Source: Eledone cirrhosa (taxonomy: Eukaryota). Taken from it: a stretch of 64,000 nucleotides of DNA. Position numbers and translations under genes: made by a program. Shown piece by piece: positions 1 through 64,000 of this stretch. Position 1 is the stretch's first letter; the number at the start of each line of letters is the position of its first letter. The DNA is taken from positions 16,740,001-16,804,000 of the forward strand of contig OZ024755.1 of NCBI GenBank assembly GCA_964016885.1. Reading direction: 5' to 3'. The notes below the pieces were generated by a model. The model did not search any database. It saw nothing but the letters and a program-made list of their open reading frames with translations, and was not told the DNA's origin.

Positions 1-324
1 CGTATTCCGGGCAACATTATTTCAAAGTGTCTTCTTTCTTTTTTTTTAAAAGAGGATATGTGTGTAATTTGGCTTCTATTTCTAGCAAGTCGAGTGGCCA
101 TATACAGGCTAATTTATCTCTCCCCTCTCATCTACGAAATATGGAAAGATTCTTATAAAGGGGAACAATTGTATGAAACACTCAAATATAAATTATACCA
201 CCCTCCCCCCGTAAAAAACAATTTATACAGGTATAAGTTTACTCGTATTTCACTATTTTAACACCATACCTCGCCACAGAAAATATGAACAATATTCTTC
301 TTCTTTAAGATATAGCAGTTCCAC

Positions 325-760
325 TACACCAGTCACAGTCGGTGGAGAGCCCATAAGAGAGGTAGTGTCATTTGTCTACCTGAGAAGTGTGGTTGATTGA
401 CGTGAGAGAACAGACCGAGATATCACAGCCAGGATTGGCAAGGCAAGAGCAGCTTTCATCATGCTAAAGGACGTCTGGGCATCAAGCGAGATCTGCCCAA
501 GAACTAAACATCACATCTGTGAAGTCTGTACTGCTGTATGGATATGAAACTTGGAGGACAGCAAAGAAGATCTAGACATTCTTCAACACCTGTCTGAGGT
601 GCATCTACAACATCAAATGGCGCCGGAGATCAGAAATGAAGATCTGTGGGAGTGAGCGGGACAGGAACCAGTGGCAAAGCAGATTCTGCAGAGGAAGTGA
701 AGCTGGGTTGGACATACCCTTAGGAAACCAGCATCTAACATCACACACTAATCCCTGACC
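325..760 (+). mobile_element. Degraded RTE-clade LINE fragment (RT C-terminal region)
   Basis: Translates with stops and frameshifts to EVVSFVYL.SVVD..DITARIGKARAAFIMLKDVW, VKSVLLYG.ETW and WVGHTLRKP. Confidence 0.85.
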
Positions 761-1234
761 ATACTAATTTCATTAACACATCCTAAATGTCTCATTACCC
801 CCTCCCCCATGAGTATTTTATCATGGCACCAGCATTAGGGAGGTTGTCATGTTCTTGACACACCTGAAGAATTCTCCCAGTCCTTTGTTTGGCAAGTTTT
901 CTACAGCTGGATGTCCTTCATATCACCAACCACTTTACAGAATATACTGGATGTGTTTATCATGTAAGATCACCAACACTAAGAAGGTTGCTATTGTCTT
1001 TGACACAACTGAAGAGTCTGTCCATCTGATTATATTCTGCCAGTCCAATATTCCATTCTGCTATACACTTGTTATTTTTACCAGTAGCATCCAACCTATT
1101 TTTCACAATATGAACCCCAAATATTACTGAGAGACTTATAAAGATCCTTTAAACTTGATAAGAAAAAAATGATACCATTTCATAACAGAATAACATTAAC
1201 TTAGAAGCTTTAAAATATCACAAAGAACTCTTAA

Positions 1235-1437
1235 CCCTTTAATGTTCAAACCGGCTAAAATTCTCTACCTCTTTCTGTTGAAACTGGCTGTAACTACTCG
1301 CTCAAACTGATGTTAAGGTATTGTTCTCAAAATAAATACTTTCAAAATCTCATAGATTCGATATTATGTGAGGTAAAACCTTTAGCATGAAAATATAATA
1401 GTATATATAAAGTAATGTGAATGCTAATGCTAAAGGG
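1235..1437. mobile_element. piggyBac-like MITE
   Basis: TTAA|CCCTTTA...TAAAGGG|TTAA. An inverted relative lies at about 26054-26280; similar termini occur at about 3101, 15606, 43749 and 44537-44797. Confidence 0.6.
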
Positions 1438-3539
1438 TTAAACTTTAACCTTTTTTTTTCACGAATGCCCAACATATTTTAGTGAGTCCTTTGAGTTTGT
1501 ACAAACCTACTAATTCACAACATTTTTAGCACCAATTTGAGATTATTTTCCATCATTGCTTTTGACTGACTTTGGTAAGGCACCGCAATGTTTTTTGTCA
1601 AGTTCTATCTTTCTTTAGATTTGATTGACAAAAAAATCAAATAAAATAAGGAAAAGAGCTCATCAGATCAGACTAAGAAAACTGTTTCTATTAGTCACAA
1701 CTCCTGGCAAAAAGGAAGGAATGTTTTAACTCGGAATGCACAGAGCTGGTTCAGCATTGCAAAACATTCCTTCAAACCCATTAACAATTTCACCAATCCA
1801 CTGTTCCGAGACTGGTATTTTATTTAGTGACAGTGAAAGGACAAAAGGCAAAGTTAACCTTGGTGGGATTTGAACTGAGTGCACAGAAAATCAGAACAAA
1901 TACCAAGACATTTATTTTGACACTTACACCTTGATTGACAAATATAATTTTTTTATGATCTTCATGTGGACATTCAGCAGTGAGGGCCACACATGTGGCA
2001 GGTTAAGATATGGTCCAGTAACTCCTCATGAAGTCATAGGGGTGCTGTAGTGGCATATGGCATTTTTGGGGCATTTTAAAGCCTGGCAGAGCTCATCTCC
2101 TCTCCAGGTCTAAACGCAGCAGATTTTTTTTTCCAGAGGATAGAAAGTGAGATAGAAATAAGAATGAGATAAAATGGAAGAATCGATCCCAATAGTAGAC
2201 TGGTACTTTTTTTATTGACCTCAAAAAGATGAAAGGCCTCAGCAGAATTTGAACAAATACCGCAAAGCATTCTATCCGACATTCCAATGACTTTGTCAAT
2301 TCGCCACCTCATATGGCAGGCGGGGTCATGGATCATAAGGTTAAGTTGAGAGAAAGTTCTTTGTGTTTAGTCAATTTATAAACTTTATAAAATGACCTTC
2401 AAGAAATTAAAAGAACATTTTAAGGAAATAGAGTGTTTATTCCACAGCAAATAACAAGTCAATTGGATATAAACAATTTTTATGCTATTTATAGAAAAAA
2501 AGTCAGCAAGGATATATAAAAAATTTGTATTTATATATTTAAAGTCACTTTTTTTAATATATACAAACTGTAGACTGTATATGGGGAAATGTTTGTATGC
2601 ATGTGTATGTGAAAGTGAGGAATAGTATGTGTATGAGAGAGAGAGAGAGAGAATGTGAGAAGCCATGAAACTGTTTATTCATAAACAAAATTTAACGCGA
2701 GAAGTAAGAGAGGTTAAAGTCTGTTCTAAGCTGAAGGCTCATCAGGCCAGTGCTTATCCCTAATTTCCTTGGCATTAAGTAACTGACAGTACAAGACTCT
2801 CCCTGGATAGGACAATGGTCTATCGCAGGATTACCCCCCCCCCCCCCCCCCAGCTACTGCTGGTACCCACTCATCTTAGTGTACTGGAGCAACATGAAAT
2901 AAAATGTTTTGCTCAAGAACACAACACAGACACCTGTCCAGGAATCGAACCAACAACATTATGATCGTACTTCAAGCATTAGGCCAAAAGATTAAAACTG
3001 AAAACTCACTCAATTTTTCATAAAGTATTTGCACTAAAACTAGCTTTTATTTAATAAAATAAAATAAGTTTATTATCATATGAACAGATGCAATATATTC
3101 TTTAACCCTTTTGATACCAAACTGCCTGAAACCTCCCTGCTTTTCTGATGCTTAGCTGTATATTTATCGAAAGATGTTCCATCATAATTTTATGTAAGAA
3201 ACTTTGTTAAATGCTTCAAACACCAACTCAATAAGAAAGTTAGCTGTATTATTAAATCCTTCTAAATATTCGATTATTTTCAAATTTATTTGAAGTCATA
3301 GGCAGTGTCTTTCATTAAAAATATGGTAATGAAAGGATTAAAAAAAAGGAAGACAGTATTTAATTTACATCTGCAAAGGTTAATATAGACAAGCAAATTG
3401 AAATTAATAAATGTATGTACATAAAAAAGCTTATACAACATGGCCCCTGTAGGATTGTGTATGAAGCCTGTGAAAAATGTATAAATACCTATCATCATCA
3501 TCTTTGTTTAATGTCCCTCTTCCATGCCAGCATGGGTTA

Positions 3540-3716
3540 TACTTGAATATAAGCCAAGGAATATGTGATCAAGAAATCAATGGTAAAAGAAGGTTGGTTA
3601 ATATTCAGAGTCAATATTTTGAATATTTTCACCAACTTTAAATTCTATGTAAATAAGGTTTGGATTTTTGTCTATTTCTCAGACATAAAATAATGGGGTC
3701 AGCTCATATTCAAGTA
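3540..3716. mobile_element. Tc2/pogo-like MITE remnant
   Basis: Termini TACTTGAATATAAGCC..GCTCATATTCAAGTA; related copies at about 30170-30310 and 42097-42320. Confidence 0.5.
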
Positions 3717-4631
3717 AATATTGGCAATATATATTTAAAAGCAAACTAAGGAATAAACCCATCCAAAATTAAGAGGAGAAAAGGAAGACATTGCATACAT
3801 AAAAATCCTCCTCTCAAATGTTTATTTAATTTGAAAATCTATTGCATCCCACAACATATTCCCACAAATCCATATTTTTGAGGTGTGCAAGCAAGACAAT
3901 GTTAGGTTAGACAACAAACAAACAATTTTTTATTGTTTAACCCTAGGTGAATACCAAGTGAGCAGAGATGTATGATCAAAAGCATCCTTACAGTAATCCT
4001 TCCTTCCTTTCTTTCCAGACAGTGTGTGTGTGTGTGTGTATGTGTGTATCTATGTATCCAGATCCAGGAAGGAACAAGATCCCAGACTCATTTGCTTACT
4101 GAGTGGGGTGGAACTAGTCAGATCAGACGAAGGAAACAATGTTTCCATTAGTCTTTCCAATTGCTGATACTATCGCTCAGTTACAACTCTTGGCAGGAGC
4201 AACAGGAAATAAAACGTCTTCCTCAAGGACATAAACACATTGCCCAGTCTGGGAATCAAACTCACAACCACACAATTGTGAATCCAATTCTCTAACCACA
4301 AGTTACCTTTTATTGAAATACTTTTTATTCAAATGACATTCAAAAATTAAATTTAAAAAAGTAAATCTTTCCACTTGCTTACATACATTTCTGCAATTTA
4401 CAGAGTACACTGGGTGCATTTTATCATGGCACCAGCACTTGGGAGGTTGTCGGCCAAATTCAAATAAAGAGTCCTTTCTATCTTATGTGGGAAGGTAGTC
4501 CAAATTAATTCTGTATGAGCAAAACATGGTCACCTGATCTAGTCTGTCTCACAACAGGACAACTCATTTAATCCATGCTAGCATGGAAAAATGGACGTTA
4601 AATGATTGTAATATATATATATATATATAAA

Positions 4632-5160
4632 AGGCCTAAGAGTAAACTTAACCAAAGCTAAAGTGTTAGTGAATAGGAGAGAAGATAGGACCAAGATTCC
4701 CTCAGGGAAGTGGCCATGCTCAATACGCAGAAAAGGAGTAGGCATAAACTCCATACAATGTACACAAAAGATGTAGTGGGATAACGAGTAAACTAACAGG
4801 AAAGGAGAACTTTGCATGTTGAAAATGCAAGAAATTTAGAGGAAGAGTGCTAGGTGACCTAATTAGCAGCGGAGGAGAGTGTGCCAAGAGTATAATAGCT
4901 AGACTAAGGATAGGATGGAAGAAGTTTAGAGAACTACTCCCACAATGGGTAAAGAAATGCCAGGAAATCCCACTGGAAGGCAGCTGCAGTAGAGGATGAC
5001 CAAGAAAGACCTGGGTATAGGTTGTGAGAGCTGATTTCAAATAACTAAGACTGGAAGTGGAGATGACGCAGGACCGCGACAAGTGGAGAGATGCTGTGCT
5101 GAGAAGAACCTGTCCAACCCATGCAAGTATGGAAAAGTGGACATAAAAACGATGATGATA
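4632..5160 (+). mobile_element. Internally deleted RTE-clade LINE 3' fragment with (GAT)n tail
   Basis: GLRVNLTKAKVL, GKWPCSI.RKGVG.NSIQCT, LGDLISSGG...IIARLRIGWKKFRELLP and RG.PRKTW..VVRAD...DRDKWR.AV, then CCAACCCATGCAAGTATGGAAAAGTGGAC..GATGATGAT. Confidence 0.8.
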
Positions 5161-5265
5161 TACACACACATTTCATTGGCCATTTTCATTTTTTTTTCTG
5201 CATGGGAGAGAACTTGCTATTATAGTTACTTAAATTAAAACCATATCTTTTTTTATGACTAAATA

Positions 5266-5271
5266 TTTATT
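5266..5271 (-). terminator. Candidate ZW10 polyadenylation signal AATAAA
   Basis: AATAAA on the minus strand about 200 nt after the stop codon. Confidence 0.4.
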
Positions 5272-5477
5272 CAAATTTGTTGAGAGAGAGAGGAAATGTG
5301 TGAAGAGAGAGAGAGAGGAAATGTGTGAAGAGAGGTGAAAGCTTCAGAGAAATTGTTTGAGTAACAAGTGATATAAAACTTACAGATAAGATATTTGCAA
5401 GTCCATATCGTTAATGCTACAGCTGTTGTGAATATTAATTTAAGAAAAAAAAATTGCATAGCTGCTCTTCCACCAGG

Positions 5478-5860
5478 CTATAATCGAGCTAATACAGCAG
5501 CTCGTCTGTCAGTGTTTTGAAATAGAGCTTGAATTAACAGTTTCATTTCATTACATGAAAATTCGTGGGCTAAAACACCTTTGCCATCGGCCCACCGGTC
5601 AGAAATAGTTTGTAAGTTGGCATTTAGAACAAAAATGAGTTCCTTAAATTTCAACCAGGAGGGAATGTTCCTCTGTAACTCAACCTTGACATGCGCACTG
5701 TTAGTGGAATCAGCAGTATGTTTAGTAGAAAACAAAGGCCCAGTTTTCTCATCAAAAAGACAAAGTAGTTGGTGCAAGTGACTGGCTTCTTCTGCACTTA
5801 TGTCCACCAAATTTATGATGCTGTTTATCATTTCCTCCAAGACACAGTTTATAAGGGTAC
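5478..5860 (-). CDS. ZW10: ZW10 last coding exon
   Basis: ttatag acceptor, ends at TAG; conserved ZW10 C-terminus. Confidence 0.93.
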
Positions 5861-8800
5861 CTATAAAGAGATTAAAAAAAAGTTTATAAGGGTACCTACC
5901 AATACATTTTTTTTTTATTAGAAAATAAAAAAATCAGACAAAAAAAAAAAAAAAAAAATTCAATGATAAAATATCAAATATTAACACTTTTGATAGCAAA
6001 AGGTGTATGGCCGAGTGGTTAGACTCCTCATCATAAGGTCCTAGACCAAGTCAGTACTGAAACGAGGCTACTGACCTCCCAGACAGGCCAAAGTGTCTGT
6101 ATTCCGCTTACGTAGTCATATCGAGTGTAGAGAAGTTGCGTCTTTTGACACAAACTGAAGAGTCTTTCTAACAGCTTAACAAGAAAGTCTTGATTAATTT
6201 CAAAATTATTTGAAAATTACAAGCAGAGATTATAAATAGAAATATGGTAACAAATGGGTTAAGAAAATATATCACAGGACAATTGACTAAAAAAAGGAAT
6301 AAATAAATAAGTAAATAATAGTACAAACCCATAGCTTTAAAGTAGATATTGGGAGGAAGAATGTCTTCCCATACAGTTTTTAAGTGGTTCAGTTTGTAGA
6401 TAACTTGTTTAATAGAACGCTCAGCTGAAAAACGGTTTCTTTCGTTAGAAATGGAAACAAATCCTAGAATTGAAAAATATTTAAGAAATTGTAAAAAAAA
6501 AATCTTTAGAGAAATAAAATAAAATAAAGTGGAAATAGAACATGAAACTCAAACACACAAATATGACATCATCGATGGTGTCTGACACTAGATCAATTAA
6601 TTTTTTCAAGCTGGCATGGGTTGGATGGGACTTTTTAAGGCAATGTTTTCCAGCCGGATGTCCTTCCTGATACCAACCGTTTTAGTTGCTACTTACGACA
6701 TGCAGGGACATGGTGTACCTATTTTAAACTGGATACTCTCTCTCTCTCTATATATATATATATATCTAGTCTTCAATGTTTTTGTATTTATCATTGTTGT
6801 GGTATAAATATGGCCACTGCATTTGGTCGTTTTTCTTGTTGTCACACTTTTTAACTGTTGTGCTTTACTCTGGATGATAATGTTTAACTTCTTGATCCAT
6901 TGAGTCTTATGTGATTGCCTTAAACAACTCGATTAGTACCTGCTATTAGGCAGCTACAACTTCAATTGATACCCAATATTATATATATATATATAGTTTA
7001 ACGGTGTGTAACATTTAGTTATGATTGGTTCACCAGTTTGAGCACTAAATGCCAATATGGGTCCGGTTACCAATGTGGTATTCTACATTTGGTATTTCAC
7101 CGTAGTCGGTATCAAGAAGCAGAATGTTAATAACAATATTAATGAGCATATATATATATATATATACACACGCATCCACTGATCAAATAAAAAACAGAAC
7201 TAAAGAACACATTTACACAAATACACTAAAGTAATGGCTCATATAAATCAACGCCTTACCTGCAGCAGAGCTAAGGCATTCAAGTATATCATCTCTCTGT
7301 GTTGCCATTTGATGTAATAATGCTCCTGTTCCAATGGAACGGATTTTCTGAATTAGATCCATGAATGTGCCTGCCCCTTCACACAGTGGAGGTGGTAGCA
7401 TACAACTGAACTGGGGCCCAAGGAACATGAGGTGGTGGGAGATATACATACAGTTGTTGTGGTGGATGGCTACAAGAAAACAAAATAGAAAAAAAGATAG
7501 TTTAGAACAAAAACACACAAATCATTAAAATCTTTACCCAACCGTTTAAAAGAAGCTACACTACAGACACATAAGAAGTTCACTTTATAATTACATGTTT
7601 TCAGAGTTCTAATCCCATTCCACTGCATGAGACCTTGGGAACATGTCTTTTACTATAGCTTTGGGCTGACTAGTGCCATGCCAAGTGAATTTAATAGATG
7701 GAAACTGTGAGGACGCTCATTTGATAGATCTTCTATGATGAGCTGGCTGCCACATGCACATTTTCGTGTGTTTCTGGTGCAGACATGGCTTTGGTTAAGG
7801 AGTCTGTTTCACAATCATATTATTCAGTCCCACTGTATGACAGTTTGGGTAAGTGTCTTTTGCTATAAGTATGTGTAGGCGTGTGTTTGCATATGTCTTC
7901 ATGTTGGCATTGCTTAAACAACTGATGACATTTGTTTATAATCTAGAGTTAAGTAGTTTGAAAATCAGCTGAAGAAGTACAATGCTTAAAAATAAGGGTT
8001 GACATCAGGAAGGGTATCCAGTTGTAGAATACAAACTCAAAAACGTTGTACAACCCATGGCAGTATAAAGCAGCAGATGTGAGTTGATGATATTGTCTAA
8101 ATGTTCACAATACTTCATAACTAACTGAAACACTTCTGGAAACATTTGATAGAGAATTGATAGCCCTCACTAGTATTTTGTGCAGTTTGATGGAGTGGTG
8201 GTCAGATTATGACTGTTCCTTTCACCCATCCGTATCAAGAGGCCCTGAAAACGGCTAAGCAGTTAAAAAGTATAACAAAAAACCAAATAAACTATAGATT
8301 CATACCAGTTAATTGTGGTAAAGTTGTTAAACGTTGTTTGTGATAGGTAGGAAAAACACAACAGAACAACTCAAACATATTTCGTACGGCATAAAACATT
8401 TTAATGGCACATGGAGCAGAACTGGATACAGCTTCTGTGAGTATTTCATAGGATAACATTGTTAGCTTCACAATAGATTCACTACAAAAATAAAATAGAG
8501 ACATATCAAGCAAAGAAAGACATTTTTATAAATATATAATTCATTCATAAACATTTTTTTTTACATACAAAGCAAATTCATGAATATTTTCTTAATACAT
8601 ATATTCTAAAAGTTTATAAATAATACTTTAAATAATAAAAAGCTTGATCTAGGACAGACTGACAAATGTAGTGTTAAAATGAGGTGGTACTGGTGCCACA
8701 ATAAAATATACCCAGTTCACCCTGTTAGATGATAGATGAAAGGCAAAGTTGATCTTGCTGGGAATATGCATACTTTTTTAAATGTTCATAACATATATAA

Positions 8801-11800
8801 AAACTATATTTTCTTTGATTGCAAGTGTTATCTAAAGTAGGAAGTAAGAAAGTTTAAGAAAAAACAAATAAATGAATGAACAGAAAATAAATTTAGAAAA
8901 TGATTTAGACAATCAGTTACTAACCTTACATGACATGTAGGTAATCTGAAGGTATTATCGCTAAGGTGTGTCTCATTAGCCAATATTTCTATTTTTTTGG
9001 CTTTCTTAGTGGCTGGGGCTTCAGAATCAAGAGACGGCAATTCTCCAAGAGGTTTATCATTAGAAATTACCAAAGTCTGATGAATTTCAGATGTCATTAA
9101 TTTGTGTGCTGCTTCCAGAATCTCCTGGCATTTTTTATTTGCAAAGAGAACGTTTACATTCTCCATGAAATCCTTCAAAGAAGTAATTTTCTCATCAATA
9201 AAGGACATATCAGACATTTGATTTTGAAATGAGTTCACCACTGCAACTACATCATTGAATTTTTCTAAATCTTTGTTATTACAAGGAATTGCATGTAGGA
9301 GACAGTCTTGGACAATTACTCGACATATCTCTTGAGAATGAAGGCAACCGAAACGTTCCATCAGAAAAATAGCTGGCTGTGTGTCATCACTGGAAGGGCT
9401 GAGAGGGATGGAAAATAGATCCTCGTTTAGTTTATTCATAATTACAGCAATTGCAGATAAGACAGTTTGGGGATGAATCTGGTCATCTTCAACAGGAGGC
9501 TCAATGGCAATAGCTAAACAACTGCCTTCTGGTTGCTCAAGTATTTTAGTTGGATTTGTGATAATTGGCTTAATGAAATAATTAAGAAGGTTGTTACCAA
9601 ATTTAACAAGCCATGGATCTAGAATATCAAGCTTCCACATAGCTTGTACTGTTTCATGAAGTATTTTGTTATTTTTCTGAGGAATTACAATCTTTAGTCT
9701 ATTTATTTTCTCTTCAGATAAATTGACATCTTGAACGTCCCATATAATATGCCGCATCCACATTTCGTTGAGTTCTGGTATGAGCCTCTGTTCTTGGATT
9801 TTTATTTCTGTTTGGATGACTTTTAATATTTTTATTTCCTCCTCCCGTTCATGGACTGGTTTGGAAACAAGTTTTTGTAAGGTTGACACATTTTCAGTCA
9901 CTTCCACAAATCTAGTGTGACGAAAGGCTTCATCAGCTGACTCCAGATGCTGGTTTAAGACGAGCAGTTTCTTAAGAAAAGACAACGTCAATGTTGCTTC
10001 ATCTCGTTGGCTGGATAATTTCTGAAACTCATTGCTTGATTTATGTAATTGAGAACTAATCTGAAAGACAATATAAAAAAAAAAATGGAATTATTGTTTC
10101 TACATAACCGTGCACAATATTTTATTACTCAAATTGTAATCTCCTTTACTAGACTTCATGATCATGATCATCATTTAACGTCCATTTTTCCAGACTACAA
10201 TGGGTTACAAGAGTTATCCCATTGTGAGACACAAGTCAGATTAGATGAGTGTCTTGCTCATACAGAACTGTTTCTGGCTTGGTTGCTATGGCTGGATGCT
10301 CTTCCTAACGCCAACCATTTACAGCATGGACTGGGTGTTTTTTAAATTTTTTTTATTGTGGTACCAAAACACCCACTTTACAGGGTGGACTGGGTGCTTT
10401 CTGTTGTGTCACCAACATGACCACTTTACATATAATATATATATATAGGAAGAAAAAATACAAGGCGGTACTAATTTTATAAAATTAGTACAACCTTAAA
10501 GTATGCATATTTTCTTACACAGTGTTTACTCTATATATGTGTACAAAATGCTATGTGTTTCTCAAAACATACATGCCTTTTTCTCCTCTCTCTCTATATA
10601 TTTTTAAAACTTGTATAATTGATGCTCTGAACTATGGCCCATTGAGCTATTTCATTGAGAAACATGATCATTACATATTTAATATGTATCAATATCTTAA
10701 CATAGTGTGTGTATACAGACATATATATGTATGTATGTATGCTATAGATGCTTCAGCACAGAAGAAAAGAAAACAGAGACTAACCTCAGTATTTATTTCT
10801 GTCTTTACAACCTTCATATCCTCTTTCAATGTCTCTACTCTCTTGGAGAGTTTTTGTGCAATAATCAATTGGGGAAGAAAGTCAGCATATTTCTTTTGGA
10901 TGATGTCATAGATATTTACTTTCATCTTGTCAATTCTTCTGCTCAGCTCATCCAGCTTGGATGTTATGTCATAATTTTCTGAAGACGCTACAAGAATAGA
11001 AATTATACAATAATTATAACAGTTGTCTCAAAATGGAAAGCTTTTGGACAGGTGTCGGCTTATCAACGCCAGCTGGAGTCCCTCATCAGATTAGTTGTGG
11101 CATATGTCAAGATGAGGTATTCCAATGTTACTAAAGTCCTCGCCATAGAAGCAAAGAGGTAAGTTGGAGAGAGGTATTTTTTTCTTTTCTTTTCTAATGG
11201 GATGGTCGTGACAAGAGAGGGAGAGAGAAAAGGGAAAGGTCAGCTTACACCTACGCAAGTTTAGTTATCCTCATTGGAGGTTGCATCTCAGGGCCCTATA
11301 AGGATTGTATACATATATATGTAAGTATATATAAACCCGTAGAGCAAATATCTATATCTATATATATATATTTACATTTTCATAATGCATTTACAATCTC
11401 GATTATATCTCCAATATCCTTCCATATTTAAGATCGAAGAGAATCAATCCATGGGGGACTCTTGTTTGCCTGTTCTGCCTCTAATTTTATATAAGACATG
11501 TTTATAAATGTAAAATTCAACTACACAAATAATTTTAAGGCGAGCCAAGAAACACAACATTGTTGCGGGTGATAGCGAGGCTAAGGCGTTGGAATAGCCA
11601 AACACCCCCACGATCATCACCTGATACTTCAATAAGGTAAACTGCCAATAATAAGAATCTCGTGGTCGACGAGCCACCTCCACCCTGAAAAATCTGGAAT
11701 GCCACAGACGGAAACAGCGTATAATTGAGTGTGCATGTATTCTTTCGTTTCTTTCTTTGATTAAATTCTATTGATTTCTTTCACATTCATTATATAAACT

Positions 11801-13457
11801 GTGTGCCTATGTAAATAAAACGCAATATCATTTCTACACAAGCACACATACACGTGCCTTGTATGTGTTTACATAACACATGAAAATTAGTGTGTTCGTT
11901 ACACGTCATCGGAAATGTCAATAAATTGGTGCTGAAATATAGAGAACCGTACAAATCTTGAATATCTCTTATTTATTCACGAAAGGAATAAAAAGAAAAC
12001 ACATTTTTCTTTACGTATGTGCCACAGAGAAATTAGATTCGTTTCGTTTTCTCCAGATTAGCATTTCGAAAGTAAAACTGAAACAGGTGCTTACATTTGT
12101 ATTTATTTAATTACAAAATAATGGTAACTGCCAATACTAATTCCATCTTTCATATACAAACAAACACACAGAGAGAAGAGGCATTCGCCGAAACTTCGAA
12201 ATCACTTTCACCTTTTTCTTCAGAAAATAAATCAACACTCTGCTCGCATGTATTGAGTGCTCTTTCAGTATTTGTTTGAACGTTTTATGTACAATAAAAC
12301 AGCCAATTCATTATATATACACACACTCAGTATTTATACAGATATAACTCTATCATATATATATATATTCGTTCAAAATTATTTCGTGAAAAACGGAAAA
12401 GAAACACGAATAAAATAGAGCGCTTAAATATGAAATAGACTCTTACAGAACTAATTCCGATCTTTCAGTTAAGAATTCGTTACGTATGTATGTGTGTAGT
12501 AATCCTTCGTAATTTAAAGTTAAAAAAAAAAAAATTAATATATTCTTTTCAAGCCTGCCCCCAAAACAAATATAGACGATAATCTAGAAGAAAATAAGTA
12601 AGCTATGAATACGTAGTCTTCTTTCAACGTAGTGAAAGAGAAATATATTAAGTGTATGTGTGAATACGTATATTACGGGTTGCATAGTTCGAATATATAA
12701 CATTATACGTGGTGAAGGAAGAGACAAGGATATAAATTTAATTCCAGAGTACTCGATAGATTTTATAATTATTCAAACGTTTTCGTTGTTATATTTCTCT
12801 CTTGTACTTTTACCGCTAAATAATTGAAAGTTTCTAGCAGGTAGAAGAACAATTTCCGCGATGACAATGTAACTACGAGGGTCGGCTGACCAAGATACTC
12901 TCATGGAATGACAAAATGAGGTTTATTTTTCAACTTAGTCCCGCCCTAGGAAGAAACAATGCAGTTATTAATAAGAAGAGTTGAAATTAATGCATGTAAG
13001 ATTTTACAGCACTAGCATTACTCCTTCATAATCAGTCTAAGAACTTTTCAGCCGACCCTCGTATATCGACTATTGATATTTAGCCCCAGGTCAACAGCGA
13101 TCGATCACACCTACAACCACAGGTATCGATCAGGTTTAATGGGATGGGAGGAAGGGGTACGTTAAAGTGTCCTTCCTTATGTAAGTGTTATATCATTTAA
13201 CTACTATTTCTAACGGGGCGGTTACCGTGTATAGGTTCCATCTATAATGATAGTTACGAATGACGATTAGGAAGAACGAACGAGAACCAGTTACAAAAGA
13301 CATCATCTACAGAAGTATTTACTGATTTGTTTTAAAAGAAAAAATAAACTCAATACTGAACGGAAAGCAAGAATTATTATGACAATTAAGAAAAAAAAGC
13401 TGAATTATACAAACATTCGGAGATAATCGCCTTCAGAGTTGATGAAGTCGCCGCCAT
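5478..13457 (-). CDS. ZW10: Centromere/kinetochore protein ZW10 homolog (RZZ and NRZ/Dsl1 tethering complexes); whole spliced CDS, about 761 aa
   Basis: complement(join(5478..5860,6329..6463,7260..7469,8306..8481,8925..10060,10785..10987,13415..13457)) = 2286 nt, all GT-AG, continuous frame. Motifs FRLPTCHVSESIVKL, LPQLTAIHHNNCMYISHHL, YFKAMGTLIN and DRWADGKG..LIQALFQNTDRRAAVLARL match recalled ZW10. Confidence 0.93.
6329..6463 (-). CDS. ZW10: ZW10 exon 6
   Basis: ttctag/GTTTGT; AERSIKQVIYKLNHLKTVWEDILPPNIYFKAM. Confidence 0.92.
7260..7469 (-). CDS. ZW10: ZW10 exon 5
   Basis: ttgtag/GTAAG; AIHHNNCMYISHHLMFLGPQF. Confidence 0.93.
8306..8481 (-). CDS. ZW10: ZW10 exon 4
   Basis: ttgtag/GTATG; ESIVKLTMLSYEIL..FYAVRNMFELF..LPQLT. 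Confidence 0.92.
8925..10060 (-). CDS. ZW10: ZW10 exon 3 (1136 bp)
   Basis: tttcag acceptor, GTTAGT donor; covers most of ORF 8828..9991. Confidence 0.93.
10785..10987 (-). CDS. ZW10: ZW10 exon 2
   Basis: ttgtag acceptor, GTTAGT donor; SKLDELSRRIDKMKVNIYDIIQKKYADFLP. Confidence 0.9.
12876..13061. mobile_element. mariner-type MITE in ZW10 intron 1
   Basis: TA|CGAGGGTCGGCTGA...TCAGCCGACCCTCG|TA (TIRs plus TA TSD). Confidence 0.8.
13415..13457 (-). CDS. ZW10: ZW10 coding exon 1 (MAATSSTLKAIISE)
   Basis: ATG GCG GCG at 13457 in locally CpG-rich DNA; donor GTTTGT, phase 1 fits the next exon; length fits the ZW10 N-terminus. Confidence 0.7.
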
Positions 13458-14172
13458 ACTTATCTTTCGACAGGAGGCGCCAACCACTTGAAAGCCTCAG
13501 TTTAAATTTTCATGCCACTGAATTCTGGGTAGCGAACTTCATGTCTCTCTTTCTGTTAGAGTGGGAGCATTCTGTATTTAGTAAATGGTCACACGAAACT
13601 TTATTATCGTATAACAAATATATAAGATTAAATAGAAATACATATATGAAATTAATTAATTATTACTAGGAACCTTATAAATATAATACCTAAAAATATA
13701 TAATCAAAGCGAGAAAAACAAACAAAACCTCCATAAATTGAACACTAATTGCACCAGGTTATAATATTGTGATTTCTTTCCCATCTTTATTTTATGTAAT
13801 ATTAAAAGAATAAAATAATTATAAATATTTAAAATATTCCTGTGTTTAAAATATTCCAGTTGTTTGTATTTGTTTTGCAAAATTCTTGATGTGAAATCGT
13901 GTGTATTATATTTTGGGTGAGTCATGCTATCAATAAAAACACACGCACCAGTTATGTTTCACTTCAACTTTATTATTAGTAAAAGAATTCAAATCTCGGT
14001 CAAGTTAGCTTTACCTTCCATCCTTAGGGATCAATAAATTAAAGTACCAGTTATGCACTGGGCACATTTATTTGACTTTTCCTTCCTCCAAAATTGTTGG
14101 CCTTGTGCCTAAATCAAAAACTATTATTAGTAAAAGTAATTAATTCACTCCACGGTTAGTTTAGTAACCAAA

Positions 14173-14493
14173 TCATCATCATTCATCATTTCATTTTACG
14201 TCCGCTTTTCCCTGCTTGCAAGGGTGGGACGGGAACTGATTCTGGCTTGATTTCTACAGCTGGATGCCCTTCCTAACACCAACCTCATTTACAGTGAGTG
14301 CTGGGTGCTTTTTTGCCGTGGTACCTCCACGATATGGACCTCAGTCCCTATCATCTCATTTCTACAGCTGAGTAAACTGGAGCAATGTGAAATAAAGTGT
14401 CTTGCTCAAGGAAACAACACATCACCCGGTCTGAGAATTGAACTCACAACCTTTCGATTGCAAGGCCAATGCTCTAACCACTAAGCCATATGC
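14173..14493 (-). mobile_element. tRNA-derived CORE-type SINE with RTE-like tail (young family)
   Basis: Head TGGCTTAGTGGTTAGAGC..GTGAGTTCAATTCTC (A/B boxes), CORE-like TCCTTGAGCAAGACACTTTA, tail GCGGACGTAAAATGA; near-identical to 23710-24052 and 58276-58616. Confidence 0.8.
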
Positions 14494-14541
14494 CTCCATT
14501 AAATGGTTATTTTAATTGTCAAAGTTCTCTCGCCATACATT

Positions 14542-14576
<35 letters not shown>

Positions 14577-16531
14577 ATCATGATATATATATATATGATG
14601 ATAATATATATATATATCATCATCATATATATATATATTGGTATCTACATGTCTAAAGTGAGGAGAGTTCTTGTTTTTGTAGTAGGGTTTCATCATATTG
14701 CATTCAGTTGTGCATTCTATAAAAGTAATAACAAATATATATATATATATATATGGCAGAAGAACTCATAAGAGTCAATGGCCATCCAAAAGTGTGTAAA
14801 TATGTATATAGAAATGTACCTCGTGGTTAAACCACTGGGAGTGAAGGACCCCAAACCTTTGTCAGGGCAATCTTCTAGGAGACGGCAACTCAGGAAGCTC
14901 GGATAACTCCAATATAAAACCTGCAGCTCAGTAGTTACCGATGATGTTGATCTTTTCTTCTTTTCGGGTTATAGCTACTGTAGGTAAGAGAGTGGGATTG
15001 GCTCAGTGCACTGTCTTTCCTCACTTTAAAAAATATCTTCAAGCACAGGCATTGCACGACAGAATTAATTAATAATTATTAATAATGGTATATCGTGCAA
15101 TGGCCATACTCGATAACGAGGGGGCAGCCATCATCATGTATGTATGTATGTATTTATGTAGGAAGGTTTAAACTTCCAGATAAGTCCACAAAAAATTACT
15201 AAAATTACCAGTACTGGGGGTCGATATGAAAATGGTGCTCCTGTATGGCCACAGTCCAACAACTGATATTAGTAAAATAAAAATAAAAAAAAAAAAGCAA
15301 GAGTACACTGAAATGGAATGCTATAAAACCAAGAAACTCAGTGACGCCATAGTATTTTCACTTCAGAATAGTGTTATCTTTGATTTCCTTCCATTAACAG
15401 TTTGGAGAAATATTTAGGAGTTGTCTTATTCAAACATAGATTTTAGGTTATCTATATAATTGTTGGCAAACATCACTGCTTTTCATTTGCTTCTACTGTT
15501 TCACCTATATACAATTGGTGGTATAAAAATAGGTTTATTTAGTAGCAGAAAGATAATGATATTGCTGTTGCATTTAATGCAGAAACATTGGTCTTGTGAT
15601 TTAGTTTTAACCTTTTAGTTACTAATCTGGCCAAAACTGGCTCTGGTTCTATGAAATAAAATAACCCATTTTAAAGGTTTCCATTTTAAATTAAAATCCC
15701 ACAATATAATTTTATATTAGAACCTTAAATTAAGATACTATTAAAGTATTCAAATAATTAATAATTTTAGTAAATGCCTCAAAATTCTTCACTAATTAAT
15801 TAAAATAGAGTGTACTTCATTAAAAATGCTTTACAGAGATAAATGTATATTGAAATATTTATTATGATGTTTCAAAGTACTGATCAGTTCTTTCATTTTT
15901 AAAAATTCTTTTACCTGTTCCAGCCCACAGTGGGTTGTGACCATGCTGGGGCACTGCAGTAGTTTTAAGAGAATATTTTATCAGGTTTAGAAAGATCATT
16001 ATCTGAATCTCTAAATCAATGAAATCTCTTTAGTTATTTCTTTTTGGCACCTGAAATGATCTATGAGCAATGCATTCCATGTTTTCATACTTAATACAGA
16101 GGAGGTGGAACTAGGGTGGAGACAAAATAGTCACTGATAGTGGTGTCTTATATGAAGTTTCTACCTCTAACACAAGGGTAAATGGGAAAATCATCGAGTC
16201 TCTAACCATCTACTATTTTCACTCCAGCTTTTCGAATTCAAACTATTGCTGCAAATACATGTTAATAGTTTTAAGGAGCTTTAAACTGGTTCAGTATACT
16301 CAACAGGCGACAGTTGACTACTTAAGACTTATTTTGGTTATCTCCCCTTGACCCCATTCGAACCAAATAGCTGCACACACGCATTTATCTTCCAATGCCT
16401 AATTTTACTCTCAAATCATCCGGAGTCCGTCGTTCAATTACTCGTATGTTATAAATCTAGCGAAGCATGTTTAATTCGTGTACATACACATACGTATATA
16501 TTAATATATTATGCATAGTCATGTACACCCA

Positions 16532-16566
<35 letters not shown>

Positions 16567-16665
16567 CCAACCTGATTAGTTCTATCGTTACTTTGGTATA
16601 TATTGTGTGTTGGATTCGCCTACCACAATGTTCGATTTGTCAAGCTATTTAAACGTATGTTATTA

Positions 16666-16698
<33 letters not shown>

Positions 16699-16699
16699 C

Positions 16700-16868
16700 T
16701 CATCCACCATCTGTGTGAGTCTCTTGGTCAGTATCCAAGTCTCAGACCCGTACAGTAGCACAGACTCTACTGTAGCAACGAAGAGACAGATCTTCAGGTC
16801 TTTACGAAGGTCCGACTTCCACACCGATCTCAAACTGTGGTACGCCGCCCAGGCTTTGCTCTGCCTCT

Positions 16869-16870
<2 letters not shown>
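16700..16870 (-). mobile_element. RTE-clade LINE fragment
   Basis: KAWAAYHSLRSVWKSDLRKDLKICLFVATVESVLLYGSETW, bounded by microsatellites. Confidence 0.8.
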
Positions 16871-16958
<88 letters not shown>

Positions 16959-17099
16959 AGAAAACTCATCGCTAGAACAGACGTTAAAACACCCAAAATG
17001 CCGTCAAAGAAAGCGATGGGTAAAATGCCTCAGGGGACAGAGACCTGCGGCCAGTGGTCGACAGAGAGAGAGAGAATCCACGAGGTGTGAGACAGGCAG

Positions 17100-17138
<39 letters not shown>

Positions 17139-17226
17139 GTAAGTCTGCACACACACACACATATATATATGTACGTATGGGTTATATCGAACATTAAGAA
17201 TAAGCTCGATATATATACACACACAC

Positions 17227-17259
<33 letters not shown>

Positions 17260-18328
17260 TGTATGTATGTATGTATGTATGTATGTATGTATATACAACG
17301 TTAAATAGCTTTGATTTTATTTTCTAAGGATTACAATATATTAAAACGTGATGAAAAAATATCAGCATATATATTTATTAATAACCCTATATATATTTTA
17401 ACGTGGCTGTATGGTTAGGAAGTTGTCATTGAGATATCCTGAAGATCGAGTCAGACCCAAACTCTTTGAATGGATTTGTTGAACAGAGAATAGTTTTGTC
17501 TGCCTGGGGCAACAGACAGCAAAAACCAACTCGCACGCGCGTACATACTGTCTCATACCATACACACACCCATACATACAACTTTGGTTACCTCCCTTTG
17601 ACTATATTTCATGAACGTATCTGCACACACGCATTTCTCTTCTAATGGCCAGTTTTTTTTCTCTCAGTCCATCCGAGCTTCGTCGTTAATTTTACTTCTG
17701 TTGCACATCCAGTGGATCGTGTTCGATTAGTTGACATGTGCACACTGGAATATCTATATATATATATGTAATAAATATATGTATAGAAGTACAACACACT
17801 CTTTCTCTGTGTGAGTGTATGTATATATATATATGATGAATCAGGGGCGGTGGAACTGGAGGAACCAAGGGGTGGGGAGACCATATCCCTCCCCCCAATA
17901 ATTATATATTTTCTCCCTAAACTACCAAGACACTGATCTATTTATATATGCGCTACAATTTATGTACATGTTATGTTTATCGCATATCGAAGTTTTTTTT
18001 TATATCTTGGTTGATATTTGATAATAGTGTAAAATATGTTTACCTTATTATTATAGCTATTAACATATGTGTAATACCATCATATAAATTGTGTTGTTAT
18101 TTGTATTGTCAATTACTAAGCGGCTTAAAATATCGATTCAATTACTTTATATATATTACTTATATGTGACTTTTTTTTTCTAGTTATTATTGTAACTACT
18201 TTTTCTGTGACTCTTTACCCTGTTACATAATCTCCGATCATCGTGAGTCTTGATTTCAAAATAAGCTTAAAATTAAATAAAATGAAATTTCAATTTCTTT
18301 TTATTATATTAATATTTAAACAACTTGT

Positions 18329-18440
18329 TGACGTGGCGAGCAATGAACTATTGTAATTTCATTCTAGAGAATAAAAAAATAACTCAGTAAATAATGTTTT
18401 CAGACACAACATAATACGAAATAAATATGAAATCCTTGAA

Positions 18441-18471
<31 letters not shown>

Positions 18472-18473
18472 TA

Positions 18474-18505
<32 letters not shown>

Positions 18506-18605
18506 AATGATAGACAACAACTGCATTGATAAAAATAGTATTAGGTCGTAAGTGGACGAAATTGGAGTATATCCTCTTTGCGAGGAACTCTCTTTTGTGC
18601 CACGT
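18329..18605 (+). promoter_or_regulatory. SCFD1 proximal promoter with CREB3/XBP1-type ACGT motifs
   Basis: TGACGTGGC at 18329-18337 and TGCCACGT at 18598-18605; CpG-rich DNA around the ATG. Confidence 0.4.
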
Positions 18606-18636
18606 TCACGCAGGCGTCGTAAACAGGACGGACAAG

Positions 18637-18667
18637 ATGTCAGCTTCCTTACGGGAAAAGCAGACAG
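18637..18667 (+). CDS. SCFD1: SCFD1 exon 1 ([10 protein letters not shown])
   Basis: aagATGT start, donor GTAGGA, phase 1. Confidence 0.88.
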
Positions 18668-21600
18668 GTAGGAATCGTTGGTCTTTATTTAACTGTTCTC
18701 TCATATATTTAGAATATATTTCGACATTTACCAACTAGTATTTGTCTGAGGATATCGATATATCTATTTGTCGTTCATGACATCTTGTTTTAGTGACGTA
18801 TTTGCGTCCATCCTCTCGCCGTTGTCGTTATTTCTGTTTATCAATGTTATTCTAAATCATGTGTTATTTTTGACAACTGTAGGTAGCCTTAACTTGTAAC
18901 GATTCTTCTTTAAAAACAAAAAAAATTTGATCTGTTTATAGTACTTATTTTAATTTACGTATACTTTTGTTGTATATCTATCTTCCTTATTCATTCGTAT
19001 AATCACCGGGACTTGTCGAATTTTATGCTGTGGTTATCATTAACGATTGACAGCTGTTTTTTTTTCTTGGAAGGGGCTGGTGCCGTTCATTTTATTTAAA
19101 TATACTTCTGTTTGTAAAATGTTAGTAGGGCATCTTATTAAAACATCCCCAATCCGTTAGAATTAGCCAAAAAAATTCGAAACATTTGGAGAGCCCAGCC
19201 CCACCAGATAGTTATATGTTAAACTTGATTCAGTTATGGGTACGACTGAAAGAAACATTGTATATAAATAGATAATAAAGTTACAAACTCTTTCACACAC
19301 ACACACACACACATATGTATATATGTGTGTGTGTTTTAAATTACTGGGATCTATTCGTCAGTGATTTTGTATAAGATGTTTCATATGTATATGCTTCCAT
19401 AAATTATATATATTTTAGCGATCTTTTCATTGAGATGTTATGTATATTGGTAACAAATTTACTTATGTATAACTCCCCCCCCACACACACACTATCTGTA
19501 TGTATTACTCTTATTTGGTTACTTTCGAAAGTCAATACTGTCTCTGTAATCGAACTAATAAGCTTACACTATGTGGATCTCCAGGCAAAGTTATAGCAAA
19601 TGGATAGCCTTTTTTTATGGCGTTAACAAACCTTACCTGCCTTTGTTTATGAAATTAAAGAACCTTACCTGCCCCCTTTTTTATGAAGTTAAAGGATTTT
19701 TTGGGGCGGGGGTTAGAAATTGCATAAATGACAAAAGGGATTTTTCCGTAGTTCCCACCCCCACTGTTTACTTAAATTGGAATGCCCACGACCCTTTTCA
19801 GGGCCTCCAAGACATGTAGGAAGGAAGAAGGTATTCTCTAATCGGATACCTCTTAGAAATTAGTTGCGTTGTTTTTATTTTGTGTATTTAGAAATCGCTT
19901 AATCGACAAAATCGGAATTCATCCTGATTTATCATTGTTATTATCATTAAATAAACTACCAGTAATGCTCTTGGGTCGTTTAATCGACTTTCCATCCCTT
20001 CAAATTGCTGGTCTTGTGCCAAAAATAGAAACAATTATTATTATTATGTTACTGTTTACTTAGTGAGGAAAGGGCAATATCTGTGCCCATTTTCAGGGCT
20101 TCCGGTACCGTTGGGAAGGAGGGGTCTACTCTCAAACAGTAGACCTAGTCTGAATGTTTGCAACAATGTGGACTTTGGTAAATGCATCCAAGGACGAGGT
20201 GGTAGGTGTTAAGGCGAGCGACGGATTAAAGTCTATTTACCCTAAATATTTTATGCAGGTGACAGATAATGTTGATTTATTTCATTCCACTGCGGTTACT
20301 AGTACTTGTATATCTTTAAATGACGATAAAAAGCGTGGAATTTGAACTCGGATGTAATACAATATATTGGACATTTATTCTTAACTGAAGCTCATACATG
20401 TTGTAACTACATAATTTGAGCTTCATTAAAGGACGTTATATCACATTAATTATTTACGTAGGCACAAGATTTCATATTTATAAAATGAAAGCATAAACAA
20501 TGTAGAGTGAAGTGGCTATAACCAAGAAACGAAACTATTTCAGCAAACAAATGCAGGAGGGTTCTTTTTTAAAGTAGAAGGATTATTATACAGTGTGTGT
20601 TCTATTCTCTTGATTCCAGAAGCCAGAATCTAGTTGTACAGAGAATTGTCATGGCCAGGAGCTTGCTTGATTGCACAAGATGGCCATAGCATATTTTCTA
20701 GCTTCATCTTGTTTTTCATATACCACAGTGTGATGCTGTTCCATCATCTTGGCTATTGAATTCTTCGATTTCTGTCATTTTATCTGCTGAAATTTGGTCA
20801 AGTTAGATTCCCTTTGCTTGGTACTATACAGTGACGCAATTAGGATATGGCAAGCATGGCCCGTGTCATCGGTGCCACTTGAAGGGGTGGGGATCTATAC
20901 ATGGATTAGGAACGCTTTCTATTAAAGTCAGATAAGCTGCAGTTGGAGAGTGAAATAGAAACTTCTTCAGATGTATGAGCTGTATTTGCTTATCGTGGGT
21001 GAGAAGCACTATGGTGGCTGGATCATTAAATAATTTATATAAATTATTAGGCTCATAGTTAAAAATTCAGTGCTGGGCAGGGGCGCAATTTCACTGCTTG
21101 CCATAGGTGTTATTTTCCCTAGTTACGCCTCTGGTACCATGTAACCAAGTAAAGCCTGTCCGATAATCTGGTAGTCAATGACTAACTGTATTGCCTTGAT
21201 TGCGTCTTATGCTATGAATTTTAGATGGATGGGACAACTCGTTCAGCCCATGCTAATGTGGAAAATGGACATTAAAAGGCGATGATGGATCTTCTAGTGA
21301 GTAAACAAGTCTCTGACTCACTGGTGCTGCAATTCTCAGATTTAACCCATCTACCAAGGCAGTTGCCCATGATGTAAATGCTTTCATTTAAAGGTTATGA
21401 TATAAAATTATGGTAGAAAGTTTTTAGATAAATATAAATACTTTAAAATACAATTTTGTATCTTAAAATCAGAGGCAGTTTCAGGTGGGTTGATATCCAA
21501 AAGGTTTGAAAAAGATTTCAGTTATCTAAGAAAAGAATCATCTTTGCCAATTTAACTTCATTAATAAACTCGTTTTCTTTTTTTACTTTGCAGTGGCTCT

Positions 21601-24600
21601 CAAGCGTATGCTTGCTTTCAATAACCAGACAACAAAGCAAGTTTCAGCTGAGCCACAATGGAAGGTAAGTAACATATTTTAAAAATTCACTGACCATACA
21701 TTTTATAGACTGGGAGCAGGCATGATTGGGTGGATAAGAAGTTAAATACTGAATGGTGATAAGAAAGGCATCCAGCTGTAGAAAGCTTGCCAAATAAAGG
21801 TTTGGGAGGACCCTTCAGTTGTGTCAAAGACATGACAACCTCCTCTGTGTGGAAGGAAGCTGCTGTAGAAGAATGCCAAGGAAGACTTAGGCAAAAGTTG
21901 TGAGAGTGGATCTTAGAACACTAAATCTAGTTGAAATGAAGATGGAGAAACAGAACAAGTGGAGGCAAGCAGTGCTGGAGATCTGATCTTCCCATGCAAA
22001 CATGGAAAAGTAGGCATATGATGATGATAATGATGATGATGATAAAGGGAGGCATTTAATCCAGCACACCCACACACGTAATCCAACTAATTCAATAATT
22101 CTGTCATTTCACTGTTATATGAGGGTGGGCTGAAAAGTTCAATGGCTGACTATGAAGAAGTGATGCTAAAGCTGTGAAATCTTGTATGCATTCATTTCAA
22201 CTCTTCTTATTAATAACTGCATTGTTTCTTTTCAAGGGACTGTTAAAAAATAAACCTCATTTGGTCATTCCATGAGGGTATCTTGGGCAGTCTATGAACC
22301 TTTCAGCTGACCCTCATATTTGAATGATATAGGAATTACTTTCTTCTATTTAGTATGTTTAGATTTATATACACCTACTATTAGACTATGGAATAAGGGA
22401 ATTGAAAATATTTTGTTTATTTGCAGGTGTTGGTCTACGATCGATTCGGTCAGGATATAATTTCTCCTCTTTTAAATGTAAAAGAATTAAGAGATTTAGG
22501 TGTAACTTTACATATGTGAGTATATATACTCTTCTTAATTTGTGAGATAAACTCTTTTCTTGTGGATGTACTTTGTTTCAATTATATTAACATATTATTG
22601 TCGTTTTTTTGGTTATTTCTTAACATTCTGCACCACTTGAAACCACATTAGCAAGACATTCTTTAAAAATATCACATTGAAAATTAAAGTCTTCTACACT
22701 TGTAATGCATGGCTTAATGGTTAGAGCATCGAGCTTTAAATTGGAAGGTTGTGAGTTTGATTCTCGGACTGGGTGATGCATTGTGTTCTTAAGCAAGACA
22801 TTTTATTTCACGTTTCTCCAGTTTACTCATCTGTTGTGACATCACTGGTGCCAAGCTGTATCAGCCATTACCTTTCCCTTGGACAACATCAATGGCATGG
22901 TTGTTTATGCAGATGTGGCGAGCTGCATATATTCTAGCCATTAGAAAAAGCTAAATGAATGCTTCACATTCGAAAGAGGGATAACGCAAGAAGACACTTG
23001 TAATTTTTGTTTTCAGATAAATATAAACATTTTAACATAAACATCTTTGTATCATAGAACCAAGTGTTGTTTTACCCAGGTTAGTTTCAAAAGGGTTAAA
23101 ATAAATATGTATATATTTTTTTGTGAAAGGTGTTGGGTGTACTTTGGTTTTCATTTAGTTTACTTTTCTTAAAGAAAAAATTCTTGAAACTTCTTTCAGG
23201 CTTCTCCATTCAGATCGAGACCCAATTCCCGATGTTCCTGCTATATACTTTGTTATGCCGACAGATGATAACATCCAAAGAATATGTAGGGTGAGTATTT
23301 TGGTCAAAGAATGGTCTTCATCTTCATCATCTTCTCCTTCCCTGTCTTCAATTACATCTTTATCATCTTCTTCTTCATGGTCATCATCTCCATCTTCTCC
23401 TTCTTCTTCAGCTTCTCCTTCGTCATCTCCATCTTCCCAGCCACCTCTTCCCACCCCCTTTCCCCTCCTGCTCTCACCGCTGATAAAATAACATACCAGT
23501 AACGCACTAGGGTCGATTTAAGCGACTTTCCCTTCCCCTAAATTGTTGGCCTTGTGTTTAAGTCAGTAACCATTATTACAACAGCAGAGGGCTGTAGATT
23601 GACAGTATTGGTAGAGTGTTGGAAAACATGATTTGTGGCTTAGAGTTACAGCTTTTTAGGTTCTGAGTTCAAATACAGCCAAAGGTAGCTTTACCTTTCA
23701 ATCCTTACATCATCATCATCATCATCATCATCATTTTACGTCCGCTTTTCCCTGCTTGCAAGGGTGGGACGGGAACTGATTCTGGCTTGATTTCTACAGC
23801 TGGATGCCCTTCCTAACACCAACCTCATTTACAGTGAGTGCTGGGTGCTTTTTTGCCGTGGCACCTCCACGACCACTTTGCAGTGGAATGATATGGACCC
23901 CAGTCCTTATCATCTCATTTCTACAGCTGAGTAAACTGGAGCAATCTGAAATAAAGTGCCTTGCTCAAGGAAACAACACATCACCCGGTCTGAGAATTGA
24001 ACTCACAACCTTTTGATTGCAAGGCCAATGCTCTAACCACTAAGCCATGTGCTTACAGGGCAGATTAAATAAATAATACCATTAATGCACTGGGCTCCAT
24101 TTAATTGACTTACCCCTTCCCTTCAAATTGCTGGCCTTGTGCCTAAATTAGAAACCCTTATTGTAACAGCAGTATTTTAAAGATGTAAGATAGAGCGAAA
24201 CTTTCTTTACCATCAGAAATATATTATAAACAGTTATGATGTTTTTCTGCAACAATACACTCACTCCCAGCAACGCCAGCCCCTAAAAAAAGAGGAAAAA
24301 AACCCACACACAATAACATTCTTCTCATTGTCTTTTATTTGGTAGGTATTCACTATCTTGTGTTTGTCTTCTTTCAGGATTTTGAAAACCAGATGTATGA
24401 TTCCTACTTTTTGAACTTTATATCTTGTATCTCACGGCAAAAGCTGGAGGACATTGCCAACACTGCAATCCAGCATAACTGTGTATCACAAATATCAAAG
24501 GTTTGTTACAATTTTATTTATTGACTGACTGTGTAGAAATTCCACAGATTAATTAGAAATAATCGCTAAGTATTGATGATTGATGACTATGTAGAATTTT

Positions 24601-27600
24601 AGCACGGTACTGTACTAAAACATGTTTAATGAAAATCGACCAATAATTAATAAAGCTATTAACTATTTTAATTAGGGAGTTTCTTTCCACCCACTCAGTA
24701 TATACACACAAATAATATAATTGTCTATACCAAAGACCCTTGAGAGTAACCCTATTTCAGCTGCTTGTATTCACAATTGTATTCTTTCGGTCATTACTCA
24801 AGATTCATGACCATTCATGTAAGGGTTGGCACCAATATATATATCTTCAATAATTTCTGTTCCTTTCTTATGACTTCTACTTGTATTATTGTAGATTTAT
24901 GACCAAAATTTAAACTTCATTAGTTTGGAAGATGATCTGTTCACACTGCGACATCAAAATAGAGAATCTATATCATATTATGGTAAGTTAATTTGTAATT
25001 TAAAGTAGTTTTGTTCTCATGATAAAGTCAAGCAGGATATGCTGTGAATTAGACATAACATAATTATATTAAAAATCAGCAAATAAAATGTTTATTGATG
25101 TAAAATAGATGTGCTAAGGTTTTAATACATAGCAAGTGGTCAGTAGCCCGGCATCTTAAACTCAAATTATTTTGTGTCAAATTTCTTAGACGACCATCTT
25201 AATACCAATTTCTAATTTATGCACAAGGCCAGCAAATTTGGGGGAAGGTCAGAGTAGTTGATTTAATCAACCCCAGTACTTGACCAGTATCAACCCTGGA
25301 AGGAAGAAAGACAAAATTGACCTTGGCAGGATTTGAATTCAGAATGTAAAGAGCCAGAAGAAATACTGTAATGGTATTTTATCCGATGCTTTACTGATTC
25401 TGACAATTGACCACCCTTTATATATTGATTGGCCAGCTTAATATCACCATTTGTTATTGGGTGCCTTTAGTGTGGTTCAATCTGAAAAACATTGTACCAG
25501 ACTCCTGTTTCACTCCTTGTCCATGTTTTCCTGCAGATACTGGGTGAAGGGCAAAGTTAATAAAATCAACCTTAATATTTGATTGGTAATTTCTTTTATC
25601 GACCCTCAGAAGAATGAAAGACAAAATCGACCTTGGTGGGATTTTAACTCTGAACGTAAAAAGCCAGAACAAATACCACAATGGCATTTTATCCAACTCT
25701 ACAAATTTTGCTTATCCTTTACCCTAGATATTGATTGCAGATGTTCAGGCTGGGAACCATGTGATTTAATCTTACCTGTCTGGGTGGGTCTACAAAGCTC
25801 ATAGGTACCACACCATCTGTCTTGATTAGCTAATCAGATATAGTTTTCATGTTTTTTTTTTGTTTTTGTATAAAATTTTTAATGCAAGTATTTTTAAAAA
25901 TCTTCTAATTATTAATTTTCTATCTTTAAACAGCGATTAATCGTGGTGATGTCAAGGATACAGAAATGAATTCTATAATGGATACCATTACAGATAGTTT
26001 ATTCTCAGTGTTTGTTACTTTAGGTAAGTTCCAGTCTCCATGTTGGTAACTTCTTAACCTTTTAGCATTTACATTACTTTACTATTATATTTTCATGTTA
26101 AAGGCTTTACTTCACATAATTACCTTACATAATATGGAATCTGAGATTTTGATGATGTTATTATTTATTTTGAGAACAATACCTTAATGTTAGTATGAGT
26201 GGCTGGTTATGGCCGGTTTGAACAGAAAGAGGTGAGAGAATTCTGGCTGGATACGGCCAGTTTAAATGCTAAAGTGTTAATATCATTTAGATCTTGTATT
26301 ATTTTTCTGTCTTATGACAATACTGTTTTGAAATTATTATTATTTGTTAGTTTAACATGGTTGGTGTTAGAAAGGACTCCAGCTGTAGAGACCAAGCCAA
26401 AATACAGATCTGCATGAACATGACTTGGTCTCTGGACATGACTTGTCCTATAAAGTGACATCCCGTCTAACCTATGCAAGCATGGAAAATAGATGTTAAA
26501 TATGGGCACTATACATTTTATCTTTGACTAACCATTAAAAACAATGAAAGGAAGTGCCACTGAATGCAGCTCTGTAGGGAAGTGAGACATTCTAATAACT
26601 CACCCTTCACCCATGCCTTTACTCACACTGTAAAGTGGTCATGTTGGTGTCACGATAAAAAGCACCCAGTCCATACTTAAAGTGGTTTGTCTTAGTGTCA
26701 CAACAAAAAGCACCCAGTTCACACTGTAAATTGGTTGTGTAGGTGTCATGACAAAAAGCACCTAGCCCTCACTGTAAATGTGGTTGGTATTAGGAAAGGC
26801 ATCCAGCTGTAAAAACCAAACCAAACAGAGTTCTATATGAGCAAGACACTGTCACCTAACCTGACTTACTCAAATGGGACAACCTGTCTAACCCATGCTA
26901 GCATGGAAAATGGACATTAAACGATGATGATGATGATGATCACAATATATATTTTTCTCCTGCATTAATAATTCTTTCTGATTGTCCAGGAGTTGCTCCT
27001 ATCATTCGATCACCCCGGGGCAACGCTGCAGAAATGGTAGCTGAGAAATTAGATAAGAAACTTCGCGACAATATAAGGGATGCTAGAAACAGCCTATTTA
27101 CCACAGACAATATACAAACTGGTCAGTTCAGGTAAGTTTTTAAAACACTTATCAATTATAATTATGACAAAAAAGGCTGGTGTGAGTGGAGAGGATAAAA
27201 TAAACTCAGTACCCTCTATAAAGTGGTTGGTGTTATGAGGGGCATTCAGCCATAGAAACCATGCCAAACAAAAGGGTCTTCTTGACCCTTTGTTTGGCAG
27301 TTTTTCTATGATTGGATGCCCTTTTTATCACCAATCATTTTAGTAAATTTAACCATAGAGTATCCATGCCTGCACTCATAGTTAGATTTAGGAAGGGCAT
27401 CTAACTTAAAAACCAATTGCTCCAACACAATCAATCCTACTTGTGGTAAACATGGATGTTAAACAAAAAATTTCTTCCTATTTCTATGTCCTTATTTTAT
27501 ATACTTCTGGTCTAATGTCTGTCTTGAGCCTGGTGGCTCATCAGGCTGGTGTTTATCCTGGTTTTGATGGCATCAAGTGACAGAGAGTACAAGACTGCCT

Positions 27601-30600
27601 ACTGGACAGGACACCAACCTGTCACAGGGTTAAACTCCCAGCTATTACTGGTACTCATTTTCAGCTGAGTATACTGGAGCAATTTAAAATGAAGTGTTTT
27701 GCTCAAGAACAAAACACACAACCCAGCCAAGGAATTAAACCCACAACATTATGATTGTAAGTCCAACACCACCACTAGGCCACTCATTTCCAGTTTTACA
27801 TATTTCTGGATTAATTAGTTTTGCATATCATTAATTTGTGTTATTTTTCTTTCTGATTTAGCTTCCAAAGACCTCTTTTAGTCATTCTTGATAGAAGCTT
27901 GGATTTAGTTTCTTTACTTCATCACACATGGACCTACCAAGCTCTGTCGCATGATGTTTTGGTAAGATTTGTTTTCCCTATAGGTATGTATGTGTGTGTA
28001 TGAGAGTGTGAGTGAGTAAGAGAGAGATAGAGAGAGAGATCTTGAATTAGCCATGTATCATCATCATCATCATCATCATCATCGTTTAACGTCAGCTTTC
28101 CCTGCAAGCAAGGGTTGGACAGGTCTACATAGACCAAATCAGTACTGAAGCAGGGCTACTGACCTCCCTGACAAGCCGAGTGGTCTGCATCTCACTTATG
28201 TATGGTCATACATTTTATCAAGTGCAGAGGAGAAATTATCATGTCTTTTGACACAAACTGAAGGGTCCTCCCAACCCCTTGTTTGGGAGAAATGACAGTT
28301 GAATGAATTCTTAAAAATATAAGCAAAATGAGGTTAAAAAATGTATTTGAACTTGTGAATATTTCTATAGTGTTTTATTGCATAGAAATATAATTAAAAC
28401 TCAGCAACGTTTAGAAAACATCTGAAATGAAAAATATGAATCACCAGCATCAGCATTTTACGTCCGTACACTCTGTACAATCTATACAATCTCTGATCTC
28501 TTCAGTGCTCCAAAGATGTAAATACTGTGATATACATAAAGAGCATGGTGTCCTCCTGCTTTTCAGTTACTCACAAGACAAGGGGAGGCTTGTAGTGTTT
28601 ACCTCCTCCTCCTTCACAAATTCAACCTCATGGACCTTAGTTTGTTAAAGCCCATTTTCATCTCTGGTAACTTCACATATATAGCATCACTAAAACAGCC
28701 CCTGATATAGTAGGCTTCTTCTTCAGGACTATATAATCATACAACTTTGTAGTGGTGGGGGATTACAAAATACAGTTTGACAGCAAGCATGTAAAAATAG
28801 ATGTAAAAACGATGATGATGATGACTTTGTTTTCTACATTAATATTATTCTCTGTTTTGGTAGGATTTGAAACTAAACAAGGTTGAAATTGAAGAATGCA
28901 CAGAAGTTATGTCTCCAAGTGGAACTTCACGCCCAAAGAAGAAGAAGAAAAACTATGCTTTTAGCTTTTCTGATAAGTTTTGGCAAACCCATAAAGGAAG
29001 GTAAGTCTCTTTGGTATTACCATCTTCTTTAAAACACCCTGTGTTCTTCTTTTACATGCATCACATGTCCATACCAGTGCAGTCATCCCTCTTGCACATT
29101 ATATCTGATTCACCTTCAACCTCCACTATTTCATTGGTATTTATTTTATGGATCCTGGAGGATAAAAGGCAAAGTAGACATTTGGTGAGATTTGAACTGA
29201 AAATGTTATAGGACATAATCAAATATTGTTATAGATACAACTTAGCTTCAGTTGAGTCACTGACTGACAACCTCATTAGTGCTGGTACCTCGACAAAACA
29301 CACCCAGTACACACTGTAAAGTGGTTGAGGATAGGAAGGGCCTCAAGCTGTAGAAATCATGCCAAAAAGGACTGACAGGACCTTTCAGTTGTGTCAAGAG
29401 CACAGCAACCTCTCTAGTCTTGCTGATATGATAAAACACACCCAGTACACTCTGTAAGGAAGTTGATGATAGGGAGGGCCTCAAGGTGTAGAAATCATGC
29501 CAAAAAGGACTGAGAGTACCCTTCAGTTGAGTCAAGAGTATAACAACCTCTCTAGTGTTGGAGGCATGATAAAACACACTTATTACACACTGTAAGGTGG
29601 TTGATGATAGGAAGGGAATCTAGCCATTAAAAACTTGCGAAACAAAGTTTTGAGAAGATTCTTCAGCGGTGTGAAAGACATGATAACCTTTCTAGTGCTG
29701 GTGCCGTCATAATATGCACAGTACACTCTGAAGAGTGGGGGAAACATGTGAGATGAGCTCCTGGCCTATCTGAGAGATCAGTGGCTCTGATTAAATGCTG
29801 GCTTGGCCTGCGATGACCCATGCAACTTTTGCTTGCAGGGAAATTGAATGTTAAATAATGATGGTGTTGTTATTTTGCAGCTTTTGCTAAATGAGAAATG
29901 TAAATGTTCATTTGTGCTTGATTTAACTATTTTTCAGCCCTTTCCCTACAGTTGCTGAAGCTATTCAGGAAGAACTAGACTCTTACAGGGCAGAAGAAGA
30001 TGAAGTGAAGAAATTAAAAGCAGCAATGGTGATTATTTCTGAAATACTTAATTTAGTAAACAACGAATTCAATTTTTTTTTACGGTCTTATATGGAATAT
30101 GAATTTCAAAATAGATTTTTCTCTGTAAAATTATTTTTTTTGGGGGGGAAAGCTTAAAGACCATTGGTGAAATGGTGGGGTAGGGTCAACTTATATATGT
30201 CATCTGAACAATGTGTTGATTAGCTACCTCAGTTTATAAATGGAGTTTGAATTTTTGCCCATTTCTCTGACATAGAATAAGGGATGGGGGTTGGCTTATA
30301 TTCGAGTATAGTTGGTAGTTTTTTTTTGTTTGTTTTTTTACATCTCAAAACTGGTTTACTTTTGTATTTTTCAGGGTTTGGAAAGAGAAGATGATTCAGC
30401 CATTAGTATGTTGTCAGATAACACAGCCAAGCTTACTTCCGCTGTCAGGTAAATATTTGTCTTTGATTCTTTTTAACATCGTTTGTCATTTTTTTTCATG
30501 AATCCATTTCTTGAAATTTTATCTATTTCTTGAAAAGTAGGAAAATATTGAACTGGTTGACCCATTTAACCCTTGCTAGTAAGGAAGGCAGATGTTAAAT

Positions 30601-33600
30601 GATGATGATGATGATGATGGATGTATTCAAATATCCTACATAAGAGAATCATCCGTTGTTTTGTAACTTACTTAATCAGATGTAAAATAAAATAATGATG
30701 TTTGATTTAGGTACAAGGCCAACAATTTTAGGGGAGGGGAAAATCGATTAAATCGATCCTAGTGCTTTACTGGTGCTTTATTTATTGACCCCGTAAGGAT
30801 AAAATGCAAAGCTAACTTTGACAGGATTTGAACTCAGAATGTAAAAGGGCTATAACTATAGGCTGTAAAGCATATTGGTCGATGCTCTACCGATTCTGCC
30901 AATCCACTGCCCTTGTAAAATAGAATAATAGTAATCATAATCAGACAGATTTTTAAAAATGTTATATTGTGCAACTAAACTGCTACTCATATCATATTCA
31001 ATTTGCAGTTCTCTACCAGAGCTTTTAGAGAAGAAACGCCTCATTGACATGCATACCAATATTGCAACTGCACTTCTGGAACAAATCAAGGTAGTGTTGG
31101 ATTAATACCTTTTGTAAACTTTACTAAACACTCTTCATTCTTTGAACTTATGTTTATGTAATAAACAGCTTTGTTAAATAGTTACTCACTGCTGTTAAAA
31201 TATAGTTAGTGGCAACAGATATTAACTGCTGTTAAAATATAGTTAGTAGCATAAACTATATAAACAAATGGTGATATAATGAACAGCTTAGTTAAATAAC
31301 TATTCCTTGTAGATATTTGAATATAAGCCAAAGAATATGTGACCCAAAAAAGAAATGTCATAACACCAATATAACAACCTGACCATAGATATGATTCAGA
31401 AAAAAGTGTTAGGTTTTAATTTATTGAAATATGTTATTTTGAATAACATTTATTTGCTTTTCTTTTTTCTTTCTAAAATATTTAGGCAAGAAAACTTGAT
31501 GTTTATTTTGAAACAGAAGAGAAAATGATGAGCAAATCAGTTCTGGTAAGTTTTATAATGTGTTGGTGTATCTTAAGCAGCATGTTTATATACATATTTT
31601 CTTTACACAACACTTCCCAACAACAGGACAAATGAGTTACAATAAACCTAAACTACCCAAGTTACACCATACAAAATACTCAGTTAATACAACAAAATGC
31701 ATTCACCAAAATACTTTACATCTTCTCTTCTTCTTATACAGCTTTTTATATTTTTTTTTTTTTGTAGGACAAATCTTTGATGGATATAATTTCAGATCCA
31801 GAAGGTGAGTTAAAAGTGTCATTTCATAGATAAGTATTGTATGTTTATAGAAGATATTATAAGTAATATATATAATACAGAAGACCTGCCTTCCCTACGT
31901 ACAAAGTTAACCTTCAGTCAGTAGGCCCCCTCCTAACCAAATATCACCCCAACCCACTACCCCTACTCCATCCTCCCACTCCCACCAACACCACCCTTTC
32001 TCTGTAAAGTTATGTTGGTACCACAACATCCAGTCCAAACTAAAGAAGTCATGTAGGTGTCATGACAAAAAAAACACACCCACAGTCCACGCTGTAAAGT
32101 GGTCGTGTAGGAAACACGGTAAAAAGGCTCCCAGTCCACACTGTAAATGTGGTTGGTGTTAGGAAGGGCATCCAGCTGTAGAAAACCTGCCAGGTACAGT
32201 CCTATTCGAGCAAGACACGGTCACCCGATCAATCTTGCCTCAAGTGGGACAATTCCCGTCTAACCCATGCTAGTGTGGAAGACGGACGTTAAACGATGAT
32301 GATCATAGAAGATATGTGGTGATGATATACACGTATTGTCCTATAACTCCAGATGGAGTTGTAGGCGCTCCCTATTGACATACTGCATTTCTAGGCCATT
32401 GTTAAACTTGGCGGAGCCCAATCCTCTCCAGGTCTGAATACAACAGATTTCTTCCAGAGAAGGATAGAGAGGGGGGAAAGAAAGGAAGTGAGGAAGAGAC
32501 GAGGAAGAATTGACCCCAATACTTAACTGGTACTTTTCTTTTTTTCAATCTCGAATGGATGAAAGGCGAAGTTGACCTCAGTAGGATTTGAACTCAGAGA
32601 GCAGATAGCTGAAACAAATACTGCAAAACATTCTATCCAACATTTTAATGACTGCCAACTCACCACCTATGATGATGATATATATAATTGTTTCTACTTT
32701 TGGCACAAGGCCAGCAATAACCCAGTACATTACTGGTACTTTATTTTATCGACCCCGTAAGGATGAAAGGCAAAGTTAACCTCGGCGGGATTTGAACTCA
32801 GAATGGCAAGAGCCGTAACTCTATGCGTCAAAGCATGGCGTCCGACCCTCTACCGATACGGCCAATCCACCTCCATTTGATGATATATATAATGAAATAT
32901 TCTGATATATGTCAATGTTTTTCTTTTTCTTGTATTTTAATTATAGATTAATCTTTTGAATTTTCTAGATTATTGTTATCTTTTATTGTCTAATTCGATT
33001 CATATCTGAATGATAAGGTGAACAGACAGGTTTCATTGAAACACACATACAATTGTTGTCTGTTTCAATTATGTCTGTTAGCCTTCAATTGTTGTGTCTA
33101 TTTCAATTGTGTCTGTTATCCTTCAATAAAAACTATGATTTGTGTTATAATTGAAAAATGGACAAGGCTTTTTTTATGTTTTCAGTTCCTTGTTAGTCCA
33201 CTAGATTTGATTTTCATCATCATCACCTTCATTATTTTACATTGATTTCGGCAATGTGTTTGGCAGGATTGTTAAAGCATAGAACAAAATATCTGGCAGT
33301 ATTTGTTTCAGCTGTCTGTGTTATTGTGTGTGTAGGTATATGAGGTCAAATTCCACTGAGGATGGTAAAATAAAATACCAGTCTAGGACAGTGGATTGCT
33401 TAAATAGTCTGTGTTCGATAAGTATGGATGGTGTCTATGGTGGGATGCCCTTCCTAACACCAAACACTTTACACAGTGTACAGGATGGGCCCCATTGCCA
33501 AGGAAGGGCACTTGATGGCACTGTAACCCCTCGCCCTTCTACTTATCAATGGTGGAGCCTCAGATTTAAAGAAAAATTTACTGTGATATGCTTATTCTGA

Positions 33601-36600
33601 AACTCTGCCTTAGAATTACTGCAAATTAAAGCATCTACCTTGAATGTTTTGAATTCCCCCTGAGCACCAAACCCAGTGACTGGGTAGATCAAATTAAAAC
33701 AACCTAACTTTTACTTTTTTTAAATTCATTAGCTTTTGCATTTGTTTGCATATATTATAATTTTAAAAGTATCACCTATCTAACATCTCATTATTTTTAC
33801 TAATTTCCAGCTGGTAATCCTGAGGACAAAATACGTTTATTCATAATTTCTATGATATGTGGACCATCTATGACTGATGTAAGTATTAACACTTTCTTAT
33901 GTCTGCCTTCTCTAAAAATAAAACAAGTCTAAAGTCTGTCTTTAGCCCGGAGGCTCAACAGGCTGGTGTTTATCCCAGTTTCCGTGGGATTAAGCAACTG
34001 AAAATACAAGACTCCAGCCCCTTCCCCTAGACAGGATGCCAGTCTATCGCAGGGTTAACTCCCCAGCTATTATTGGTACTCATTTTCGTAAGTCCAACAC
34101 TAGACTGCTAGACTAAGTGCCTTCTTCACTTTGTAATTGAGCTCCTCTTTACACTGATAGATATAATCTATCACCCAGTTTATCACCACCGCCTTGGATG
34201 TTTTTAACAGAGTCTACTCTGTTGCAAGCATTTAGGCCAGGCCTTCAGTTTAGGATACATTCCTCCCACCTCATTTGTCTTGGAGACCCTGAAAAGGGCA
34301 AAAGAGTAAGGGACATTGATCTCTTCTCCTTGACCTAACAGAAAAAAAATGTGTGTGTGTATGTATAAATATGGAATATTTAATAGTATGTATCTAAATG
34401 TAGGCGGCAAATTGGCAGAGTCGTTAGAATATTGGGTAGAATGCTTTGGAGTACTTGATCCGGCTCTCTGCTCTCTCAGTTCATCCTTTTGAGGTCGATA
34501 AAATAATACCAGTCTAGTACTGGGGTCGATTCTTCCTCTATGTCTCTGTCTCACTCTCTATCCTTCTCTGGAAGAAATCTGTTGCATTCTGACTTGGGGA
34601 GATGGGCTCCACCAGGCTTAAACTACCCAAGAAACATATGCAACTACAGCAACTCTACGACTCCATCAGGAGCTACGGAATCATACACTACCATCTAAAC
34701 ATGCATGTGATTCTTTACCCTCTTACCAGTTTCAGCCATATGGCTCTATGTATTTAGAGAAATTTTCAGTTTGTATGTAGAAACATCGTTTTTAAATTAA
34801 CACTACAATTTCATTTTAACACATCACAACGTCTTCACTTTACTATGTCATGATGGAATATATTTTAAATTTTGAGGAAGATTTTTGAAATTATATATTT
34901 ATGTATATATTTTTATACTTTGTGTTTCAAAGGGTGAAAGAGTCAAGTTCAATTAGACAAAAAATATTTCAAAAACGTATAAAAAGGAGGAGTTGTTTCC
35001 CATGATGTTAAAGTTTATTATTTTATTTTTTGTTCAAGAAAAAGCAAAATGTAAACGTAAAGATTTGATACCAATAAAATGTAATATATATATATATATT
35101 ATATATATATATAATATATATAGATATATAAATGACTAGGTCACGAATTTGATAGCTCTTCCACTCTGCACCACCGTGTACAATCTGGGGAGATAGTCAT
35201 AATACGACCATGACATTTTAGGACATAAATAAATATAATAATGGTAATACCCATCAATTCACAGGTTAATATTATTAGAATTAAAGTTATTGGAAATGGT
35301 CAAATCAAAATTCAAAAATTCATATCAAGATGCCTAATATTTTGCACATGCAAAGGTTTGCAAGTATTGCTCAGAGGATGATGGGCATAGAATTAATGAT
35401 GAATGTTATGAAGAGAAATAGAATGAGATGGTTAGGTCATGTGTTGATAAAAGTCACTGGGTGAGAGGAGTGATGAAAATGAATGTGGAATGAAGTAGAT
35501 TTTAAGTGAGTTTGCAAAATATCTAACACAAAACTGCACAAAATAACACATTTTAATTCATTTAATTTCTTTTTTATTCTTTTTCTTTCATATTTATCCA
35601 TTCTTTGTAAACTCTATCTAGACTAATATAATTTCCATTTAATTGATAGCTTTTGATTCTCATTAGCATATTCAAGTTACATTGATCTAAATGGTTTCTC
35701 AGTTTGTTTTTGAGTTGATTCATGAGGCTAAAACCTCTCTCACAGTCTGCACTAGATGCAAGGAAAGTCCCACCTATGTCCATCAACTTCGCAAGGTCAC
35801 AAAACTGTTCATTGTGAAATGTAAATGCCACCATTTGAGCAAAGTTTAAAATTAATTTAGATTTAATCTTTTCTTGTACAGAAAATTTAAAATCATTAAA
35901 CTGTTTGACTATTGTAGTATTATTTTGAGCTAGAAAGCCATATTTTATACATAAAGCATGGATTTGATCTTCACCAAATGTGAAGTCACAGTCTATAAGT
36001 GCCGAGACATCAAATGCAGACCATTCTTGTACCTCATCTTCAGGAAATCTTTCTTCTAAATGTATACAAAGATGGTCTATAAACGTCAACAGTGAACTTA
36101 TATCTACCGTTGTATTATTTTCATCATGTTGTTGGCTGAACAAAATTCTAACTTTATCACTCCATGAAATATTGGTTCCCAAATACTGCTTTCTTATCTT
36201 GTTAATCTTGCCTCGAGCAAAATGGAGTGAATCAATTGTTGTGATGTCATTCTTTTGCAGAATCTTGGACAGTGCAGTCAGTTCTTCAAAGACATCGCTT
36301 AGAACATGCAAAGCTACTTTATATGTGATGTCTGTCAATGTCTCATGACAATATCTAGCCACAGGGTCATTTGACTTATTTTCTTCAAAATATGTGATGA
36401 GAGCTTCATAACTATTTATTATTGCCTGCAATGCGAAATGTCTAGATAACCACCTGATTTCATTAACTGGTCTGTAAGCAACAGCTTCGTTTTCAGAAAC
36501 CGTTGTGATTTCTTTAAATTTACAATTATTGCTTGAAGATCGTGAAAACACGGTATAGATTGTTCTTATGAGAATTTCAACGTCTCTTATTAACTGGACT

Positions 36601-39600
36601 TCTTTCCCTACATCACTAATTCCCAAGTCTTCATGGTGAGTTACACAATGTTGTTGAACTAAGTGAGGCATGGCTTGTTTAAGTCTTGCCACAACACCAT
36701 CACTACCTAACATTACTGATGCCCCATCTGATGTAAACATCACCATTTTATAGAGGTCGAGTTTCTTCTCATCATAAAATTGTTTGATCGCTGACACAAT
36801 AGAAGCAGCATCACATGCCCGAAGCTGGACTATTCCGCCGAAACACGTCTTATACGCTGTACACTCTTTAGGTCTGAATTTGAAATACAAAACGAGACAT
36901 TTGTTGATAGGTATGTCTGTAGTTTCATCAACTGTTAACGTGTGAAAATCTGCAGATGCTATTTCTTCAAATATGTCTTTCTGTACAATATAATCGATCG
37001 TCTGCAAAATTTCGAACGCATATTTTTTGCTTTGCCAGTTTTCAGGGAGTAGAACATACTTCGCCATATGTTCGTTTATATGTCGAACTGAATCTAAAGA
37101 ATCATCCATTTTAATAGCTAATAACACATTGTCGATGAAAACCTTCACTCCCTCCGGGTTCCATTGTTTTCTCTTTCGTTCATCATCTTCGATTTTAGGT
37201 AGCAAGGGTGCCCCGCCTGTAAAGAGCAATGACTGATCCTGCTGTCTTAACTTTTGTACACCGTTCAAATGTGATTTGCTTGTCAAATGCCGCTTCAAAA
37301 AGTCTAGTTTCCAAATACCATCCCATTTCTTTCCATTAGCAAATACTCCTGTGACTCCTGCATCTCGACAATACAAACACATGACTCCAGTTTCCGAATC
37401 ATACATGAATATTTCTCGTAGCTGAACATTCATAACCTCGTGAGCTTTCGGTGTAGCTGTTTCTACTATTTTGTTTAGCCATTCATATTTAAAGAAGCTT
37501 GCGGTTCTTCGACGCTTTACATCTCTCCCTTCTTTTATATACGACATTGTGAATCAAAAATAAAAAAAAAACGACCCTAAAATTTCAGCCATCTACAGGA
37601 TTTGAAACGGATCCTCGTAAACTTCACAATGTAAACATTGTCCATCGAACATAGATGACTGCAGCCTTGTTGCTGCTGAATTAACCGGAACAGGGTGGGG
37701 AGAGGGTGTAAATGTAAATTAGTATTGTGCAAATGTAATATTTGATAGTTAAAACGTACAGGTAGTTAAACGATAATTTTCAATGAGTATAATAATCATT
37801 AATTACTACGTTATTTTAAAACAACTGAACTTCTATGCACACACGAATTTCTTTGAGCGCTACTTGCAAACCATGTGCGCGCGCACACTTTCACAACTTA
37901 GAGGGAGGGGGCAATGCTTGTTTTATTCATAGTAAGAAAAAAGGGGAGGTAACTCAGAGTAAAAATTTCTTAATAAAATTTTATAGGTTTATTTTTTTAA
38001 CTTTACGCCTGCGTTATTTTGTTGATGTATTTATTATGTATTAATTGTAACAATTTCACCGACAAAGGCTTATAATAACCCTTTAAAAAAAAATATGTAT
38101 AGGCCGTTATATTTTTCGCGTTACTATTTTATAAAGTGTCAAAGTTTCATTGTAGTAGCATGGATATGGATAATATTTTATTTTACTGAAGCCTCTATTG
38201 AATATCAGGTGGGTAATTGGTAGAAGAGTTAGAATTGGGAGCTTTTTTTGTGGCACCAACTGTACCATCTTATTAGGTGAACTGGATACTTTTTTTGTTG
38301 TGGTACCAGAACTACCACCTTACATGGTGAACTGAGTCTTTTTGTTATGGCACCAGTATGACCCTCTTACAGGATATCCTTATAAACTATGTCCACATAG
38401 ACCTATTTAGCTGTTTTAATTATAGCTTTACTCTTACTTATGATCATGAATCTTGGGTAATGATCGAAAGAATACGATTGTGAATACAAGCGGCTGAAAT
38501 AGGGTCTTTGGAGATACGTTACTTGATAGTGTGTCACTCAGAGTTTCCCTAAGTAGAACCACTACTTTTCCGAATTGAGAGATCACAGCTCCGATATTAT
38601 GGACATGTGGCTAGAATATGTCATTGAAGAATCACTGGACAGATTTTACAGGCAAAGCCAACTGGCAGGAGACCCAGGAGTAGATCTACCCCGAGCAAGA
38701 TGGTTGGATAACATCCATGATTTCAGCTGGTCTTACTGAGGGATCCAGCTATTTCCTCCCATGGCCTTCCCAGGAATAAATAGGAAATACCCAAGAAAAA
38801 GAATTATAGATTTGATACCAATTATCTTCATTAATCTGCAGTCTGAGTGTAATGTTGCCGTTACGAAAATTATGCAACCAAGACCTAGCAAGACATACCA
38901 TTAAAACAACGAAACAGTTAAAACGACATTCATGTACAATCTTGTATATAAATTCATGGTGTGAATGTTTATCATTTGTTGGAGTTTTTCAAATATTTTC
39001 AAATATTTTTCTCTTGACCGCAGCAGAATTTGAACTCATAACATGAAGAGTTGGAACAAATACTGCCAAATATTTAGTCCTAGGTTTTAATAAGTCTGCC
39101 AGTTTCAATTCTGACAGTGCAGTATTTATTTGCTTCTCCTTCATAGTCCACTTAACATTTACAATGGTACAGCATCGCACAGCATGGTACAAAACTGTCC
39201 ATTGTTTGATTGTGATAAACATTGTTGATAACTACAGCTTGTATTATGCATGTTTCATTCTCATCGCCAAACATCTCCAGCCACTAACAAATTAAGTGCA
39301 ACTGTTTTCATGCTGTTTTGTTTTCTGCTTAATTAATCATTTGCATAAGCATCAGTTTTGTTATTTCTGAAACTACTAAAGTTAGGAAGTACAAATTACT
39401 AAGTCCAGTGATTACTAAGAATAAAAGAAAAACCTAGAATTTTTTCTTTCTCTTCAAAATGTTACATTTTGCTTGTTTTATAAAATTATTTGTACATTAA
39501 GTATGCAGCTTAGCTCTCTATTCAATATGTTGTATGCTTTGCAAATTATGGACTATATGAATAACAAAATCAGTTATAAAAAAAACAAACTGCAAAATTG

Positions 39601-42600
39601 GTACTTAGTAATACAATCTCTTTCATTTATTGGCAACTATATTAACCAATATTGGAAAATATTGATTACGAAATCAAATATTGACTATATATGATGGGGA
39701 AAAAAAAATTCTTCTTTTTGTTTTAATTTGCTAATTGTTTTTTGTTAATACTTAGACAAATATTTCTACCAATTATATTACAGAGTTGAAAATGAGACAC
39801 TCATGGCTGTAGCCATGCTGGTTCTCTTTCTTATTTTTTTCATTTTTTAAATTCTCTTCTTTGTTTCTTTGGTCTTATGTTGGAATCATTGGTTCTGGAA
39901 AGTTTTCATTATAGCTAGGCAGAATCGGTAGAGCGTTGGACAACATGCTTTGTAGCATATAGTTACAGCCCTTTATATTCTGCGTTCAAACCCTGCCGAG
40001 GTTAACTTTGCCTTTCATCCTTACATCCTTATGGGGTTGATAAAATAAAATACCAGTAATGCACCGGGGTCAATTTAATCAACTCTCTCCCACCAAAATT
40101 GTTGGACTTGTGCCTTAATCAGAAACTATTATTGTATTTACATTTGAGCGTTGGAATTGCAGAATCATTAGAGCATAAGACAAAATGTTACCCAACATTT
40201 GTTTCACCTCCTTACATTCTGAGTTCAAATCTTGCTGAGGTCAACTTTGGCTTTCATCCTTCCGGGGTTGATAAAATAAAGTACCAGTCAAATACTGGAG
40301 TACCTAAAATCAATTTCCTCCTCCTTTTCTTCTTTACCCACATATTCCTGGGAGGGTTGTGGAGGCAGAGTCCTCAAACACACCTTATAGTTATTTCCAA
40401 GTGAAACCAGCTGAGCTCATGGATGTTATCTAACCATCTTATTTATGGTCTACCTCTTGGTCCTCAACTGACTGGCTTTGCCCGTCAAGGCAATTATTGA
40501 AACTTTTAAATGACTTGAAGTATGTTGATGTATTTTTAGCCCATCTGGGCATTTCACACATATCTGGGATGGTATTTACCAATACATTATCATTGGCAGA
40601 GAGGACAGTGTATCAAATGTGTTTACTGAAATCTTAAACCTTGGCTTAAAGTTATTTTGGTATTTATAACATAGCTAAGCATTACCCTCTCTCTCTCACA
40701 CATGTATATACATACACGTGCACATATAAACATACGGGAGAGTGCAGTCTTCTATGCTACTCTCATACATACACACACATGAACTGAACGCATTAAATAG
40801 TTAGTTATCTAATTGATATACAAACTTCATTGGCCATTACACTATAATCCTTAGTTCATTGACATATTGTGCCCAACGTTTCTGTGACCTCGTGAACATG
40901 ATATAAAGATATACTGGCATATCATCATCATCGTTTAATGTCCATTTTCCACACTAGCAAGGCTTAGACAAGTTGTCCCATTGTCAGACAAGTCAGATCA
41001 GGTGACCATGTCCTGCTCATACAGAACTGCTTCTGTCTTGGTTTCTACAGCTGGATGCCCTTCCTAATGGCAACCACATTTACAGTGTGGACTGGGTGCT
41101 TTTTGTCATAGCACCAACAGGACCACTTTAAAGAGTGGACTGGATGCTATTTGTTTTTTTACCAACATGACCACCTTAAAACGACCAGCTAACAGGTTTG
41201 ATTGGGTACTTTTTTATCATGTGGGAAGGGTGTTTTTTGTCATGTAACCAACATGATCACTTTATAAGGTTCTATATCTATGTTGATAATGTTTCATATA
41301 ATTTGTCATTGTAACAGGCAAATATCCTGTATTAGACAAGACCATCTAAAATATTGTGTAGAGAGAATATGGTGTTTCCCAAAGGCATTTATTGAAATTT
41401 TTAAATGTTGTCTCCCAAAACACTTGCAGTATTAGTTAGATGTGTTTCCTACAGTCTTGTTCCAGTCTGTGTCATCTGGCACACACAGTTGTCATCTGGC
41501 ACACACAGTTGTCATCTGGCACACACATTACATACATTAACATAGATAAAAACCAGCCGATGACGTTGTTGTTTATGTATTATAGTGTACTGTATACTGC
41601 AGTTTAATGTCAACAGAACTACAGAGGTTGTCTGCAACTAGGTTAAAGAGTACCCTCTACTTTGTATCAGCTTTTGCCCTCCTAGTGGGGTTGTCTGTGT
41701 TGTAGCATATGGAGTCTATATCTTCCCTGTTTGGGGCCGAGTTTTATGGCTTGATGCCCTATTCTAGGGATGGTGGTGGTGGTAGTGGGGGCTATGATTG
41801 CAATGTCTTTGTATCTGTACAGTTGCTCTGAGGCAGATGGCTTAGTGGTTAGGGTATCCGGCTCAAGATCCTGAAGTCATCAGTTTGAGTCCTTGAGCTG
41901 TGCCATCCTGAATTTCTCAGAATGTTGTGTAAAGGATACACAAGTCTGTGGAATGCTCTGCCACTTGTACATTAATTTCATGAGCAAGCTGATCCATTGA
42001 TCCAACCATATTTCTAATGAAAGACACTGCTTATAATTTTCAAATTATCTTCAAAACAATTAAGAATTTGGAGTGATTTAGTAATATAACTTTATATACT
42101 TGAATATAAGCTGAGGGATATGTGACAAAAATAATCGATGGTAGAGGGGGGGGGGGGGGTCAAGGGTCAACATATTTTTGGGGTCAATATTTTGACAATT
42201 TTTAAATTATTTTGACATATTTCAAATTATATTGACAAACTTCAAATTATACATAAATAAGGTTTGGATTTTTGCTCATTTCTCAAACTTTGGAAGGTCG
42301 GGACTTATATTTAAGTATATATGATAATTTTCTCATTATGATGGAAGTTTTTTTTTTTTTAGATAAATATAAACACTTTAAAAGAAACAGAGTAGAAACA
42401 GGGCCAGGGGTTTCTAGCTGTTTGGTATCAAAAAGGTTAAAAAAAAATACTTAATCATATCTCTCACTCAGCAAAATGCTTTCATGCTTTTATTCTCTTA
42501 AAAAAAAAAATTAAACACATGGACAACATTTTTTTTTTCTATTTTCTCTTCCTTTCTTCACTCAATTATATATTGAAATGATAAATGGAAATGAGATACC

Positions 42601-45600
42601 CTTGTCATTCCCCTCTGTTAAGGGTGTTGGGGGAATTCCCTTATTAATAATACAATCTGTAGTATCTACTGCCTCTGTTGGAAGCTACTTGTATTTACTT
42701 TTATTTTCTTATGTATCTTAATGTTCTGTATTTTCCCATCTTAATGCAAGCTGGTATTATCACATTCACAGTGTGTGTGTTTGTGTTTATGTATGAATGT
42801 TTATATGTGTTTCTGTGTGAGTGTGTTTATGTATATGTTTGTGTGTTTATATGTGGCTGTTGTATGAGTTTATATATGCTTGTGTATGTATGTTTACATG
42901 TGTGTTTGTATGTGCATTTGTGTGTGTGTTTATGTTTATTTGTGTGTGTTTATATGTGTGTGTTTGTATTTATGCGTTTGTGTTTATATGTAAGTGTATA
43001 ACTGTGAGTATGTGTTTATATGTGTGCGTCTGTGTAGTTTACAACAGTTGTCACACTAGAACAAGTTTAAGTGTGTGTATATGTTTATATATGAATGTCT
43101 GTGTTTATATGTACATGTGTGTAGTTTACAACAGTTGTCACACTAGAACAAGTTTATGTGAGTGTGTTTGTAGTTTACATCAGTTATATACTAAGAAGTT
43201 TATGAAAATTTCCAGATCTTTGAGCTCAATTTGATAAGGTCCTTATAACTCTGTGTAGTATCTTGATCTTTTTAACTTCTTTTTTCAAATGAAGTCATTA
43301 TTTCCTATTAATCCCAGTGGGAGAAAGAGATATATAGGGACTGAGTGATAAACAAGGAGAGAGAGAAGGTGGGGGAGAAAGTTAAAGAGAAAAAGATGTG
43401 TGTATGTGTACAAAAAGAAAGAGAGAAGTTATAATGTGTTTGTGCATGTGTTTTCAAAAAGAGACATTGACGGAGAGAGATATTTATGTATTAATGTTCT
43501 GTAATTTAACCCAGAGAATCTGTTTAACCCTATTAAAGCTGATATTTAACAATAAAGATATTTCTGGAAATCAGATCTAAGTATTTATCATATTTGTCTT
43601 TTATTGTTTAAGAAGTATGAAACATGATACATACATCTGATGGAGATTATATCTGATATTTATGTTGTTTCCTTATGAATTTAACAGGAAATAATGAAGA
43701 TAAGATTTTTATCGACAGCTGGGCCCCCTGTGCAGTGTTGAGAAAATGTTAACCCTCTTGTTACCATATGTTTAATGAAAAATACTATTTGAATTAATTT
43801 ATAAAGAATTTAGCGGGATTTACTAAATGTGTTAAATATTTTGTTATTAAGATACTAGAGGGTGGTGGAAAGGCAGTATTGGTAGAGTGTCAAACAAAAT
43901 GCTTCATGGCATGGAATTATGGCCTTTTACGTTCTGAATTCAAATCCCACTGAGAGACTGCCATTAGGGTGGATGAGAGGGTTAACTATTCCAATCATGA
44001 TAATCATCTATGGAGAGATATAATGATCCCTCATTATTGAACCCACCTGAAACCCTGAAACCAACCCTGGTTCAATAATTGTTTCTACTTTAGGCACAAG
44101 GCCAGCAATTACCCAGTGCATTACCGATAAAATAAAGTACCAGTAATGCACTGGGTAATTGCTGGCCTTGTGTCTAAAGTAGAAACAATTATTGAACCAG
44201 GGTTGGTTTCAGGTGGGTTAGTATTAAAAAGGTTAATGTTCATTAACCTTCTTACTTCTCTTCTATTTCACCACTCATGCTAAATTCTGCATTGTATGTT
44301 TATGAATCATACTTGACTCATTTCTCTCCATTTTCTAAACATCTTCTGTACTCGGTGACCGAGTCTCTCTATCACGCCACATCACACTTTTTACATTTGT
44401 CCTTTATTGTTTGCCTTTTGAAAAAAAGAACCCCTTTGTTGTTGTTATTTAGCTCATGATCAAGCATGACTTTCTAGCTGTGACCACTGTCTTTTTATAT
44501 GCCTAGTGCTACACTGTCCAGTGTGTCCCTCACTTTTTAACCCTTTTATGACCACATTTCGAATGAAATACACATTATTAGTTAATGAAGAATTTTGAGG
44601 GATTTACTAAAATTATTATTTATTTCATTACTTAGAAAATAAAGAAACCATTACTAAGATAGTAACTTAATGTAAAGTTCATATATAAAATTATGTTAGA
44701 AAATTTAAATTTAAATTGGAAACCTTTAAAATGGATGGTTTTATTTCATAGAATCAAAGCTGGTTTTGGCTGGGTTGGTTGGTAACTAAAGAGTTAAGAT
44801 GATACGTTATAATTTGAAGGAAATCTGATTACTATTTCTTGCAGGTTAAGTGACCTCATAGTGGCTTTCTCATTATTCATAACAAAGTTAACAACTCTTT
44901 GAACCATTTTAATTTCTTGTATGCTTACCTTATCAAGTTGGATGCCATTGAGATCTCTGGTGCCCTTGGTCCCCAAACTGCCATTTTTTTTTACTCCAGC
45001 AGGAATGCATCCTGCCAGAGGAAGGAGACCTGTGAGGTGGAGGGGCTGATGCAATGAGTGTTGCTGGCTGATATCCACGGTAATGATTTTACCATTTTGC
45101 CTGTGGAACAGCTGAAAGATACCACTTAGATTGGGGTGTGGAGCCTACTGCTTACCACTACCATTTCCCTTACTTTTGCTATTTAATTTATTTCTCTTTT
45201 TGTTTTTTTTTATTGCAAACATCACATGATACAATTAAAAATTGTTGAATAAATAATTTTTCATGTAAAGGAAAAAAAAACCCTATAAACTTTACCAACT
45301 ATACTCTACACCACAACTACCTGTAAGTCGAATTTGGAGACCTAGGCAACGTGAAACTACATTACTACATTTAAAGAAAGACACCTGAGCTGTGTTCTTA
45401 TTGATGTCACACCTCAAGTATTGGTTCTCTGTCAATCGTGGCTGTTGTTTGTAATGTTGTAATGTGTACACAGTATCATGTTGCTATCTACACCCTTCTT
45501 ACATATTGAACAAGGCTGTTACTTCATAGATTACACTGATATATATATATATATATATATATATTACCAGATTGGGTTTTCTTTTACTGAAAGGAACCTC

Positions 45601-48600
45601 TCTTTCTTCTTCTCTACCTGGTAACCTCCTCACTATAGCTCTCTTGCAAGACTTTTTCATTTGTTCACTAATGCATAATAAACAAATAAAGCACCTACAC
45701 GTCATCATCATCGTTTTTACGTTGATTTTTTTTTTTCCATTCTGGCATGGGCTGGATGGGATTTTTTAGGCAATGTATTGCAGTTGGATGCCATCAACCT
45801 CTTATGATACACAGGGATATAATGTACCTATTCTAACCTGGATACACACAGTTACACAGATGTCAGGATACACAGTTAACCATTTGGTTGTTTTTATTAT
45901 CAAATGGTGTCTCTACATTAATGTCAAGCACAAGTGATTGTGGGTTGATAAAGAGAGTTTGCCTTAACGGCAAGCAAAGGCTGGCTCCTACCATCACAAG
46001 GCCCTACTGAAAGTCTGGTGGGACTGGAAAGGTGTCATCCACTACAAGCTGCTCCCACCAAACACCAGCATAACCTTTGACATCTATTGCCAACAACTTG
46101 CACCACTTCCCTTTCATTACATTACATTACACCACATTACACCACACCACATTACACCACACCACATTACATCACACTACATTACATTACACCACACCAC
46201 ATTACATCACACCACATTACATCACACTACATTACACCACACCACATTACACCACACCACATTACATCACACCACATTACATCACACCACACTACATCAC
46301 ACCACATTACACCACACCACATTACATCACACCACATTACATCACACTTCATTACACCACACCACATTACACCACACCACATTACATCACACTACATTAC
46401 ATCACACCACATTACATCACACCACATTACACCACACCACATTACATCACACTACATTACATTACATCACACCACATTACACCACACCACATTACATCAC
46501 ACTTCATTACACCACACCACATTACACCACACCACATTACATCACACCACATTACATCACACCACATTACACCACACCACATTACACCACACCACATTAC
46601 ATCACACTACATTACATTACATCACACCACATTACATCACACTACATTACATTACACCACACCACATTACATCACACCACATTACATTACACCACACCAC
46701 ATTACACCACACTACATTACACCACACCACATTACACCACATTACACCACACCACATTACACCACATTACATCACACCACATTACACCACATTACATTAC
46801 ATCACATTACTACCATCTTTCCAACTTCTACATTAACTCTTCAACTATACCAAGGTAATAATCTATCAAACTATTACTCTGATCCTCAGGGACTCCCTCC
46901 TCCCCCTACTAGTTATGGAGGGAGGTAATACTGTGTATCAATGAAACTCTCTTTGTCTGCCTCTCTCTCTCTCTCACTCCCTCTCTCTCTCACTCACTCT
47001 CACTCTCACTCACTCTCACTCTCACTCTATCTCTCTCTCTCACTCTATCTCTCTCTCTCACTCTCACTCTATCTCTCTCTCTCACTCTATCTCTCTCTCT
47101 CACTCTCTTTCCTCTCACTCACCCTTTCCTCCCTCTTCATTCCTTCTCTCTTTCACTTACTCCCTCACTCTCTCTTCCCCCTCCTCTCCATCTCTTAGTT
47201 TCAACACTTTACTATAATGTCTCCCAACAAGACAGCTATCAAATTTATCCAAGAGGACAGACACCATTCTAGATCTGGCAAAATGATTAAGTCAGTGCAG
47301 TTAGGATTCTAACCTTTTTTTTACTTTAACTTCTGAAAACTGAAACCTAATCTTATATTATATTTTGTCTATCAGACATAGGTTAAAGCATTTTGCTACC
47401 ACCATCACCATTATCATCATCATTGCCATCATCATCATCATCATTGGCATCATCATCACCATCATTATTATTATGCAAAATCCACATACATACACACACT
47501 ATGGTTTTGTCCTGTGCCATCATAATGTTTTTTTTTATGTAAACACTTTGTGGTTAATAAAGAAATCATTATTATTATTGGCAGTATCGGTAGAGGTTCG
47601 GATGCCATGCCTTGCAACATAGAGTTACGGTCCTTTACGGTCTGAGTTCAAATCCCGCCGAGGTTAACTTTGTCTTTCATCCTTACGGGGGGTCGATAAA
47701 ATAAAGCACCAGTAATACACTGGGATAATTGCTGCCCTTGTGCCAAAAGTAGAAACAACAATTATTATTATTATTATTATTATTATTATTTCATATCAGA
47801 TGAAAATCCTGAGGTTTGCTTTGCCTTTCATCCTTACAGAGTCGATAAAATAAAGCACTAGTAATGCACTGGGGTCGATTTAATCAACTTCCCCCTCACC
47901 CCAAAATGCTGGCCTTGTGCCTATAGTAGAAATAATAATAATAATTATTATTATTTGTTTATTAGACTCCAGCCTCAGGTCTTTCATCTCTTGATATGAA
48001 ATATTTTGGAATTAATCTCCAGACAGTAATCCAACTATTATCTATTAATAGGAAATATGGAACTGACAGAGCATAGAACTTAATATTGGTATTTCATGTT
48101 AAAACAAATATACAAGCAAGTTCTTTATTTATTGTAGTAGAATGTCTAAGGAGACAAACACATAACCCACATTAAATTACATTAAATTACATCTCTGAAA
48201 CACCACATATGTCTTGGCTGGCTGGCTGGTTGGCTTATGGGGTTAATATTCTTCAAACTATTGCATGTTGATGCTGGAGGTCAGAGTAACCTGTTAGTAG
48301 AATATGGTACTGCCAGACATACCAAGTGGTTGTGGTTGGGGTTACTCCACTCTTAATCAGATCTAAGACAAGCAATTAATAGCAATTTTTATGTTATGTT
48401 ATGCTATACTGACACTGTTTAGTTTAAACTACTTTAAGATTTTTTTTTTCTTTTAAAGTTTTAAGTCGAAAGTAAATACTAAGATGTGTATGCTCTCTCA
48501 GTGGCTGTGGCTACAGAATTATGTCACTATCTTTCAGTTAGACCCAAGTGCATCACTGTGTATGCTCTCTCAGTGGCTGTGGCTACAGAATTATGTCACT

Positions 48601-51587
48601 ATCTTTCAGTTAGACCCAAGTGCATCACTGTGTTTGCTCCCCCAGTGGCTGTGGCTACAGAATTATGTCACTATCTTTCAGTTAGACCCAAGTGCATCAC
48701 TGTGTTTGCTCCCCCAGTGGCTGTGGCTACAGAATTATGTCACTATCTTTCAGTTAGACCAAAGTGCATCACTGTGTTTGCTCCCCCAGTGGCTGTGGCT
48801 ACAGAATTATGTCACTATCTTTCAGTTAGACCCAAGTGCATCACTGTGTTTGCTCTCTCAGTGGCTGTGGCTACAGAATTATGTCACTATCTTTCAGTTA
48901 GACCCAAGTGCATCACTGTGTTTGCTCCCCCAGTGGCTGTGGCTACAGAATTATGTCACTATCTTTCAGTTAGACCCAAGTGCATCACTGTGTTTGCTCT
49001 CTCAGTGGCTGTGGCTACAGGATTATGTCACTATCTTTCAGTTAGACCCAAGTGCATCACTGTGTTTGCTCTCTCAGTGGCTGTGGCTACAGAATTATGT
49101 CACTATCTTTCAGTTAGACCCAAGTGCATCACTGTGTTTGCTCTCTCAGTGGCTGTGGCTACAGAATTATGTCACTATCTTTCAGTTAGACCCAAGTACA
49201 TCACTGTGTTTGCTCCCCCAGTGGCTGTGGCTACAGGATTATGTCACTATCTTTCAGTTAGACCCAAGAGTATCACTGTGTATCCTTCCTCAGTCGCTGT
49301 GGCTACAGGATTATGTCACTATCTTTCAGTTAGACCAAAGAGTATCACTGTGTATCCTCCCTCAGTCGCTGTGGCTACAGTTATGTACTATCAGTTAGCG
49401 CTAAGTATACTGTACCTTTCTATGAGTCTCTTGTTTTCTATTTCTATGTATTTATCTGTAAAGTGGTTCGTTTTAAGAAGGGTATCAAGATGCGGCTCTC
49501 TGATCAGTCTAGTCACGAGCCATAACATGTCCAACCCATGCCAACATGGAAAACATCTGATAAACGATGGTGTTGCTTGTGGTGGAGGTGGTGTTGTTGC
49601 AGCAGGAGTAGCAGTAGAAGCAGTAGTAGTAGTACAAGCTAGGACCTGTCCATTGTTTGCTGTAATTAGTTCAGTTAGATATGACATTATTTATAAGAAA
49701 TATATGTAAATCCAGAGAATTCCAAATACTTTATTGTTGTTAGGTCTCTCATATTTCAAATGTATTCTTCTTTGTCTGTTTGACTGCCTGTCTCACTGAG
49801 TCTCTCTCTTACTGTGTTTGACTGTCTGTGTCTGCCTGTCTCACTGAGTCTCTCTCTTACTGTGTTTGACTGTCTGTGTCTGCCTGTCTCACTGAGTCTC
49901 TCTCTTACTGTGTTTGACTGTCTGTGTCTGCCTGTCTCACTGAGTCTCTCTCTCACTGTGTTTGACTGTCTGTGTCTGCCTGTCTCACTGAGTCTCTCTC
50001 TTACTGTGTTTGACTGTCTGTGTCTGCCTGTCTCACTGAGTCTCTCTCTTACTGTGTTTGACTGTCTGTGTCTGCCTGTCTCACTGAGTCTCTCTCACTG
50101 TGTTTGACTGTCTGTCTGCCTGTCTCACTGAGTCTCTCTCTTACTGTATTTGACTGTCTGTGTCTGCCTGTCTCACTGAGTCTCTCTCTTACTGTATTTG
50201 ACTGTCTGTGTCTGCCTGTCTCACTGAGTCTCTCTCTTACTGTATTTGACTGTCTGTGTCTGCCTGTCTCACTGAGTCTCTCTCTCACTGTGTTTGACTG
50301 TCTGTGGCTGCCTGTCTCACTGAGTCTCTCTCTTACTGTATTTGACTGTCTGTGTCTGCCTGTCTCACTGAGTCTCTCTCTTACTGTATTTGACTGTCTG
50401 TGTCTGCCTGTCTCACTGAGTCTCTCTCTCACTGTGTTTGACTGTCTGTGGCTGCCTGTCTCACTGAGTCTCTCTCTTACTGTGTTTGACTGTCTGTGTC
50501 TGCCTGTCTCACTGAGTCTCTCTCTTACTGTGTTTGACTGTCTGTGTCTGCCTGTCTCACTGAGTCTCTCTCTCACTGTGTTTGACTGTCTGTGTCTGCC
50601 TGTCTCACTGAGTCTCTCTCTTACTGTGTTTGACTGTCTGTGTCTGCCTGTCATTCTCATTGACTGTTCAACTGACTGACTGTCTTCTTAGAACTATTGT
50701 ATGATTACCAAACTTATGACTATCTTAGGACTATTTCATGATTATCAATCTTATGACAATCATTCTTCTGACTACCTTCTTATGACTGTTACTATTATCA
50801 TTATATTACGACTATCAGTCTCATGACCATTGCTATTTTGGTGAGCAATCTTATGATTACCAATTGCAAAATTAATCTTCAAAATATCTTCAATTCATGT
50901 TTATTTATCACTTGTAAATAAAAATGTCTGAAAGAGAGAGACAGAAAGAGAGACAAAGAAAAGAGGGACAGATAGATAGAAAAAGAAAGAGAGTGAGACT
51001 AGTAGAAAGTATGAATTATAGACTAAAACAGTTGAAGCAAGCTGGTTTCCATTACAACACATGGAGTCTGTAGTATTTAGCTACCATGATATATTTTATA
51101 ATAAAAACTAGTAAGGTAAAAATAGAATCCTTAAGGGACAGTTAATTAAAGGGTTGAGAGATATTAATAGCAAATACTGTTAAAATCAAGAGTGGTAGTT
51201 TAGTTAAGGGGCTGAACTACTGATTATATGCATACATTGTTTGGAATTCAAATCTTGTTATAACCATTAGGCTACATCCCAAACAAAACACATTAATCTG
51301 TCTTGCTTCAGTCCTTCAGTCAACCAAACTAAAAACATTATTTACTTTAGTTTTTTTTATAGCTATGTAGTTTAATCCTGGAGCATAATGGTTTCTGATT
51401 AAGGCACAATGCTAACTATTTTATCGACCCTGTCAGGACAACCCGTCTAACCCATGCTAGCATGGAAACATTGACGTAAAACGGTGATGATGATGATGAT
51501 GATATATATATATATATATATATATAATGGAAAAATTTGAACAGGAACAAAACAGAGAGGCAGTACAACGAATGTTTATTAATTTCA

Positions 51588-51639
<52 letters not shown>

Positions 51640-54600
51640 AACAAATAAAAACACTGGAGAACAATACAATACAATGATGATAGTTTTATATATTGTAGAG
51701 TTTATTTATTTTCAATTTAAAAAAATAAACTGTATTTCATGAATGCTTGTCAAAGTGTCTTTTACAACATTGTGTCTGTATGTGCATGTGTGTTTATCCA
51801 TGTGTTTGTGTGTTTGTGTTTGTATATGTGTGTTTATGTATGTATGTATATGTGTGTTTGTGTATGCATTTGTGAATGTACATGAGTGTTTGTGGATGTG
51901 TGTTTGTGTATGTCTATATTTGGTTGTGTATGTGTGTTTCTGTATATACCTATGTGTTTGTGTATGTGCATATGTGTGTGTGTGTGTATGTCTGGTAATG
52001 TCTATTTGTATATCTATAATTCAAATTCTAACCAGAAAAAAGAGCAAAGCTAAAATCTAAAAGTGTTTTTATTCTTTTTTTCTTAAAGCAAGGCAAAAAG
52101 AACAGATCTTTTATATAACACCATTGTGTATGAATATTATATAGTATATACATGTGTTTTAATTGGTTAAGCAGTTTATAAAGAAGTGGATTGTGCCTGA
52201 AAATAGCTACAAAATTGAAGAAAACTCTGTCTGACTAATGTTTCTAAATTGGTGATTACAATTGTTTCTGTGAAAAGGTTTCCTGCTGGATATATTAATC
52301 TTGCCTTTTACATTACTTCTGTGCCAAGCACCATGCTGTCTGAATGTATTTGTGTGTGTAATATATGTATATATAGGTATTTGTGTGTGTGTGTATATGT
52401 TTGTTTGTGTTGTGTATATATATATGAGTGTGTGTGTGTGTTGTGCATATATATATGTATGTGTGTTGTGTATGTTTGTGTTATGTGTATTTATATGTGT
52501 ATATTTGTGTGTGTGTCTGTGTTTTTTGATGGTGTTGTTTCTATTGTATTGAAAGTACTCATAATATGTCAATATTGGTCAATATGTTTTGTGGCATATA
52601 GTTACAGCCCTTTACATTCTGAGTTCATATCCTGTTGAGGTTAGCTTTGCTTTTCGTTTTTACAGGATTGATAAAATAAAGAACCAGTAATACACTGGAG
52701 TTGATTTAAACTACTTTCTCCTCCTCTCAAATTGTTGGCCTTGTGACTAATTTAGAAACCATTATTGTTTGTTTTGTTTTTTGCAATTATTACAAAATTA
52801 TATTTCATACATAGTTAAGTCTTTTGATTATTGTTGTTCAATCATTGGTGGCATAAGTTATTTTTGGGTTGTTGTTGTTTAGATTTGGCAAGTGACTTCA
52901 TCTGAGACCATTTAATGTTGAAACTAAAAGAATAACCGAATGGAAGAGTAGTTTTAGCCATTTAAAAGACACATAAAAAATTATTATCTTTACTTATATT
53001 TGTCATTTATTTGTTGGTGTGAAAATTTTTGTCACACTGTCTGTCACCTGGTCACTGACACAGTTGTATGGTCACAGTCTGTGGCCTAGTCACACTGTCT
53101 ATGGCCCAGTCACTGTCACAATTCTATTGTCACACTGTCTGTGACTTGGTCACTGTCAGAATTCTATTGTGACACTGTCTGTGACCTGGTCACTGACACA
53201 GTTGTATGGTCACACTGTCTGTGGCCTAGTCACACTGTCTATGGCCCAGTCACTGTCACAGTTCTATTGTCACACTGTCTGTGACTTGGTCACTGTCAGA
53301 ATTCTATTGTGACACTGTCTGTGACCTGGTCACTGACACAGTTGTATGGTCACACTGTCTGTGGCCTAGTCACACTGTCTATGGCCCAGTCACTATCAGA
53401 ATTCTATTGTCACACTGTCTGTGATCTGGTCACTGACACAGGTTTATTGTTACACTGTCTGTGAACAGGTCACTATCACAGTTCTATTGCCACATTGTCT
53501 GTGACCTGGTCACTGACACAGTTCTATTGTCACACTGTCTGTGACCTGGTCACTGACACAGTTCCAATGCCACACTGTTAGTGACCTGGTCACTGTCAGT
53601 TTCAGTGTCACACAGTCTGTAACCTGGTCACTGACAGTTCCACTGCAACTCTGTGTCCCTCACCAGTCACAGACAGTGTGTCGAAAAATCTGAACACCAA
53701 GAGAAATTTGACTGCTCTTTCTAATAGATTCAGTAACTATGTAGAGGCTCCTACATTGCTTTAACTATTTATTCATTTATACTACAACTGTGTGTAAGTC
53801 TGTCTGTTTGTCTCTCATTCTTTCTCTCTGGTATTTTGATTATATTCTTGTGAAGGTTTTCATTAAAAAATATGTTTATTTGTACCACTAAGGCAAAAGC
53901 TAGCTCTCTCTCTCTCTCCCTCTCTCTTCCTATCCCTTTCTCACCTTCCATCACACGCATATAGTCTTTCTTTCCCTCTCTTTCTTATACACATTACCTC
54001 CTGCCTCACCCTCTCTTCTTCTCTCATCTCTCTCTCTCCCTCTCTCTAGCTCTCTCTCTTTATCTCTCTTTTCCTCTAGCTCCTTTTCTTTTCTCCTATC
54101 TCTCTCACTCTCTCTCTCTCCCTCCCTCCCTATAATCCCTTCTCTTTATCTCTTGCTTTCCCTCTATGTCTGTATACCCCCTCCCCCACTCTCTCTTTAT
54201 TGTATTTCAGTCTGTTTCAACTATATCTACTCATTTACCTCTATACTCTGACATAGCATCCTGTCTCTGTTTGACTTTGTAACCAGAGTTTTCCAAACAC
54301 TGTTTGCTTTCTTGCACAGAAAATCTTGGCCAGTTTCCCATTCACCAACTTCTAATTGTTGATTTTACTTCACTCCACTTCAATAATATGGATGCTAGTG
54401 CCACAAACGTATTCCATGAGATGTTACTAAGTAATTACTGTTGTAATTACAGTTAGTCTCACTTTTGACTGAGTTTTGCCAACAGGAGACCATTTGGCAG
54501 CCATATTTACCATTTCTTGACATACATACAGCTCTACGAACTAACATTCTTTTATTTGTTGCTCTTTAGAAACATCTACCTTTAACCCTTTTGTTACCAT

Positions 54601-56191
54601 ACTTCTAACTGCCTGTGTTTTCAGATAATTATTTTTAATTTATATTATAAAATTATTTTTAATTTATATTATAAAATTATTTTTAATTTATATTATAAAA
54701 GGCCTGTTTCTCTGTCTGTCTGTATCTGTCACACATATATCTAGGAGTGAAAAGGGGTGGCAATCCTTTTTTTTTATGTTGAGCGGAGAAGGGAGATACC
54801 TTATGGTCATGCTTATAGTTTTATTACAAAGGTTAGAAGTAAGAAGGTAGAGATCTCTAGGAGAGGGTGGTGGTGAGGGGGTCCCTAGTAATCAATCATT
54901 TGGAATGATTTAGTTACATAACTAACTTACTTATTGTTAAGTTGGTGTTTAAGGTGGTGGATTAGCAGAGTTATTTAAAATTAGATAAAATATCTGAGGA
55001 TGTTTCTTCTGGTTCTTTACGTTCTAAAGTTCAAATCCTACTTAGGTCAACTTTGCCTTTCATATTTTCCTATATGTATTTTAAATGATATTTCCCTATA
55101 TCTATCTTAAATATTTCCCTATATCTATCTTAAATGATATTTCTCTATACCTATCTTAAATAATATTTCTCTATACCCATCTTAAATGATATTTTCCTAT
55201 ATCTATCTTAAATGATATTTAAAAATTATTTTATCTTTTTCTTTTATGTTTCAGGCCGAATTGGACCAATATTGTATGGCTTTTAAAGCCAGCAACCTTG
55301 ATATTACCCCGATTCAGTATATCCGTAGATGGAAGTAAGTATTACACTTTAAAATCTTATTGTCATATCTTATCCTAAATAGATTTACCCTAAAAGTAGA
55401 TGGCTTAATGACTTAATTTACTTTAATTTACATTCAGGTTTTTGGTTTGTTAATCATATAATTTTTGACCTTATTGGCAAACAACAATATAAGACAATTC
55501 CTCTGATTTGGGGTTCAGAGTTAGGGTTAGGGTTAGTGAAGATCTGCTTAATTAGTTTGTGTTGATCTTTTAGCATCTTCACTTGAAGGTAGAGAGGTTT
55601 CTAAGAGAAATTTAATAAGGGTGAACATGACTGCTTTTGGGTCCTGTGGAAGTGGAATGGAGGATACCAGACATTCATAACTGGTTTTATTCCCATCATC
55701 CTCTGCAATTCATTATTTGCCTTCCTCTTTCTCACAGTGATATATTCTACTCATCTAGCATTGATGAAAGAGTGAATATCTTGTAGAGGTTATGTAACAG
55801 TACTTGCCTTAACACGAGACGCTTCTGTTACGTAACAGTACTTGCCTTAACACAAGACACTTCTGTTACGTAACTGGAAGGACCTAGGATAACCAGAATT
55901 TTTGCCCAGACTGAACTTCCAGAAACTACCACAAACGATCCTTTTTCAAAAGTTGTTCTCCCTACAACAGTCTCTTTTGTCATCAAATTACCGACATCTA
56001 TCACACAGAATCTAGCCAGCTCATATATACTTCTGTTCTCACCACAGCCATAAATGGGTTGAAAACCCTTCCGGTGAAACATGTGTCCTCGAATATGGCT
56101 TTCTAATTTGTTATGGAACTACTCAATACTGAACTCGTTCTTTGGACTGAGTGCTCTACTAACTTCAGATATAAACTTCTGGTTTTTACCA

Positions 56192-56235
<44 letters not shown>

Positions 56236-56506
56236 AGGTGAGTTTTATTGTAGCAATGCAAATATCGGATAAATAGCACTCTGCAGTTTGTAGGACTGGA
56301 GTATAAATAATATAAGATTAAAAGAGTTCCAAGTATTTTGATTTAAAACTTCACTATTCACAAGTGTTTTTTAACCTTCATATCATGTATCCCTATTTTA
56401 TCTGACGAAAACGCAAATATCATCTCATGATGATATTTGTTTTTGAAATGCGCATAATAAAATACTTGGAACACTTTTAACCATCTTTTGATCTTATATT
56501 ATATAT

Positions 56507-56586
<80 letters not shown>

Positions 56587-58615
56587 GTGAGTGTATGTAT
56601 ATATATTCTTTTTCAGAGCTGTCACCTATTAAATAGTTGTGACATGTTTTATACAAAGCCAGTGTGTGTGTGTGTGTGTCTATATATATATGTGTGTGTA
56701 TATGTGTGTCTATATATATTTGTGTGTACTAGTGTAAAGGAGCCTAGTTTCCAGTTTAAAAGGTGACATGTTTAACTTAACTCATTCTATGCTTCAGAGA
56801 AAAAAACATTATCACCATCATCATTTAATTTAACTCACTCTATATAGGCTTCAGAGAACAAAACATTATCCCTATCATTCTTTGCCATCCCCTTTCCCTG
56901 CTAACAAGGGTTGGACTAATGATTTTTTAAAGAAAAGTAATAAAGAAAAAGAATTGCAAATTTAACTGCACTGCTGCATGCATTGACATCATCATCATCA
57001 TCATCGTTTAACGTCCATTTTCCACGCTAGCATGGGTCTGGACGGGAATTGTCCCACTTGAGGCAAGATTGGTTGTCTGCCTCAGGACTGTCTGGCAGGT
57101 TTTCTACGGCTGGATGTCCTTCCTAACACCAACCACGTTGACAGTGTGGACTGGGAGGTTTTTACCGTGTTACCTACACGGCCACATTACAGCGTGGACT
57201 GTGTGTTTTTTGTTGTGACACCTACACGACCTCATTTATTTAGGACTGGATGTTGTGGTACCAACATAGCTTTACATCGAAAGGGGTGGGTGTAGATGGC
57301 GGTGGGGGTAGGGTTGGGACGGGGGTGTATTTTGGTTAAGAGGTGCCTACTGACTAGGTTTCGCTTTGTACTTAGGCAAGGCGGGTCTTCTGTACAGACA
57401 GGTGCAATACATTTTTGGAGGGAATTAAATCAGTGAGCTTTTCAAATTTATACTAAGATTAAAACTTGCATGTGATTTCATTGGTAGAAAGTGTTGAGAA
57501 TAGGATAGGCGGTATGGCCTGGCAAAATATGTGTGTGTGGATATGCTTGTGTGTGTGTATGTGTGTGTGTGGGGGGTGTGTGCTTGGGTGTGTGTATGTG
57601 TAGGTGTGCTTGTGAATGTATGTTTGTGCTTGTGTGTGTTTGTGCATGCATATGCATCGGTGTGTGTTTGTGAGTGTATGCTTGTGTGTATGTGCTTGTG
57701 TTTATGTGTGTGTTTGTGAATGCATATGCATGGCTATGTGCTTGTGTGTATGTGCAGGTGTTTGTGCTTGTGTATGTGTCTGTTGGTGTTTGTGAGTGTG
57801 TGCTTGTGCGTATATGCGTGCGTGCGTGTGTGTGTTTGCATGTGTGTTTGACTATGCACGTGCATGGGTTTGTGCTTGTGTGAGATTGTGTGTATGTGCT
57901 TGCATATGTATACAGGCATATATGTATACATGCATATGCATGTGTGTGTCTGTATTTTTGTGTGTATGTGTGTATGATTGTGCAAATGTATGTGTGTGTG
58001 ATTGTGCATGTATGTGTTGATGCTGAGCTAGGTCATTGTGACCTTTGTAGTGGGAGTGGTGTAGCTGAGAGAAGCCAAATTAGCAGTAGTAAGGGTTGGG
58101 TGGTTAGGCTTGAAATAAGTGATAATTTTTCTATCAAGATGGTTATAATTATATAAATATGAGTATATAAATATCTATATATCCATATATATCTATATAT
58201 GTATCTATATATATCTATGTATCTATATATATTTTTGTATTTATTTAAAATTATCATTTTTCAATTATATATATATCATCATCATCATTATCATCATTTT
58301 TACATCCGCTTTTCCCTGCTTGCAAGGGTGTGACGGGAACTGATTCTGGCTTGATTTCTACAGCTGGATGCCCTTCCTAACACCAACCTCATTTACAGTG
58401 AGTTGTGGGTGCTTTTTTGCCGTGGCACCTCCACAACCACTTTGCAGTGGAAGGATTGAGACCCCAGTCCCTATCCTCTCATTTCTACAACTGAGTAAAC
58501 TTGAGCAATGTGAAATAAAGTGTCTTGCTCAAGGAAACAACACATCACCCGGTCTGAGAATTGAACTCACAACCTTTCGATTGCAAGGCCAATGGTCTAA
58601 CCACTAAGCCATGTG

Positions 58616-58648
<33 letters not shown>

Positions 58649-61600
58649 ATGATGATGATTATATATAGGGTTGGTTGTTCAAACAGGAGAAATAGAATTA
58701 AATATGTAGAGTAATAATAATAATAATTGTTTCTACTCTTGGCACAAGGCCAGCAATTATCCCAGAGTATTACTGGAACTTTATTTTATCGACCCCGTAA
58801 GGATGAAAGGCAAAGTTAACCTCGGCTGGATTTGAACTCAGACCATAAAGGGCCATAACTCTTTGCTGCATAGCATGGCGTCCGACCCTCTACTGATACT
58901 GCCAATCCACCACCCTTAAAGTAAATGCTTACAACACCTAGTGTTCCCAAGTGGTCACCCATCTAAGTACTAACTAGGCTCGACGTTGCTTAACTTCGGT
59001 GATCGGACGAGAACCGGTGTTTTCAGCGTGATATGGCCGTAAACTAATAATAATAATAACCATCATCATCATCATCAGCACCAGAGTGTTTATATATATT
59101 TATAGCTATATAAGTGATTCAGGGAGCCAGAGTTTTGTGTTTTAAGCATTTATCAAACTTGCCCGAATAAGATGGAGAAAAAAGAGTGCTCAATACATAT
59201 TATAGTTTTACAATAGTCAATGTTAGCTGGGAACTTCACTAACCATTATTCCAAGGTTCATGTTCCAATTTTCAGACAGCAGTGAATGCAAAGTGAATAT
59301 AATTAGCACGTCTTTAATCTTATAGAAAACAAGGCAACCTTCTTAGTTCTGGTGCTATAAAATATATCTAATATAGTATATAGTCCATAAAAGTGGTTGG
59401 TGAATGAACAGAGATGATATTGGGTAAAGAGGACTCTTTAGTCTTGTAGGAAACAAGGCAATATTCCTAGAGCTGGTGCCATGATGAAATGCTACTAATA
59501 TACTCTATACCCTATAAAGTTGTAGGTGAATGGAGGTAATATATTTAAGAAGACTCTCTAGTCTTGCTGATTCATTGGCACAAGTCCTTCCTCCAGACAA
59601 AACCAGTACAAAAAGGAAAAAAAAAAAAGAATTCACCATCAAAACCATTCTTCCATCTGTGACAGATTTTAATATTTGTTCATCTATAGTATACCTTGGA
59701 CTACATTATGCAATATGTCCTATTTTTAAGATAGTAAGGTGTAATTTGAGGGAGTTAACTGCTATTTCTAGCAGGCTGCTCATCTGAATAGGGGCTCCCT
59801 TATTTACTTAGGTTAAGTATTGTTAGATTTTGAATCATTCAATGGTTATGTGAGGACAATGGGTCTATGTTCCTTTATAATCACTTCTTGTACACTAAAT
59901 CTTTTATGGTGCCCCAGTGGCTTTGTACATTATACATTGTAGGACATTCGCCTTTTAAACACGTTTGAACATGTTTATATGTTTATAACAACCAGAATGT
60001 GACAGTGTCTCTTCAAATAATATGGTATGTTAGAAAAGACATTTTTGTTTCTAACAAAGGACTGGAAAGTTTTATCTTCCTCTCATCCAGCTGTCGTATA
60101 AATTGTAATTCTGTTTGCTTGGCTGCTAGCCAGCGAGGGGAAACAAGGTTGCAATTACTAACATTTTATAATTAACACAGATAATAATTTAATTAGATAT
60201 CTAAGCATGACTTTCATTTCCCAATAACATACATTCCCGTCTAAACCCATGCTAGCGTGGAAGATAGACGTTAAACGATGATGATGATGATGATGATGAT
60301 GATGATACAGGCTTCCTTGCATCTCATTTCCCATTCTATTTTCATACTATCGGTAGAGGGTCAGATGCCATGCTTTGCAGCATAGAGTTACGGCCCTTTA
60401 TGGTCTGAGTTCAAATCCCGCCGAGGTTAACTTTGCCTTTTATCCTTATGGGGGTCGATAAAATAAAGTACCAGTAATACAGTGGAATAATTGCTGGCCT
60501 TGTGCCAAAAGTGGAAAACAATTATTTCTTAATATTTTTACGGGGTTGATAAGATAAGGTACCAGTCACGCACTGGGGTCAATTTAATTGACTTTCCTCT
60601 GCTCCGAAATTGCTGGCCTTGTGCTGAAATCAGAAACCTTTATTTCTTAATACTTAGAGTGGTGGATTGACAGAATCAGTAGAGCGTCAGACATGATGTT
60701 TTGCAGCATAGAGTTATGTTCTTTTATGTTCTGAGTTCAAATTCCGTCGAGGTCATCTTTGCCTTTCATCCTTATGTGGTCGGTAAAATAAAGTACCAGT
60801 AATGCACTGGGATCAAATTAATCGACTTTACCCTTCCCAAAAATTGTTGGCCTTCTGCCTAAATCAGGAACCATTATTTCTTGGATTGGCAGTATCGGTA
60901 GAGGGTCAGAGGCCATGCTTTACAGCATAGTTATGTCCCTTTACGGTCTGAGTTCAAATCCCGTCGAGGTTAACTTTGCCTTTCATCTTTACGGGGTCGA
61001 TAAAATAAAGTACCAGTAATGCACTGGGTAATTGCTGGCCTTGTGCCTAAATCAGGAACCATTATTTCTTGGATTGGCAGTATCGGTAGAGGGTCAGAGG
61101 CCATGCTTTCCAGCATAGTTATGTCCTTTTACGGTCTGAGTTCAAATCCCGTCGAGGTTAACTTTGCCTTTCATCCTTATGGGGCTCGATAAAATAAAGT
61201 ACCAGTAATGTACTGGATAATTGCTGGCCTTGTGCCAAAAGTAGAGACAATTATTTCTTGATACTTAAAAACACAAACTGCTCATATAGAGGTCATAAAT
61301 GATTGTTAGTTATTATGCTAATATTTTAGTCCTGTAACACAATTTCTAGAAGTTTCCTTATTAGGTTAATGGTGGCACTAGTGCAGAAATTGTAGTCTGC
61401 AATTAAATACACAATAATGAAATAATTCAATAATTTGTCTGAGGCATACCAGATGTTTTATTTATTTAGATGGAGTGGTGGCTGAATAATTAAATTGTAT
61501 GTTATGACTGAAATCTACCTCTGGTAATTGTGTAATAATTTGTACATTTTGAGATTTGTTGTTGTTATGGATCACACCTACATACATTTAACTGGTCATC

Positions 61601-61869
61601 TTTCAGGGTCCATCTCCTCTTGAATATTTGAATGATTGGGATCATAGTGAAGATCCTTAAAGAAATTGCCATCCATCTTTAAGGGTCTTTACCCTATTTT
61701 ATAAACTATTTTAAAGCTTCTCAGCACATTACTCTGTGTTAAATAAAGCATTTTTGTTTTTGTAAAAATTCATGTCTAACTCTATTTATATTGTCTTTTC
61801 CAACAGAGCCTACACAAAGATCTCTGCAGGCCCTGCTCAGTATGGTGGTGGTGGAACTAAGACAATTGG
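18637..61869 (+). CDS. SCFD1: Sec1 family domain-containing protein 1 (Sly1 SM protein); 3'-partial, about 505 codons in the window
   Basis: join(18637..18667,21594..21664,22427..22515,23200..23290,24378..24500,24895..24982,25934..26023,26990..27131,27862..27961,28864..29000,29938..30028,30375..30448,31009..31090,31486..31545,31768..31804,33811..33878,55255..55334,61807..61869), all GT-AG and in frame. Motifs [47 protein letters not shown] and [22 protein letters not shown] match recalled SCFD1. Confidence 0.96.
20829..21133. mobile_element. Non-autonomous hAT-like element in SCFD1 intron 1
   Basis: TIRs CAGTGACGCAATTAGG / CCTAGTTACGCCTCTG; degenerate 8-bp TSD GTACTATA / GTACCATG. Confidence 0.55.
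21594..21664 (+). CDS. SCFD1: SCFD1 exon 2
   Basis: ttgcag/GTAAGT; [15 protein letters not shown]. Confidence 0.93.
22120..22316. mobile_element. Second copy of the mariner-type MITE, opposite orientation
   Basis: TA|TGAGGGTGGGCTGAAAAGTTC...TTTCAGCTGACCCTCA|TA; body is the reverse complement of 12876-13061. Confidence 0.75.
22427..22515 (+). CDS. SCFD1: SCFD1 exon 3
   Basis: ttgcag/GTGAG; [29 protein letters not shown]. Confidence 0.95.
23200..23290 (+). CDS. SCFD1: SCFD1 exon 4
   Basis: tttcag/GTGAGT; [30 protein letters not shown]. Confidence 0.95.
23710..24052 (-). mobile_element. Same SINE family, inserted inside an older SINE
   Basis: Near-identical to the copies at 14173 and 58276; flanked by a CTTACA duplication. 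Confidence 0.8.
24378..24500 (+). CDS. SCFD1: SCFD1 exon 5
   Basis: tttcag/GTTTGT; [27 protein letters not shown]. Confidence 0.95.
24895..24982 (+). CDS. SCFD1: SCFD1 exon 6
   Basis: ttgtag/GTAAG; [16 protein letters not shown]. Confidence 0.94.
25934..26023 (+). CDS. SCFD1: SCFD1 exon 7
   Basis: aaacag/GTAAG; [30 protein letters not shown]. Confidence 0.94.
26990..27131 (+). CDS. SCFD1: SCFD1 exon 8
   Basis: gtccag/GTAAG; [37 protein letters not shown]. Confidence 0.95.
27862..27961 (+). CDS. SCFD1: SCFD1 exon 9
   Basis: atttag/GTAAG; [30 protein letters not shown]. Confidence 0.95.
28864..29000 (+). CDS. SCFD1: SCFD1 exon 10
   Basis: ggtag/GTAAGT; [29 protein letters not shown]. Confidence 0.94.
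29270..29735 (+). repeat. 138-bp tandem repeat (about 3.3 copies) related to the SINE body
   Basis: AAAACACAC unit starts at 29295, 29433 and 29571. Confidence 0.75.
29938..30028 (+). CDS. SCFD1: SCFD1 exon 11
   Basis: tttcag/GTGATT; [30 protein letters not shown]. Confidence 0.94.
30375..30448 (+). CDS. SCFD1: SCFD1 exon 12
   Basis: tttcag/GTAAAT; [24 protein letters not shown]. Confidence 0.94.
31009..31090 (+). CDS. SCFD1: SCFD1 exon 13
   Basis: ttgcag/GTAGTG; [27 protein letters not shown]. Confidence 0.95.
31486..31545 (+). CDS. SCFD1: SCFD1 exon 14
   Basis: atttag/GTAAG; [20 protein letters not shown]. Confidence 0.94.
31768..31804 (+). CDS. SCFD1: SCFD1 exon 15
   Basis: ttgtag/GTGAGT; [12 protein letters not shown]. 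Confidence 0.92.
31876..32303 (+). mobile_element. Retroposon-like element with C-rich tract and RTE-type (GAT)n tail
   Basis: Colinear with the reverse complement of 56988-57394. Confidence 0.7.
33811..33878 (+). CDS. SCFD1: SCFD1 exon 16
   Basis: ttccag/GTAAGT; [23 protein letters not shown]. Confidence 0.92.
35574..37547 (-). CDS. hAT-transposase-derived protein, ZNF862/C17orf113-like (N-terminal C2H2/TTF-type zinc finger, RNase H DDE core, hATC dimerisation region); 657 aa, intronless, nested antisense in SCFD1 intron 16
   Basis: Uninterrupted 1974-nt ORF. Motifs: [15 protein letters not shown] (zinc finger), LTVDETTD and FTSDGASVM (two catalytic D), HCVTH (CxxH), [30 protein letters not shown] (catalytic E/hATC), KRRR putative NLS. 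Confidence 0.88.
   Translation of the reverse strand: MSYIKEGRDVKRRRTASFFKYEWLNKIVETATPKAHEVMNVQLREIFMYDSETGVMCLYCRDAGVTGVFANGKKWDGIWKLDFLKRHLTSKSHLNGVQKLRQQDQSLLFTGGAPLLPKIEDDERKRKQWNPEGVKVFIDNVLLAIKMDDSLDSVRHINEHMAKYVLLPENWQSKKYAFEILQTIDYIVQKDIFEEIASADFHTLTVDETTDIPINKCLVLYFKFRPKECTAYKTCFGGIVQLRACDAASIVSAIKQFYDEKKLDLYKMVMFTSDGASVMLGSDGVVARLKQAMPHLVQQHCVTHHEDLGISDVGKEVQLIRDVEILIRTIYTVFSRSSSNNCKFKEITTVSENEAVAYRPVNEIRWLSRHFALQAIINSYEALITYFEENKSNDPVARYCHETLTDITYKVALHVLSDVFEELTALSKILQKNDITTIDSLHFARGKINKIRKQYLGTNISWSDKVRILFSQQHDENNTTVDISSLLTFIDHLCIHLEERFPEDEVQEWSAFDVSALIDCDFTFGEDQIHALCIKYGFLAQNNTTIVKQFNDFKFSVQEKIKSKLILNFAQMVAFTFHNEQFCDLAKLMDIGGTFLASSADCERGFSLMNQLKNKLRNHLDQCNLNMLMRIKSYQLNGNYISLDRVYKEWINMKEKE
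44040..44219. repeat. Near-perfect inverted repeat (about 71-bp arms, 18-nt loop)
   Basis: 44054-44124 is the reverse complement of 44143-44213 with one mismatch. Confidence 0.9.
46113..46812 (+). repeat. Pentanucleotide satellite (CACCA/CATTA/CATCA/CACTA)
   Basis: About 700 bp of 5-bp units, mostly in 15-bp groups. Confidence 0.95.
48485..49390 (+). repeat. 72-bp minisatellite, about 12.5 copies
   Basis: GACCCAAGTG recurs at 48541, 48613 and onward; unit TGTGTTTGCTCTCTCAGTGGCTGTGGCTACAGAATTATGTCACTATCTTTCAGTTAGACCCAAGTGCATCAC. Confidence 0.95.
49775..50652 (+). repeat. 48-bp minisatellite, about 18 copies
   Basis: Unit ACTGTGTTTGACTGTCTGTGTCTGCCTGTCTCACTGAGTCTCTCTCTT. Confidence 0.95.
53014..53700. 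repeat. 20/40-bp tandem array with 140-bp higher-order units, bounded by inverted termini
   Basis: Unit CACACTGTCTGTGACCTGGTCACTGACACAGTTCTATTGT; the 140-bp block repeats at 53171 and 53311. Confidence 0.85.
55255..55334 (+). CDS. SCFD1: SCFD1 exon 17
   Basis: tttcag/GTAAGT; [26 protein letters not shown] resembles recalled human ADLEQYKKALTDAGCNLNPLQYIKQW. Confidence 0.9.
56322..56476. mobile_element. TTAA-flanked MITE (Kolobok-like termini)
   Basis: TTAA|AAGAGTTCCAAGTATTTT...AAAATACTTGGAACACTT|TTAA. Confidence 0.65.
56988..57394 (-). mobile_element. Inverted copy of the 31876-32303 element
   Basis: Same start TACAGAAGACC and same tail on the minus strand. Confidence 0.7.
57528..58018 (+). 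repeat. Degenerate (TG)n low-complexity tract
   Basis: TG/TA-rich; similar tracts at 42770-43190, 51770-51990 and 52340-52520. Confidence 0.85.
58276..58616 (-). mobile_element. Same SINE family, third copy
   Basis: High identity to the copies at 14173 and 23710. Confidence 0.8.
58712..58915 (-). mobile_element. tRNA-derived SINE with Meta/MESC-like central domain and (ATT)n tail
   Basis: GGTGGATTGGCAGTATC..TCTGAGTTCAAATCC..TTTGCCTTTCATCCTTACGGGGTCGATAAAATAAAG; many copies in the window (about 30700-30915, 32480-32875, 39915-40320, 47575-47940). Confidence 0.75.
58925..59044 (-). rRNA. 5S rRNA (solitary orphon copy, possibly a pseudogene)
   Basis: Minus strand reads GTTTACGGCCATATCACGCTGAAAACACCGGTTCTCGTCCGATCACCGAAGTTAAGCAACGTCGAGCCTAGTTAGTACTTAGATGGGTGACCACTTGGGAACACTAGGTGTTGTAAGCAT: 120 nt, mollusc-type 5S with paired termini; no T4 terminator follows. 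Confidence 0.93.
60345..61262 (+). mobile_element. Head-to-tail cluster of about 5 copies or fragments of the Meta/MESC-like SINE
   Basis: Repeated GGTAGAGGGTCAGA..TCTGAGTTCAAATCCCG..GCTGGCCTTGTGCC; the last two copies are near-identical. Confidence 0.8.
61807..61869 (+). CDS. SCFD1: SCFD1 exon 18 (last in window)
   Basis: caacag/GTAAGG; [22 protein letters not shown] resembles recalled human KAFTKMASAPASYGSTTTKPMG. Confidence 0.88.
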
Positions 61870-64000
61870 GTAAGGTCTTCATTAAATTATTGATGTATTT
61901 TATTTTTAATTAATTTTGGTGTCCAAATTTTCTTAGAATAAACTTATTTTTTCATGGAAACCTGATGTAAAGCTCCAAAAATTGCAGACTCATATCATTT
62001 ACACTCTCTCCACACACACACACAGAAAGAGAGGGAGAGAGAGAGAAAGAAAGTGAAAGAGATAGAGAGAGATAGAGGGGGGGGGGGTTAATTCTTATAA
62101 GAAGTGTATCTTGCCATAAAACACTTTGCTGTCACATAGTTCATGTGAATAAATTTGTAGGACTATTTGCTCTCTACTAGAATGGACAAAGAAAACTAAT
62201 ATTAAATGTGCTGGGAACTTCTTTCTTGTTTTGCCATTTCTGATGACCCACACTCCAGCCTTGATTCTGCTTTCCATTTCTTACAACTCTGTACAATTCT
62301 TTGAATTAAATTTTCTTAGTTTCTATGACCAAAACCTCTCATATTTGTTTTCTCAGAATACACTTTCTGTTTTAACTACTTTTCCAAAATATAAAATTTA
62401 CTCTCTTCTCACTGGAGAATTAATTAAGATTCCAGACCTCACTCACTTACTGAGAGGGGCTGGAGCTCTTCAAATCAGACCAAGGAAACAATGTTTCCAT
62501 TGGTCTTTCCATTGATGATACTATCTACCGATCGCAACTCCTGCCAGAAGGATCAACATGAAATAAAGTGTCTTGCTCAAGGACATAATGCATCACCTGG
62601 TCCAGAAATCAAACTCACAACCTCACAATTGTAAATTCAATTCCCTAACCACTAAGCCATGCACCTTCTTAACTATATATTTTAATTGTATATAAACCAA
62701 TTTGGTACTATATTCCCTAAGACTGTTTCTAGTTCTATGATATAAAACCTAAAGTTTTCATATTTAAATTAAAGCCTTCCATCATGGTTTTATATAGGAA
62801 CCGTTTGTAAGTCTTATTCCAATTTTAGTATATGTACTGCCGAAGCAAGTACTTTTGTAAGTCTTATTCCAACAAATGCAAGCTTAATGATTATGAAAAG
62901 TTAACTAATTTATTAAATCCTTCCAAATTTTGTTAGGTACTCAGAGTAATTACAGGAGACAATTTGAACTGTATACCTTCAGCCAGCATACAGATATTTC
63001 TAGCTTTTTACATTCTTGTAATTGAAAAATATGATGTGGTCTTGTTGGACTGATTAGTAATAGTTATAAATTGACAAAGACAAGTATAGACATGCTGTTA
63101 TGTTTTGAACTTAACAATTAATCTGTTCTTGGTTCATGTCAGTAAGAATTACTGTTGTAGATATTTTATTCCACCTTAAATATACTGGCTGAATGGTTTG
63201 GCATAGAATTACTAATCCCAAAAGACGTTGCATTGTGCCCTTAAGTAAGCTATATTATTCTGCTTGTTATTGTCGACCTACTAAAGATATTTACCACTCC
63301 CATTTCAAGAGTTGAATGATTACCAGGTAACAAGATAGTTTATTCCAACTATTTGTACAAAGGTTTAAGATGCTAAACTACCTGATATGATGAACGTTTT
63401 ATTTTACAAAGCTGTTTATACAAAAACAAAACACACTATTAAAGGAAACAAAAAAAAAAGGAAATGAAAAGAGAAAGAAAAAAGAATTATGCAAAGAAAG
63501 AAAGGGAGAGGGGGAGGGACAAAACACTATAGTCTGTGCAGTGCCTTAGCCATGTTTCAGGGACAATGTGGCAAAGGCATTACCATGGAGAATGGCCAGT
63601 GACACTTGCTGCAACAGCTTCCCCACATCACGGGGCTCCTTCCTCAAGCAGGCTGCTTCCCTCTTTCTTCAATACAATACTGTTTGTTTTAAGGTGTTTA
63701 TATTTGCCTAAAAACCTTCCATCATGATTTTATCTAAGAAACTTTATAGAACTAAGATCCAAACACCAGCTAAATAACAGCAAAGTTAGTTGTTATATTA
63801 CTAATTCCTTCCAAATTCTGGATTATTTTCAAAATAATTTGAAAATATTAACCAGCATCTTTCATTATAAATATGGTAATGAGAGGGTTAAATTTGTAGA
63901 ACTCTCTAATCTCTGCTAGAAACCTGAAATAATAGCTACATTACCTTTCCTATAAAACTCCACAAATTATACACACATGATGATGATGATGTTAATAATG

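Follow-up and report, generated by a model that had tools for sequence, protein, structure and literature searches.

A 657-aa open reading frame (ORF) of the hAT transposase type lies within an intron of SCFD1 in the octopod Eledone cirrhosa, raising the question whether a transposon has been retained there as a host gene and, if so, whether as a DNA-binding protein or as an enzyme that still cuts DNA. The window, i.e. the whole 64-kb stretch of contig OZ024755.1 that was analysed, provides the coordinates used below. A literature search, with subscription journals mostly outside its reach, brought up no publication that treats this gene or a hAT transfer between octopus and ray.

Position of the ORF and its host gene

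As an earlier sequence-only reading had claimed, the hAT-type ORF is nested antisense in SCFD1, which is located on the plus strand; the ORF lies between coding exons 16 and 17. It runs stop-free from ATG to TAA, and no other non-repeat ORF in the window comes close to it in length.

33811..33878, plus strand: SCFD1 coding exon 16
33879..55254, plus strand: SCFD1 intron 16, GT..AG, 21.4 kb, host of the nested gene
55255..55335, plus strand: SCFD1 coding exon 17
35574..37547, minus strand: apparently domesticated hAT transposase ORF, intronless, 657 aa, ZNF862/KIAA1586-like, DUF4371 type (ORF, domain, fold and profile matches)

The AATAAA copies pointed out near the stop codon are present (35573-35578, 35022-35027 and 35014-35019). 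As gene evidence they were rejected and carry little weight, because 107 hexamers of this type (1.7 per kb) occur on the minus strand of the window.

Domains and predicted fold

The zinc finger, VDETTD, SDGA, CxxH, RW and CERGFS named in the earlier reading were all located by residue mapping, the finger being of a non-BED type.

37269..37379, minus strand: N-terminal C2H2-type zinc finger (C57, C60, H87, H93) with a basic KRRRT stretch before it; kept in 4 of 4 aligned octopod proteins and in the family
36726..36929, minus strand: Asp207 (in VDETTD) and Asp274 (in SDGA), both catalytic, in the RNase H-like core; no octopod copy and none of the 44 homologues from outside the octopods deviates
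36633..36647, minus strand: CxxH motif C301-H304, kept; the following family Arg305 (R in 41 of the 44 others) is His in all octopod copies
36450..36455, minus strand: RW motif R365, W366; W kept in 44 of 44 non-octopod homologues and in the Eledone copy
35691..35741, minus strand: catalytic Glu603 (CERGFS; Hermes E572) and His619 replacing the Arg matched to Hermes R588; gap-free profile alignment to 8EDG

The KRRRT stretch is likely a nuclear localisation signal. The Pfam BED finger, by which membership of the ZBED family was assessed, gave no match in the ORF at E ≤ 1. Two characters of the hAT superfamily are present: two Asp and a distant Glu with a helical insertion domain between them were found in both sequence and model, and CxxH (C301/H304) and RW (R365/W366) in the Eledone copy. 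D207, D274, E603, CxxH and the finger are kept in all four aligned octopod proteins; W366 is replaced by L, L and F in the three Octopus-clade proteins. The RW of the ORF pairs with that of Hermes in a weak stretch of the profile alignment. The C-terminal hAT dimerisation region (PF05699) gave a match at E 0.038 that falls short of the curated cut-off; the family profile matched Hermes over the C-terminal region with the catalytic Glu at E 3e-6. A single-sequence search of the PDB with the ORF protein yielded no useful match. The predicted model has a complete Hermes-like fold, with Hermes structures (8EDG, 4D1Q, 8SJD, 6DWW, 2BW3) as its 10 best fold matches (E 9e-10 to 3e-8, probability 1.00).

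Remnants and ends of the transposon

An autonomous hAT transposon has, by definition, terminal inverted repeats (TIRs) of 10-25 bp (PMC3942097). Neither TIRs, nor an 8-bp TSD, nor near-identical dispersed copies or MITEs were found at the locus and in the genome searches.

37548..37882, minus strand: 5′ non-coding transposon remnant, whose homology with three dead copies reaches 37826-37882; the contig of run X5 keeps it up to 37887
35227..35573, minus strand: 3′ non-coding transposon remnant, interrupted by a dispersed repeat at 35372-35499
35132..35222, no strand assigned: unrelated dispersed repeat where the transposon 3′ end is expected (39 other matches among 40 scored; alignment)

The absence of a TIR pair and an 8-bp TSD from the flanks, already remarked on from the sequence, was confirmed at the mapped ends with a general repeat finder and a targeted scan. 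Inverted 12-mers with ≤2 mismatches between 37800-38600 and 34500-35350 numbered 95, none of those listed being located at the mapped ends, and only 1 of the 95 pairs had a 2-mismatch flank in the 8-bp TSD scan, its 3′ arm lying inside the unrelated repeat. The 5′ remnant, which gave a single match in the DNA search of the genome, has no recognisable TIR, and repeats interrupt the 3′ end. The repeat at 35132-35222 was considered as a MITE end and rejected as an unrelated insertion on the basis of its copy matches and the alignment. No family TIR emerged from the alignment of dead-copy ends.

Copy number, decay of sibling copies and selection

In protein and DNA searches the ORF was the only intact member of its hAT family found in the genome, and the many near-identical dispersed copies which the earlier reading had associated with a recent insertion were not encountered. 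The next-best of the 62 and 66 protein-level matches showed 38-52% identity and 8-21 stops (67 candidates were scored per protein search, so that copy counts are lower bounds); the best other DNA matches to the ORF reached 67-75%, the DNA searches likewise giving floors. A second, multi-copy hAT family with long open frames is 23-33% identical to the Eledone gene.

In each of four sibling copies, 10-18 stops and 8-25 frameshifting indels occur over 800-1434 aligned bases, and the divergence of these copies is even over codon positions (p 0.73-1). The divergence of the Eledone copy at codon positions 1, 2 and 3 is 0.119, 0.090 and 0.188 (p=0.0016), the third evolving twice as fast. Since its third-position distance is similar to that of the dead copies, the intact copy is as old as these siblings. 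At their decay rate about 25 stops and about 26 frameshifts are expected in the length of the ORF; none is present, which bears out the intact frame first noticed in the sequence.

In a related species (run X5) the frame is kept: a single contig covers the ORF and shows 134 differences, together with two deletions of 3 bases each and a -1/+1 pair 4 bases apart. The 40 listed changes of 128, from the 3′ third of the ORF alone, comprise 19 synonymous and 21 non-synonymous ones and give a dN/dS of 0.24-0.41 (p 0.00004-0.007); pS (about 0.10) equals the intron divergence (0.088). Neutral evolution, another sign by which a recent insertion was to be recognised, is replaced by a signal of purifying selection in the third-position excess and in the dN/dS of the related species. 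The ORF has been under purifying selection after its insertion, of moderate strength (dN/dS about 0.4).

Octopod relatives and probable horizontal transfer

Intact relatives in Octopus bimaculoides and O. sinensis are 73-74% identical to the Eledone protein, compared with about 85% for ZW10 and 98% for SCFD1. The O. bimaculoides protein XP_014787446, named 'zinc finger protein 862' in RefSeq, is located on the same 147,805,816-base sequence as SCFD1 (XP_014787455) and ZW10 (XP_014787469/477); the accession steps of 9, 14 and 8 are similar to the step from one ZW10 isoform to the other. Judging by accession order and sequence length, its gene would adjoin SCFD1 and ZW10. The octopod proteins form one clade (support 100/99), and a grouping of the Eledone copy with protein P0001 and Narcine was rejected (p-AU 0.002). 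States shared by octopods, such as E68V, I219V, S248A and T325I, are ancestral in the dead siblings. Of the octopod end branches, that of Eledone is the longest (0.22). Taken together, the accession order and sequence length in O. bimaculoides, the clade, the shared changes and the presence in the related species at intron-level divergence make the same locus likely in several species. Absence from the orthologous intron, named beforehand as evidence of a recent insertion, is countered by these intact relatives, that of O. bimaculoides being annotated beside SCFD1. No orthologue from Argonauta, O. vulgaris, squid or Nautilus was found among the 93 matches or the listed cluster members. In the annotations of Argonauta and O. 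vulgaris, where the nested gene may have been missed or may be absent, SCFD1 is directly adjacent to ZW10.

The electric-ray proteins of Narcine bancroftii (XP_069794896-898) and protein P0001 are 72-77% identical to the Eledone protein and 78-83% to the Octopus copies. The hAT family likely entered octopods by horizontal transfer, because the identity of the ray protein (72-79%) exceeds that of SCFD1 between octopus and vertebrates (67-68%). P0001, in which all family motifs are kept, falls on the node where the ray and octopod copies meet (branch 0-0.004), and the dead siblings have it as their best match. When P0001 was used to scan metagenomes for an intact element that includes its ends, 79 pattern matches resulted, 0 of which were confirmed. 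In its gene model the Narcine copy is fused to the N-terminus of a MUTYH-type glycosylase.

CpG retention and possible transcription

36400..37890, no strand assigned: CpG-retaining zone over the 5′ half of the gene, observed/expected 0.99, compared with 0.29 in the corresponding parts of dead copies, 0.18 elsewhere in intron 16 and 0.21 in the 3′ half

This composition, which resembles a CpG island and was lost by the dead copies, suggests a promoter, and the 5′ remnant at 37548..37882 is likely the promoter and 5′ UTR of the gene. In run X4 the depth was 61.8 at SCFD1 exon 10 (28910, 28989) and 0 at the listed unique places in the neighbouring introns (28677-28754, 29013-29037, 29241 and 31267); over the ORF short low-depth contigs (37088-37315) and a depth of 2 at 36302 were obtained. 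The pattern is RNA-like, carries neither strand nor level and gives a weak hint of transcription. The RAD-seq run X6 barely covered the ORF.

Residues changed in octopods

Three family-conserved arginines are lost in all octopod copies (R172Q, R305H and R619H). R619 aligns with Hermes R588, which contacts the TIR and whose counterpart was included in an inactive quadruple mutant of Kat1 in the accessible text of PMC4763223. The changes may represent tolerated drift and not adaptation, since all three are transitions of the CpG type and R305H is also present in two dead copies. In total, 37 of 175 family-conserved columns are changed in at least one octopod copy, 19 of them in the Eledone lineage, so that the three kept catalytic residues are not by themselves a signal. 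The earlier reading had proposed a host-retained DNA-binding protein or recombinase, possibly still catalytic: its domestication part is supported, and its catalytic part is weakened by the lost arginines and, in Octopus, the lost tryptophan of the RW motif, which make a non-mobilising DNA-binding role appear likelier than catalysis.

Preferred explanation and alternatives

On balance, the locus probably holds a single intact hAT gene, under purifying selection since its insertion, which encodes a nuclear protein of the host that binds DNA, associates with itself as a ZBED6-like regulator and no longer mobilises DNA. Domestication is well supported by the comparisons, and the host function is what we infer from them. 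A hAT family close to P0001 would have been transferred horizontally into an octopod ancestor, leaving several copies there. The other copies found have all decayed, and the Eledone copy kept its frame. Transcription would start in the transposon's own 5′ region, as the CpG retention suggests, independently of the SCFD1 promoter because the gene is on the opposite strand. As its ends are no longer recognisable, mobilisation in cis is not possible. The zinc finger and the RNase H-like fold are kept, as seemingly is the dimerisation region at the C-terminus, and arginines at or near TIR-contacting sites changed in the ancestor of the octopod copies; the protein would bind genomic sites via the finger, oligomerise via the transposase scaffold and modulate transcription or chromatin.

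A domesticated yet catalytic protein, i.e. a host endonuclease or recombinase like yeast Kat1 that cuts cryptic end-like sites, is considered unlikely. The intact DDE, CxxH and RW of Eledone fit a nuclease equally well, the model has the complete Hermes-like fold, DDE, CxxH and the finger persist in all four octopod proteins, and the Trp loss in Octopus does not exclude cutting because Kat1 W576A still cleaves and switches mating type (PMC4763223). However, with about one fifth of the conserved columns changed, the three residues would be about as likely as not to be retained without selection for catalysis; moreover, R619H removes the Hermes R588 equivalent, R305H and R172Q hit near-invariant arginines, and neither target ends nor a MITE family were found in the genome searches. 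Extended to one horizontally travelling hAT tamed twice, as a catalytic octopod gene in SCFD1 that cuts or rearranges DNA and as the MUTYH fusion of the ray, the idea is distinctly improbable. A repressor of its own or related hAT families, acting as a dominant-negative subunit or end-binding blocker, is rather unlikely: the finger and dimerisation scaffold are kept, the DNA-contact and hairpin residues are lost and a second, multi-copy hAT family is present in the genome, but that family is only 23-33% identical, and selection continued in the recent comparison of Eledone with run X5 although all siblings found of its own family are long dead.

Little credence is given to a once-useful gene that is now drifting, or to a locus kept mainly for an antisense promoter or RNA effect on SCFD1 with the protein secondary. 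The dN/dS of about 0.4, the long Eledone end branch with its 19 changed columns and the CpG-rich 5′ half inside an essential gene would suit it; the third-position excess and in-frame-only indels are protein-level signals, present also in the recent comparison, and argue against it. A recent autonomous insertion that has not yet decayed is hardly credible. Even though the ORF is intronless and full-length with catalytic motifs, and relatives in other animals resemble ordinary multi-copy transposases (a newt cluster has 35 members), there are no close copies and no TIR or TSD, repeats have inserted in the 3′ end, the third-position age equals that of the dead siblings, the codon-position and tree results contradict it, and the gene is present in the related species at intron-level divergence and in Octopus.

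The preferred reading implies a new, datable octopod gene from a horizontally acquired transposon, with dead siblings as a neutral control in the same genome and P0001 as a near-ancestral relative against which the taming substitutions can be read and tested. The accessible part of a survey of transposon-derived factors in O. bimaculoides gives two truncated ZBED genes alone and not this gene (PMC10027918). If regulatory, the gene would be a candidate octopod-specific transcription factor; if catalytic, it would be one of the few hAT nucleases that have been domesticated.

Comparison with known systems

ZNF862-like proteins are assigned to the Tip (Tip100) group of hAT. By domains and automatic names the Eledone gene belongs to the same transposase subgroup as the ZNF862/KIAA1586/C17orf113-type genes (DUF4371, FAM200-ZBED5 RNase-like), of which ZNF862 is listed as hAT-derived in the accessible text of PMC3257199. 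It differs from them by the absence of a KRAB domain and of introns in the coding part, and it is not an orthologue of these vertebrate genes, having an octopod-only origin among transposase-like sequences. Hermes, 14-17% identical to the Eledone protein, is an active element with TIRs, whereas the Eledone gene has lost its ends and carries His at the position equivalent to R588. In Kluyveromyces lactis, Kat1 is likewise a domesticated hAT transposase with intact DDE and CxxH, but one with proven nuclease activity on retained TIRs (PMC4763223); the Eledone gene has no evident substrate.

According to the accessible text of PMC2780926, ZBED6 of placental mammals resembles the Eledone gene in being intronless, single-copy, hAT-derived and fixed in position in an intron of an unrelated gene, with a DNA-binding finger and dimerisation domain kept. 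It differs in its two BED fingers of near 100% conservation and in being co-transcribed on the host strand, the Eledone gene being antisense with likely its own promoter. The Eledone gene, for its part, has a non-BED C2H2 finger, a whole DDE core and a much faster evolution, and would act as a ZBED6-like regulator from outside the ZBED family.

Genomic position of the ORF

A 657-aa hAT-transposase-type ORF had been proposed from the sequence to lie antisense inside an SCFD1 intron. The frame was found and the intron was mapped around it, with a 100% match to Argonauta SCFD1 by the 47-residue exon near the ORF. The features were as follows:

35574-37547, minus strand: hAT-type ORF, 657 codons, ATG to TAA, stop-free frame
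18595-61870, plus strand: SCFD1, 18 coding exons (mapping of the Argonauta SCFD1 protein)
33879-55254, plus strand: GT..AG intron of SCFD1 between exons 16 and 17, holding the ORF (exon mapping)
5481-10988, minus strand: ZW10, head-to-head upstream of SCFD1
35372-35499: unrelated dispersed repeat in the 3′ end of the element (DNA search)
35132-35222: unrelated dispersed repeat in the 3′ end of the element (scored matches and alignment)

ZW10 and SCFD1 both act in ER-Golgi traffic. Identity of the ZW10 exons was about 85% with O. bimaculoides and about 77% with Argonauta, which would place the genome among octopods outside the O. bimaculoides/O. sinensis group. The adjacency of both genes was also present in the annotations of O. 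bimaculoides, O. vulgaris and Argonauta. The intron additionally contains 72-bp and 48-bp tandem arrays (48485-49392 and 49784-50652; 96-97% matches), from which spurious ORFs of 200-300 aa arise, and a near-perfect hairpin built of a common dispersed repeat (44054-44213; 76-nt arms 96% complementary, 8-nt loop).

Copy number and extent of the element

Protein searches, in which 67 candidates each were scored after a stricter first look and match counts are lower bounds, revealed one intact copy in the 3.0-Gb genome and no near-identical dispersed copies. The next six places were 35-52% identical to the query with 8-21 stops, and the remaining matches (23-39% identical) belonged mostly to another family. 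In the DNA search the ORF recurred elsewhere at 67-75% identity only, and its 5′ flank had no second place in the genome. The extent of the remnant element was mapped by its homology to four decayed siblings (L041-L044), which spans about 37882 to 35227; as in the sequence-only reading, a search of the ends found no TIR with TSD. The repeat at 35132-35222 belongs to a dispersed family of roughly 170 bp (further loci L047-L060), usually beside TA runs, with inverted partial copies close by in L047 and L052.

A second hAT-like multi-copy family occupies over 50 places in the same genome (23-33% identical to the query; for example C1:357644399, C26:7287115 and C3:221855666), many of them with open frames of 400-690 residues, and is likely a younger invasion.

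Selection on the ORF

Four of at least six siblings were analysed. Over aligned lengths of 1434, 1234, 800 and 937 bases they had 18, 16, 11 and 10 stops, together with 25, 13, 12 and 8 indels that shift the frame; had the intact ORF decayed equally fast, it would be expected to show about 25 stops and about 26 frameshifts. At sites on which two or more dead copies agree, the ORF differed at 30/253 first, 24/268 second and 49/261 third codon positions (p=0.0016), and each dead copy was flat in the same test (p 0.73-1). In three-taxon distances the ORF reached 0.17-0.27 at third positions, where it resembled the dead copies; at second positions its distance was 0.07-0.13.

In sequence data of a related species (run X5), a single contig covered the entire ORF; it differed in 134 letters and had two deletions of 3 bases and one -1/+1 pair four bases apart. 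Adjoining intron pieces showed 158 differences over 1798 bases, plus 87 gap letters. Scoring of 40 of 128 differences, from the 3′ third of the ORF, gave 19 synonymous and 21 non-synonymous changes and no stops; dN/dS was 0.24 without weighting and 0.40 once the observed transition bias was taken into account (p=0.005). In this third pS was about 0.10, matching intron divergence, which is what vertical descent predicts. We regard the proposed domestication as highly probable.

CpG observed/expected was 0.99 across 36400-37890. It fell to 0.29 in matching parts of the dead copies, to 0.21 in the 3′ half and to 0.18 elsewhere in the intron, and reached 1.1-1.5 at the SCFD1 and ZW10 starts. As CpG is generally lost by decay, this suggests a putative unmethylated germ-line promoter in the 5′ end of the element.

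Probable orthologues and horizontal origin

The cluster of the homologue P0002 includes XP_036358365 from O. sinensis and XP_014787446 from O. bimaculoides, both 73-74% identical to the Eledone protein. The O. bimaculoides transposase gene, SCFD1 (XP_014787455) and ZW10 (XP_014787469, 477) lie on one sequence of 147,805,816 bases, and their accessions are spaced by 9, 14 and 8, just as isoforms of a single gene are; from both observations we infer that the genes are annotation neighbours. For the orthologous intron, this result covers the annotated position beside SCFD1.

Trees were built from 11 and 32 rows, a subset of the homologue matches. The octopod proteins formed one clade (100/99 in the careful 11-row tree, 99 in the quick 32-row tree), and a grouping of the Eledone copy with P0001, an unnamed transposase-like protein, and the electric-ray homologue was rejected (p-AU 0.002). 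At 22 sites the four octopod proteins share a state that P0001 lacks; the codons of the dead copies there had the P0001 state in 16, the octopod state in 12 and another in 19 cases. The dead copies hold the ancestral state at E68V, I219V, S248A and T325I; R305H and R492H are poor clade markers, because they recur in dead copies as CpG decay.

The O. bimaculoides protein was 82.5% identical to P0001 and 78.6% to a homologue from the electric ray Narcine bancroftii, encoded on a 257-Mb sequence, while octopus SCFD1 was 67-68% identical to that of three vertebrates. Compared with O. bimaculoides, this genome has 8 differences in 506 residues of SCFD1, whereas the transposase differs at 26%. Since the transposase exceeds SCFD1 in octopus-vertebrate identity despite diverging faster among octopods, vertical mollusc-vertebrate descent cannot explain it; a horizontal transfer would. 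P0001 had a branch of almost zero length where the ray and octopod copies join, all four dead copies matched it best (54-62%), and it is a candidate active element. It comprises 659 aa on a 2551-base Logan contig, keeps all motifs and is near the ancestor of the ray and octopod copies.

Three Narcine RefSeq isoforms (XP_069794896-898; P0003, P0097, P0098) contain a nearly full-length transposase of this family, joined in frame to a glycosylase of the MUTYH type with HhH-GPD and NUDIX-like domains in Pfam. This is either a genuine gene fusion or an artefact of the annotation. More distant relatives are fused to KRAB (PF01352) in Pelodiscus (P0015) and Gekko (P0023), and sea-turtle models (P0085-P0087) combine family pieces with P450 or lipase domains.

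Protein identity and proposed role

The Pfam hits were DUF4371 (E 3e-5) and, weakly, the hAT dimerisation region (E 0.038), neither of which reached its curated cut-off; there was no BED finger. All 93 homologues found (7993 candidates scored) were either ZNF862/KIAA1586-like or of the same type without a name, in agreement with the feature search. The structure model (49-sequence alignment; pLDDT 81, pTM 0.70) had Hermes chains as its 10 best fold matches, and the family profile aligned gap-free to Hermes 536-606, with E603 at E572 and H619 at R588.

In 44 non-octopod homologues, 175 alignment columns reach a conservation of at least 90%. Of these, 19 were changed in the Eledone copy, 20-23 in Octopus-clade copies, 2 in P0001 and typically 1-15 (in one case 20) in other homologues. 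These counts indicate that the fold is still constrained and the transposase-specific constraint apparently loosened.

The sequence-only reading had considered the protein possibly still catalytic. The zinc finger, D207, D274, E603 and CxxH that it listed are indeed retained in every octopod copy, and would fit a host nuclease; however, about 21% of the conserved columns are altered somewhere within the clade, so retention of the triad is uninformative. Moreover, R172Q, R305H and R619H are common to all octopod copies, and R619H alters the match to Hermes R588, a TIR contact whose corresponding Kat1 quadruple mutant is inactive according to passages of PMC4763223. Of the RW motif, W366 is kept in Eledone, and the Octopus clade has L or F instead; the same passages describe a Kat1 tryptophan mutant that keeps cleavage and barely performs strand transfer. 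A host nuclease is consequently unlikely.

The column changes, the arginine and W366 losses and the uninformative triad together favour a putative DNA-binding oligomeric regulator, which is our preferred and fairly probable reading, over the alternatives. A transposon repressor appears slightly less plausible even than a nuclease. A drifting or RNA-level locus is more doubtful still, and a recent insertion, with no near-identical copy among the scored matches, is very improbable.

Comparison with known systems

Element definitions were taken from passages of PMC3942097. Two truncated Octopus ZBED genes are reported in PMC10027918, whose available text passages and supplementary files mention neither XP_014787446 nor XP_036358365, and no description of the gene was found in literature outside subscription journals and bioRxiv supplements. 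As far as this literature reaches, it is a real, undescribed octopod-specific domesticated hAT gene of a kind already known, and its probable horizontal origin and possibly parallel capture in the ray raise its interest. ZNF862 is a known hAT-derived gene (passages of PMC3257199), and the gene arrangement parallels that of ZBED6, as far as described in the passages of PMC2780926.
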